Positions 1 through 64,000 of a stretch of 64,000 bases of DNA are shown piece by piece. The first letter of the stretch is position 1; each line of letters begins with the position of its first letter. A program made the translations under genes and the position numbers. Source of the DNA: Mobula hypostoma (taxonomy: Eukaryota). Under the pieces are notes generated by a model, which worked only from the letters and a program-made list of their open reading frames with translations, ran no database searches and was not told the origin of the DNA. The stretch is from contig NC_086097.1 of the NCBI RefSeq assembly GCF_963921235.1, positions 166,906,001-166,970,000 of the forward strand, given 5' to 3'.

Positions 1-959
1 AGGCACAGCATCATTCAGGTCCACGAAGAGGCAGATATTTAACATATTATTTGAAGGCAAGTACAACAGCAGAGCTCTCACTCAGTATTGCACTATTGCG
101 CTGAAGTAACGACTAGGTACTCTGCTCCTCGGAGTGAGACTTCAGTCCAGACTTGAAGGCGAGAGCCAAAGTTGACACCTAATCACAAATTTGCTCTGAG
201 CAGATGGGGAGGGTAATAAGAGGGGCCACGTTATGTAATGCTCTAGAGAACAGAGTTAACAACAAATGTTGAGAATAATTAGCATACTTCAATGAGTGCT
301 CAATGCACAATAGGGTAATTGTTCATGGAAGGAGTTGCAATATACTCTGGCATCTATCTCAGTCTGACACTTAAGACACAGTTATAACAGATACTATTTA
401 TAAAACTGTCTGATCACACTGCCAACATTGAAGCAAATTTCCTTTAAAGATAGTTGCACACACTTGTTAACATGCCAGGGACTTCGAACAGATATTCTAT
501 TCATTGCTCTGTGATTTCCAAGGTATAAACCATTGACTTAACAACACAAGAACCACATCACAATTATAGAGCACAATACACAGTTGCAGCAAAAAATATA
601 CCTCGGGATTGCCTGACCCAAATTAGCATAAAAAAACAGTAAAACAATTCACTACTAAGACTGATAAATGCTAATGTGACATTTTATCTCAACTTTAGAA
701 TTAATATATTTGAGTGAATAGCTGTTGGAGGCATGGATAACTACGAGAAAATAGTTGGGCCACGTAGTTTTTAATATAATTAATTAAAATTAATTTGCAG
801 CTCTTCAGAAAATGAAGCAATCTATGCAGCAAGACCAAGATAACATTGAACTGTTGTATTATCAGTGTCAAGTAAGTGCCAAAAACTGCTGTATATTTTG
901 AACAATTCTAACCACTTATCCTTGCTATACAATAGCATTAGCCATGCTGGATACCCCAC

Positions 960-1520
960 CATCAACAGCCTTGGGGTCACCACTGACCAGAACTTCAAAT
1001 GTACCATCCACGTAACTACCATGTCTAGAAGAAAGTCGGAAAGCTTGCTCTCCTGTAATGAGTGTCTCATTTGAATCTCATGACATCCCAGATTCTTTCT
1101 GCCATCTACAAGCTAAAGGTATGTCAGAAGCATGATAGAACACTCTCTATTTGCATAATTGAAGCATCAACAACTCATCTGAAACTGTGCACTATCTAGA
1201 GCACAACAGCCCTCATTCACCTCCCTAAACATTCATTCCCTAGAGCACTAACACTCTATGGAAGTAATATATACCATCTTCAACATACACTGCAGTTACT
1301 TCTCTCAGGTCCTCTGTATGCACCTCCCAATGACAGTACCAAGAAAGGCAACATGCACAATGTCCTGACATAGAATATTTATTCCTTTTCTTTATGAACA
1401 CTAAGTCTAAAATCTAGAATTCACTACCCAACAGCACTGTGGGAATACGCTCAGCAGAAAGACTGACGATATTTTTGAAGCCAAATCACAATCTCCTTTT
1501 CAAAAACAACTGAGGATGGA
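960..1520 (+). mobile_element. Old degenerate LINE (CR1/L2-group) 3' fragment
   Basis: LGVTTDQNF-like RT C-terminal remnant followed by degenerate downstream LINE sequence. Confidence 0.5.
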
Positions 1521-2564
1521 CATTAAATGCCAGTAATGCCCACACCCTTAAAATTGAATAGATTTTAACAAGTGGGTACACCCCTCGAAAGATAGCACAC
1601 ACTGTTTGCAGTTCTCCTCACTGCAGCCAGATGAATCAGGTTATAGAATACCTATTATATTGAAATTGAAAAGAATACTTAAACAAGCTGATCTGACTAA
1701 AATGTGTAGCTGACAATGGGCAGACACAAATTTCTTTAATTGGTGCCAATGTGTTTCAATGCAACATAGAACTTGCTTCATTTTTGGAAAAGACCACGTT
1801 TACTCCAAAAGCACAAATTGAAATTACATGTAATCAAAACACTCAACCTGTGCAGAAAAACAGCTTCCAGAAGCAGACTAACTTTCCTTCAAGCTGAAAA
1901 GTGTGTCATTGGCCCAACAATTGCCCATTAACTACATTACATCAGAGCAGAAACCACTACATGCTCCCATCATTACTCACGTCATTCATTCAGCAAATAA
2001 TTAAAGCAAATTTATTCACAAGATAATTGCATTCTGCCATATAGACACAAAATTACCAAAGGTAATTCAGAAAACAATGAAGTAAGTAAGTGGTAGTTAT
2101 ACAGAGCTTTTCTAGAATGACCTCATGATATCTAATAACCTTTATATAGGAAATGCAGCTGGAAAATTCATTTCATAAGGTCTAACAAACAGAAAAAGAT
2201 AGTCATCATACCTATTTATAGAGTCATTAACATAGGCTTAAAATTAGGGAAATACCCATATTCTTCCTCTGATAGGTTTTTGGGATCGTTTGGTGTCCTC
2301 AGGAGAGACAGATAGTGTATCAATTTAAGGAACTCTATCCTTCAATCAACAGCTAAAACATCTTGTCGATATGATAATGCTCTTTATTAACTTGGCTGTG
2401 CATGAATATATATCTACATTTCCCTCATTACAGAAGTGTCATCTCTTCAAACACACTACTCTTTTCTTCCCTCCTCCTCTCTCTCCTTCCTTCTCAGTCT
2501 TTATCTTTCTTCTTTTCTTTTTTGCTCTGTCTTTTTGCTTGTCCATCTTTTTGTCAAACACCTA

Positions 2565-4279
2565 AAGTGGTGCTAGAAAGGTTGTAAGCTCTGTAGAAAT
2601 TTTTCTATTTCTGCATAAATATAACCTAAAATGTGATCAGATCTTCATGTAAGTCCTAAAGCTAGATAAAGTGAACCAAATTAAATAAACAACACAAAAA
2701 ACATTACACTTATTCATTTATTTATCGAGAAAAATGATCCAATATTAGGTGTATTTGTTGGAAAAAGGATGTGAACCTTTGCTTTCAGTGACTTATATGA
2801 CCCCCCTGTACAGCAATAACTTCAACCAAACATTTTTGGTAGCTGTTGATCAGACCTGCACATCAGCTTGGAGGAATTTTTGGCCATTACTCCTTACAAA
2901 GCTGTTTTACCTCAGGGATGTTGGTGGGCTTCCTTGCATGAACTGCTTGCTTCAGGTCCTTCCACAATATTTCTATAGGATTAAGGTCAGGACTTTGACT
3001 CAGCCATTCCAAAAAACAAATTTTCTTCTCTTTACACCATTCTGTTGTTGATTTTCTCTTGTCTTTTAGATCATTGTCTTGTTGCATTATCCAACTTCTA
3101 TTAAACTTCAGGTGACTAACTGCTACCCTGACATTCTCCTGTAAAATATCTTGATACAATTTTGAATTCATTGCTCCCTCAACGATTTCAAGCTGTCCAG
3201 GCCTTGAGGAAGCAAAGCAGCCCCAAACCATGATGCTCCTTCCACCGTGCTTCACAGTTGGGATGAGGTTTTGGTGTTGATGTGCAGTGCCCTTTTTCCT
3301 CCAAACATAGCGGTGTGCATTTCTGTCAAAAAGTTCAACTTTTGTCTCATCTGTCCATAGTACATTGTCCCAGAAGTGCTGTGGAACATCAAGGTAATCT
3401 TTTGCAAACTTGAGACATGCTGTAATGTTTTTTTTTATGGAGAGCTATGGTTACATCCATGGTGTCCTTCCATGAACACTATTTAAGTTCAGTGTTTTTC
3501 TTGTAGTGGACACATGAACAGAGACTTTAGCAAGTTCTGGAGATTTCTGCAGGTCTTTTCTGTTACCCTTGGGTTCCTTATCCACCTCCTTCAGCATTGC
3601 ACATTGTGCTCTTGGTGTGATCTTTACAGGATGCCCACTCCTGGGGAGAGTAGCAACAGTACTGAGTTTTCTCCACTTGTAGACAATTTCTTTTACTGTT
3701 GACTGATGAACACTCAGGTCTTTAGAAATGCTTTTGTAGCCTTTTCTAGCTTGATGCATCTCTGTGATTCTTCTTCTATGGTCCTCTGAAAGTTGTTTTG
3801 ATAGAGGCATGGTTACATGAACAGATCTTTCCTGAGAAGAGCAGGCTCTGTCAGTAACCTGATTTGTCTGACTTTTTAAAAGGGCAGGGCACCTCTACAA
3901 CCCATACCTCCAATCTCATCAACACGAGGAAATCTGCAGATGCTGGAATTTCAAGCAACACACATAAAAGATGCTGGTGAATGCAGCAGGCCAGGCAGCA
4001 TCTATAGGAAGAGGTATAGTCGACATTTCGGGCTGAGACCCTTCGTCAGGACTAACTGAAAGAAGAGATAGTAAGATATTTGAAAGTGGCAGGGGGAGGG
4101 GGAGATCCAAAATGATAGGAGGAGACAGGAGGAGGAGGGATGGAGCCTAAGAGCTGGAAAGTTGATTGGCAAAAGGGATATGAGAGGATCATGGTACGGG
4201 AGACCTAGGGAGAAAGAAAGGGGGGGGGCGGCGGGGAAGCCCAGAGGATGTATAGTGAGAGGGACAGAGGGAGAAAAAG

Positions 4280-4312
<33 letters not shown>

Positions 4313-4714
4313 AGAATAAATAAATAAATAAATAAATAACGGATGGGGGTACGAAGGGGAGGTGGGGCATTAACGGAAGAAGTCAATGTTCATGCCATCA
4401 GGTTGGAGGCTACCCAGACCGAATATAAGATGTTGTTCCTCCAATCTCATCTCATTGATTGGAACACCTCACTTCAAATAGCTTTTGTCGAAGGCATTAC
4501 CCCAAAGATTCACATACTTTTCCCAACAAATACATGTAATATTGGATAATTTTTCTCAATAAATGAACAAAAAGATATATTTTTTGTATGTTATTTATTT
4601 AATTGGGTTCTCTTTATCTTGTTTTAGGACTCACATGAAGGTCATCACATTTTAGGTCATATTTATGCAGAAAAATAAAATTCTACAGGATTCACAAACT
4701 TTCTTGCACCTCTG
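2565..4714 (-). mobile_element. Tc1-family DNA transposon (DD34E, long TIRs), defective, interrupted by a Penelope-like insertion
   Basis: TA flanks at 2563-64 and 4715-16. TIRs of ~210 bp (aagtggtgctagaaag... / ...ctttcttgcacctctg). Transposase pieces at 3451-3810 (HTH) and 2887-3255 (KHGGRSIMVWGCF, QQDN-34aa-E, SPDLNPIE). Confidence 0.95.
3921..4437 (-). mobile_element. 5'-truncated Penelope-like (Neptune-like) retroelement 3' end nested in Tc1
   Basis: Same family as the GIY-YIG-bearing copy at 34335-35848. 14-bp TSD cctccaatctcatc at 3907-3920 and 4438-4451. Hammerhead motif at ~4017-4054. Confidence 0.9.
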
Positions 4715-4716
4715 TA

Positions 4717-5906
4717 TGTCAGGATGCTGTTCACTGACTGTAGCGTAGCATTTCACACCATCATTCCTATAGTCCTGATCATAAAGCTACAGAACATGGG
4801 TTTCTGTACCTCCTTCTGCAATTGCATCCTCAACTTCCCAACTGGAAGACCGGAATATGTATAGATTGGTAATAACATAGCCTCTTCACTGACGATCAAC
4901 ACTGACGCATGTCGGGGATGCGTGCTTAGCAAATTGCTCTACGCCCTCTATACTCATGACTGTGTGACTTGGAATAGCTCAAATGCCATTTATAAATTTG
5001 CTGATGATACAACCATTGTTGGCAGATCTTAGACAGAGATGAGAGTGTGTACAGGAGTGAGATAGCCAGCTAGCTGAGTGCTGTCTCAACAACAACCTTG
5101 CACTCAACGTCAGTAAGACGAAAGAGCTGATTGTGAACCTCAGGAAGGGTAAGACAGAGGAACACTTATGAATCTGCCTAGAAGGATCAGAAGTGGAGAG
5201 AGTGAGCAATTTCAAGTTCCTGGGTGTCAAGATCTCTGAGGATCTAATCTGGTTGCAGTATATGGACGCAGCTACAAAGAAGGCAAGACAGTGGCTGTAT
5301 TTCATTAGGAGTTTGAAGACAGTTGATTTGTCACCCAAAACACTTGAAAACTTCTACAGATGTACCATGGAGAACATTGGAACATTCTGACAGACTGCAT
5401 CACTGTCTGGTATTGGGGGGAGGGTGGTTACTGCACAGGATCAAAGGAAGATACAGAAAGCTGTAAAATTAGTCAGCTCCATCTTGGGTACTAGCCTCTG
5501 TAGCATCCAAGACATCTTCAAGGAGCGGTGCCTCAGAAAGTTGGTGTCCATTATTGAGCTGATTATACCCATCACCCAGGACATGCCTTCTTCTCATTGT
5601 TACCATCAGAAAGGAGGTATAGAAGCCTGAAGGCACACACTCAGCGATTTAGGGAGAACTTCTTCCATTCTGCCATCCCACTTCTAAATGGACTTTGAAC
5701 CCATAAACACTACCTCACTACTTTTTTGTTATTACTGTTTTGGCACTATTTTTAATTTAACTATTTAATATACGTATATGTACTTATCGTAATTGATTTA
5801 TTTTTTGTATAGTTTTCTATATTATCAGGTATTGCATTGCACTGCTGCCACTAAGCTAACAAATTTCACGACACATGCTGGTGATACTAAACCTGATTCT
5901 GATTCG
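4717..5906 (+). mobile_element. Rex1/Babar-like LINE, 5'-truncated RT and 3' end
   Basis: Degenerate VRMLF..., GCVLS, YTHDCV, YKFADDTTIVG and ERVSNFKFLGV motifs; ends in a (gattct)n tail. Confidence 0.88.
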
Positions 5907-6676
5907 TTATTACTTTCATGTATTTTTCCTCTCTTTCTGTTTTTATCACTTTCATTCACACTATCCACATCTTTCAATCCTTTCCCCTAGGTCAGGTTTT
6001 CCAGTTCATAAAAACCCTCTAACCACAAAGCTGTAACATTTTCTTTATTTGATTCATAAGGTCAGCTCACCACAGAATGAACACATTGTACTTTAAGGAA
6101 GATGTTTAATTAAACTCTAAGCAGATTCAATTAATTTCTAAGTACAAGAAGACAAGATATTCTTGATAAGGTCACAGCTGCACAAACAGCTGAAATGCCA
6201 CTTCTAGCCCTACTTACAGGGGGAGAAATTCTTGCAAGTAGTTATGTCACAAATATCTTACCTGTCAACAAATATAATTGATTTGAAAGCAGAGAATAAC
6301 ATCTTGTAATATTTCAACCAAAGATTCTTAGGCATTTCACAAAAAAAATCCTTCTTGCCTCCAAGTGGTAATGAAGTGTCTGAACTGGTTCTGCAACTTA
6401 CATTGTCTCTGTCTAATAAGTCATTCAAAATCATAGATTGTCCTCGTCTATTAATACTACCTCATCATAAACTGCAGCAGTAAGAGCATTATAACTCACT
6501 CATAAATCCAAATTATTTAACAACACTGATATACAGGTTTGAGTGAGACAACCACACTAACTGTAATGTTCGCGGATATAAATTTTGTAACTGCAAGTAT
6601 TAAATCAGTGTTATAAATAAGACGGAAGTGAATGAGTAAAATTCACTTTGTCTTCTTGACAAATTATTGTGTGTGT

Positions 6677-6837
6677 GAGGGGGAGAGAGGGGGAGAGAGG
6701 GGGGAGAGAGGGGGGAGAGAGGGGGAGAGAGGGGGAGAGGGGGGGAGAGGGGGGAGAGGGGGGAGAGGGGGGAGAGGGGGGAGAGGGGGGGAGAGGGGGG
6801 AGAGGGGGGGGGAGAGAGAGGGGGAGAGAGAGGGGGA
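6677..6837. repeat. Pure-purine (G5-7 AGA/AGAGA)n microsatellite
   Basis: 161 consecutive bases of only G and A in 9-10-nt units. Confidence 0.97.
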
Positions 6838-6944
6838 CTAACCAACCTTCAAAAATGTTAAATTGTAAGGGATATATTTCATGCAATAGGTCTGAAAGAA
6901 ATGAATATTAAGATCTATAATAAATGATTAATGATATTCTACTG

Positions 6945-7460
6945 AGTTATAGAAACAGAAGCACACAGTACAAGATAAGGCCCTTTGGCCCACTGTGTCT
7001 GTGCTGACCATCATGCCAAATTCAACAAATTCCTTCATATGGCAGTTATCCCTCTATTCCCTGCAGGTTCATGTGTCTGTCCAAATGCCTCTTAAATATT
7101 GTTTTCATATTTGCTTCTACTACTTCTCTTAGTGGCACATTCTAGTCATCTACCAACATGGGTAAATAAAAACCATCTTGCAAATCTCCTTTAAGTATTC
7201 CCCTTCCCATCGTAATCCCACACGCTCTAGTATTTGACATTTGCACCCTGTGAAAAACTACTTTGACCATCCTGTGTCTGTAATAATTCTATATTCTTCT
7301 CCTCTTAGCCTCCAGCACTCTAACGAAAACATTTCAAGTTTGTCCTTACAGCTATTACACTCCAGTCTAGGCAACATCTTTGTCAATCTCTTCCGCACCC
7401 TCTCATATTTGCTATGTTTCTTTTTAATGGAATCTTCCCCTTCTTATAAGACTCTAAGAT
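6945..7460 (-). mobile_element. CR1-like LINE 3' fragment
   Basis: Reverse complement of the CR1 3' end seen elsewhere in the window (ggccctttggcccac...). Confidence 0.65.
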
Positions 7461-8919
7461 GATGTCATAGGGCCACAGAGCATGGAGTCCACTCCATTCA
7501 TTAAACACCCACTTACACTGATCCCACACTAACCCCACTATATTCTCCCTGTATTCCAATCAACTGTCTCCAGAATCTACCACTCACCAACACTCTAGGA
7601 AAAACTTGCGGGGAAATTAACTTGTTAACCCATATACTGTATCTTTGGGATGTGGGAGCAAACTAGAGCATTCAGGGAAAACAAAGTCAGTTATCTTAGC
7701 ATCCGTCTTGCTTGTTAGCATTCTTGGAAAGTTCCTCAGAATGTGATCATGTAAAAGGCACAACACAAATTTATTTTCTTGTTTTGCTAATACAAGTACT
7801 TAATACACCTTACTCTCACAACAACTGTGCATAATGTTACGAGCTCGAGATCAAATAATACATCTTTTCATAACTGCATTATTAAAATATGCACATGCTT
7901 AAGTATAGTTTTAATATTTTTGCAGGATAACATTTATATGAAATGCCTTTTGTTTTAAAGTGTATAATTTGCATAGTTTGATCTGTGTGAGTTGATCCCT
8001 GTTTGAAACATGCTTTATTACCAGACTAATTTCATCAATTCCACAAGATGTTTAAGGCATTATTTCTATTTTTTGACCTACGCTATAAAGCCCGTACAAT
8101 TCTTCAATGTATTATTATGGAAGCTGGCTGAAATTCTTCGCGCAGTTTCAGCGAACACGTCCTTGTGCCAAGTACTTGCAGCAGTTTATAACACAGTTGG
8201 CTTCTGTTAAGCAACTGATATTTGCCAAAAAATAACTTATTTATTTTCTGAGACACATTCACTTCACAGGAATTCTCATTCAACTATTAGCATGACCTGT
8301 GTGTGTCTGGATTCCTGGCACACCTTTATGTGGATACACCGTTTTTCAAGATGTGTTTTTCTTGAGCCTAAATTATTTTACCCTGCATTCTTCCGGTGGG
8401 AAAGTCAACAAAATCTGGTGGCATTGCTGGATCCACATAGAAATATATGCTGAATAAGTGCCAGTGTCCTTAAGATGTCAAATCATCAGCAAAATTTCTT
8501 TGCCCACACTGTGTTTGATGGGCCCAGAAATCATGTCATTAACTGATTCTGTGCAAAAGAGCTTTGCCATACTTTTACATATACCATTCGGTAATTGCTG
8601 TGTCAGAAGTGGACATCAAAGTTTTGCTCCAAATGTCCTGTCTGTACGATCGTTATATCCCACCTCACCAATCCTTGTGACCAGGTTCTTTGGCCCATCT
8701 TACTTTCCTGCCAACTGTTTTCATGATCCCTTCCCTGCACTCCATTATTTCCTTCTGACTGCTTCACTCCACACCTGCTGCCATTGATCATCTCCCCTTC
8801 AGCCAATTGTTTGTCCTACTACACTGACTCCTGCGTTATTACCCAAACTGAACCCCAGGCTATTTCCCTAACCAACTCCTCCAATCCTTTCCACCTTAAC
8901 CAAAGCTCTCCAACCACCA

Positions 8920-8955
8920 CCTACAAGGATTCTGCAGATGCTGGAAACCTTGAGC

Positions 8956-9003
<48 letters not shown>

Positions 9004-9350
9004 ACTGGAGGACCTCAGCAAGTCAGGCAGCATCCGTGGATGGGGATGAAAAGTCCATGTTTTAGGCTGAAACCCTTCATCGGGACTGGAAAGGAAGGGG
9101 TAAGAAGCCAGCATAAGTAGGTGGGAGGGGAAGGAGGATAAGCTGGCAGGTGATAGGTGAGACCAGGTGAGGGGTAGGGGTGTGGAGTATGCAGCTGGGA
9201 GGTGATAGATGGCAAAGGTAAAGAGCTGAAGAGGGACTCTAATGGGAGAGAACATGGACTACAGAAGATAGGAAAGAAGCAGGGGAACCAAAGGTACATA
9301 ATTGGGCACTTGAGGAAGAGTGAAAGGGGAACCAGAATGGGGAAAAGTAA
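8920..9350 (-). mobile_element. Penelope-like 3' fragment with expanded (CA)n
   Basis: gattctgcagatgctggaa terminus, degenerate hammerhead at ~9050-9088, (CA)n at ~8957-8998. Confidence 0.8.
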
Positions 9351-10029
9351 AATTCAGGGACAAATGGAATCTCCTTCCATTTCTGTTCACTCTTGATGTT
9401 AATTCTTCCATCATTGGCACTAAGGTTACATATTCGCTACTTTTGTATTTAGTACCCTAACTAATGAAGGCCAATATTTCATACACCTTCCTAACCATAT
9501 TGTCTAACTGCATCACCACCTTCAAGAATCTTTGGACTTACACTCTGAGTTACCTCTGTTCCTCCATACTGCCCAAGACCCTATGATTCATGGTGTTTAT
9601 CCTAGCTCACATTATTACTATGATGAGCAAAGTACACTTTGGAAGTAAATTAACTTATTACAAACACCCCTTAGCCTAGTCACCCTCAACATTCTAGGTC
9701 AACATGCTCCAACTACACAGATTCCTCGACTAATCTCCAGTCACTCATTTCCAAACTTTCCTAACTAGCCCAGCACACTCTCCACAGGGACAACCACCCT
9801 GATCAGTTGAAATCTGCTGGATTTCCTTTCTGTGTGCTCTCTCTGCAAAGAGAAAGTCTTTCTGTGAAGTGTCTTCAGTGGCAGGATCTCTAACACATAT
9901 TGTTTCCCTCATTGCAACTCCTCCCTTGGCATTCATATTCAAGGCCAAAATCTCAGCGGCACCCACAGTTGAAGTAGGTTTCTAACTGTCCAGAGAGCCC
10001 CAAGGCACCGAGGTGGGCACCGCTGCCCC

Positions 10030-10140
10030 AACCCGGGTTCAATCCTGATTTCCAGTGCTGTACATGTGGAACTTACACATTCTTTCTGTGACCACACGTG
10101 CTTTCCCCAGGTATTCTGATTTCCTCCCACATCGCAAAGC
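10030..10140 (+). mobile_element. tRNA-derived SINE fragment (V-SINE-like)
   Basis: B-box-like gggttcaatcc followed by a degenerate V-type core (tgtggaactt...ttcctcccacatc). Confidence 0.6.
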
Positions 10141-10242
10141 AACCGGGGACAGGAGCAGAGCGGGCAGCAACATTGTGTGTGTGAGTGTGAGAGACAGAGA
10201 ATGAGAAACAGTGCTCAAGTTTATTGTTGTCGTCGGTATGTA

Positions 10243-10879
10243 CGAGGGGTGATTGATAAGTTGGTGGCCTAGGGTAGGAGTCAACTTTAGAAAGCCTAGC
10301 ACATTTATTTTTCCTACATTTACACACTTAGTCCAGCGGTCCTGGAGTATATGGATCCCTTCTTTGTAGAAGTCAGCGTCTTGGACCTCCAGAAGTGGTC
10401 CACAGCAGGGGTGATTGATAAGTTTTTGGTCCAAGGTAGAAGGAGATGAGTTATTAACTTCAAACTTCCTGCATTTTCACGCAAAGAATTGAACTGCATG
10501 TGCATGTAACAAGAGCTGTATGACTCATCTCCTTCTACCTAAGGCCATGAACTTATCAATCACCCCTGCTGTGGATCACCTGGAGGTCCAAGATGCTCTC
10601 GTTACATGCAGTTCAACTCTCTGAGTGATAATGCAGAAAGTTTGAAGTTAATAACTCATTGCCTTCTACCTTAGGCCTTGAACTTATCAATCACCCCTGC
10701 TGTGGACCACTTCTGGAGGTCCAAGACGCCGACTTCTACAAAGAAGGGATCCGTATGTTCCATGACCGCTGGACTAAGTGTGTACATGTAGGAGGGGACT
10801 ATGTTGAAAAATAAATATGCTAGGTTTTCTAAAATTTACTCCTTCTATCTTAGGCCACGAACTTATCAATCACCCCTCG
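10243..10879. mobile_element. Palindromic mariner-derived MITE (637 bp)
   Basis: TA flanks at 10241-42 and 10880-81. Termini cgaggggtgattgataagtt / aacttatcaatcacccctcg. Both arms encode a mariner transposase C-terminus (EVQDADFYKEGI...DRWTKCV.VGGDYVEK*). Confidence 0.92.
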
Positions 10880-11815
10880 TATATATGCATATATACCTGC
10901 ATTTGAGTGCAAGTGTGTGTGTGCGTGCATACCTACAAAAATCCATCCGCTGTAGAGGAACAGAAAAGGGCAAGAGTGATAAACATAATATTGGATGGGA
11001 ATAATGACTTACTGTTGGTTCCCACTGAAATTGTGAAATCGTTTCCTGTTTATTTAAGGCAGAGAATTATGTGCAAGATCATTCTGCATTTTGCTGAATT
11101 CTCTACCCACTGACTTTAATGAGCAGAAAATTAATAATCTATGGAACAGTGTGCTCTAATATCAATGGTCAGTTCGTTAATCCATGTCCCTGTTGAGCGA
11201 GGCTCTCAACCAGGAACTATCCCTGAGCTGCACTGTCAAAAGTACAGCAAAAACGAGCTAGATACACGGTGCCAGTGTATGAGACCGCACCCTTGTATAA
11301 ATCACTTCTTTGAAAGAAAGTATACAAGCATTTCACTGAGAGCATCATCATTCATTCCAAGTAAATTTAAACCTCAAACCTCCCCTTCACTCACAACTCC
11401 AATACATGAGATCTTAATGGTCTGCCTTCCATCTAGAAGTCTTTACAGGTGATAAATCTGGGAGGATTGTAAATATTGAATGACCTGAGGATAGCATATT
11501 TTACCATGAGAATTCAAAGGGAAAGCAAATGTGAACCTGAAACCTATACAACATCTGCTGTCCAATATTTATAACAGATTGTATCAGTGCTTATTCAAAG
11601 AAACCACAAGGAACAATTAGCATAAATTTAGAAGTAACAGATCTTGCTCCATTAATTTTTAGAATTTCTGGAACTGATTTCTTCACAATGACGACAATCA
11701 AAATGCACAGATGATGCAATATTTAGCCTATCAAGACAAAGCACAGAAACCAATTAGTTCCAATTTGCCTCTTCCCAAAACTCTGCAATTTATTTTTCTC
11801 CCCAGGTATTTATCA

Positions 11816-12358
11816 ATACTGATTGGCACTTTATTAAGTACCCCCTATACCTAATAAATACGCCACTTAGTGTATATTCATGGTCTTCAGCTGCTGTAGC
11901 CCATCCACTTCGAGGTTCGATGCATAATGAATTCAGAAATGCTCTTCTGCTGTAATGCATGGTTATTTGCGTTGCTGTCATCTTTCTGTCAGCTTTTGTG
12001 GCCATTCTCCTCTAACCTCTCTCACTTATACTGTGTTTTCTCCCACAGAACTGCCGCTCACTGGCTGTTTGTTGTTTTACACACCATTCTCTGTAAACTT
12101 TAGAGAGTGTTGTGTATGAAAACTCCAGGAGGCCTGCAGCTTCTGAGATACTCAATCCACCCCATCTGGCACCAATAATCATCGACAGTCAGTCACTTAG
12201 ACCACATTTCTTACCCATTCTGATGTTTGATCTGAACAACAGAATTTCTTGACCATGCTTGCATGCTTATATGCACTGAGTTGATGCCATATGATTGGCT
12301 GATTATAGATTTGCATCAATGAGGTGTACAGGTGTACCTAATAAAATGGCCACTTGTG
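11816..12358 (-). mobile_element. Non-autonomous, internally deleted Tc1-like element
   Basis: Degenerate TIRs ggcactttattaagtac / gtacctaataaaatggccac; transposase remnant ADRKMTATQIT.HY on the minus strand. Confidence 0.75.
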
Positions 12359-13106
12359 TACTCTTGTGTAAGTTATTAATTAACCTACTTCCTTTCTATC
12401 TTGTTATTCATAATCATAAAAACTAACCACTTGAAGCAATGGCTGTCTGCCCAACAACTTCTCGGATACAGAAATAAGCAAGTAGGAGACATTGGAATCT
12501 TAGAATCATTTGAAGAATGGTTTCATTTTTCTTCTGACTCCAACTTTTAATACATTACCTTTCTCTTTGTTTCCCTTTCTAAACTAAAGTTACTGGGTAT
12601 ATTTAAAGCAAAGGATGATAAGTTCTTGATTAGTAAGATCCTCAAAGGTTATGGGAAGAAAGCAGAGAATGGGGTTGACAGGGAAATAAATCAGCTATGA
12701 TGAAATGGTAAAGCAGACACTGTAGGCCGATTTGCCTAATTCTACTCCTATATCTTATGGTATTAACTTAATTCGACCTCTGTTAATTAGCCTTCCTGTT
12801 GTTTATTTCCCAATCTTTAAAAGTAAGTCTGGTTGCTTTCTCTACTCACTCAGGATCCAGAAACACTTTGAGCAGCTTTGTGGACAAAAGCTTTGAAGGA
12901 TGCAATACAACTACCTTTGGGCTATCCTGCTAAGACAAGTTGTGGCACCACACTCAAGATCGTCTTATTGAACATAAAGCTCCTCTACGGGTATTGTAAT
13001 ATCGCATGGTATTTAGAGATACTGCTTAACAAGAAAGAAAATCAGTAACACACATAAAAGTTGCTGGTGAACACAACAGGCCAGGTAGCATCTCTGGGAA
13101 GAGGTA

Positions 13107-13144
13107 CAGTCGACGTTTCGGGCCGAGACCCTTCTTCAGGACTA
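13107..13144 (-). ncRNA. Minimal type I hammerhead ribozyme motif (mirror copy)
   Basis: Minus strand reads uaguc-CUGAAGA-AGGGucucggCCC-GAAAC-GUC-gacug. Confidence 0.8.
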
Positions 13145-13300
13145 ACTGAAGGAAGACTGAGTAAGGGATTTGAAAGTGGAAGGTGAAGGGGGAGATCCAA
13201 AATGATAGAAGACAGGAGGGGAGGGCCTCCTGTCTTCTATCATTTTGGATCTCCCCCTTCACCTTCCACTTTCAAATCTCTTACTAGCTCTTCTTTCAGT

Positions 13301-13338
13301 TAGTCCTGACGAAGGGTCTCGGCCCGAAACGTCGACTG
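13301..13338 (+). ncRNA. Minimal type I hammerhead ribozyme motif (Penelope-associated)
   Basis: uaguc-CUGACGA-A-GGG ucucgg CCC-GAAAC-GUC-gacug. Conserved core boxes, stem II, stem I UAGUC/GACUG, predicted cleavage after GUC (13333). Confidence 0.8.
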
Positions 13339-14489
13339 TACCTCTTCCCAGAGACGCTGCCTTGGCCTGCTGTGTTCACCAGCAACTTTTATTGTGTTGC
13401 TTGAAATTCCAGCATCTGCAGATTTCCTCATGTTTGCGTAGAAAAATCAGTAATATATTTCTGTTTATATGCTCATTATTTTATATTTCCATAAGAAAAC
13501 ATTTGCAGAGATTCTATTTCTTAACTTACCGAAGAACCTAAGAAATAAAAGATATCCTGAGCTAGTTCCATCTTTCAATGTTTATGTTGACCTTGTGCCC
13601 AACATCTATTTTGCTCGCCAATTACAATATGCCTTAGCGTCCAAAAACATCTATCAGTCTCTACCTTGGATACATTCAATGACTGAGTATCCACAGCCTG
13701 AGGCTTAGAATTCTAAAGACTACAATACTTTACATAGAGAAACATCTCCCCACATCATTCCTCAGTGGACAATATTAATCCTAAAACCATGCATCTTAGT
13801 CTCCAGCTCTTGAACCTGAGGGGAGAGAGATTTATTCTGGGAAGAGATTTAATCCGGTGAGAGATTTATTCTGGGGTGTTGAAGAAACATCTCTCTTCCT
13901 TGTTCAATGCTTCAGCCAAGGATTGATTCAGTGAAGTTGCACTGCATTGGTTCAAAAGTAAGTATATCCTTCTTTAGGAATAAAATAAATGTCAAATTAT
14001 CTATCAAATCCTTGCACAAGCATAGAAAGGTTCCCTTACATTTGAATCCCAGCCAACTTGCAATAAAGGGCAACTCACCATTTGCTTCCTGAACTGATTT
14101 CCATTTTTGTAAATATATCTTCTGCATCTCGTGAACCAGCATACAGGTTTCCCTGCATACTATTATTTACTAGCTCTCACCATTTAGGTTGTACTCTCTC
14201 GTTCCATTACCACTAGGTTTTATAACACGGGGCTATCCATCATTTTAAAGGTAATCAATATACAAATTGATGAGATGAAAAAAAGGCTAGAAAAATGCTG
14301 GAGATACCTCTAAATATCACTAAAGCAAAGAAGTGCATTGAGTTTGTACTCAGTGTTCAGAATGGTATGCCTTTGTTTTGAATAATCTGTGCCCATTCCA
14401 ATACCAAGTCATGAAAAACATCTAATAAGCAAAACACTGTAGCTTCAGGAGCTGCATTATGGCACCTGGAGAATGCCATTACTGAAAAG

Positions 14490-14660
14490 CTCCAGTGACC
14501 TAGGCTTGATCCTGACCTCAGGTGTTCTCCCTGTGTGGAGTCTGCATGTCGTTCTCGTGACCACATCGGTTTTCGGGAGTGTCCCTTTTCCTCCAAAATC
14601 CCACAGGCATGCAGGCCAGTAGGTTAATTGGCCGCTGCACCTTTCCCCAATGCATGTGAG
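14490..14660 (+). mobile_element. tRNA-derived SINE (V-SINE-like)
   Basis: Core tgtgtggagtctgcatgt...ttcctccaaaatccc...gtaggttaattggcc. Related copies at ~7480-7690 (-) and ~48690-49010 (+). Confidence 0.65.
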
Positions 14661-15833
14661 TAGTAGAAGAACTAGGATGAAGACCTTGCTTCCGTGCCGA
14701 ATAAATCAATTACTCTAAAAAAATGTTGATATATGGTCACCATAATAATGTGTGGTTCCAGCTGCTAGTTTGAGTATAGCAAGATACCACAAAAAGGAAC
14801 AACACCTTCTATCACACCAGGGCAGTCTCCAACCTGGTGCCATGAAGAGAAAATTCTCAAACTTCCTGCAACTATTTCCCCTGTTTTGTTTCCCCTATAT
14901 TTTTTATCTCCTCTGGATCCAACTGCCCTATCACCCTAATCTCCACCCCACCTACCCTCTCCACCTGCACATTACCTACATATTTCACCAACCTCCTTTC
15001 CTTTGCTCCTTGTCCCTACCAGATTCCATCATCTTCCGCTCTTTCTCACTTCTACCTGTCACCTCCCAAATTCTGCTCTCATCTGCCTATCACCACACCC
15101 CTCCCCTTTCACCTGGACACAACTATCACTTTCCATCTCTTGCTCCAACCATTCCCACCAGCATTTCCTCTGTCCATTTCCCTCTACAGATGCAACCGGA
15201 CTTGCTAAGTTCTTCCAACACTCTTACATTGGGTATTTGTTTCCACAGTAACTGGATAATTTGATTTAGTTATGTTGGTTGGAAGTTAACCAACAGCATA
15301 GCAAGAATTGTTCAGCATGTGACAACGCAATTGGGTGTGATCACTGGGGTGACTCATTTAAGACAGAAGTGAGAAGAAATTGCAGCACTCTCTCTGCTAC
15401 ATTTGGCAAGACAGCGTTATTGATGTGCTCACTATTGGGATAGGGTATTTGAACTCCCAGCTGACGGAACAATGTGACTGACATCTGATCATACCAGCAG
15501 CTGTAAATACTTCTGCTTCTGAAATTCAAACTAAGTGGAAAAAAAATGTTTAAAACAATGACATTCAGCAGGACCACAAATCACAAAATTATGCACTCAG
15601 AGAACATTAATTGCAGCATGCGGAATAGTCACATTTCAATCAAATGGCAGGATTCAATTGGAAGAGTCTTCTTGTCACTTTTGCCTCATAACTACATTTT
15701 TGAGTTAACTGTATATATTATATATCATATGTATATTTGTGGTAAAATATTTCCCTTTTTTCTCAAATAATCTGTGCCTATTGCATTACTAAACCATCAC
15801 CAAACCAGGAAAAAAAACACCTAGAAAGATATA

Positions 15834-16657
15834 CAGTGGATTCTGGTAAATTGGAACACACTGGGACTAATGTATTTTGGCCCAATTCAGTGGTTGTCCC
15901 AGTTAGTTGAAGTTTCATCGAAACAGTTTTAAAAAAGTATAAAAAAGACAAATTACCAATTAACTGAGTAACAAATTATGTATTAAATTAAATACAGACT
16001 AAATTAGAACACTAGCAAAACTACTACAGTACTATAAAACTGTATAATAGTTCCTAATAGTTATCAAGGGTGGCATTTATTCAGTGTACACTGATGTGTT
16101 CTTTAAATTGACTGTAAATGAACAAAATCAGTGCAGACAGTGGGCTGCCTTCAAATAGTTCTTTTGATGATTACATTCACCAAATCTTCATTTCAATTTT
16201 AACGTTCAAGATGATTGTTGATATTTTCAAATGCTTCGCAGTTCCTAACTTGTTGGAGTAGTAAAAATGTTTTGTTTTTACTTCTGATCATTTCTGGCAT
16301 CTCTAAGCATGAATGCTTGAAACTGCAGTGAGCAAAACAATTCTGAATTGACTTACTGTTTATTGCTTGCCAACTATCGATGATAAGTATCACTGCTTTT
16401 TGAACACAAACATGCAAGTGACGCCATTTAAAAATTATTCGCTCTAAGCACTGTGTAGTGTCTAATAGCCAAGTGATGTGCACGTGACTACTGCTAGTTA
16501 GAAAATGTTCAACAACAGTCACCCAGCCCAATTAAGAAGCACAGTGTCTCAAATAAATGAAGATAATCGGGTTATTTTCTTTTTTTGTTCTTTAAATGTT
16601 GTCTAACATAAACGGCTGCCCTTATTAACTGATTGCCCAATGAACCGGAATTCACTG
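15834..16657 (-). mobile_element. Tigger/pogo-like DNA transposon, internally deleted
   Basis: TA flanks at 15832-33 and 16658-59. TIRs cagtggattctggtaaattgg / ccaatgaaccggaattcactg. Remnant AVILIIDSWQAINSKSIQNCFAHCSF resembles the pogo transposase C-terminal W...I.NCF...F motif. Confidence 0.85.
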
Positions 16658-17029
16658 TATATAGAAGTACAATTCAATAGATTCAGGGGAAACAATGTGG
16701 CAGTTCACCATAACACAGCTATAATACAACATTTCACAACGTTATGGCTAGTATTGCACATTATTTGGTTACTTTCTTGTAACCTAGAGATGATTATGCT
16801 AAAGCTTCCACTCACCTACACCTTTTAATCTTTCACTATTTGTTTTCCACCATTATTGGTATTGGTAATCTTTCCTACCTCAATTCTCCTTCCTGTTTCT
16901 CAAATTACTTGTTCTTTGTGCATACTGAACACAATAAGTGCACCCTGTTGTCTTCCCTCATTTACTCTTCTGTTCATTTCCCTCACAACTTGTAGAGTTT
17001 TGAAACTCAAGCTTGCTGGGTTTTCAATT

Positions 17030-17592
17030 TTGATTATACCAGTGACGAGAAAGGATGTGGTAACCTGCCACAATGACTACACGTCATAGTACATCTTACA
17101 TCCACTGTGATGAAGTGTTTTGAAAGGTTGGTGATAAAACATGTCAACTCCTGCCTAAGAAACAACTTGGAGTTGCTCCAATTTGCCTACTGGCACAACA
17201 GGTCCACAGTATATGCCAATTCATTGGCTCTTCATTCAATCCTGGACATCTGGACTACAACTATGTCTACATCAGGATACTTTTAATCAACTACAACTTG
17301 TCATTCAATACAACCATTTCCTCAAAACTAATCAATAAGCTTCAAGACATTGGCCTCAATAGCTAGTTGTGTAATTGGATTCTTGATTTCCTCACTTGCA
17401 GACACCAGTCAGTTTGAATTGGCAACATCTCCTTCACAATCTCCATCAGCATAAATGTACCACAAGGCTGTGCGTTTAGCTCTCTTCACACTTTATACTT
17501 ATGACTGTGAGGCAAAGCACAACTCCAATGCCATATTTATGTGTGCTGATTACACCACTCTTGTTAGCTGAATCAAAGCTGGTGACGAATTT
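17030..17592 (+). mobile_element. Rex1/Babar-like RT fragment
   Basis: IIPV..K..VTCHNDY, LTSTVMKCFERLV, LQFAY, PQGC and ADYTT motifs, with frameshifts. Confidence 0.85.
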
Positions 17593-17599
17593 GCAGAAT

Positions 17600-18470
17600 C
17601 TAGATGGCTTTTAAACATTGCTGCCTCAACCTCTATTTCTGGCAGCTCATTCCAAATGCACATCCCCATTTGAATGAAAAAGCTGCATCTGATGTCTCTC
17701 TTAAATTTATGATCTCCTGCACTTAGTGCTCCCTGGGAAAATAGTGCACCCTGCCTATGCCCCTTATGATATTATGTGCCTTCTTGAATCTAAGGTGGGG
17801 GCTTATATGGGAGGCAGGGTTTGAGGGTCGGCACAACATTGTGGGCCGAAGGGCCTGTACTGTGCTGTACTATTCTATGTTCTATGTTTAACTCTATGAG
17901 ATTTGCTAGACATGACTTCCCACCCTGCCTTTCCAAATATTGGTAAATTCTGTCCCTCAGAAGCTTCATTGACAAGCTATCCATCACCAATGTCAGATGC
18001 TCTGATATCTTTCCAATTTTTATAAAACCAGTTCTTATCCTTCTGCGATCGCACTGCTCCACCACTGGTGGCCATACATTCAGATGCCAAGGTCCCAACT
18101 CTGATATTGCCTTTCGGAACCTCTTTAACTCTTTTCCTCTCTTCCGTAAGAAAGAGAGGCAGGAACAGACAACTATCACACTTGCTCTCCTATTCATAGA
18201 CTAGTACAGCATAGGAATAGACTCTTTAACCTACCAAGATGTAAATTAAAACTAACCCCACCATCCTGCCAGTTCACGTGCCTATCTAAATGTATCTCAA
18301 ACGCTGCTTTGCATCTGCTTCCACCACCTCCCCTGCAGCAGGTTTCAGGTATCTACCAATGTGTAAAAATATTGTGTTGTAAATCTTCCTTAAATTTTCC
18401 CCTCCCAACTTAAAGCCGTGCCCTCTTGTATTTGATATTTCCACTCTGGAATAAAGATTCAGACTCTCTA
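17600..18470. mobile_element. Cluster of CR1-like fragments in both orientations
   Basis: Plus-strand 3' end gggccgaagggcctgtactgtgctgtactattctatgttctatg at ~17795-17888; minus-strand GKSCLANLIE RT remnant; minus-strand 3' end at ~18190-18470. Confidence 0.65.
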
Positions 18471-19624
18471 CCTAATATCATTTTATATACTTATTCAATA
18501 TATATTTTACATACTATTCAATAACTCATTATTTATCTTAGCTCTATTATCCTGTACTGAACCCATGTGTCTTGATTATCTTAATATCGAAAACTTCTCA
18601 ATCTCCCTGAATGGAATATGTGCAGCAAGTCAGCATTCACAGCCCTCTTGGGTTAAAACTTCTAAAGATTCATAATCCCATGAGTGATGAAATTTCTCCT
18701 CATGAATGGCCAGCAACTAATCTTATGAGCCTTAGATCTGAGCACTTCAATTGCTGGAAATATCAACACCACACCTACCCTGTTAAGCTTCAAGAACAGA
18801 TGGTATAATTCTAGAATTACCAATATTATCTTTCATTTTAGATTTTTAGTAACTCTTGCATTTTGTGTCTCAAAGTACCAGCATTTTCATTCTTTGGCCT
18901 TTGCTTTCACATCTATCATTTATGTCTGCACTAACTATATTAGCTATTTCCTTGTTTTTTCCTTTACCCCAATGGTCACCCTGGTTCTTGATAAAATGGG
19001 TAAAAGCATAAAACAAAAGAGCATAAGAAAACAGGTCACTCAGCCCTTCAAACCTGTCCCAGCATTCAAAATGATCACTGATCTACACCAGCCCTCAACT
19101 CATTCTCTGACCAAGATACCACAGCCTTTACTTCCTCAATCTTTCAAAACTTCTCAACCTCTACTGTAAATACTTCTCTTGAGCTAGTATCTACAATGTT
19201 TTAGACAGAGAGTTCCAAGGATTGACGAAAGGAGGATTAGGATTTGTCTAACTATCAAATGACAGCAGGTTTGGTTTGAGGAGGAATTAAAATCTGAGTA
19301 AAATTTGGAAGCTTAACTTCACTTGCCTTTGGCAAACAATAAAAACGCTTCATAAGAGTTAACCACGGTGTTTCATTTTATGGAGAGAGCACTGAGCTAA
19401 GACCATTTCAGAGGAAAAAGAAGATAGTGACGTGATAGACACATTGACAGTCATATCTGAAAATATACAAGTCAATGAAACAACTCTTTAATTCAGTAAA
19501 ATTTAATTTACATGCTACAAAATATAAAATATGCATTATTCAATTTTATTTTCTCTTCCAAAACAAACCATGGATTAAAAACCCTTTCATTGTTTAATAC
19601 TAAATGTTGCTTAGGAACAGAAAA

Positions 19625-19870
19625 GCAAAAACTGCAAATGCCGGAAATTTGAGATAAAAATTGAAAATGCTAGAAATACTCAACATATCAGCAGAATTTT
19701 GCAGGAAGAGAACTAGAGCTAATGTTTCAGGTCTGTAACTCCCTCATTCATTCTTATCTATACTATACAGAACTGATGAAGGGCTACTGACCTGAAATTT
19801 AACCCTCTTCCTCTCTCCACACATGTTGCCAGACCTATTGTGTATTTCCAGCACTTTTTGTACTTATTGC
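19625..19870. mobile_element. Old fold-back Penelope-derived short element
   Basis: Left arm aaatgctagaaatactcaaca...aatgtttcaggtc mirrors right arm gacctgaaatttaa...gtgtatttccagcactttt; ctgatgaagg...tgaaa hammerhead relic. Confidence 0.6.
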
Positions 19871-20753
19871 TTAAAAGTAATCCAGAGTTTAAGATTATTT
19901 TCTTCTCTCAGTAAACAGTTGAAGGTTCTGAATTTACACAATACCTAGTTCATTAGTATAGTAGAGAAGAAATCCTCTCACATAGTTTTAAGATAAACTG
20001 ATATTCACATAAAGTCTCGTACATTCACAGCACTGAAAAGTATTAGATGAAGACCTGTAGTGAAAGCAGAGTAAATGGGCACATGAAATGTCAATGAAAA
20101 TGGGGTTGGGGAAAATGGGGTTAGGGTAAGTGGTTCCAACAAAGAAATCTAACCAAATCATTGGTCCTTCAGTCCCTTCCTATTCTATAACAAATTGCTG
20201 TAAGTTAAAGGCTACAATAATATATACTATTGGGCCTTTGAGCTTTCTCTGCATGAAAATGATTACATGCTATTATTGACTTGTTGGTAGTCCAGAGCAT
20301 GGGATTAGAAATCTACATCACAAAAAACACTGACGTTTCCCACCTTATGTTTGAATTTAATTGAGGAGATGTGAAGAGAGATTCTGCGCTAAAATGTGTT
20401 AGAGACACTGTCCTCTCTTCAAAGTAAGTCTGCATTCTGTCAGTGAATCTGAATCTATCTAGTCAATCTAGATGTGTTCTCTTTTTCAATACTGATAGAT
20501 TAATTGCCATAAATTGTAACAAATCTGCAAATTATAATGATCTATTTATTGTATAAATGTAGTATACAAATAAAACAAAATTAATTTGCAACAGATGCTG
20601 AGTTAGGCAGTTGATAATCAGAAAATTCATCATCCTGTGTATATTCCCCTAAAATGGACTGTTCAATAACCTCAAGCAATACACTGTAAAGACACAGGTG
20701 CAATTTTTTAGTTTTCTATTAACGCGATAACAATAGCAATAACAAATACTCAC

Positions 20754-20796
20754 CTTTCAAATCCTAACTGTCTGAAGGTCTTTTCCCAATCCGTAC
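20754..20796 (-). CDS. Internal 43-nt coding exon of an unidentified host gene (phase 1 to phase 2), peptide (x)TDWEKTFRQLGFE(S/R)
   Basis: Minus strand reads ggttgtgttttattttattag|GTACGGATTGGGAAAAGACCTTCAGACAGTTAGGATTTGAAAG|gtgagta. It has a T-rich acceptor and a consensus donor, only one of three frames is open, and it lies in non-repetitive sequence. Confidence 0.75.
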
Positions 20797-21443
20797 CTAA
20801 TAAAATAAAACACAACCTAATTAATTCTGATAGTCATTATGCAGAGGATTCAATAAAATGCAATACAAACCAAAATAAAAATACCAATTTCAAAGCCTTG
20901 TGATTATGTGGCAAATTGCCCTTCTATTCTTCTCATAAATATAAATTCCATAGTACACCTTTGTTAGTTCCCTAATATACTACCAATACAATTGTTCTAA
21001 GTACTCCCTTTTGTTGCTGCAACTACCAAGAAGATTAGTGGGTATATTTAAATTGCTTCAAGATACCTAACAGGCTGTTTGTTTGTGAAGTATTATAGTA
21101 GCTGTGCTTATTCTCTGTGTTTGCTGCATGTCTACTTTTGCCTTCGGCAGCAGTGCAGAATGGTTGACAGCTACATCTTCTGCCTAGCCAATTACATTTT
21201 CTGAAAAGCAATAACACTGCAAATGTTCGAATCTGAACCAAAAACAGTAATGCGGGAAGAACTCAGCCCATCAAGAATCATCTGTAGAAAGAGAAGCCAG
21301 TTAATGCTTCTTCAAAACTCAGTTACATTTATAATCTCATGCATCAGGCAAATGCACCCCAGTTGGTATCATCTAATCAGCAAGGTGTCATCAACTAACT
21401 TTCACTTGGATTTGTTTCATCGGCCTGAGTATTCACATATATT

Positions 21444-23215
21444 CTTTTTCAATATTTTTATTGATTTCTATATAGAAGAATACAGAGTCTAAGAGAATAC
21501 ATACTATAAAACAAAAGAAAAAATATAATAATACCAGATACAGTATATTGAATCACATTAACGAACTCCTTACTCTATATTCAGAGAGATTAGATTAATT
21601 CGCATATTAGAATATAAACAATTTTATTAAAAAAAAGATCTACACCCACTACCAAAGTCGAAGCTGTTTGGGAAAAAAAAGAAAAAAATCCTTATCGGAT
21701 AATAAAATATGCTATTAACCAACTTCTATACTTTAACGAGAAGTCAAAGATTATGAAAATAATTTCAAAATGGCCCCCACAAATTTTGAAAATCTTGGTT
21801 AGGTTCAGAAACTGAACAACGAATCTTTTCTAAATTTAGGTATGCAGTAACATCCCGTAACCACTGAACATGATTAGGTGGAACAGCAACCTTTCATTTA
21901 AACAAAAGCGCTCTTCTAGCCATGAGAGATAAAAGCCAGAATGTGCAGATCAGATGCCTTCAAAGTGATATCTTTCCTTCCAACAATACCAAATAGGGCA
22001 GTCAAAAGATTAGGCTTAAAATTTACTTTAAAGAGTGCAGAAAAATTTGGAATACTTCCTTCCAATATTTTCCAAGACTTGGACATGTCAAAAACATATG
22101 AATAAATGAAGCTTCTCCATTGTTACACCTATCACAGTAGGGAGATATATCCATATAAAAATGAGATAACTTATCCTTGGTCATATAAGCCCTATGAACC
22201 ACTTTAAATTGTAAGAGGGAATAATGAGCACATAACGATGAAATATTAACCAATTTAAAAATTTCATTTCAAGTTTCTTCAGAAATTGAAATCTGTAAAT
22301 CCTGTTCCTAAAGATTTTTGATTTTGTCTAAAGAATCATTTCTTATTCCCAACAACATTTCAGAAATATTGGATATTGAACCATTATAAAATGATTTCAT
22401 ATTAAGAATTTCATCTAATACGTTCTTATCAGGTCTATTAGGAAATGTATATAATTGAGATCGCAGAAAATCTCTAATTTGTAAGTACCGAAAAAATGGG
22501 TTTTTGGTAAACTATATTTAGTTGACAATTGTTCAAACGAAGAAAGACTTCCTCCAACAAACAGATCCCGGAAACATATAATGCCCATCCTTCCCATTGT
22601 TTAAAAAAACTACATCAGTCATAAAAGGCTTAAAAAGATCATTTTAAAAAAGTGGGACTAGAAAGGGAGAATCTCAATAAACAAAAGTGTTTTCTAAATT
22701 ATATCCAAATCCTCAAAGTATGTTTGACTACCACATTTTCAGTTATCTTACTTAAGGATAAAGGAATTTACTTTATTAAATTATATAAAAAGAACATTAT
22801 CAAATTGGTCGTCCCTTTCGTTATCATTGATTGGTCGAATTAATTCTATTAAAATGAATGTTTTACCTAAATTTACATACCTCTTTCAGGCTTTACCCGT
22901 TTTTATCCCTAAATCCTTTTTTGACTCTCTGGACTCTATTTTATCCTCCTATATATGGAAAAATAAACGTCCTCAATTGAATAAAGTCCATCTCCAGAAA
23001 GTTAAAAAGAATGGAGGTTTAGCTTTACCAAATTTTAGGTTTTATTACTGGGCAGCTAATATACAGAATCTCACATTTTGGTTATACTATAATAACCATG
23101 AGGACTATCCCGGGTGGGTTTCTTTAGAAGCTAACTCGGCTAATAAATTTTCTATCATCCCTCTTTTGGGATCTCCACTTCCTTTATCCTTAAGTAAGAT
23201 AACTGAAAATGTGGT
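21444..23215 (-). mobile_element. L1-clade LINE, 5'-truncated, with inverted 5' segment (22767-23218 on +)
   Basis: Minus-strand ORF2 C-terminus (QFKVVHR, CDRC...HMFLTC). Plus-strand segment IGRINSIKMNVLPKF...GGLALPNFRFYYWA. 16-bp TSD agtattcacatatatt at 21428-21443 and 23216-23231. Confidence 0.93.
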
Positions 23216-24195
23216 AGTATTCACATATATTAAAATGCTTAATTTCAAATTTGCCAGTTTTATTTTGCCCTCAAGCTTAAACATTTTCTTGAATACTTGG
23301 ATGTCAAGGACAGCTATATCCAGTTTTTGCAAAGCACCATTTTTTTTTGTACAAGATTTCAAAAACAATGTTGGCATTTACATCTTCACTTTTGATGAAA
23401 GCACGCTGACATTTGGAAATTTGAATAGAAATTCTTGTTTAATTATGATTTTGAATTTCCTGCATTGTAGCAGTGGCTTCACTTCTTGGCACTAAAATGC
23501 TCTGGAACTTTTTGAAAGGCATTAAAGGGATGCTACATATTTGCAAATCTTTCTTTGAAACATGCTCTCTGCAGCATTTTTCTACACTACTCTAACTGTA
23601 GTCCATTTCTACATAATCAGAACAACAATAGGTTGAGTACAAAACTAGAGCCACTGAGTGTAAAAATAACACCTTTGCTCACTTTGTTCGCATCGACCAT
23701 CAATAAACCTTCTTAGATTAATTCCAATTAACACTTGGCCCAAAACCTACAATGTCTTGACTATTCAAGTGCTGATCTGGGTGCTTCTTAAATGTAACTG
23801 TTGCTACCACGTTCTCACTGTCACAACCACGGATTTGGCAGCGCAGTAGATAAGGCAATTGAGCTTGTGAATTTGCACGTGTCAGGTAATTATTATTTAA
23901 TAGTGATAGTATTTAACTCCATTCTTGTCGTCGTAGTGCTTGTCGAGATTTGGACAGAGCATAGCAACGCTTCACTGCTGTTTTGTATTTGGCGTTCCCT
24001 GAGATGTTGGACTTTCAAATCAACTGACGCTGAAGACTAGCGGTATTCGTTTAATGTTTAGATGTTCTTTTCAGCCCCAGTGCAGGCTTCGTTTTCCTTT
24101 GAGAGTTTTAGTTAATGACCCTGTTTTGGCCTAGCGTTTATTGTTTTATTTTCCCTTTAACAGGTCAATAGTTCCCAGACTTTAATATGAACAGT

Positions 24196-24730
24196 TTCTC
24201 TGCTCTCCTTTTTCTTCTTTCTAGGATGTGCATCTTGATCTAGGGAAGGCAAATTTAAATCATTGGAGTATTCTCTATTTAATCGTTCTATTGCTCCCTT
24301 TACAATCTGATCTCTCCTCTTAGTTTCCCGATCCGCAACATCACCTGACAAATCCTCTGTTTTCACATCTCCAATGATAACTCTCTTTTTAACTTTGTAT
24401 TCATCCAGCCTTTGCATCTACTTTTACAAGCAGCTTTTTGTCTCTTATTCATGCAATAACCTGAATAGATTCTGGTCCATTATTCTCACAAAAGCCAAAC
24501 GCATGCAGCTTTTCTGAAGCTCCTTGAACTCTCTTCCAGTTTAAAACCAACCCACATTTCACAGGTAACTGCCTTATTAACATATCATAAGCTTTCTCAG
24601 ATACTTTGCCTACAAAATTTGTTCTAGTCTGACCACTGCTTTCATCTCTGTCATGATTCCTCTGAGCAGCATGGTTCTTCCTCGGTCCCATATGCTTTCT
24701 AACCAGAGGCAGAGGGGCTGGCACCAACAC
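24196..24730 (-). pseudogene. RBM25: Processed pseudogene (retrocopy) of RBM25, RRM domain and following region, with frameshifting deletions
   Basis: Translations VGKVSEKAYDMLIRQLPVKCGLVLNWKRVQGASEKLHAFGFCE, KKLLVKVDAK and ETKRRDQIVKGAIERLNREYS...HPRKKKKE match the vertebrate RBM25 sequence I recall (VGNISEKASDMLIRQLLAKCGLVLSWKRVQGASGKLQAFGFCE...ETKRRDQMIKGAIE...HPRKKKKE). The segment is continuous with no introns. Confidence 0.92.
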
Positions 24731-24769
24731 CTGTTTACCCTCTGTTGGGCAATGGTCCTTTCTCCTTTT

Positions 24770-27700
24770 TAAATCTTTTTATTTATTTTTCAAAAGTTAT
24801 AAACAAAATAACAATGTTGATACAAAGAGATTGGAATATTGTTAATAAACATATACAAAAAAGATTTCAGATAACACAGGTATAGTAGACTTCCAAACTC
24901 ATGATGCAATTAATCATAAAAAAGAAATAAAAAGAAAAAAACAAAGAACCCCTCCCACCAAAAAGAAAAAAAACGAAATACTAAACCCAAAAAAGCGAAC
25001 GGAACAAAACAAGGCTAGTCCAATATCTAAAATCGAACACCTTCAGTAATGCCAACAACTTTGCTTCTCTATTCATATATTTTAAGCTAATAAGAAGGAT
25101 TCAGAAAGGTCAAATTACATCATATGAAAATGTTGAATAAATGGTTTCCAAGTTTCTTCAAATTTAACCGAAGGATCAAAAATATCACTTCTAATTTTTT
25201 TTAAATTTAAACATAACATAGTTTGGGAAAACCATTGGATTGTAGTTGGAGGACTGGTCTCCTTCCAGTTCAATAAAATAGATCTTCTGGCCATTAAAGT
25301 AACAAATGCAATCATCCGACAGGCTGAAGAAGATAAAGATCTATGTTCTACCATTGGCAATCCAAAAATTGCCATAATAGGATGGGATTGTAAATCAAAA
25401 CACAGAACTGTTGAGATAATATCAAAAATATCTTTCCAATATTTTTCCAAAAGAGGACAGGACCAAAACATACGAATTAAAGAAGCCAACTCAGAGTGAC
25501 ATCTGTCACAAAAAGGGTTTAAATGGGAATAAAAACGGGCTAATTTATCCTTAGACATATGGGCTGTATGCACTACTTTAAATTGTATTAACGTATGTTT
25601 AGCACATATAGAGGAAGTACTGACTAATTGAAAAAAATTATCCCATTCTTCTATAGGTAGGCAAAGTTGAAGTTCCCTTTCCCATTCATTTTTAAGTTTA
25701 TCAGATATACCTGGCTGTAATTTCATAATTATATCATAGATAGATGCTATTAATCCCTTCTGAAGAGGATTTAAACCTAAAATTTTATCAATGATATCAG
25801 TAGGGTATGAGGTCGGAAAGGTAGGCAACATAGTATTTAAAAAATTTCTTATTTGTCAATATCTAAAAAAATAGGATCTAGGCAAATCAATTTCTTAGAT
25901 AACTGTTCAAAAGACATGAAACAATTATCCAGAAATAAGTCACGAAAACATGTTATACCTTTCGTTTTCCATATCAAAAAAGGCTTGGTCCATAATCAAG
26001 GGTTAAAAAAAAATAGATATAATAGGGCTTGATAATATAAATTTGTTCAAACCAAAAAATTCAGAAATTGAAACCATATTCGCAATGTACAAACGAATGT
26101 TTAACTATTGGATTAACCATTTGTTTATTCAATTTAGATAGTACAAAAGGAAGTGAAGTTCCTAAAATGGAAGCTAAAGAGAACCCTTGTACAGAGTCGC
26201 CTTCAAGGTTTACCCAACATGGGCTTGGAGTTATATTCCAATCTTGTGTCCAAAATATTAAATATCAAATATTAATTGCCCAATAATAAAATCTTAGGTT
26301 AGGCAGTGCTAAACCACCATCTTTCTTGGACTTCTGTAAATATTTTTTACTTAATCTGGGATTTTTGATCTGCCATATATAAGAGGAAATTTTAGAATCA
26401 ATACAGTAGTATCAAAAAGGGATTTAGGAATAAAAATTGGTATCGTTTGAAATAAATATAAAAATTTAGGTAAAATAATCATTTTAATAGCATTAATTCT
26501 GCCAATCAGTGATAGAGACAATGGGGACCACTTAGTAATCAGTTGTTTAACCTGATTAATTAATGGTAAAAGATTGAACTTGAATAGATCCTTATGTCTC
26601 TTAGTAATTTTAACTCCCAAGTAAGGAAAATAGTCAGTAGTCACTCTGAATGGAGAACATCTATAAATGAGAACCTGCATATTTAATGGGAAAAGTTCGC
26701 TCTTACCTAGATTCAGTTTATATCCAGAAAAACTACTAAACTAAGCAAGCAAAATTAACACTGCGAGAATAGATTTTCCCAGGTTAGAAATATATAATAG
26801 TAAATCATCTGCATATAGTGATAATTTATGAGTGTCGTTTCCATGGGTGATGCCAGATATATTAGGGGAGTCACGAATAGCAATAGCTAGCGGTTCCAAG
26901 GCAATATCAAATAGTAATGGACTAAGAGGGCAACCCTGCCTAGTACCACGGAATAAATGAAAAAAAGGGGATCTTTGATTGTTAGTAAATACCGAAGCCA
27001 AAGGAGTACGATATATCAGTTTAATCCAAGATATAAATATCGGACTAAAATTAAATTTCTCAAGGGTATTAAATAAATATGTCCATTCAACTCTGTCATA
27101 AGCTTTCTCAGCGTCTAATGAAATAACACATTCTGGAATTCTGGGTGAAGGAGTATAAACAATATTCATTAATCTCCTAATATTAAAAAAAGAGTAACGA
27201 TTTTTAATAAATCCAGTCTGATCAGCAGAAATAATTTGAGGTAATACATTCTCCAATCTCATTGCCAATATTTTAGAAAAAACCTTAGAATCCACATTCA
27301 ACAAAGATATAGGCCAAAAAGATGCACATTCAGTAGGATCCTTAGCTTTTTTAAGAATTAGGGAAATAGAAGCTCAATAAAAATATTGTGGTAATTTACC
27401 TATAGATACTGCATCCCTAAAAATTCTACATAGCCAAGGAGTCAGTGTATTAGAGAAAAATTTAAAAAATTCTACTGTATATCCGTCTGGACCAGGTGCT
27501 TTACCTGAGTTCATCGAAAGAATAGCATTTTTTATTTCCTCTACCGTAATAGGTACGTCTAGTTTTAAATGTTCATTAGATGATAATTTTGGAATATTCA
27601 ATTTCTTTAAACATTCATGCATTATAGTGGAGTCATCAGGAAATTCTGATTGATATAAAGAGGTACAAAATTCTTGAAAGGATATATTTATCTCGTCATG

Positions 27701-28130
27701 ATCAACCGTCAAAGTGTCATCTTGTTTACAAATCTTAACAACCTGTTGCTTAACTGAGGCCGATTTCAATTGATTAGCCAATAGTTTCCCAGTTTTATCA
27801 CCATGTATATAGAATTGACTCTTAGTTTTGGTTAATTGACTTTCAATTGAAGATGATAGTAATAGATTATGTTCCATTTGAAGATCAACTCTCTGTTTGT
27901 AAAGCTCCTAATTAGGGGCTATAGAATATTTCTTGTCAATTTCTTTAATCTTGTCAACCAGTTTAAGTATTTCATTATTAGTTCGCTTTTTTAATCCAGC
28001 AGTGTATGAAATAATTTGTCCACAAAGAATGCTTGAGAAGTATCCCATAGTGCTCCACTGGAAATATCCTCTGTAGAATTCGTTGTGAAGAAAAAATTAA
28101 TCTGTTCCTCAATAAATTTGACAAAATCCG
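24770..28130 (-). mobile_element. L1-clade LINE, 5'-truncated ORF2 (RT and C-terminal CCHC region) plus 3' UTR
   Basis: KAPGPDGY, QTGF, SLDAEKAYDRVEW, GTRQGCPLSPLLF, LYADDLLLY and CDRC...MFWSC motifs; A-rich 3' end near 24770; many frameshifts. Confidence 0.95.
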
Positions 28131-28132
28131 AT

Positions 28133-31035
28133 ATACCAAGAGCCCAACAGTCTTTTCACAAACTTTCCAGAAGGACTTGGCAGATGTAGTTTTGCCATCT
28201 CAATCCACGCCCCTGCAATATGTAGATGATCTACTTTTATGCTCTCTGGATCACCAAGTTTCTTAACAGGACTCTGTAGTGCTTCGTTGGGCCCTGGCTG
28301 ACAAGGGCCACAAGTTGTCAAGACAAAAATTGCAGCTTTGTCAACCCAAAGTGCATTATTTGGGCCACATCTTGAGTGGGATCTGCCACCTACTTTCTGA
28401 CAAAAGGATGAGGGCCATTGTCAGTTTGCCCAAACCATTCCTCAAGAAGGACCTTGTCCACTTCCTGGGTATGACCAGGTATTGCCGATGGTAGAACTTA
28501 ATCAACTTCGGGACCTTGCTTCACCATCAGCTCCAAAGTCAAAGTTCAAAGTAAAATCTGACCATTTGAAGTGGTCGACTGAAGCCAACAGGTCCTTTAC
28601 AACTCTCATAACTGCACCAGCCCTCGGACTCCCAGATTATGGTAAGCACAAGACCAGAGCTTTTTCTGAAGCAGTACTTACTCAACAGCATGACAACGCC
28701 TCTTGTCCAGTTGCCTATTACAAGACTCAACTGGACCCTCTAGCTCAAGGTTATCCTGATTGTTGAGAGCTGTGGCTGCAGCCTACCATGCAATAAATTT
28801 GAACATCAAGTCCTAGTAGCTCTACTCTTACTCTACTCTCAAAATCTGACTCTGGGCTACACGTGCCTTGTGTTGACTCCACTTCAAAATTATACAATTT
28901 CAGTGTGATGCACCAGAGGCCAAAAAGATTTCATGACTAAAGCACACTGTGTACAAGACTCTCAGGGCCTCTGGTATCACCCTAATGGAGATTTTGTGGC
29001 CCTCTCCGCTATCCTCCCTCCACCCCTCCCCCCCCACCCCACCAGCTTACCTGTATGGTACATGATCTGACACATGCAGGAAAAACAGAATGATGGGTAT
29101 GATCAAAAATGAGTGATGTGTGCCAGCCCTTGCAGCCTTAGTGAGAAAAGTAGTGGCAAATTGTATGATTTGTCAGAGGCATAATCCTGGAAAATCACTG
29201 CTGGTACCAGCCGCTGTTGGACCCTCCCCTGGGGACCTTTCATGCATCTCCAAATGGACTTCATGCTATTACCTAGATGCATGGGCTATAATTATGTGCT
29301 TGTCATTTTGTATTTGTTTCCTCAGTGAGTAAAAGCATATCCAGTTCATAGAAATGATGTGATAACTGTCACTAAATGCTTCTTACGAGAATTTATTCCT
29401 AGAAAAATGATCTAGTACTTTCCCAGCGTATATGATGAATTAACTCTTCTAATGGGCTTCCTTATGGGTTTGTGGATGGTATTAATCCAGTATTTCTTCA
29501 GGATCCTGGCAATCTTTCCAGAAGCTGTAGAAATATAAGGAAGACTGCAGTAGTGATGGGTTCCTCCTCGTTGTTAGGCTTCTGGTATTTCTATCTGCCT
29601 CATATTGACGTACTTCCTCTATAAGGGGAACTACTGTGAGCAAACGGATGGAGTGGCCATGTCATCAGTAATTGCTAATTTCTACATGGAAGACTTTGAG
29701 GAGTGGGCCCTGAGTTCATAGTCCTTATGAGCCAAATGCTTCTTCAGACACATCGATGACACCTTCATGGTGTGGCCTCAGACTGCAGCACTCCAACAGT
29801 TCCATGACAGTATACATTCACACATTTAAATTACGATGGAGATGGAGAAGTGATTGCCTTCTGTTCTTGGGCATTCTAATATGACGCAAACCAGACAGTA
29901 GCCTCGGACATGGCATCTATTGGTAATTCACTCACATGGACTTATACCTCAACAATAACAGCCACCATCACACCTCCCAATGTAGAGCGGTTCTTACTAC
30001 TTTGACTAACTGTGCAAGAACTATTTCAGACCCAGAGGTTCTCTCTGAGGAAATAAGATGACTACGCATGATGTTCCTACAGAATGGCTACAAGGAGAAG
30101 GAAATCAGTCAGGCCCTTAAAAGGGCTGACGGGAAAAGCAAGAAACCTAACAACAAGGAGGAACCTGGCGTTATCCCGTCTTCCACAAACCTGTAAGGAA
30201 GCTCAAATCACAGCTTACACGGAGTCAAAGACGGCTTGGGACTTAGATCAGCTGGCATTTACAGGATTGCCAAGGAGTAACATATATCTGCTAGACGAGC
30301 CACACGATAGAAATCAAGAAGCACAGGTGCATCATTTGGGTTACCCAGAGAAATCGGCAGAAGCAGAACTTTGCATTCACAATGGCCATAGGATTGACTT
30401 CAACGGCACAAAACTACTGTGCCATGCCAATGGCTTTTGGGACTGCCTGGTAAAGGAAGCTATTGAAATAAAATTGGAGGAAAAGAATTTTAACCAAGAT
30501 GAAGATCTCACTCTTAAGTAAGAACTAGAATTCCATTGTAAACAAGATGGGAAAGTGGAAATCTGATTGGATGAGGACTAACCAATCAGGAGGAATGGAC
30601 GACAGGGGTATAAATACCACCAGACTAGACATATCCAGGCATCATCCCTGATATAGATGGCAGAGTCTGTCATCGAAACCTCGGTTATAATCGACACCTG
30701 CACCTTGCCTGCAAAGTATGAGATGTTACCCACCGAGATCTCCTCAGGGATTATTCCGAGGTTTGGAATTCCTGAAAAGATCTCGAGGGACAACAGCTCA
30801 CACTTCACAGGCAAGGTAATACAGGAACTAATGAAAGCCGTACAGTGTACGCACGATTTCACCTCTCCTAACCACCCTCAATCTGTTGAAGCAGTTGAAT
30901 GAGAAAACAGGGCCCTGAAAGGCAATCCGGCTAAATTGTGTGAGGAAACTGGACTAAGGACTAAGAGGCACTTCCACTGGTGATCATGACAGTGCGCTGC
31001 ACTCCAAACTGTGTAACGGGACTATCTCCGCACGA
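28133..31035 (+). mobile_element. pol: Class I (gamma/epsilon-like) ERV pol remnant, RT to integrase, split by a Penelope insertion at ~29403-30710
   Basis: SPTVFSQ...LQYVDDLLL, GHKLSRQKLQLCQPKVHYLGH, FLGMTRYCR, APALGLPDY, PVAYY..LDP.AQGYPDC, integrase HDLTH...CMICQRHN, HLQMDF, IIPRFGIPEKISRDNSSHF, HPQS..AVE, TGLSPH. Confidence 0.93.
29403..30710 (+). mobile_element. Second Penelope-like family (Poseidon/Penelope-type): RT, GIY-YIG tail and pseudo-LTR, with an inverted piece at ~29403-29630
   Basis: EQTDGVAM, IANFYMEDFE, FRHIDDTF, THMDLYL, KEAIEIKLEEKNFNQDE motifs; ggggtataaatacc; degenerate hammerhead ctgatata-gatggcag-agt-ctgtcatc-gaaacctc at ~30648-30682. Confidence 0.85.
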
Positions 31036-31039
31036 CTAG

Positions 31040-31262
31040 TCCCATGTGCTTGTCAGCCACTCCTCGGTCAGGCTGCTGGGTGTGCTCTGGAGGATTATAC
31101 ATTCAGAAGGTGGATTGCAATTGCAGCCTATACCGTGAATCATAGTGAGTTTGATTCTGCGCTGTACGTTGATAATGACACTAAAACTGTAAAGGGAGCG
31201 TGGAACTGCAAGGCAAGAGATTCGACTAAAAACATTACTTATAACATCTTTACTGAAGCAAA
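31040..31262 (+). mobile_element. env: ERV env SU remnant
   Basis: tgc tgg gtg tgc = CWVC at 31074-31085, then across frameshifts HSEGGLQLQPIP and NHSEFDSALYVDNDTK...WNC...KNITY with three N-X-S/T sequons, directly after integrase. Confidence 0.75.
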
Positions 31263-31264
31263 TT

Positions 31265-32030
31265 GTGGTGAATTATCACCACAGACAGTGCGGAAGGAGG
31301 TAGAGGCGAGGCTGGTCTGGGGGGTGAGCTGTGCTGAGGCATTGCAAGGCGCAACGTGTTTGAGCCAAGGTCGCAGATGGAGTTGGTATCGCTGCCGGAG
31401 ATGGAGTGAGTGATTTAGAGAGGAGTAGATGCAGAAGAGTTTCGATGCCCGTCCACCTAACCTGGGTGTGAGGTTGGATTGCTCCAAACACTGAGGCAAT
31501 TTGGTGGGATCGAGAATGGCTTCAGGCTTTGTGGCCCAAGTGTATCTTGGCGCCAAGGTCTGGGTCCTAGAGCAAGTCACTACCCAGTGCTTGGACAGTT
31601 TAAATGCTGGCACAGATAGACGGGAAGCCTGAGTGTCAGGAATAGGGGCAAGGATTGAGCTGATTTCACTCGCTTTCCGCAAATATTCATTTCTTTCTCC
31701 ACGGTGCTGAGGCTACGAACTGATCGGTCTGTTGTGTGTTTTTGCTCCACTGGCATGGTGAACTGTGGCCGAGGCTTGAGACCACTCTGGCTGCTCTGGG
31801 AGCAGATCTGGGGACTCAGTCTGTTGCAGAATGCTGTTGGTTTTGCTTCTGTTGTTTGGATGATTTAGTTTTTTCCCTCTATTTCTCTGCCCAGTGGTTT
31901 TTGATCTTCCTTTTTTTTAAATTGTGGTTTTCAGCTGTCTTGCTTTGTGGCTATCTCTAATTAGACAAATCTCAAGGTGTGTAATTTAAACACTCTTTGT
32001 AATAAATGTGCTATGCATCTTTGAATCTTT
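31265..32030 (+). mobile_element. Non-autonomous retroelement with LINE-like 3' tail inserted in env
   Basis: GC-richer body ending in aatctcaaggtgtgta...aataaatgtg...ctttgaatctttt, a tail also seen at ~34045-34205. Confidence 0.55.
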
Positions 32031-32032
32031 TG

Positions 32033-32150
32033 TTGGCCTAGGGGGATGGTACATGTGCTATCATTGGCCAGAAGAGTTGCACGTACATCCTTGATATGTT
32101 CAAGAATATCACCAATTTAGCTGTATGCATCTGAGTAGAAGCTGATAACT
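32033..32150 (+). mobile_element. env: ERV env TM remnant
   Basis: Frame from 32033 reads LA*GDGTCAIIGQKSCTYILDMFKNITNLA: end of the immunosuppressive region plus a CX6CC motif with one Cys mutated (agt tgc). Confidence 0.8.
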
Positions 32151-32336
32151 GAGAGTGATTGAGAGTTGTCATATTCCTTTTAGTCTCTTGCCTGAGGTTG
32201 CTCTGTGGAATGTTGGCCTGCGGAGCAGCCATCTCCAACACGACATAACAGCCAGTCACCCCTGATGAAACTGTCAGAGTTTCAGAGGCTCTGTGTTATT
32301 GAAGTTCAGTAAGATTTATGTTGTCCTCTACAGGAC

Positions 32337-33220
32337 AAAGAGGAGGGAGTGTGGAAGTTGCAGTAAGGCAAAGGTAGGCTGAGGCAGTTGTAGACAAGAC
32401 CATAAGACCATAAGATTTGGGAGCAGAATTAGGCCACTTAGCCCTTCATCATAACAGATCCATTTCCCTCTCAGCCCCAGTCTCTGCCTTCTCCCATGTC
32501 CCTTCATGCCCTGACCAATTAAGACTATCAACCTCGGCCTTAGATATACGTAAGGACTTGACCTCCACAGCCACCTGTGGCAACAAATTCCACAGATTCA
32601 ACACTCTTATGGTTAAAGAAATTCCTCTTTATCTCCATTCTAAAAAGATGCCCTTCCATTTTGAGGCTGTGTTCTCTGGTCTTAGACACTACCATACAGG
32701 AAACATCCTCTCCATGTCCACTCTATCAAGTGAGGCTTTTGAAGTGAGACCACTGGAGACATCTCTGCTGACTACAGGTGGGTAAGATTATGCCTGTATG
32801 TACTCAAGCCAAATGAGTGAGCCTCTTTAGAGAGACTTTTCCAGAAAGGTCTCCCTAAAACAACGTCCTTTTACACAACAGCAGGTGCTGGAGGCAGATG
32901 AGATAGCAGAAGGATGGAAGCATACCCAACAGCTAAGGCTCTATTGTCTTTACGAATTTCAAAATATCATTGGCTGTCTGCTTGAAGTTTTGATTGACTT
33001 TAACATTCTCTGTTGTGAATATCAGTAAGGAAGTCATACATATACAATAATCACCATCCATAACTGTTAAGCCAATTCTGTATAAAAATAGAAGTTTTCT
33101 GTTTGGTTTCAGAACAGTATGGGTGGCAGGGTCTTACGCTGCTCTCCTTGTGCACAAGTAAAATAAAAAAGAATGCTCGAGTCCTAAGTCTGAGTTCGTT
33201 CTGAGCCCAATTATTTTCGT
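32337..33220 (+). mobile_element. Putative polypurine tract and 3' LTR of the ERV, interrupted by CR1
   Basis: aaagaggagggag (32337-32349) followed by TGtgg; ccaat at ~33072, tataaaa at 33081, aataaa at 33162. No second LTR is present to confirm it. Confidence 0.45.
32397..32730 (-). mobile_element. CR1-like LINE 3' fragment
   Basis: (accataag)n tail and reverse complement of the CR1 3' UTR and VNLW-like region. Confidence 0.8.
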
Positions 33221-33636
33221 TTAGTCAGCTCCTTCATGGGTACCAGCCTCCATTATATCCAAGACATCTTCAAGGAGTGGTGCCGTAAGAAGGCAGTGTC
33301 CATCATTAGAGATTCCCACCACCAAGGACCTGCCGTGTACACACTATCATCGTCAGAACGGAGATACAGAAGCCGGAAGACACACACTGAGCGATTCAGG
33401 AACAGCTTCTTAACCTCTGACATATGATTTCTAAATGGACATTGAAGCCACGAACAACACATCACCACATTTCTGTTTTTCTTTGCACTGCTTATTTTAA
33501 CTTAACCATTTGATAAATGAAAAATGTAACTCGGGTTTTTCTCTATATTTATTTATCATGTATTTTATTGTACTGCTCCCATAAAGTTAACAAATTTCAT
33601 GACATATGCCAGTGATATTAAATCTGATTCTGATTA
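33221..33636 (+). mobile_element. Rex1/Babar-like 3' fragment
   Basis: GTSL..IQDIFKE.C.KKA.SII.D.HH...RRYRS..T.T.RFRNSF; gattct tail; similar to 5470-5906. Confidence 0.85.
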
Positions 33637-34334
33637 TTGATGACGGTTTCTTTGACAATCCATGCTTACTCCTCAAAAGTTAATGAGAAATTTTGTTGTA
33701 AAAGTAATTTATTTTTTGTAGATTCTTTTAAGGGTCAGAAAAAAAATCCACAGTTGCTACCAGACCTTGATGTCTTCCTGTATTTTTGCTTGCATTTCAC
33801 CATCTATATTCTGAATGTTGTCAGATGTTTCCACAGTGACTAAGCACACAAACAGATTTGGGAAGCTGACTATTCAATTGCAAAATGGCCTGGCATGACT
33901 TGGTACACATATTTGGACACATCTAAGTTGGAATTGGACAAAAATCTGCTCCTGCAAGTCAAAAAAATAACTGCAGATGCTGAAAATCTGAAACAGAAAT
34001 AGAAAATGCTGAAGGTCAGTCAACAAGGCAGACGGCATCTGCGGGTGATCTTTTTACATGACTTGTTTTTTTTCCTTCTCTGCACATTGGTTGTTTGATT
34101 TTGTTCGATTGGGTTTCTTTGCTCTGTGGCTGCCTGTAAGGAGATGAATCTCAAGGTTGTATACAGTAATCATATTTTGATAACAAATGTACCTTAAACA
34201 TTGAAAAAGGAACAGGGTTAATATTTCAGTTGAAGATTTTGCACCAGAATTTCTGATGAAGGCCCCTCAACCAGACTTGCTAATTTTGTTACTTCTACAA
34301 CAGATGGTCCCTGACGTGCTGAATGTTTAAAGTG

Positions 34335-35848
34335 CCTATAGGAAGAGGTACAGTCGATGTTTCAGGCCGAGACCCTTCGTCAGGACTAACTGAAAGAAGA
34401 GATAGTAAGAGATTTGAAAGTGGGAGGGGGAGGGGAGATCTGAAATGATAGGAGAAGAAGAGGGGGAGGGATGGGGCTAAGAGCTGGAAAGTTGATTGGT
34501 AAAAGGGATACAAGGCTGAAGAAGGGAGAGGATCATGGGATGGGAGGCCTTGGGGAAAAGAAGGGGGGAGGGGAGCACTAGAGGAAGATATAGTGAGAGG
34601 GGCAGAGGGAGAAAAAGGAGAAAGAAAGGGGGAAAATAAATAAATAAATAAGGGATGGGGTAAGAAGGAGAAGAGGTGCATTAACAGAAGTTAGAGAAGT
34701 CAATGTTCATGCCACCAGGTTGGAAGCTACCCAGATGGAATATAAGATGTTGTTCCTCCAACCTGAGTGTGGCTTCATCTTGACAGTAGAGGAGCCCATG
34801 GATGGACTATCAGAATGGGAATGGGACGTGGAATTAAAATGTGTGGCCACTGGGAGATCCTGCTTTCTCTGGCGGACAGAGCATAGGTGTTTAGCAAAAC
34901 GATCTCCCAGTCTGTGTCGGGTCTCGCCAATATATAGAAGGCCGCATCGGGAGCATCGGACGCAGAATATCACACCAGCTGACTCACAGGTGAAGTGTCG
35001 CCTCACCTGGAAGGACTGTCTGGAGCCCTGAATGGTGGTGAGGGAGGAAGTGTAAGGGCATGGTGTAGCACTTGTTCTGCTTACAAGGATAAGTGCCAGG
35101 AGGGAGATCAGTGGGGAGGGATGGGGGGGGGGGGGACAAATGGACGAGGGAGTCGCGTAGGGAGCGATCCCTGGGGAAAGCAGAAAGGTAGGGGGGAGGG
35201 AAAGATGTGCTTGGTGGTGGGATCCCGTTGGAGGTGGTGGAAGTTATGGAGAATTATATGTTGGACCTGGAGGCTGGTGGGGTGGTAGGTGAGGTCAAGG
35301 GGAACCCTATTCCTAGTGAGGTGGCGGGAGGATGAGGTGACAGCAGATGTGCGTGAAATGGGAGAGATGGGTTTGAGAGAAGAGTTGATGGTGGAGTAAG
35401 GGAAGCCACTTTCTTTAAAAAAGGAAGACATCTCCTTCGTCCTGGAATGAAAAACCTCATCTTGAGAGCAGATGCGGCGGAGACGGAGGAATTGTGAGAA
35501 GGGAATGGCATTTTTGCAAGAGACAGGGTGGGAAGAGGAATAGTCCAGGTAGCTGTAGGCCTCCCGTTCCATGATCCTCTCCCTTCTCCAGCCTTGTATC
35601 CCTTTTGCCAACCAACTTTCCAGCTTTTGGCTCCATCCTTCCCCCTCCTGTCTTCTCCTATCATTTTGGATCTCCCCCTCCCACTCTCAGATCTCTTACT
35701 GTCTCTTCTTTCAGTTAATCCTGACGAAGGGTCTCAACCCAAAACTTTGACTGTACCTCTTCCTATAGATGCTGCCTGGCCTGCTGCATTCCACCAGCAT
35801 TTTGTGTGTGTCGCTTGAATTTCCAGCATCTGCAGATTTCCTCGTATT
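34335..35848 (-). mobile_element. Neptune-like Penelope element: long minus arm (RT C-terminus, GIY-YIG, 3' region; 34335-35556) plus inverted 3' end (35557-35848, +)
   Basis: YLDYSSSHP..CKNAIPFSQFLRLRRICS and FTCESAGVIFCVRCSRCGLLYIGETRHRLGDRF..H. 14-bp TSD tgaatgtttaaagt at 34320-34333 and 35849-35862. Hammerhead motifs at ~34351-34388 (-) and ~35716-35752 (+, degenerate). Confidence 0.93.
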
Positions 35849-36564
35849 TGAATGTTTAAAGTATTTTGTTTTTATTTCTGAAACTTGTCCGGAGTGGCAA
35901 GCACTAAACTAACAGCATCTCTCGCAGCTTTACTCACCTGCATGACTTCCAATGAAGTCAATGGAACATAGTTGGGAATGAATGCGTGGAAGTGAGAACA
36001 GCCTGCAACCAAAACTTTCACATGTACTGAACACCCACAATCAAAGGCAAAGTTCTGAGATTGCTTTCCCTTTTTTTTGATCTTATTAACCTTAAAACAG
36101 ATTATCTGGCCATAATCACTCAATGTGTGCAAACTCAGCTTTCCAGAATTGAAAAAGTGATTGCAGCTTAAATATGCTTTATTACCTGCAAGGAACATTG
36201 GGACATCCTGAATTTCTGAAATGCAGTCTTTTTATTTGGAATATTCATAATTTCTACCGATTTAACTGTGCAAACACACTATCAATCTCAGCAGCACATT
36301 GGAACTGGCACTTCATAAAAGACAACAAAGATTGTTCTGTTGAAAAATTTTACACCATATTTAGTAACTGCACTTAGTATTTAGGTGAACATGCATGTTC
36401 TTATTACAATTTCTAGCATTTAGGTTTTCCTTTCAAATCAGTTCACCCAAAAACAGAACAAAACAAAATGCTATTAATATTAACTCTTCACGCTTTTTAG
36501 ACAAGAAACTGGCAGAGAAGTCATCACAAAAAAATAGGAAGCGACCAAACCAAACTCATTCGAC

Positions 36565-37690
36565 ACAGGAGATTCTGCAGATACTGAAAACCCAAAGCAA
36601 CACACACAAAAATCTGGAGGATCTCAGCAGGTTGGGCAGAAATGAATAAACAGTCGACGTTTCAGGAAGAGATCCTTCATCAGGACTGGAAAGGAAGGGG
36701 GAAGATGCCAGAATAAGAAGGTGGAGGGGGAGAGGACATGCTAGTAGGTGATAGGTGAAGCTAGGTGGGTTGGGAAAGGGGGATGAATTAAGAAGCTTGG
36801 AGGTGGTAGGTGGAAAAGGTATAGGACTGGAGAAGAAGAAATCTCAAAGGAGAGGAGTGAGGATGGTGGGAGAAAGGGAAGGAGGAGGGGCACCAGGGGA
36901 GGTGATAGGTGGATGAGGAGAGGGGAAAAGAGGCCAAAATGGGGATTAGGGGAAGAGGGAGGAGAAAATTTCCAGAAGGATAAAGTGCTACCCAGACAGA
37001 ATATGAGGTGTTTCTCCTCAAGCCCGAGGGTGGCCTCATCATGATAGAAGAGGAGTCCATGGACCTACATGTCAGAATGAAAATGGGAAAGGAATTAAAA
37101 TGGTTGGCCTCTGGGAAATTCCACATTTTGCGGATGGATTGGAGGTGCTCGACAAAGTAGTCCCCAATTTATGTCGGATCTCACCAATGTAAAGGAGGCT
37201 GCATTGGGAGCACTGGATACAGTAGATAACCCCAACAAGTTTGCATGTGAAGTTTTAACTCACCTGGAAGGATTGTATGGGGCTATGAATGGAGGTGAGG
37301 GAGGAGATGAATAGACAGGTGTAGCACTCCTGCCTCTTGCAGGGCAAGTGCCAGGAGAGAGATTAGGCGGGTGGGATGTATGGAAGGATATCACTGCAGG
37401 AGTAACCCTGTGGGAAGTGGAGAGTGGGAGAAGGGAGGTAATGATGTTTTTGGTGGTAGGATCCCATTGAAGATGGAGGCCATCGCGGAGAATGATATGT
37501 AGGATGTTGAGGCTCATGGGGTGGGAGGTGAGGACAAGAGGAATTCTATCCTTGTTAAGGTAGCAGGAAGATGGGGTAAGCATTGATATCCAGGAAATGG
37601 AGATGAAGTTGAGGGTAGCATCAATGGTGGACGAAGCGAAACTCTATTCTTTGAAGGAGGACAGCGCTGATATCCTGAAAAGGAAGCTCA
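36565..37690 (-). mobile_element. Older Neptune-like Penelope copy
   Basis: Colinear with 34335-35556 (DRIPLVLT.HP..., GIY-YIG remnant). Hammerhead ctgatga-aggatctcttcct-gaaac-gtc at ~36651-36688. Confidence 0.85.
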
Positions 37691-38677
37691 TTCAAGCTGT
37701 CTTACTGGAAGTTTGATCCAATGGCAACAGATTTTTGGCAAAGTACCAGAGTTTATCATAAATTTATAGCTTATTAATATATTTAATAGAATTTTAGCTC
37801 TGAGTTTCATTTTATAATTATTAATCCCACAAACAATAATAGCCAACATGTTGTGACAAACCACAAAAGTTACTTCTCATTATAAAACTCCAACTGTCCA
37901 GCTCCTTGGTGTTTTTTTTCAATCCTTTCTCCTGTCTCACAAAATGCATTTGATGTCTAATCCTCTAAAGTAACCTGAAATAGTCCATAAAGTGACCAAC
38001 TTATACAGTGATGCTTAATTCTTCGTGAAGTTAGCACAGAACAAAACCTTTGCTTCTGGCATTTCTGTCATTCCCACTGAGTTGCCATCATTTTGAATTA
38101 AAAACATTCTAACCATTTATTCCAGTTCAGTTTTGGTTCAATCATGTTGCAATTGATCCAAGCCCCAAGTGGTGAAGGTTTCCACAGCCAGTTCTAACTC
38201 AGCCAAACTAATCACACAGAACAAAGCAAGACATGAGCTGCTGGAACCATGCGGCAAATCCATCATCGCTTGAAAGTGAAATAGCAGCTTAAGTTTCAGA
38301 TGGCGCCTCTTTGTTGTAAGGTTAACATCTCCGTTCAGGAACTGATGGACTTCCTGAGCGCTCCATCACTTTCTGTTTCAGGCTGAAAGTTGTTGAATCC
38401 TGAACATTTCATGTGGAAAAAAAGTATTCATTGGCACATGACGCAAGTAATCATTAGAGTTATCATTGTAACTACAATTTAATAATTAATTGTTGCTGAA
38501 ATAAAGAGTAAAATGCTGTTCCATTATATAACCCAGAATCATTTTTTTCTTTTTGTTTGCTGTTTATGTTGAGAAATACTGGTGCTAGAGTAAGGAATTC
38601 TACAATTCCGGCACCCAGTTTTTCAACTGAGCAATATCTAGTGAGGAATACTACACCCAGAGGTACAGTAGCCTTGG

Positions 38678-39010
38678 GACCATAAGACTTAGGAGCAAAA
38701 TTAGGCTATTTGGCCCGTTCAGTCTGCTCTACCATTCAATCATGTATGATTATTTTTCTTCAATCCTACTTTCCTGCCCTTTCCCTGTAAATCGTTAACC
38801 CTTTACCATTCAACAACCTACGAATCTCCACTTTAAATACAACCCAATAACTGGGTCTGCACAGCTGTCTGTGGCAACAAATTCCACAGATTCACCATCC
38901 TGTGGCTGAAGAAAATTCCTCATCACAGTTTTAAAGGGAAATCTTTTTATTCTGAGCCTGTGCCCTCAGATCCTTGACCCTCCCACTAACAGAAACCTCC
39001 TCTCCACGCT
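38678..39010 (-). mobile_element. CR1-like 3' fragment
   Basis: gaccataagac tail and aattccacagattcacc (VVNLWN on minus). Confidence 0.8.
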
Positions 39011-39479
39011 CGTGCAATTCGTAACTATCTTTTCCAACTCCAATCATAGAAGAACATTCTGCACAATCATCTTGAGCTTTATATTTTCCAAATGACATAC
39101 CAACTGCCCAGTAGCCTGTGAATTCAGCAACTACAGCGAAAAGAGAGAAACTTTTATGCCGCGCCACTTCAGAATATGAACCTACCTAATACATTGCCAG
39201 ATAATTCATATCCAGCACTCTGGGTCTGAAACTGAACCCAGGTCACTGAAGTAAGGAGCCAGTGTCTAACACAGTATAAACAATTAATTTCCATCACTGA
39301 AGCAATCGGCTTGTGTTCACCATGCTTCAGACCAGAGCTAAATGGAACCAACCTTGAAGTTCTGTTGTGCAGCAAAATGTGTTTCTGTGCCCTGCAATAC
39401 ACTTTGTGCAGAACATAACTGTGAAACAAATACTTAGCCTATCAGCACAACACGTCAGTGCTGATCAAATTCTTTGGTG

Positions 39480-40940
39480 CTAATATATCAGGCAATCTGC
39501 CCTGGGCCCAGCACATGTGTCATCACAAAAAAGGCACCTCAACTTTCTTCAAAGTTTGCATAGATTCAGCAGGTAACCAAAACCTTTGATTCATAGTGGA
39601 GAATATCCTAACTGATTACATCACTGCCTGGCATGCAAACACCAATGATCGAGAATGGAAAAAGCTACAGAAAGTGGTGAAGACAGCGCAGTGAATCACA
39701 AGCAAAGCCTTACCCACCACTAAACACATTTACATGGAGCACTGCCACAAGAAAGCAGCATCCATCATTGAAGACTCCCACCATCAGAGACCCCCACCAT
39801 CTAGGTCATACCATCTTTTTGCTACTACCATCAGGCAGGAGCTACAGAAGCTTTAGCTCTCTCATAACCAGGTTCAGAAACAGTTGTTACGCTACAACCA
39901 TCAGACTCCTGAACCAGCATGGCTAACTTCAATCACTCTATTCTGAACGGTTCTATTGCCTACAGACTGAGTTTCAAGGAATTCCGTACAACTCATTGGG
40001 CTGTGTACTCAGTCAGCTGCTGGTCATGCTGCAGATCCACAACTGTTCTACTAGATCCCATTTCAAACCAAATTATCAACTTCACTCTTGAGAGAACATT
40101 GGTTGGCCTCATCAACAACAATAACAAGATAGTATACAAACAGGAGTTAGAGTGGCTGGTAGAATATTGTGACTCTCAACATGAACCAGACTAAAGAGAT
40201 GATTGTGGACTTTATGAAGGTACAGGCTGACCACTTCTCACAGCACATAACCAGCATCTCTGTGGAGAGAGTTAGCAGCACCAAGTTCCTGAGAGTGCAC
40301 ACAAAAGACGATCTCAGCAGCTCCCTCAACACCACCTCTTTAGCCAAGAAAGCACAACAGCATCTCCATTTCCTGAGCAGTTTGAGGCAAGCGAGGCTTC
40401 CCCCTCCCCCCACCATTCTAACCCATTTTTACAGGATCACTATCCACAGTACCACCGATGCGGCAGAGAGGGCCTCAAGATGGCTGTGGCTCAGAAGAGG
40501 GGAGCCATGGAGTCATAAGTAGCTAGCCATCTGGACACAAGCTGGGGTCTGATCAGCCCCGGCTGGGTCACCTGGAGGAGGGTGTATGATGTTGAAAGAC
40601 CCGAAACACCCGATGATTCCAGGACCATCACTGAAGATGTGTCCAGAAGAATCAGTAGATGTATGTACACAGCAAGAGTGTTCTGACCAGCTACATCACC
40701 GTCTGGTAAGGGAGTTGCAAGGCATCCGACGCAGGACATTAAAAAGGATTGTGAGAACTGTTGAGAGGATCATCCGGGTCTCTTTCAGAAATCTAAGGTA
40801 TCTATCAGGAGTGTTGGATATGCAAGGCACTTAGCATGGTCTATAATCCCTCCCATCTACCCAACAATCTCTTTGACCCCCTACCATCAGTCAGGAGGTA
40901 CTGTAGCATGAGAACAAGGACTGTTAGGATGGGAAACAGC
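39480..40940 (+). mobile_element. Two or more Rex1/Babar-like fragments
   Basis: TKEMIVDF, VERVSSTKFLRV, KKAQQHLHFL..LR and LPS.RRY motifs; an unrelated ~230-bp piece at ~40460-40690. Confidence 0.8.
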
Positions 40941-41711
40941 CTCGATACAGACTGTCCCCAGGTAAGAATAGCTTCTGTTTTGACAAACATCTTTAAATCA
41001 ATTTTGTGTACAAGTCAGAAAACACACAAAAATGATTTGGTATGGTAACTGTACTTTTAATGAATAGAATCATAAACAAATACGTCTGATAAAAAAAGAA
41101 TATGTCAGACTTTTGAGTTTAATAGTATTATGGGAGCTAATGACATGCAAGGGTGTCCAAAGTCAGACATTCAAAACCTGGGGACAGCCTGTACACTTTT
41201 CATATGCATTGCAATGTCTTGCTGACTTCACTTTGACACCAGTTCCCCAGCACAATACACACCTTCACATGTATAAAAGCCTACTAATGGTGGATGAATC
41301 CACTGGACTGGTTTGATCGCAAGGCAAAAAAAATTTACAGTGGAACAGTGCAAGAGAATGTCAATACTTTTACTGGTGACATCACATTGTTATTATATTG
41401 ATGATTTAATGAAGAGTTTCTAGCAAGTAAAGCACAGGCCATTTCATACCCATGACCTTGGAATGATACCCTCCTTTGTAAGAACACATGCCAAGCACGA
41501 CAAATAATAGTGTTCCCATTACCATACAGCAAACAGCTTTCAATTGGCACTACCTTTGACTTCTGTGCACAGCTTGGGCTCCTTAACCCTCTCTGTATCT
41601 CCATTTTTATCTGGGATTCTATCCTAGTGTGGCAGGAGGAGGGTTTGTAATGTGTCCTCCACTAACAGATGTAACTCAGAGGGCAACACCACCCTCTTAG
41701 CACGGTTTACA

Positions 41712-42005
41712 GAGTCATAGAGTACTACAGGACAAAAAGGCTCTTTGGCTCATCTGTTCTATGCTGACCTGATCTTCTGTCGAGTCCCACCTACCTGCAC
41801 CAGAGCAGATTCCTCCAAACCCCTTTCATACATGTACCTATCTAAACTTCTCTTAAAATTTATTATTGAACCCACATCTAACACTTCTGCTGACAGCTCG
41901 TTCCACACTTGTAACACTCTCTGAATGAGGAAGTTTCTCCTGAGATGCCTCTTGAATATTTCACATTCACCCTGAGCCTATGACTTTCTCACCCAACCTG
42001 AGGAG
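41712..42005 (-). mobile_element. CR1-like 3' fragment
   Basis: agagtcatagag tail and gttccacact...gaggaagtttc (NFLIQRV..VWN on minus). Confidence 0.75.
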
Positions 42006-42959
42006 AAATCCTTTCTAAAACATTGTTCTAAAGCACGGGTCAGATGAGTTATTTGCATGTTAGTACAAACTCAGTGACAGAGATCATCATAATTCCCCAT
42101 TTGGAGATGACTGAAATATGGAGCAGGGTGCTAGCCATTATCCCTTGGTTATATCAAGTATCCCCCATCGCACCAAGTCCTACATTACAGCAGTGACCAC
42201 ATTAACCTCCAGTCATCCCAATAAAAACAATCCAGTCATTATTGCATTACTGATGGGAGCCATACCAACTGCAATACAACAGGGAATATACTTCAAAATT
42301 TTTTTATTGGTTGTAAAGTGCTTTGGGACATTTCTAGGTTGTACACAGTGCAAGTCTTTATTACGCCATCATTTTGAAGAAAAATCACCTTAACTACAAC
42401 ACAGATCTTTTCCTTGGGGAAGTAACTTGCTTGGCAGTTCAATCAATCTCAGGCAGGTGATGGGAAGTGATTTAAATCATAATCACAACATTGAAGTTGA
42501 TCGCTGCTGAACAAGCACTTCCAATAAATGTTCAGCTTACAGGAACACAAGAGAAAAGCCTAGATGTGTGTGGTAGTGGGGAGGTTCATCAAGAGAAGGA
42601 AAATTACTCCTGTGCAGTCAAGATCCTCTGAATTTTTATGCTGTTGGGAATTTGTGTTTAGTTGGACTTTTCTCCCCATAAACGTGGGCACCATGCACGC
42701 TCAATGAATTTGCAGGCAGCCTTTGTGAATGGGAAGCTGATCTTAAAAGTCGCTTTTACAGATACCATACTGACTGCTAAAGGATTTACAATGTAACTAG
42801 TATCTGAAAAGCACAGTTTCCATTGAGCGGTCTTCCCTTGTTTATAAGCGAGTTTTCAAACTGTCCGCTCTCTGATTTCCTTTTCTGACAGTCGTTAGCT
42901 TGTGGTTTTCTAGATGTTAAACCGAAAACCATGTGCTTGGAACCACATACAATGAAACC

Positions 42960-43210
42960 CAATCTTGGCTGAGTTGGTAACACCTTACCTTCTGCCTCAA
43001 TGAAACTTAAGTTTGACTCCAGTCTATTTTTAAGTTCAAAATTTGGCTGACACTCCAGTTCAAAACAATAGGAGTGCTGCAGTATTTGAGATAATTTGGA
43101 TGAAACGTTAGATCAGGGCCTGTCAGGAAGTTTCCATGATGCAACTTCGAACAGCAAGGTAGATGTCTGCATTTACCAAGCTGATATTTAACTCAGTCAA
43201 CATCATTATG
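42960..43210 (+). mobile_element. Ancient Deu-domain-like SINE remnant
   Basis: ggctgacactccagt...ggagtgctgcagt...ggatgaaacgttagatcagggcctgtc resembles the DeuSINE core as I recall it. Related reverse remnants at ~60-190, ~2140-2340 and ~56590-56810. Confidence 0.5.
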
Positions 43211-44732
43211 CACAGAAATACAATCAGAAAATGCTAGAAATGCTCAGCAAACGTATTCCTCTGTGAGAGTAAGTTGCTTTAAGGAGGATATGAAGGATAT
43301 TCTTTTTAATGGAGAGAAAGGTCGACATCAGGAACATGCTGCCAGTCAGGTTGGGGGAATCAGATGCAATCGTAATGTTTAAGAGGCACTTAGACAGATA
43401 TTCAAAATAGGCTAGGCATAAAAGTATATGAAGGCACATAAGAAGGCAAATGCTAGAATCTGGAGTGGAAAACAAATTGCTGGAAGAACTCTGCAAATCA
43501 AGCAGCATCTGTGTTTGGAAGTGTGCAGTTCACATTTCAGATCAAGGAAGGCATCTGAACTAAAGAGAGCAGAGGAGATAGCCAGCATAAAGAGGCAAGT
43601 AAATGATTTTTTTTCTTGAAAATGTATGGAATAATTTGCTTCAGGTTCATTTAAAGCCAGTTTACTATCGCACTTGAAAAACCAGTATAGGGGTTAGTGG
43701 GAGGAGAGGGACAAGAGCACATAATGACAGGAGGGTTTAATTGGCAGAAGGAGTCACATGGGCGAGGATCCTAATGCTGGAAATTGGGATCAGTACAGAT
43801 GGACAAAAGGTGGGCATGGACATTTCAGTGTTACACAGTTCCATTATTCCAGGATTGGTGATAAATTTCTAAGCCAGAATAGTCTATGTTTTGGGGGGAA
43901 TCTTACAGTTGGAGCTGTCCCCTAACAAAATACTTAGCTCTGGACAAACAATCTTCACGAAACTTGACCCATGGATTAAATTCTGCTTTGATCTACCTGA
44001 GGTCTGGGGCTTTGACGCTCTTTCCAGATCAGGATTTCAAGTTAGAATGAGGTGCTTAAAATCTGACATATTCTGGCATACATTTCATTTCCTCTAAGTC
44101 CCTCCTTTGGAAAGTAGCCCAGAAATCGTATACAAGGGGATCTCTGCAGAATGGATTGCAGTTGTGCTGATCTGGCTTGTTGCATTTCCCAAAGTACTGT
44201 TTGACAGAATTATTTAATTGTAATCATATTATGATAAACTAATTCCTTGAATTTTACTTGGAGCCATAATGTTCCCAATGGTATACATTTGTAAATACAA
44301 TGTATGATACAATGGCATTGCCAACAGCTGCTTCCTTCAGGATGTTGCATTGATTTTAAATATAAAATGCAGCTTTAAGTTTTAAGAAAGTTCTCAAAAA
44401 AAATTCACACTGTGTGAGCATATCACCAGGTGCGCTAGAGCTTCACGACTCTGTCACCTAAATCGAGAGAAGGATTGAAATTGAGATGGGAGTGGGGACT
44501 AAGAACAGATGGGAAAGCAACTGAGAAAAATCCACAGGAGATTCCAATTAGAGCACACAGTCTTAGTAAACCTACCCAGAAAATATCCCGACCCTACATC
44601 AATAGTGTGCAGACACTCCACAGCTCCAAGTGAAAAGTGTGCAAGGATCATGCACTAATGAGTTTGCTAATATGGTATTAAAAATATTCTCTGCATGTGA
44701 GTAAATAAAGTAAATCATATCAATACTGCACA

Positions 44733-45952
44733 AATGCATGAGATTCTGCAGATGTTGGATATCTTGAGCAACACACATAAAATGCTGAAGGAACTCAGCA
44801 AGTTGGGTAGCATCAATGGAGGGGAATAAACAGTCGACGTTTCAGACCAAGGCCCATCATCAGGACTGGAAAGGAAGGGGGACAGAAGCCAGAATAAGTA
44901 AGTAGGGGGAGGGGAAGGAGGACGAGATGGAAGGTGATAGATTAGACCAGGTAAGGGTGGGTGGAGGAGTGGAATGTGTGACAGTTATCCCTACAAGTGT
45001 GACAAGTACTACACTTGCACCTACACCTCCTCCCTCAATGTCTTACAGAACCCCAAACAGTCCTTTCAGGTGAGGCGACGCTTCACCAGAGAGTCTGCTG
45101 GGGTCATCTATTGTACTCAGTGCTACTGGTGTGGCCTACTCTACATTGGAGGCAGGTTTGTCGAGCACTTTGGTTCCGTCTGCTGCAAAAGGCAGAATCA
45201 CCTGGTGGCTGTTCATTTCAATTTGACTTCCCACTCCCATTTCAAAATGTCTCTGCCACAGGAAACAGTTGAGACCAGTTCATTGGCTATATTTAAGAGG
45301 GAGTTAGATATGGCCCTTGTGGCTAAAGGGATCAGGGGGTATGGAGGGAAGGCTGGTACAGGGTTCTGAGTTGGATGATCAGCCATGATCATACTGAATG
45401 GCGGTGCAGGCTCGAAGGGCCGAATGGCCTACTCCTGCACCTATTTTCTATGTTTCTATGTCTGTCCATGGCCTCCTTGACTGCCAAGATAAGATCAAAT
45501 TGAGGTTGAAGAAGTGACACCTCATATTCTGTCTGGGGAGCTTCCAACAAAAATTTCTCAAACTTCCTGTAATTACTACCCCTTCTCCCTTCTTCTATTC
45601 CCTTTTCTAATTACCTCCCACCCTTTCTTTTCCCCTAACCTGCCTATCATTCCCCTTTGGTTCCCTTCCTTCCTCCCTTGATTCTATGTTCCAATATCTT
45701 CTCATATTAGGTTCCTTCTGCTTCAGCCCTTTACCTCTTCCATCTATCACTTCCCAGCTTCTTACTTCATCCACCTCCCCCACCTGGCCATCTTCCAACT
45801 TGTACTCCTTTCCTTCCCACACCTTCTTATTCTGGCTTCTGCCCCCTTCCTGTCCAGCCCTGATGAAGGGTCTCTGCCTGAAACAGTGATTGCTTATTCC
45901 TCTCCATAGATGCTGCCTGACTTGCTGAGTTCCTCCAGCATTTTGTGTGTTT
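44733..45952. mobile_element. Fold-back Neptune-like Penelope copy (minus 3' end at ~44733-44975; plus GIY-YIG and 3' region at ~44980-45952)
   Basis: PKQSFQVRRRFTRESAGVIYCTQC..CGLLYIG; hammerhead relics at ~44832-44868 (-) and ~45856-45890 (+). Confidence 0.85.
45253..45460 (+). mobile_element. Apparently young CR1-like 3' fragment nested in the Penelope copy
   Basis: LPQETVETSSLAIFKRELD...GIRGYG; ctcgaagggccgaatggcctactcctgcacctattttctatgtttctatg tail with CpGs retained; atgtct repeated at 45247-52 and 45458-63. Confidence 0.88.
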
Positions 45953-46000
45953 TGCCTCTATCAGTAATTTCTCCAGTTGGTTCCTCAAGGCTGTTTATCA

Positions 46001-46390
46001 CCAGGGGTGATAGTGGGGATAAACTTCCACTACCTATTAAAAGCTCCCAATAGTGTGCGTCACAAGTAGCCTCTGACAACCAAGTCCAGCTTTGGGCCGT
46101 CATGTGTGGCTTAGCTACTAAGCCCAGTGACACCGCTTTTACTGACAGGAGACGGGCCAAAGTCAGGCTACTGTCACCGAGTTCAACGCTGACTAACAAC
46201 TCCTGCGATGCTGCTGGTGCCAAACTGTATCCATCTTGGCCGTTCCTTTGGATTCATCAGCTGTGTGAACTTGCTTATAGGCAACAGCTTGTTTTCCATA
46301 TCGTACTGCCCTGACTTATGCACTGGCATGTGTATCATGTAGACAACTGGGACACAACATCCATGGTTGCGCCCAACCCATGGAGGGCCT
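46001..46390 (+). repeat. Interspersed repeat, probably RTE-type 5' region (internally deleted copy)
   Basis: Colinear with 52617-53140 (tagcctctgacaaccaa..., cttagcta.taagcccagtg, gagttcaa.gctgact). Confidence 0.7.
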
Positions 46391-46738
46391 CTAAAGTAAT
46401 GACTCCATGTGCTTTCTTTTGCATTTCTAACTAACATATGTAGAAATGTTAAAATGTATGCTCCGTCTGTCTTTCCTATCAGATTCTATCATCTGCTGTC
46501 CTTTGCTACCTCCATCCATCACCTCTCAGACCCTTCTGCTAATTCCAGCCCTTTCTCCTCCATCAGCCAATTATCACTCCTCATCTGGACTCACCTATTG
46601 CATACTAGCTCTTGTGCAGCCCTTCTCCTCACCACCTATCTACCCTCTATCCTTTGATAGTGGATCTAGATCCAAATCGGCATCTGTCCATTTACCTCTA
46701 CAGATGCTGCCTGACAAATTGTGCTCCTTGAACAGATT

Positions 46739-46924
46739 CGCAAACAAGAGAAAATCTGCAGATGCTGGAAATCCAAGCAACACACACAAACTGCTGGAGG
46801 AACTCAGCAGGCCAGGCAGCATCAATGGAAAAGATGTTTCAGAAGGACCTTCGCTTGAAATGACGACTGCTTACTCTTTTCCATAGATGCTGCCTGACCT
46901 GCTGAGTTCTTCCAGCATTTTGTG
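46739..46924. mobile_element. Short fold-back Penelope-like insertion
   Basis: Left arm is the minus-strand 3' end and the right arm is its inverted partial copy. TSD tgtgctccttgaacagatt at 46720-46738 and 46925-46943. Confidence 0.88.
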
Positions 46925-47049
46925 TGTGCTCCTTGAACAGATTGTCTTTTTCCTTAAAATATAGACATTCTGTCTCACAGGTCCATGAAAACACCAACTT
47001 CTATACTGGACATTTTGCTGTGCTTTTCAGTCTGTGTGGCATTCAAAAG

Positions 47050-47880
47050 GCAGAGTTTCAAGAAGGGTGTATCCATCGTTAAGGACCTTCATCACCCGGG
47101 GTTTGCCCTCTTCTCATCCCTACCATCAGGAGGTGGTACAGGAAGCTGAACACTTGCACTGAACTTTTCAGGAACAGCTTCTTAAGCCCCACCGTCAGAC
47201 TTCTGGATGGTCCAAGAACACCAGCTCAACATTCCTCTTTTGATCGCTCTCTAATTATTGTAACTTGTAATAATTACAAAACAGCAAATTTAGTGACATA
47301 TCTGTGAATGGGAGCAAATTCACATGACCTAATTTTTCATAATCTACCATCAATTAAGATTGGTAGATTTGTGGATATCTGAGGAATGAGGATAGGGGTA
47401 TGGGTATAGGGGGATAGAATAGATCAGCATGAAAGAGTTGAATAACAGAGCGGGTACAAAGGGCTGAATGGCCTATTTCTCCTCTTATGAGGGGAGACCT
47501 GATACAAGTTTATAAAATTATGAGAGGCATAGATAGGATAGACAGTCAGAATCTTTTTTCCAGAGCAGAAATGTCTGAAAACTGGAGCCATAGCTTTAAG
47601 GCATAAGAGAGAAAATTGAAAGATGTGTGGGGCAATTTTCCTTTCACACAGTATGTGATAGGTGCCTGGAACTGCCTTCCAGCAGTAGTAGTGGAGGCAG
47701 ATACAAATGTGACGTTCAAGAAGGTTTCAGATGGGTGCATAAATATATGGACGGAAGGATACACATCATATGTAGGCAGAAGGGACAAGGTTAAATTGGC
47801 ATCATGGCCAGTCAGAACATGATGGGCCAAAGGACTTGTTCCCTTGCTGTACTGATTTACTGTATGTTCTATTTCTTGTG
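47050..47880 (+). mobile_element. Adjacent Rex-like (~47050-47300) and CR1-like (~47350-47880) 3' fragments
   Basis: KDLHHPG/LPSG.. motifs, then RGDLIQVYKIMRGID and NFPFTQYVIGAWNCLP. Confidence 0.75.
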
Positions 47881-50800
47881 CTTTGAGAATTTATGTAGCA
47901 GGAAGAAAGAAGATCAGCTTCTAGTTGCTAGATCTTTCAACATGGTTGCACAGCTTACATTGCTGCTGTTCAAGTATTTTGTCTGTTCATTGTCAGTAGG
48001 TAGAAGCAAGGGTAGGAGGGTATTTAGTGTGAGCTCTGAGGTGTATGGGTCAGTAACTCTCAGTTCTCTGGTGATAATATCACTCTCTATTTGTACCTGT
48101 GCTTTTGCCAGGACAGCTGCTCGGGACAAAAATAGAAATGAATTTCTGGGAATGCTTTGGATGTCTGTCAGAAAGGTGAGTGATAAAAGCATTTCAAGTG
48201 CTATATGTTGCAAGTGAAGTATACAGAAACAATTAGCCTAAAAGCAAGAGCAAAATAGACCATGATAGGAAAGGGAAAGAAAACAAGAGAATGGGTGCAA
48301 TTTTCAATCTGCGTTGTATTTTTCTGAACTGAAGGCAGGATGCACTAGAACCTTAATTAAATGTGATCGGTAGGCAAACTGACAGATAGGATAGGAAAAG
48401 GTATTTTTGAATTAATGATATAAACCATACATTCCTTATCGGGGAAATTGGATAAGCTGTCATTATTAAGACAATTATAAATATAACCAGTATTTTTCTG
48501 ATCTTATGTGAGATCATTTTGGCAGTAGAAACACAGCCATAGGGAGCAAAGTATCCAGCATTTCTAGCTGTTAATATCTCACCAGTTTGGAAGTTACCTA
48601 AGGTATCAACTAGGTAAGATGGTTGACACCAAGTGTCAAGTTGCTCTGGTCATTGTGGTGTGGGGTAGGTCCTTGGTGCATGGCACAGTGATATTGTTGG
48701 TAGTACAGCCATCTCTCAGCTCCAGCAACTCATGTCAGTCCCGTTCACTGGTGCTGTCTCTGAGGAGTTTTCACATTCTCTCTGTAACCGCAGACATCTG
48801 CCTCTAGTGCAGCAGCATCGGTCCACATCCCAAAGGCACGCAAATTGCTAGGCTAATTGTACAGTACATTTCCCTAATGTGTGTCAGAATATGGGGGCTG
48901 AGGGCAATTGATGTGAATGGGGAAGAATAAAATAGGATTAGTGAATGGTTGATTGTCAGCATGGAATGGGGGCATGGGATTTGTTTGCACGATGAATCTA
49001 TGATGATGGCTCTGTGATCTTTTTCACTGAAAGCCATGTACTCAATCATATGTCTCATGCAGATCTGCTAATATAATTCAGAATGTCCATTAGCTAAAAA
49101 CGTATGTAATCTAAAAGATTTTAACGGGTCCAATGGAAGTATATGTATGGGGGTATGAGTTCAAGAGCCACTACTCAGATGGAAAATTTAAACTCAGTTT
49201 ATTAAGAAGCTAATAAAAAAAATGAGTATTAGTGATGATACTGTTGGGAAAATCCATCCAATCCTGTGTTCTTTGGAGAAGGATATTTACCACTTATCCA
49301 GTTCAGACTATATAAGACTCCATATTTTCAGGAATGTAGCCATCCTCTGAAATGACCAGAAAGATCCCCAGTTCGAGGATAGTCGTGGATGTGTGATAAA
49401 GAATAGTCCTAACAGTGATGGCTAGATTCTGCGAAGGGATAGTGAAGGTTGGATTCTTATCAAAAACAGAAACTTTTCTGGGGTCTTTCTCCAACAGCAA
49501 AGGAGGTTGTCAAACTTAAGACTGTGACACACTATGGGCCTACCACAGCCATTTGATACATTGATAAGGCAATTTCCCCAAGGGACCAGGTGGTGAGATT
49601 TAAACCAGCTAGTCCATATGTTATCCTACAGGAGAGAAACATGAGGAATGGATAAAATCTCGGCAGGTGGAGATTCATCACTTTGGTGTCTCCTCAGGTT
49701 ATAATCACTTTCCTTAGGAAAGCAAAGCAGAAGTTTCTCCACATCAGTTAGTTAAGGACAATATGTACAAATTCTGGAAGCAATACTGACAATAGCTTCA
49801 ATCTATTTAAATAATTTCTTATTTCAAACTCTATTCCGTATTCTCAGATGCTGATCCTAACTAAACTTAACAAATGGTTAGAATATATCAGTGAAGATTT
49901 TTTTGGGAATGTAATTTGTTAATAGGTTTCAATAGGTACATTTAATGTCAGAGAAATGTGTGTCTGAAATTCTTTTTCTTCGCAAACATCCAGGAAAACA
50001 AAGCAGTGCCCCAAAGAATGAATGACAGTTAAATGTTAGAACCCCAAAGACTTCCCAGCTCCCCGCACCCACGTATAAATAGAAGCAAAGCAATGACCCC
50101 CCTCCCCCACCAGCAAAAAAGCATTGGCACCTCCCACCAAGTACTCAAGCGTCAATAAAGCGTCAATAAAGGCACAGACTTGCAGTACCCCAAAGACTAT
50201 TCGTTCACCCGGTAATTTGACATACCACAGGCTCTCTCTCTAATAAGGGAAAAAGAGGTGTCCCTGTAATAAAGGTTATCTAACAGTTCCTCAATGTTTA
50301 AGTATTGTTGAAAGGATGCAAAGGTTAGTAACCAATTATTGATCCATAAAATTATGAATTCAGAATAACTCCTCTGCTAAGAAAATTATTCTTTTAACAG
50401 CTGCAGGGAGACTTGAGAAATTGGATCTTATTCTACACAGAACCAAGTCAGAGGGAGTAGTGTTGTACAAAGTAGCTGTGTTGTTCATTCAGCCATTTAG
50501 TACTGTAAATCTCCTATGGATATGAGGAGGAGGAAGTCAATGTCAAGGACAGCATTAGCTACTACCATTAATCATAAATCATACTTCAAAATAAGTGCCA
50601 TTTGAACTATGTATATGACTAGTACCATGAAACTTGTGATTTCAATTGACCAGATCACACAATCTCTTGGCTGTACCGAGTTTCTATCTACTTGCAAGTC
50701 ATATTCTGACCCCAGGAATAATTCTTTGGCATGGGAAGCTAAGATTAGAAGGTACGTGGTTAAATTTAGAATCCAATAGATTGTTGAAAGAACAAAACAG

Positions 50801-52616
50801 TAAGAGATTTCCTCAATTGTCCCTTAATTTTAGTGAGTACAAATTGGAAGTGAAAATAAACCAGCGTGGAAGAAAACAGTGTGCAAGTAATTCTTATTAG
50901 GGAGGAGGTACAGCAGCCTGAAGATCCAGACTCAGTGTTTTAGAAACTTCTTTCCCTCTGCAGACAGATTTCTGAATAGTCCATGGACACGACCTCAGTA
51001 TTCCTTTTGCACTATTTTTTTACTATTATATCTTATAGTGATTTTTCAATGTCTTGCACTATTCTGTTACCACAAAAACAACAAATTTCATGGCATACAT
51101 CATTAAATACTTAATTACTTCCGAAATCTGAATGGAATCGATGGAAATGTGCAGAAATTATAATTGGATCAGCAGACATGACTTCCTGTTGGTCAATGTT
51201 GATACAACAGTGCCAAGGGCATGTTCTATTTATTTAATTATAATCTCTAATAAATTTAAGAAGTGAGCTTTTACAGATAACAAAATACTATAATTTGTCA
51301 CATACTGCTTTAAATTCACAGAAGTATTTAAACCCTCTTCATAAAAAACATCTCTTGAAATTGAAGTTAAGCATGCACAAAATCTTACTCTAACACCAAC
51401 TGTTTGAATACTAACAGGGTCATTACTTAGAATAGCCCAACCAAAAATTAACTATCCCTGATTTTGCTGGCTATTTAATCTAAATTTACTAGGAGGTAAA
51501 TGAAGGAGGTTACGCACTTCTGACTATATTAATTTTTCAACATAACTACAAGGAAATCAGACAGCAAGAAAATTATTAGAAATATTTTAGTCATCACTTG
51601 TACACTTATAATAGTGCATAAGTTTTAGCCAATATATATATATTTAGTTTACAGTTCTATTTATCTACAGAAAGTATGAAATTTTAAACCTCAATTCAAG
51701 TTGATATTCAAAATTCAATTAATCATAATTCTTTATGATTTTAGCTTGTCTTTCTAGATATTTGCAGTCACTTAACATGTTCACTGAGACTTTGAAGAAT
51801 CCATAAAGTAATTAACTAAGGGAAGTAAAAACATCTTCAACCACATGTTAATAATCTTTTACTCTTATTTAAATGAGCTAAAGTGAAGGAGAATATCGGG
51901 CTTCTCAGATTAAAACATGAAGGGGCTGATCACATCAATGGATAAAGAAAAAGGCCCAGTTCACAGAATGTCAAAACGTCTCTTTTGCCTCAGGCAGAAA
52001 CAATAATATGGTCTCAGTATAATATTACAGTGAGGAAGGGAAAGACCAGAGAGATATGTCTGCATTATGGGGACTATCTAAATGCCAGATGTTATTACTG
52101 ATGAGTACTTCTCTCCAAAAAAATGTGGAAAACAGACCCTTTTGTTGGAATTACCAAATGTCAAGGGTGGATGGATGCTCGTTTCAGAATAATGTAATTC
52201 CTCAGAATGCAATTTCATTAGCAGTACTAAGGAAGTCATCAATCATGATGCACCTTCTCAACATGTGGCCAGATAGTATGCTGAATGTCTGTTAATCCAG
52301 CTACTGACTGCACAATTTTATAGAAGACTGGCTGAATATAAAAGAGAATCATACTTTGATCAGATATACATGTGCTGGTAATTTGTGTGTTAGACTCATA
52401 AAAACAGATGGACTTCCGATGAGCACTAAGAGAGAACTGTCACTTTGAGGATCCTTTACCATTCTCACTCACAGATCTGATTTCCGCTATTCTTCCACCA
52501 CCAAGTTATCTCCTACTTCAATGGCTCTGCTGATTAAAATTCCATCTCTTTGACAGCTTCTTCCCAGGTGCCCAACCTATCAATATCCAGTTCCTGTTCC
52601 TTAAGGATTTTATAGC

Positions 52617-53140
52617 TGGGGTTGATAATGGGGATGAGCTCCCGCTGCCTATCAAATGCGCCCAACGGCCTGCACCTCAAATAGCCTCTGACAACCAAAT
52701 CCATCTCCTGGCCTTCACACGTGACTTAGCTATTAAGCCCAGTGGAACCAGTTTCTACTGACAGGAAATGGGGCAAAAGCTGTTTATTAGCAACTTAAAA
52801 CCAGTCACTTGGACAGATGGCAACTCGTGTAGGAGAAGGAAAACTCTGATCTCAAACCTCCATTGCCTTGTGGCTATACCCACTCATGGGGAAGTCCTCA
52901 GGCGTAAACCTGGAGGGACAATCCAGAGCTGGAGTCCCTAAAGCAGTCCTATGTTGAGTTCAATGCTGACTGGCAACTCCTGCAATGCTGGTGGTACCAA
53001 GCTGTGTCGGTTCCTTTGGGTTCATCAGATGCGTGGAAAGAGGGAGCAAGAGCTTGCTCTCCGTATCACACTGCCCCAGCCTGCGTATCTAGACTGCTAG
53101 GATGCAGCATCCATAGTCGACCCTGGCCAACAGAGGACTC
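52617..53140 (+). repeat. Interspersed repeat, probably RTE-type 5' region (longer copy)
   Basis: Homologous to 46001-46390. Contains aggagaaggaaaactctgatctcaaacc, a motif I associate with RTE-clade 5' UTRs; the family call is tentative. Confidence 0.65.
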
Positions 53141-54289
53141 TCTCACTCACTGTCCCACAACATACACCCTTGAATGTTGTTATATAATTCAATACAATCA
53201 GTATTGAGTCTATGCTGGCTGTAGAACAATCTTATTCCCCTCTTCTTTTTTCAAACATGGCCATTACCTGTTTCTTTGGCCTCCCTTTTAGAATAGGGGC
53301 AAGCCTTTCTATCTTCATACACCACCAGGTTGAAGGACAGCTTCTACCTAGTTGTTATAAGACCATCGAATGGCCCTTTTGTATGATAAAGATGCAACCT
53401 TGACCTCATAATCTACCTCGTCATCTCCCTTGCACCTTATTGTTTACCTGCACTTTCTCTGCAACTGTAATGCTACATTCTGAATTTTGTTATTTCTTTT
53501 CCCTTGTGTTCATAATGTTGTGAAATAATTTGAATGGATGGAATGTAAACCAAAGCTTTTCTCTGCATCTGGGTACATGTGACAAATACAAACCAATTAT
53601 CAACTCCTCACCCTCCTAATAACATTCCTCTTCCATTTCCTCTTCCTCTGCACCTCCTTCTCCCTCTCATCCTCCAATTCTGCCAACAGGAACACTATTC
53701 CTGGACTTGACTTCCAATATTCAGGGCCAAAGAATATCTGGTAAATGCCCCAGTTCATGGCATGAACTGTGCCTTGTTTTGAAAAAAAAAATCTGAACTC
53801 CCTAAAGTATGGATAATTCCCTTGGCTGAGTAGGCAACATTTTAACCAGCAGAGCTGTCTTAGGCACTCTCTTTCATATTACCAGTTAACGGAATAGAAG
53901 ATAACCTCTGGGTTATTGGGAAGTGGCTATTGATAAAACAGGAGAGAAATTTACTTAAAAATGCTAGAGTGGGAGCAGCAGTGATGATGGATCAGCTTAG
54001 TTGTTCATTGCCCTTTAATGTTCTTGGAAGAGGAGAACAGATAGGAGGATAAATTTCACAGTGATGATGACTGTGAAACTGGAATTTTCTTAATTCTTTC
54101 ACAAGGACTGTGTTTTATTTGGAGAATAATAAAAGGAAACCCTTTCTGTGATGCAATCTGCGGGCTGATCTCCAGAAGCATAACCCTCAAAATATCCCAC
54201 CTTCTCCCTCATGCATTACTTCACTTGTCCAGGATTTACCTCCGTTCTAATCATCTTTCCAGTTAGTACTTCATATTCTCAATGCAGAA

Positions 54290-55015
54290 TCTGGACCTGC
54301 TGGTGAAATGGTCTGGAAAATGGCAGGCAGAATTTAATGCAGACAAGTGTGAGGTATTTGACTTTGGGAGGACCAACTAGGGTAGGTTGTACACAGTGAG
54401 CAGCAGGGTATTGAGGAGTGCAGTAGGACAGACGGATCTGGGAATACAGATCTATAATCCTTTGAAAGTGGTCTTGATAGGGCCGTTGGCAATTTGTTCT
54501 TCATAAACCAATGTATTGAGTACAGGAGTTGGGATGTAATGTTGATAAGGCCTAATTTGGAGTATTGTGTCCAGTTTGGTCACCTACCCAGAGGAACGAT
54601 GTAAATAAAATTGAAGGAATGCCAAGAAAATTTATAAGGATGTTGCCGGGCCTCAAGGACCTGAGTTATGAAGGTTATAGATAGGGTAAATGCAAGTAGC
54701 CTTTTTTCCACTGTGGTTGGGTGAGACTATAACTAGAGATCATGGGATAAGGGTGAAAGGTGAAATATTTAAAAGGAACATGAAGAGGAACTTCCTCACT
54801 CAGAGGGTGGTGGGTGTGTGGAATGAACTGCTAGTGCAAGAGGTGGTTGCAGAGTCAATTTCAACATTGAAGAAAAACTTGGATAGATACATGAATGGGA
54901 GGGGTATGGAGGGCTGTGGTCCCCGTACACATTGATAGTACTAGGCAGTTTAATGGTTCATCACAGACTCGATGGGACAAAGGGCTTGTTTCTGTGTTGC
55001 AGTGTTCTATCACTC
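54290..55015 (+). mobile_element. CR1-like RT C-terminus and 3' UTR
   Basis: KWQAEFNADKCEV..FG, DLGIQI, RPNLEYCVQF and RNFLTQRVVGVWNEL motifs. Confidence 0.88.
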
Positions 55016-55619
55016 TTTTGCAATGGAACAGAACAAGTTGGTGAGGAAAGGGGCACACACAAACAGCAAATGAAATCAAAACTGGAAGAATTAAAATAAA
55101 GGAAAATGAAGGAATGGGCATAGCTAATGAGAGGGTGTGGAACACTTCAAGAAGAACGGCCAGCCACTGAGCTACATGTGAGATTTTGACCAGTGGGAGA
55201 CTGCCTCAGCGGAAGCTGGTTATGTTTTGCTGGAGAAGACGACACCAGGTGTGAAGGGAGTGGAACGTTGTTTCCTACGACAGGGTAACACCCAAGCACC
55301 CCCACCTTCTGTACGATCCATGTTCTTTCCCCTCATTTCTGTTCATAGGCCCATCAGCCCAACTGACCCAACCAAACCCCTGATGGACAAACTTAGGTTG
55401 TTTTCTCTGCAGCAGAACCTGAGGGAGACATTGTAGATGTTTCTGTGGTCCAGGTGCAGGTTGATGGAACTAGGCAGATTAATGGTTTGGCATTAACCAG
55501 ATGGGCCAAAGGGTCTGCTTCTGTGCTATAGTGTTCTATAACTCTATTCTCTCTATCACTTGATCTTTACAAGCTAATTCCATTCAGCATTTGAAGGTTT
55601 CCTTTAGGAATGGGCTGCA

Positions 55620-56095
55620 TTGGTAAGTTAGTTTATTATTGTCACATGTACTGAGGTAGAGTGAAAAACCTCATCTTTCATGTCTCCCTACAGTTCATTT
55701 CATCACATCAGTGCACTGTGGTGGTACAAGGGAAGCCAGTGACAGAATGCACAATATTGTGTTACAGTTACAGAGAATGTACACTACAGATAGATAATAA
55801 GGTGAAAGGTCATGACAATGTATATTGTGAGGTCAAGAGTCCATCTTATTGTACAGGCAGTCCATTCAATAGTTTTATAACAGCAGAGGCTCTCCTCGAA
55901 CCTGGTGATAAGCGTTTTCAGGCTTTTGTATATTCTGCCTGACTTGGGGGGGGAGGGGGCGGACGAGAAAATGTCCCGTGTTGGAGGGGTTTTTGATTAT
56001 GTTGGCTGCCTTACTGAAGCAATGAGAAGTATAGAGTCTAAGGAAGGGAGGCTGGTTTTCATAATGCACTGAGCTGTGTCTACAATTCCCTGCAG
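55620..56095 (-). mobile_element. Rex1/Babar-like 3' fragment
   Basis: LYTSHCFSKAANIIKNPSNTGH on the minus strand. Confidence 0.75.
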
Positions 56096-57024
56096 TGAAA
56101 TGAAATCTGAAAATTTACAGGGTCTCAAATTCCCACTCAGAATGCCCTTAACTCCCAAAGTCCCATGGAACTAAATACAGGACTTCTAAGATGTACTATA
56201 ACATCATTTCAAAAAGCAAACTTAATTTCCTGCAATGACTGACCCATTGTCTGGCAAAAATCTTTTTTTTAATCTTTTAGCTGGTGATATTATTACTTGC
56301 ATCTTTTCTCAATGGTAAAATGAACCTGCCTCCAGATAAATCTCCAGTAAAATGGAATTATTAACAAGTTCTAAATAAGTAATGATTCTTTTTTAATACA
56401 CTTAATCTGTTATCAAACTTTAATGAAAGCAATTATGACAGGAATCTGCAATTATCCAACAGCATGTGTGCAGTAAAATATCCCAAGGTGCTCTACAAGA
56501 AAGTAGACTGCATTAATGTAGCACCTTTACCTTTCTACCAGCAAAACAGAATTGAAATGAATGCAGTTTTATAATTCAAGAGACACACAAGCCAACTTGC
56601 ACTGAGCAAGCTCTCGTATATAGCGCTGTGACAATGTTCAAATAATCTGTGTTTCAGAAACGTTGGGTGAGGGTTCAATATTTGGCCAGGAGATCCTGAA
56701 TTGTACACTTTATCCTTTACAAAATAGTGTCACAGTTTTCTCTCATCCACCTTGAAGACTAGATAGAACTTCACTTAAAGTCCCATTTAAAAGACAGGGC
56801 AAAACTTCCATGATAAACCAAAATATGACACCATTACATTTCAGAGTACATTAAAATCATGGTCAATTAAGTAGTTTTTAAGGAGCAACACACAAAAGCT
56901 GAAGGAATTCAGCAGTCATGCAGTATTTTTGGAGTGAAGTGAATATTTTATGTTTCACATCAAGATCTTTCATTTGAGCTGAAAAATAGAGGGGGTATAG
57001 CCAGTATTTAAAAAAAAAACATGA

Positions 57025-57370
57025 GGTAATAAAATCTAGGAGCAGAATTAAGCCATTCAGCCTTTCACGTCTGCTCTGCCTTTCAATCCTGGCTAATTTA
57101 TTATCCCTCTCAACCCATTCTCCTGTTTTCTCCCCGTAACCTTTAATGCCCTTACTCATCCTCTCTTTAAATATACCCAATGACTTAGCTTCCATAGGCA
57201 TCTGTGGCATTGAATTCCAAAGATTCACCAACCTCTGGCTAAAGAAATTCCTTCTCATCTCTGTTCTAAAGGGACACCCTTGTATCCTGAGGCTGTGCCC
57301 TCTGTTCCCAGCACACCTCTCCCCCCACCACTACTGGAAATATCCTTTTAATGTCCATTCTATCCAGGCC
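57025..57370 (-). mobile_element. CR1-like 3' fragment
   Basis: MRRNFFSQRLVNLWNSMPQ..EAKSLGIFK...GIKGYG. Confidence 0.85.
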
Positions 57371-57739
57371 TAATCTAGTGTCCCGGCTTAAGAATTGGTT
57401 GGATACCCATGATTGTCAATGGACTGGATCTGCTTGGAGGTGAACTACCAGATAAACTTCAAAGAGTCAGCATTAAGCACTTCTGTACTTTCATTAATTA
57501 ATAACCTGTATTTTTTTAATCACATTTGGGATCTGGGTGTATCCAGCAGTGCTAGCATTTATTGGCCATCCCCAATTGCTCAAGAAAATGATGGTGGGCT
57601 GCCCTGTTCATCCACTGCAATCCTCTGGTGAAAGTACTCCCAGAGCATTGGTGAGCAGGGAGTTCCAGGATATGGACTCAGCAATGTTGAAGAACATGTG
57701 AAATATTTCCAAATCATCCTGGTGCACAAATTGGACGGG

Positions 57740-58040
57740 CATTTATTCCAGCCCTGATGAAGGGTCTTGGCCCAAAACATTGACTCTTTATACATTTCCA
57801 TAGATGGTGCTTGACCTGCTGAGTTTCTCCAGCATTTTATGTAGGTTCCTCTGGATTTCCAGCATCTGCAGAACCTCATGTTTTGGATGAATAAGTTCTA
57901 GAATTGGCATTTTGGCATTTCTTTTCCAATCTTCATCCAAAATGTCAACTGCCTATTTCCCTCCATATAAGCTGCATGGCCTACTGAGTACCTCTAGCTT
58001 TTTGTGTGTTGCTCTAGATTCCATCATCTGCAGTCTTTTG
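57740..58040 (+). mobile_element. Two tandem Penelope-like 3' ends
   Basis: ctgatgaagggtcttggcccaaaacattgac...gatttccagcatctgcagaa, then a second more degenerate copy. Confidence 0.75.
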
Positions 58041-58409
58041 AATCTCCATTCTTTTTGGAGCTATTTAACACTCTCTGAATATTAGACTCAGGATCTTATC
58101 ATGCAAACAGGTTAAAGAATTGATTAATCCTATTGTGGAGTATTAAAGATTTCATTTTGTTCTATTTCCTTGTTCTAATGCCTCCTAAATCAAAAGAACA
58201 TAAAGACATATCTTTTAGGGTTGGGTTAAATGCATCCATTTGATTTTAGTGTGTTTAAATTGCTGAAATTGAAGGCTGTGCTAAATTCAATACAGGGGCA
58301 TAAGAACACAAGTAGGAACAGCCATTCCACTCTTTCAGTCTACTCGCCATTCATCAGGATCACGGCTGGTCTTTAACCTCAATGCATGCATCATCACTGA
58401 TGTTATTAA

Positions 58410-58858
58410 TATTCTGATCGGTTGCATTACAGCCTGGTGTGGCAACTCCAATGCACAGGCATGCAGGTGATTGCATGGGTTGTAGACTCAGCTGGCTCCA
58501 TCACAGGCACAAACCTCCCCCTGTCAAGGACATCTTCAAGAGGCAGTGCCTCAAGAAGGAGGCATCCATCATTAAGGACCCTCACTATCCAGGACACATC
58601 CTCAACTCATTACTATGATTGGAAAAGAGGTACAGGAACTTGAAGACCCAGAGTCAGTAATTCAGAAACTGCTTCTTCCCCTCCGCCATCATATTTCTGA
58701 ACAGTCCATGAACCTATTACCAACTCACTATTCTTATTTTTGCATGATCTATTTTGGCAATTTACAGTAATTTTGTGTACTGTACCACTGCTGCAAAATA
58801 ATAAATTTCACATCATCTAAGGCAGTGATAATAACTCTGCTTCTAGTTCAGATTCAGA
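58410..58858 (+). mobile_element. Rex1/Babar-like 3' fragment
   Basis: GCITAW, CLKKEASIIKDPHYPGH and FRNCFFPSAI motifs. Confidence 0.8.
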
Positions 58859-59331
58859 AGTCTATCAATTTCTGTTAAGTTGAAACTAAATACATAAAAC
58901 TAAATCAACTGGCCTTTTGTACTGTTCCATGATTTATCACAATCACCGCTGATCAGCCTTCACTGTAGAACAACCCCAATCTTCCTGTTGATGCCCATGT
59001 ATCTGAAAATCTATCTACCTCCTTCTTAAACATATTCAGAGATGGACTCTACAACCCTCTGGTCTACAGGTTCACCATCCTCTGACTGGAAAATGTCTCC
59101 CCATCTCAATACTAAACCTCTTGCCATGGTCCCATCATTCTTGCCACCCCAGCCAAAAGAACTGTCTCTCCCATCATCCACTCTGAGTTTTCTGAATGAA
59201 CACAATGACCGAGCCTCCACAGCTCAAAACAGCACTTACTGTTTGGAAGCTACCTCTTGTTTAAGTATGATAGAGTGTTGCTTGGTAAAATGAAATGCCA
59301 TTTTCATTTTATTTCAGTCATGACTTAAGTA

Positions 59332-60744
59332 CAAAGCCCATTTCCAGAAAAGTTGGGATATTTTCCAAAATGCAATAAAAACAAAAATCTGTGATATGTT
59401 AATTCATGTGAACCTTTATTTAACTAACAAAAGTACAAAGAAAAGTTTTTCTATAGTTTTACCGACCAACTTAATTGTATTTTGTAAAAATACACAAATT
59501 TAGAATTTGATTGCTGCAACACACTCAACAAAAGTTGGGACAGAGTTAAAATAAGATTGAAAAGTGCACAGAATATTCAAGTAACACCGGTTTGGAAGAC
59601 TCTACATTAAGCAGGCTAATTGGTAGCAGGTGAGGTATCATGACTGGGTATAAAAGTAGTGTCCATCAAAGGCTCAGTCTTTGCAAGCAAGGATGGGTCG
59701 TGGCTCACTCCTTTGTGCCAAAATTCGTGAGAGAATTGTTAGTCAGTTCTAAAGGAACATTTCTCAATGCAAGATCGGGAGTACTTTGGAAAACCATTGT
59801 CACTCAACACAGTCTGTCGCTGCATCCAGAAATGCAACTTGAAACTGTATTACGCAAGGAGGAAGCCATACATCAACTCTATGCAGAAACGCCGGCGAGG
59901 TTTCTGGGCCCGAGCTCATCTCAGATGGACTGCAAGACTGTGGAACCATGTGCTCTGGTCAGATGAGTCCACATATCAGCTAGTTTTCGGAAAAAACGGG
60001 CATCGAGTTCTCCATGCGAAAGATGAAAATGACCATCCAGATTGTTATCAGCGAAAGGTGCAAAAGCCAGCATCTGTGTGGTATGGGGGTGCATCAGTGC
60101 CCACGGCATGGGTGAGTTGCATGTATGTGAAGGTACCATTGACTCTGAGGCATATATTACGATTTTAGAGAGACATATGCTGCCATCGAGGCCACGTCTC
60201 TTCCCGGAACTTCCATGCTTATTTCAGCAGGACAATGCCAGACCACATTCTGCACGGGCTACAACAGCATGGCTTTGTAGACACAGAGTGCGTGTGCTTG
60301 ACTGGCCTGCTGCCAGTCCAGATCTATCTCCTATTGAAAATGTATGGTACATCACGAAGAGGAGAATCAGACAATGGAGACCATGGACTGTTGAGCAGCT
60401 GAAGTCTTATATCAAGCAAGAATGGACAAAATTTCCAATTGCAAATCTACTACAATTAGTATCCTCAGTTCCAAAACGATTAAAAAGTGTTATTAAAAGG
60501 AAAGGTGATGTAACACAACGGTAAACATGCCTCTGTCCCAACTTTTGTTGAGTGTGTTGCAGCCATCAAATTCTAAATTTGTGTGTGTTTACAAAATACA
60601 ATTAAGTTGGTCAGTAAAACTATTGAAAATCTTTTCTTTGTACTTTTGTCAGTTAAATAAAGGTTCACGTGAATTAACGTATCACAGATTTTTGTTTTTA
60701 TTGCATTTTGGAAAATATCCCAACTTTTCTGGACATGGGGTTTG
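59332..60744 (+). mobile_element. Tc1-family DNA transposon (DD34E, IR/DR type, 214-bp TIRs), defective
   Basis: TA flanks at 59330-31 and 60745-46. TIRs at 59332-59545 and 60531-60744, each with two aaaagttggga direct repeats. WSDES, FQQDNARPH-34aa-E (SPDLSPIENVW). Stop, N-terminal deletion and one frameshift. Confidence 0.97.
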
Positions 60745-60849
60745 TAGTTCATGCTGGCTAACTTATTAGTTAAACAGCTCATTGTTTTATGTCTCCTGTC
60801 TATTTCTTATTTAGATCATGACCAGTTTAATAAAAATCATCTTGAAGAA

Positions 60850-61385
60850 TTAATGTTGTGTGCAGTTCTGGTCACCTCACTACGGAAAGGATGTAGTTGA
60901 GCTGGAGGGAACACGGACAGGAAAGATTCACCAAAATGTTACCTGGATTGAATAAAGTTAGTTATAGAGAGAAACTGGATAGGCTGAGCGTGTATTCCCT
61001 CGAGTGCAGAAAGCTAACAGGTGACCTGAGAGAAGGATATAAAATTATTAGTCATAGATAAGGTGGATAGTCAGGATCTTTTTCTGCAATTAGGAATATC
61101 AAAACATCGGTGTAAGGTAAGAGGAAGGAAGCTTAAACAGGGTCTGAGGGGCATGTTTGTTCTTACACAGAGAACATTTGATATCTGGAACTCCCTGTAA
61201 GAGGGGCTGGTGAAATCAGATACTATCAAATTGTTTAAAAGGTATTTCTTTGGACACCTAGGTAGAGAAGGCATGGGAGAATGTGATTTTAATAAGGTTA
61301 AATGGGATGAGTGTAGATAAGTAAAAAGATCAGCAAGTGGGCTGAATGGTTCTTTTTCCGTGCTGTACAATTCTATGACTGTGAT
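60850..61385 (+). mobile_element. CR1-like 3' fragment
   Basis: CVQFWSPHYGKDV and GDLREGYKI motifs; ttctatgactgtga tail. Confidence 0.8.
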
Positions 61386-63099
61386 ACAGCTGAAGGAAAT
61401 CCAAAGACTAGAGCCTGGAGAAGAGTGGCCAGGGGAGTCCAGAGACCAAGAGATGGGGAAGGAACTCAAGGAACATGAGCTTGGAGGAGTATAGTAAAAG
61501 GGAGGGGGGGGAAAGAAGACCTAACTGGATGGGTAGAGTTCTGTAAACGGATTTGGGCAATGGTTAGGTCCTTGAATATTAGGCAAACAGGCAATAGAAG
61601 AGCAGTAGGCAAACTTTAGGCAGAATCTCAGCTGAATGATCAAGTTTGGTGATCCCATTTGTTCCCAGACCACCCCAACAACCTTGTGAAGGGGCATTAA
61701 AATTAGGGAAAAATGCATCAGCGGGGAAAATAATTAACTTATTGAGAAAGCTCATATATTTAATTATTTTTAAATGAGTAAGGCTTGCAAAAGAAATGAA
61801 ATCTTTCAAATTAAAACTTAATTTCTCCTCAGACCATGAATTAAAATTTTATTTTAAAAGATTTCTCATAAAATTTGATAAAATTCACAGCTTTATTAAT
61901 TGTGGAAAATGCTTTCACTACTTTGTAAAGGAAGTATTCTAGCAGTGCTTAAACACAAAGGTATGACTGATACAAGGTTGCACATTATTTATTTGTTTTC
62001 AGAATCATGAAATGGAACAGCACAGAGAGAGTTTGTTATGACGTAATGAATTCTTTCAGTTTTCCCCTTCTTTGATATTTCCCTCTTTTGATCTTCTACA
62101 GATATATGTTGCAGTCTAAATAACTTTTAGTTAAATCTGGTCCCTAACCGCAACTGTTGTCTAAAGACAGTCTGACAAGTACTTGGTGAAAGATTTTCCT
62201 TGGCAAGTAAAGGTCTTGCTTTTTGCTTGGAATTAATTCTTAGTTGTGCCACTGTGAAACTACCCTGGGCAGTCAGTGCAGCTGTACAGCATGGCAGTAC
62301 ATTCATGATCTATTATATGTTTACATATTCACTCTGTGGGTCTCCCTTCTCAATCAGAAGCATGCTCAGAGAGAAAACAAAATAAAGCATGGTCTGAAAA
62401 TGAGCACAAGGGAGCTAGAACCAACAAACAAAAATATATTCAAAGCAGGTCGTCAGAATCATTTCCCTGAAATTCAGGAAAACAGCTGGTTAAGAGTAAT
62501 CAGCAGACATACTGAGTCGAATTGTTCAACTTAAAGCTTTTGGCAGAGCTTGCATTGGCTTAATAATGTATAGGATTACCAGAGCTAATTACATCAGAAT
62601 GAACACGGATGGAAAAAGATAACATGCAAGTCTCGAGATCCATGCGCTTCATTCACCTGACTAAGCATAACCTAAACTGCGACATTGAGAAATGTAAGGA
62701 AGGCCTTGTTAGCCTTTATTATTTTACACCCAGAATTATTGGAAATTTGAATGTGGTTACGTTCACTTTTAAGAGTCCAATTTTGTGGCCCAGTGTTTTC
62801 AGAGAACATAAGAGCTTGGAATAAAAAAGCAGTGGACTCCTCACTGACCAGAAAGCCCTGGATTGCTTGTCCAACACCAAAAGATCGATAAGGATAAGAT
62901 AGTTTCAGACTGGAGACCAGAGCAGTGGAGTTCCTGGGGACTGTTGTTCATCTGTGATTAGCTCCTTGTCAGCTGTGTACTGGCACTGCCCACCATCCTG
63001 TCCCACTCACCCACAACCATCATCACTGCAATGTCAGAAATTTTAACACGTAGTCCAAGAAGCATAAACAGACCAAGGAAGGTCAGCCTTAGTGACACA

Positions 63100-63620
63100 T
63101 GAAACTGCAGATGCTGGGATTTGCTGCAACACACTCAGCTCATTAGACTGGAAGGGAATGTACAGAAGATAGTTTGGGTCAAGACCCTTTATCTGGACTG
63201 CAAAGAAAGAGGGGCGAGAGCCAAAAAATGGTGGGGTGGAGGGTTGGGGTGGAGTAAGAGCTGACAGGTGATCATTGGATCCAGGTGATTAAAGGTGATA
63301 CACACAAAATTCTGCAGGTGCTGGAAATCCAGAACAACGCACACAAAATTCTGGAGGGATTGAGAGGTAAAAATGCTGGAGGGGCTCCGGGAACTCTTGT
63401 GTTTATGCTCATCTATTCAGGAACAGCTTCTTCCGCTCCATCAGATTTCTGAATGGTCATGAACCAATGAACGCCACCTCGTGATTTTATACATCTCTAA
63501 ATGGTCACCCTCCTTCTCCTATGCTCCAAAGAATCAACTCATAGCCTGCTCAGCCTCTCCCTTTACTTGGTTCCCTGGCAACACTCCTGTAAATCTTTTC
63601 CACACACTTTCCATCTTTCT
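63100..63620. mobile_element. Mixed Penelope-like, Rex-like and CR1-like debris
   Basis: ctgcagatgctgg termini, ttcaggaacagcttcttc and cagcctctcc...cctggcaacactcctgtaaatc motifs. Confidence 0.55.
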
Positions 63621-64000
63621 TCAAACCCCTTAAATAAGCTCTTTTTCAGCGAGAGATAAAAGATCCCTGTGAGGTGTGGGAGTCTGTTACCTGCTTACCA
63701 CTTGGCTAAGGAAGAGAATATGATAGAAAATGATGTGTATGGATTTTTTTTTTATTTGCAAACTACCAAACATCTGTTATACAGTAAATCTAATTCTTCA
63801 CTTTGAATAATGAGATCTTGTAGAATTGTATTTCCGTACCAAACTATTGTTTGGAAGGAAGGAAATATATTTTAAATACTCTTAACAAATATAATTACTT
63901 CGAGCAAGAAATTCAACTCCACTCAATAGATAGTCAAATACTTTGAATGCATGTGGCTTTACTCACGGTTGCTGCAGCTAGCTTGTTCTTTTAAAATATG

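Follow-up and report, generated by a model that had tools for sequence, protein, structure and literature searches.

Remnants of a probable class I endogenous retrovirus with a gamma-type envelope, interrupted by nested insertions

Organization of the element

Pieces resembling pol, env and an LTR are interspersed with transposons at positions 28130-33219 (+) of the window, the whole 64-kb stretch of DNA that was analysed. The question is whether they derive from one provirus, and of what kind. The region is very probably a dead class I endogenous retrovirus (ERV) of the gamma/epsilon supergroup, falling outside the MLV-like cluster, which once had a covalently linked envelope of the gamma type; the host is a vertebrate, probably a fish. 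What is left of the provirus is its 3' half, in a decayed state, with pol, SU, TM, polypurine tract (PPT) and LTR following each other on a single strand (Table 1). This order, proposed in an earlier note made from the sequence alone, is borne out by the positions of the motifs: the pieces of pol keep the linear order of intact class I pol, and env-like pieces, PPT and LTR signals lie downstream on the same strand.

The earlier note obtained the proviral order by removing the insertions, and set the loss of gag and 5' LTR at the junction with an L1 element (28129/28130). The order holds and both parts are absent, but the losses are wider, and the insertions are not the sole damage, because pol also lacks RNase H (~0.65 kb) and the C-terminus of integrase, and env is for the most part gone. 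Stop codons interrupt 5 of the 6 coding pieces and every frame is broken; the locus encodes no working protein, and the copy most likely drifts neutrally. None of the marks of an intact provirus (5' LTR, PBS, gag, protease, RNase H, open frames) was found, nor was a second LTR copy within the 64-kb window. Rfam has no match in 26000-35000, scans of viral contigs returned 0 loci, and no RNA dataset is among the listed runs that carry the locus.

Table 1. Features of the provirus remnant, its insertions and the adjoining L1
Feature	Position	Strand	Remarks
L1-type LINE, 5'-truncated, neighbour outside the provirus	24780..28129 (left end approximate)	-	Pfam RVT_1 E 2e-34 on 26351-28129; depth in thousands
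RT, C-terminal palm and thumb	28130..28518	+	YVDD at 28219; lacks N-terminal half; one stop before a change of frame
RT connection (tether) domain, frameshifted	28515..28905 (right end approximate)	+	MLV/XMRV RT match
Integrase N-terminal zinc region and first part of catalytic core, frameshifted	28910..29402	+	Integrase_H2C2 E 0.0014, below Pfam curated cut-off
Penelope-like insert, truncated, rearranged, inside integrase core	29403..30750	+	10-bp target duplication; weak RVT_1
Inverted copy of integrase sequence 30767-30817	30702..30752	-	right end of Penelope-like insert; 40/51 identical
Integrase core, second part; breaks off, C-terminal domain absent	30751..31040	+	Pfam rve E 0.0024, below Pfam curated cut-off
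SU remnant	31068..31281 (right boundary uncertain, 31210-31285)	+	CWVC at 31074, then open stretch in other frame, 3 sequons
Non-autonomous repeat between SU and TM remnants	31285..32023 (may begin near 31210)	.	repeat depth, in-window likeness
TM remnant	32024..32245	+	end of immunosuppressive region, C-X6-S-C, sequon 32105, hydrophobic stretch from 32165; 4 stops
PPT, 13 purines, TG directly after	32337..32349	+	10 such tracts on + strand of window
3' LTR-like segment, ~530 nt without CR1	32350..33219	+	TATAAA 33081, AATAAA 33162; end cut or decayed
CR1-type LINE 3' fragment inside LTR-like segment	32396..32735	-	copies elsewhere in window; depth >70000; repeat edge at 32396

The pol region and its deletions

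A YVDD RT and an integrase, the latter recognised by Pfam in two pieces, are present in pol as the earlier note stated. The connection domain follows RT and integrase comes last, as in retroviruses. RNase H is absent after the connection domain, where no RNase_H Pfam match occurs in three frames; measured against the spacing in the intact pol ORFs of related loci L001 and L003, the gap leaves pol ~650-700 nt short. The RT-to-integrase distance lies below the retroviral norm because RNase H is missing, which counts against a provirus.

The left integrase piece matches residues 566-647 of L001 pol (E 8e-12). On L003 pol it ends at residue 958, and the right piece corresponds to residues 955-1023; the 4-residue overlap across the intervening insert fits the target duplication, made by 10 bp at 29393-29402 and 30751-30760 (9/10 identical). 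The insert, which we take to be Penelope-like from RT and GIY-YIG motifs, matches RVT_1 weakly (E 0.06 at 29629-29868) and carries an internal inversion, marked by opposite-strand joints in contigs. No description of an inverted copy of the target flank was found in the accessible portion of the literature on Penelope flank inversion. A protein search with an integrase piece gave no relative (0 of 1 candidates), the first integrase piece has a single, unrelated match in the PDB, and PDB integrase matches do not discriminate among retroviral groups.

Traces of the missing 5' half were sought in the window. With 151 ORFs of related loci, tblastn found nothing better than E 0.016 outside 28132-30956, and Pfam found nothing on the + frames of 15001-26400, a search so insensitive that it also missed the visible L1 piece. 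A motif-like stretch near 24700, considered as the RT N-terminal half or gag, was discarded, as its PDB matches are all unrelated.

A second contig of organism A spans the RNase H gap, with 34 differences and 12 gap letters over 28159-28966, and continues upstream for 594 letters unlike L1. This would be expected if the deleted form, devoid of RNase H and with a short env, were a defective subfamily copied in trans, or else a segmental duplication. Such an origin, compatible with the class I provirus favoured here, is rather unlikely: the contig is a single one, shows neither flanks nor LTRs, and may come from a divergent allele or from a duplicate of this locus.

Envelope remnants, PPT and LTR-like segment

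The CXXC motif of SU is found as CWVC at 31074. CW[VIL]C occurs by chance in 16 of 20000 shuffles of 30960-31290. When the frame of CWVC is aligned to the env fragment of L001, the motif falls on CWIC, and 1 of 992 controls does as well. The accompanying sequons of the earlier note are present at 31138, 31174 and 31231 (at least three are found in 11 of 2202 control pieces), but they lie in a frame other than that of CWVC, and the third may belong to the following repeat. The sequon frame has no similarity to the L001 env fragment (652 of 992 controls equally good). The stretch 31039-31281 has 0 matches among 1.84 billion representative proteins, and draws only unrelated Atlas leads, all under 0.9. 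The repeat next to it has a depth above single-copy, and resembles 34058-34190 at its 3' end (68%); unique contigs break at 31239.

In TM, the motif GTCAIIGQKSCTYI starts at 32048, with its first Cys at 32054. The sequence is the one given in the earlier note, where CXXC plus CX6CC is said to define gamma-type envelopes, but its spacing is C-X6-S-C, and CX6CC is not literally present. Of 20000 shuffles, 5 contain the pattern G.C..[IL]G...C, which was written after the motif had been seen; the six-frame translation of the window contains it once. With each of the three intact gamma env ORFs used, the TM piece aligns on the CX6CC region (7-16 of 2973 controls equally good), and its 30 PDB matches at E<=10 are all viral envelope glycoproteins, for the most part GP2 chains, with syncytin-1 in addition (best E 0.022). 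A lokiretrovirus reading, implying a measles-like fusion protein, was set aside because of these GP2/syncytin-type matches. Hydropathy reaches 2.54 at 32165 in the TM frame, and 95 of 1356 controls reach 2.0. The first TM Cys is 94 codons from the PPT; in three intact env, the stop comes 106-117 residues after the corresponding Cys. Just the last residues before the Cys motif are left of the immunosuppressive domain, heptad repeat and fusion peptide, the rest being replaced at the insert boundary.

The Pfam TLV_coat model, suggested in the earlier note as a check, gives no match in 32033-32149 nor in three frames of 31980-32400 (E<=1). The miss is weak evidence, because the model also misses the 172-aa L001 env fragment, yet matches L002 env at E 4e-151. 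A protein search with the TM piece returned no candidate, and intact gamma env ORFs have no tblastn match in the env region of the window. Each env piece is weak alone and none is significant, but descent from a gamma-type env is supported: on sequence grounds the remnant appears to resemble this type by descent, and is not classed by the CX6CC motif.

PPT and LTR-like segment are present as the earlier note stated, with TG directly after the PPT and with TATAAA and AATAAA in the segment. The latter lacks a terminal CA and ends with TTTTCG against a repeat starting at 33221. PPT, TATA and polyA signals occur at matching spacing at 1 site on the + strand (the 32337 PPT) and 1 site on the - strand. 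Depth is ~115-230 at 32820 and 1450-1830 over 32908-33174, versus ~10 for unique contigs. The fragment lodged in the segment is presumably CR1, as judged from motifs in its translation. Order and motifs fit an env downstream of pol followed by PPT and 3' LTR, each piece being weak alone and the LTR a single one.

It is improbable that pol stems from a class I ERV while the SU-like stretch, the LTR-like segment or both are unrelated repeats found downstream by chance. This would explain a sequon frame without detectable homology, the climb in depth from ~20 at 31073 to ~150 at 31164 (run X1), and an LTR lacking the terminal CA and a 5' LTR for comparison. However, CWVC, TM motif, hydrophobic stretch, PPT with TG, TATA and polyA signals, all on one strand, follow each other in the order and at the distances expected, and a paralogous contig of organism D has TM tail and PPT together. 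A point against a single provirus is that no paralogue contig among those listed links pol with env, or env with the body of the LTR.

Class assignment

The RT piece matches Pfam RVT_1 (E 6e-6), and is 37-43% identical to intact class I pol ORFs and 35-44% to the class I RTs of the RT comparison. PDB matches at E<=10 number 14; those to XMRV/MLV RT (4hkq, 4mh8) have E 4e-16 to 5e-16 and 62 bits, versus 15.4 bits for 8r0s and 14.4 for 7ksf/7kse, presumably caulimovirus and foamy RT, respectively. By similarity rather than by a rooted tree, the piece is closer to MLV RT than to any non-MLV RT (62 versus ~15 bits or less). Among PDB matches at E<=10, 28545-28769 matches MLV/XMRV RT exclusively (E 2e-6). 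RT match, connection domain and pol colinearity uphold the assignment to class I ERVs, and not to Gypsy, made in the earlier note. A protein search with the RT piece retrieved 1 relative among 66 candidates. In an unrooted RT tree, which includes no named epsilon reference, the piece falls outside the MLV-like cluster, beside L001 (support 0.80).

A Gypsy/Metaviridae LTR retrotransposon with an env-like gene, in which one RNase H-like domain separates RT from integrase, is a highly improbable source: only one such domain is found there (a weak RT_RNaseH_2 match, E 0.14), but it aligns to the MLV connection domain, the RT has the class I identities given above, no chain named Ty3 RT is among the 14 PDB matches although the PDB contains a Ty3 RT structure, and in this comparison RT and RNase H are not closest to Ty3/Gypsy.

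Copies in other organisms and age

The copy is old, because its nested junctions are also spanned by contigs from three other organisms, with 2.1, 4.6 and 8.4% differences (the last in organism D). A contig of organism B crosses the L1/RT junction; those of C and D begin to match at 28130, and extend beyond it on the L1 side by 276 and 280 letters unlike L1, respectively. Over 28102-29169 and 30772-31038 pol depth is 23-285 in 3 of 4 runs, far below that of the LINE; one bin reaches 2014 (run X9).

A class I virus would have entered the germ line by integration. The copy would then have shed RNase H together with the C-terminal part of integrase and the bulk of env, and received the Penelope, non-autonomous and CR1 inserts; the majority of losses and inserts probably predates the split of organisms A-D. 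L1 may have come to adjoin RT later, in the A/B lineage, the 5' half being no longer adjacent. Tentatively, the locus could be an orthologous class I ERV with gamma-type env, common to different genera or families of rays or sharks, maybe within an RNase H-less, env-truncated subfamily spread in trans. If so, the minimum age that it provides would be among the oldest obtained directly for such retroviruses of cartilaginous fish; no usable nuclear substitution rate was found in the literature. Should organisms A-D span genera, the locus gives a minimum age of the lineage and the insertion order of four transposon families. As a dead copy of a described kind it has small mechanistic value, and modest value as a datable fossil.

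Comparison with known elements

The provirus is an ordinary new member of a described kind, and a dead one. Fish, cartilaginous fish included, are known to carry class I ERVs that are epsilon-related and have a gamma-type env (10.1101/2021.11.23.469661; PMC4422223). The term poorly sampled lineage, used in the earlier note, is overstated, as a catalogue of gamma-type-env ERVs covers 6 genomes of cartilaginous fish, of which 3 have >500 copies (10.1101/2021.11.23.469661). In the accessible portion of that report, by Chen et al., orthologous elements of cartilaginous fish are within one genus only (Chiloscyllium), and undated. No study of the present element was found in the literature on ERVs in rays.

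The ERVs-GTE of anamniotes described by Chen et al. (10.1101/2021.11.23.469661) resemble the present copy in layout, with class I pol and, after it, an env that bears CXXC, an ISD/CX6CC-type motif and a membrane anchor, the last being putative here; the present copy is in contrast fragmentary, and its TM reads C-X6-S-C. CmiERV lineages II/III of the elephant shark (Han 2015, PMC4422223), compared by description only, are epsilon-related ERVs of a cartilaginous fish in which env likewise lies downstream of pol, and LTR divergence puts their age at tens of millions of years; they differ in being near-complete with two LTRs. MLV/XMRV RT and the MLV-like loci L002-L046 are alike in YVDD RT, connection domain, integrase order and TM cysteine region. 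RT identity with these loci is, however, just 35-39%, whereas they share 73-80% with L002; the nearest relative found is L001, with 44% RT identity. CWxC lies deep in MLV-like env (residue 334-368), but at residue 111 in the L001 env frame.

Organization of the element

The element at 28130-33219 (+ strand) is a real but decayed class I endogenous retrovirus (ERV) fossil with a probable envelope (env) remnant, of a kind already known. The YVDD, CWVC and TM motifs, the purine tract and the LTR-like signals claimed by the earlier note were each found at the expected position, and follow one another in proviral order on the + strand. Stops are found in five of the six pieces, which are spread over three frames; the element no longer functions. 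A comparison set of 50 retrovirus-like loci was obtained from 203 candidates in a metagenome scan, and the window is colinear with their intact pol ORFs, as shown in the Table for the MLV-like locus L003.

Table. Features of the element and their coordinates in the window.
Feature	Position	Strand	Basis
L003 pol residues 310-438	28132-28518	+	alignment to intact pol ORF
YVDD (RT)	28219	+	motif in translation
L003 pol residues 438-527	28515-28763	+	alignment to intact pol ORF
L003 pol residues 902-958	29236-29403	+	alignment to intact pol ORF
L003 pol residues 955-1023	30750-30956	+	alignment to intact pol ORF
CWVC (SU)	31074	+	motif in translation
TM motif	from 32048	+	motif in translation
Polypurine tract (PPT), 13 purines, then TG	32337-32349	+	sequence
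TATAAA	33081	+	sequence
AATAAA	33162	+	sequence

L003 residues 527-902 (375 codons, RNase H motif at 640) are represented in the window by ~470 nt only, a shortfall of ~650 nt relative to L003, and of ~700 nt relative to L001, another locus of the set. No RNase_H Pfam match was found in the window's frames there; the L001 pol does match. The two integrase pieces share a 4-residue overlap in L003 coordinates, which fits the 10-bp target duplication (9/10 identical) around the insert at 29403-30750. Integrase ends near 31040 and CWVC starts 34 nt further on, so that the integrase C-terminus and the env start have been lost. Besides the insertions described in the earlier note, the element has lost these regions, RNase H and most of env.

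Affinities of the reverse transcriptase

Compared with PDB chains, the RT piece (28132-28494, stops as X) scored 62 bits to XMRV/MLV RT, and the runners-up were far behind: 8r0s (15.4 bits), which we take to be a caulimovirus RT, and 7ksf and 7kse (14.4 bits), presumably foamy RTs. No chain named as Ty3 RT is among the 14 matches at E<=10. Residues encoded at 28545-28769 matched solely the MLV/XMRV connection domain (4/4 hits, E 2e-6), and a Gypsy assignment is rejected on this match and the RT scores. An unrooted tree with 22 RT pieces places that of the window outside the MLV-like cluster (35-39% identity), next to L001 (44% identity, support 0.80).

L001, the closest relative found and separate from the MLV-like loci, resides on a metagenome contig, and features within 2057-5426 both an open class I pol (892 aa) with RNase H and MLVIN_C and, downstream of it, an env start with an N-proximal CWIC. 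The epsilon-like placement initially suggested is plausible for a fish, because the gamma clade is reported from amniotes alone in the available text of PMC6001957.

The probable envelope remnant

Both CWVC and sequons, described earlier as marks of SU, are present, but the three sequons lie in a different frame from CWVC. Shuffling the SU stretch 20000 times gave CW[VIL]C in 16 cases, and the six frames of the window contain this pattern 4 times. When the CWVC frame is compared with the env fragment of L001, it falls on the CWIC there (1 of 992 controls equally good); against three MLV-like env, 9 to 53 of the 992 controls did equally well. The sequon frame has no similarity to any of these four env, and no homologue elsewhere was found in protein searches; its density, 3 sequons per 58 residues, was reached by 11 of 2202 control pieces. 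Four sequenced sources, organisms A to D, have assembled contigs matching the window. Since unique contigs of A and B stop at 31239, and one of C departs from the window sequence at 31210, the insert between SU and TM may start near 31210 and contain the third sequon.

The TM motif reads C-X6-S-C rather than the CX6CC announced, and the Pfam TLV_coat model, proposed as a check, gave no match on the TM stretch. With 3/3 intact gamma env ORFs tried, out of 25, the alignment of the TM piece covers the ISD end and CX6CC (7-16 of 2973 controls equal). Its 30 PDB matches at E<=10 (best E 0.022) fall without exception on viral envelope glycoproteins; GP2 chains make up most of them, and syncytin-1 is also included. 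The hydrophobic stretch that comes next in this frame is weak evidence, a hydropathy of 2.0 being reached by 95 of 1356 controls. The first TM Cys is 94 codons from the PPT; in intact env, 106-117 residues separate it from the stop. Taken together, these pieces, none significant alone, are likely to be the remains of an env with gamma-type ancestry.

At 32148-32164, contigs in 4/4 runs compared skip 15 nt, which points to TM paralogues that differ slightly in length.

The LTR-like segment

PPT with TG, TATAAA and AATAAA mark the segment as LTR-like, but it has no terminal CA and abuts a repeat starting at 33221. Such spacing of these signals occurs at one + strand site, in this element, and one - strand site in the window, where a second copy of the segment is absent. 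Summed contig depth is ~115-230 at 32820, 1450-1830 over 32908-33174 and 20-30 at 33190 (unique contigs, ~10); depth, which is not copy number, suggests that LTR-like copies outnumber internal ones.

Nested inserts and neighbouring repeats

The window is a repeat-rich eukaryotic stretch, with short repeats reminiscent of those in ray genomes. Motifs in translation are the basis on which we take the inserts at 29403-30750 and 32396-32735 to be Penelope-like and CR1-type, respectively. The former gave only a weak Pfam match (RVT_1, E 0.06). Its 5' part (29403-29600) repeats part of the insert's own body in reverse orientation, with 29559-29591 as the mirror of 30133-30165, and opposite-strand joints were seen in 4/4 runs compared. 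At its end, 30702-30752 repeats in inverted form (40/51 identical) the integrase segment that immediately follows the target duplication, and is spanned by contigs of B, C and D. This may be target flank copied via fold-back or template switching at insertion. In their available text, PMC11167929 and PMC3846280 report inverted pLTRs and 8-10 bp duplications, and describe no inverted copy of target flank.

Two further L1 fragments lie back to back at 21430-23200 (~21430-22600, - strand; 22728-23200, + strand), and resemble the L1 at 24780-28129 (70-72%). Long inverted repeats are found at 10312-10793, 13044-13362 and 59327-60749 (arms 137-219 nt, 91-95%); the last pair flanks 985 nt and is possibly a DNA transposon.

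Conservation in other genomes and age

Parts of the stretch were found in 20 runs from 11 studies, and four runs, one per organism, were compared. Organism A is probably the window's source, because 6/8 contigs listed are identical to the window, and hence provides no independent evidence. In B, C and D contigs span the left (records 20, 29, 10) and right (records 22, 30, 11) Penelope junctions, the integrase-to-SU join (records 22, 31, 11) and the insert-to-TM join (records 23, 32, 13). Judged by these shared nested junctions, the element is probably orthologous in the three organisms; none of the contigs listed links the LTR to host flank. Paralogues are represented by record 2 (organism A), where the contig spans the gap left by RNase H, and by record 14 (organism D), which carries the TM tail and PPT.

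Among B, C and D, the L1 junction is spanned in B only. In C and D the match of the contigs starts at 28130, beyond which they carry 276 and 280 letters unlike L1, as read from record coordinates; L1 therefore looks younger than the element, unless these contigs are paralogues. Differences from the window are 69/3316 (2.1%) in B, 96/2108 (4.6%) in C and 277/3297 (8.4%) in D, counted on 7 of 8 listed records per organism (records 17, 26 and 14, L1 or paralogue pieces, excluded). PMC4422223 quotes two rates, 2.2e-9 for mammals and, as an assumption, 2.2e-10 for shark; by these, 8.4% would correspond to an age within a wide range, from about 19 to about 190 million years.

History and known relatives

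Homology, piece order, target duplication and shared junctions are established. The history would have begun with germ-line integration of a class I virus whose envelope had covalently linked SU and TM. The provirus would have undergone internal deletions and nested insertions; L1 would have arrived later, the 5' half being lost or displaced.

Epsilon-like ERVs are a major class in fish (PMC4977317), and epsilon-related ERVs carrying pol and env are reported in elephant shark (Han 2015, PMC4422223). Chen et al. (10.1101/2021.11.23.469661) describe ERVs bearing gamma-type env from 6 cartilaginous fish, along with pairings of epsilon-related pol and gamma-type env. About a fifth of the envs in that study show variant Cys motifs, and 46 orthologous groups are recognized within Chiloscyllium. 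The lineage of the element may already be within the data of the supplements of that study.
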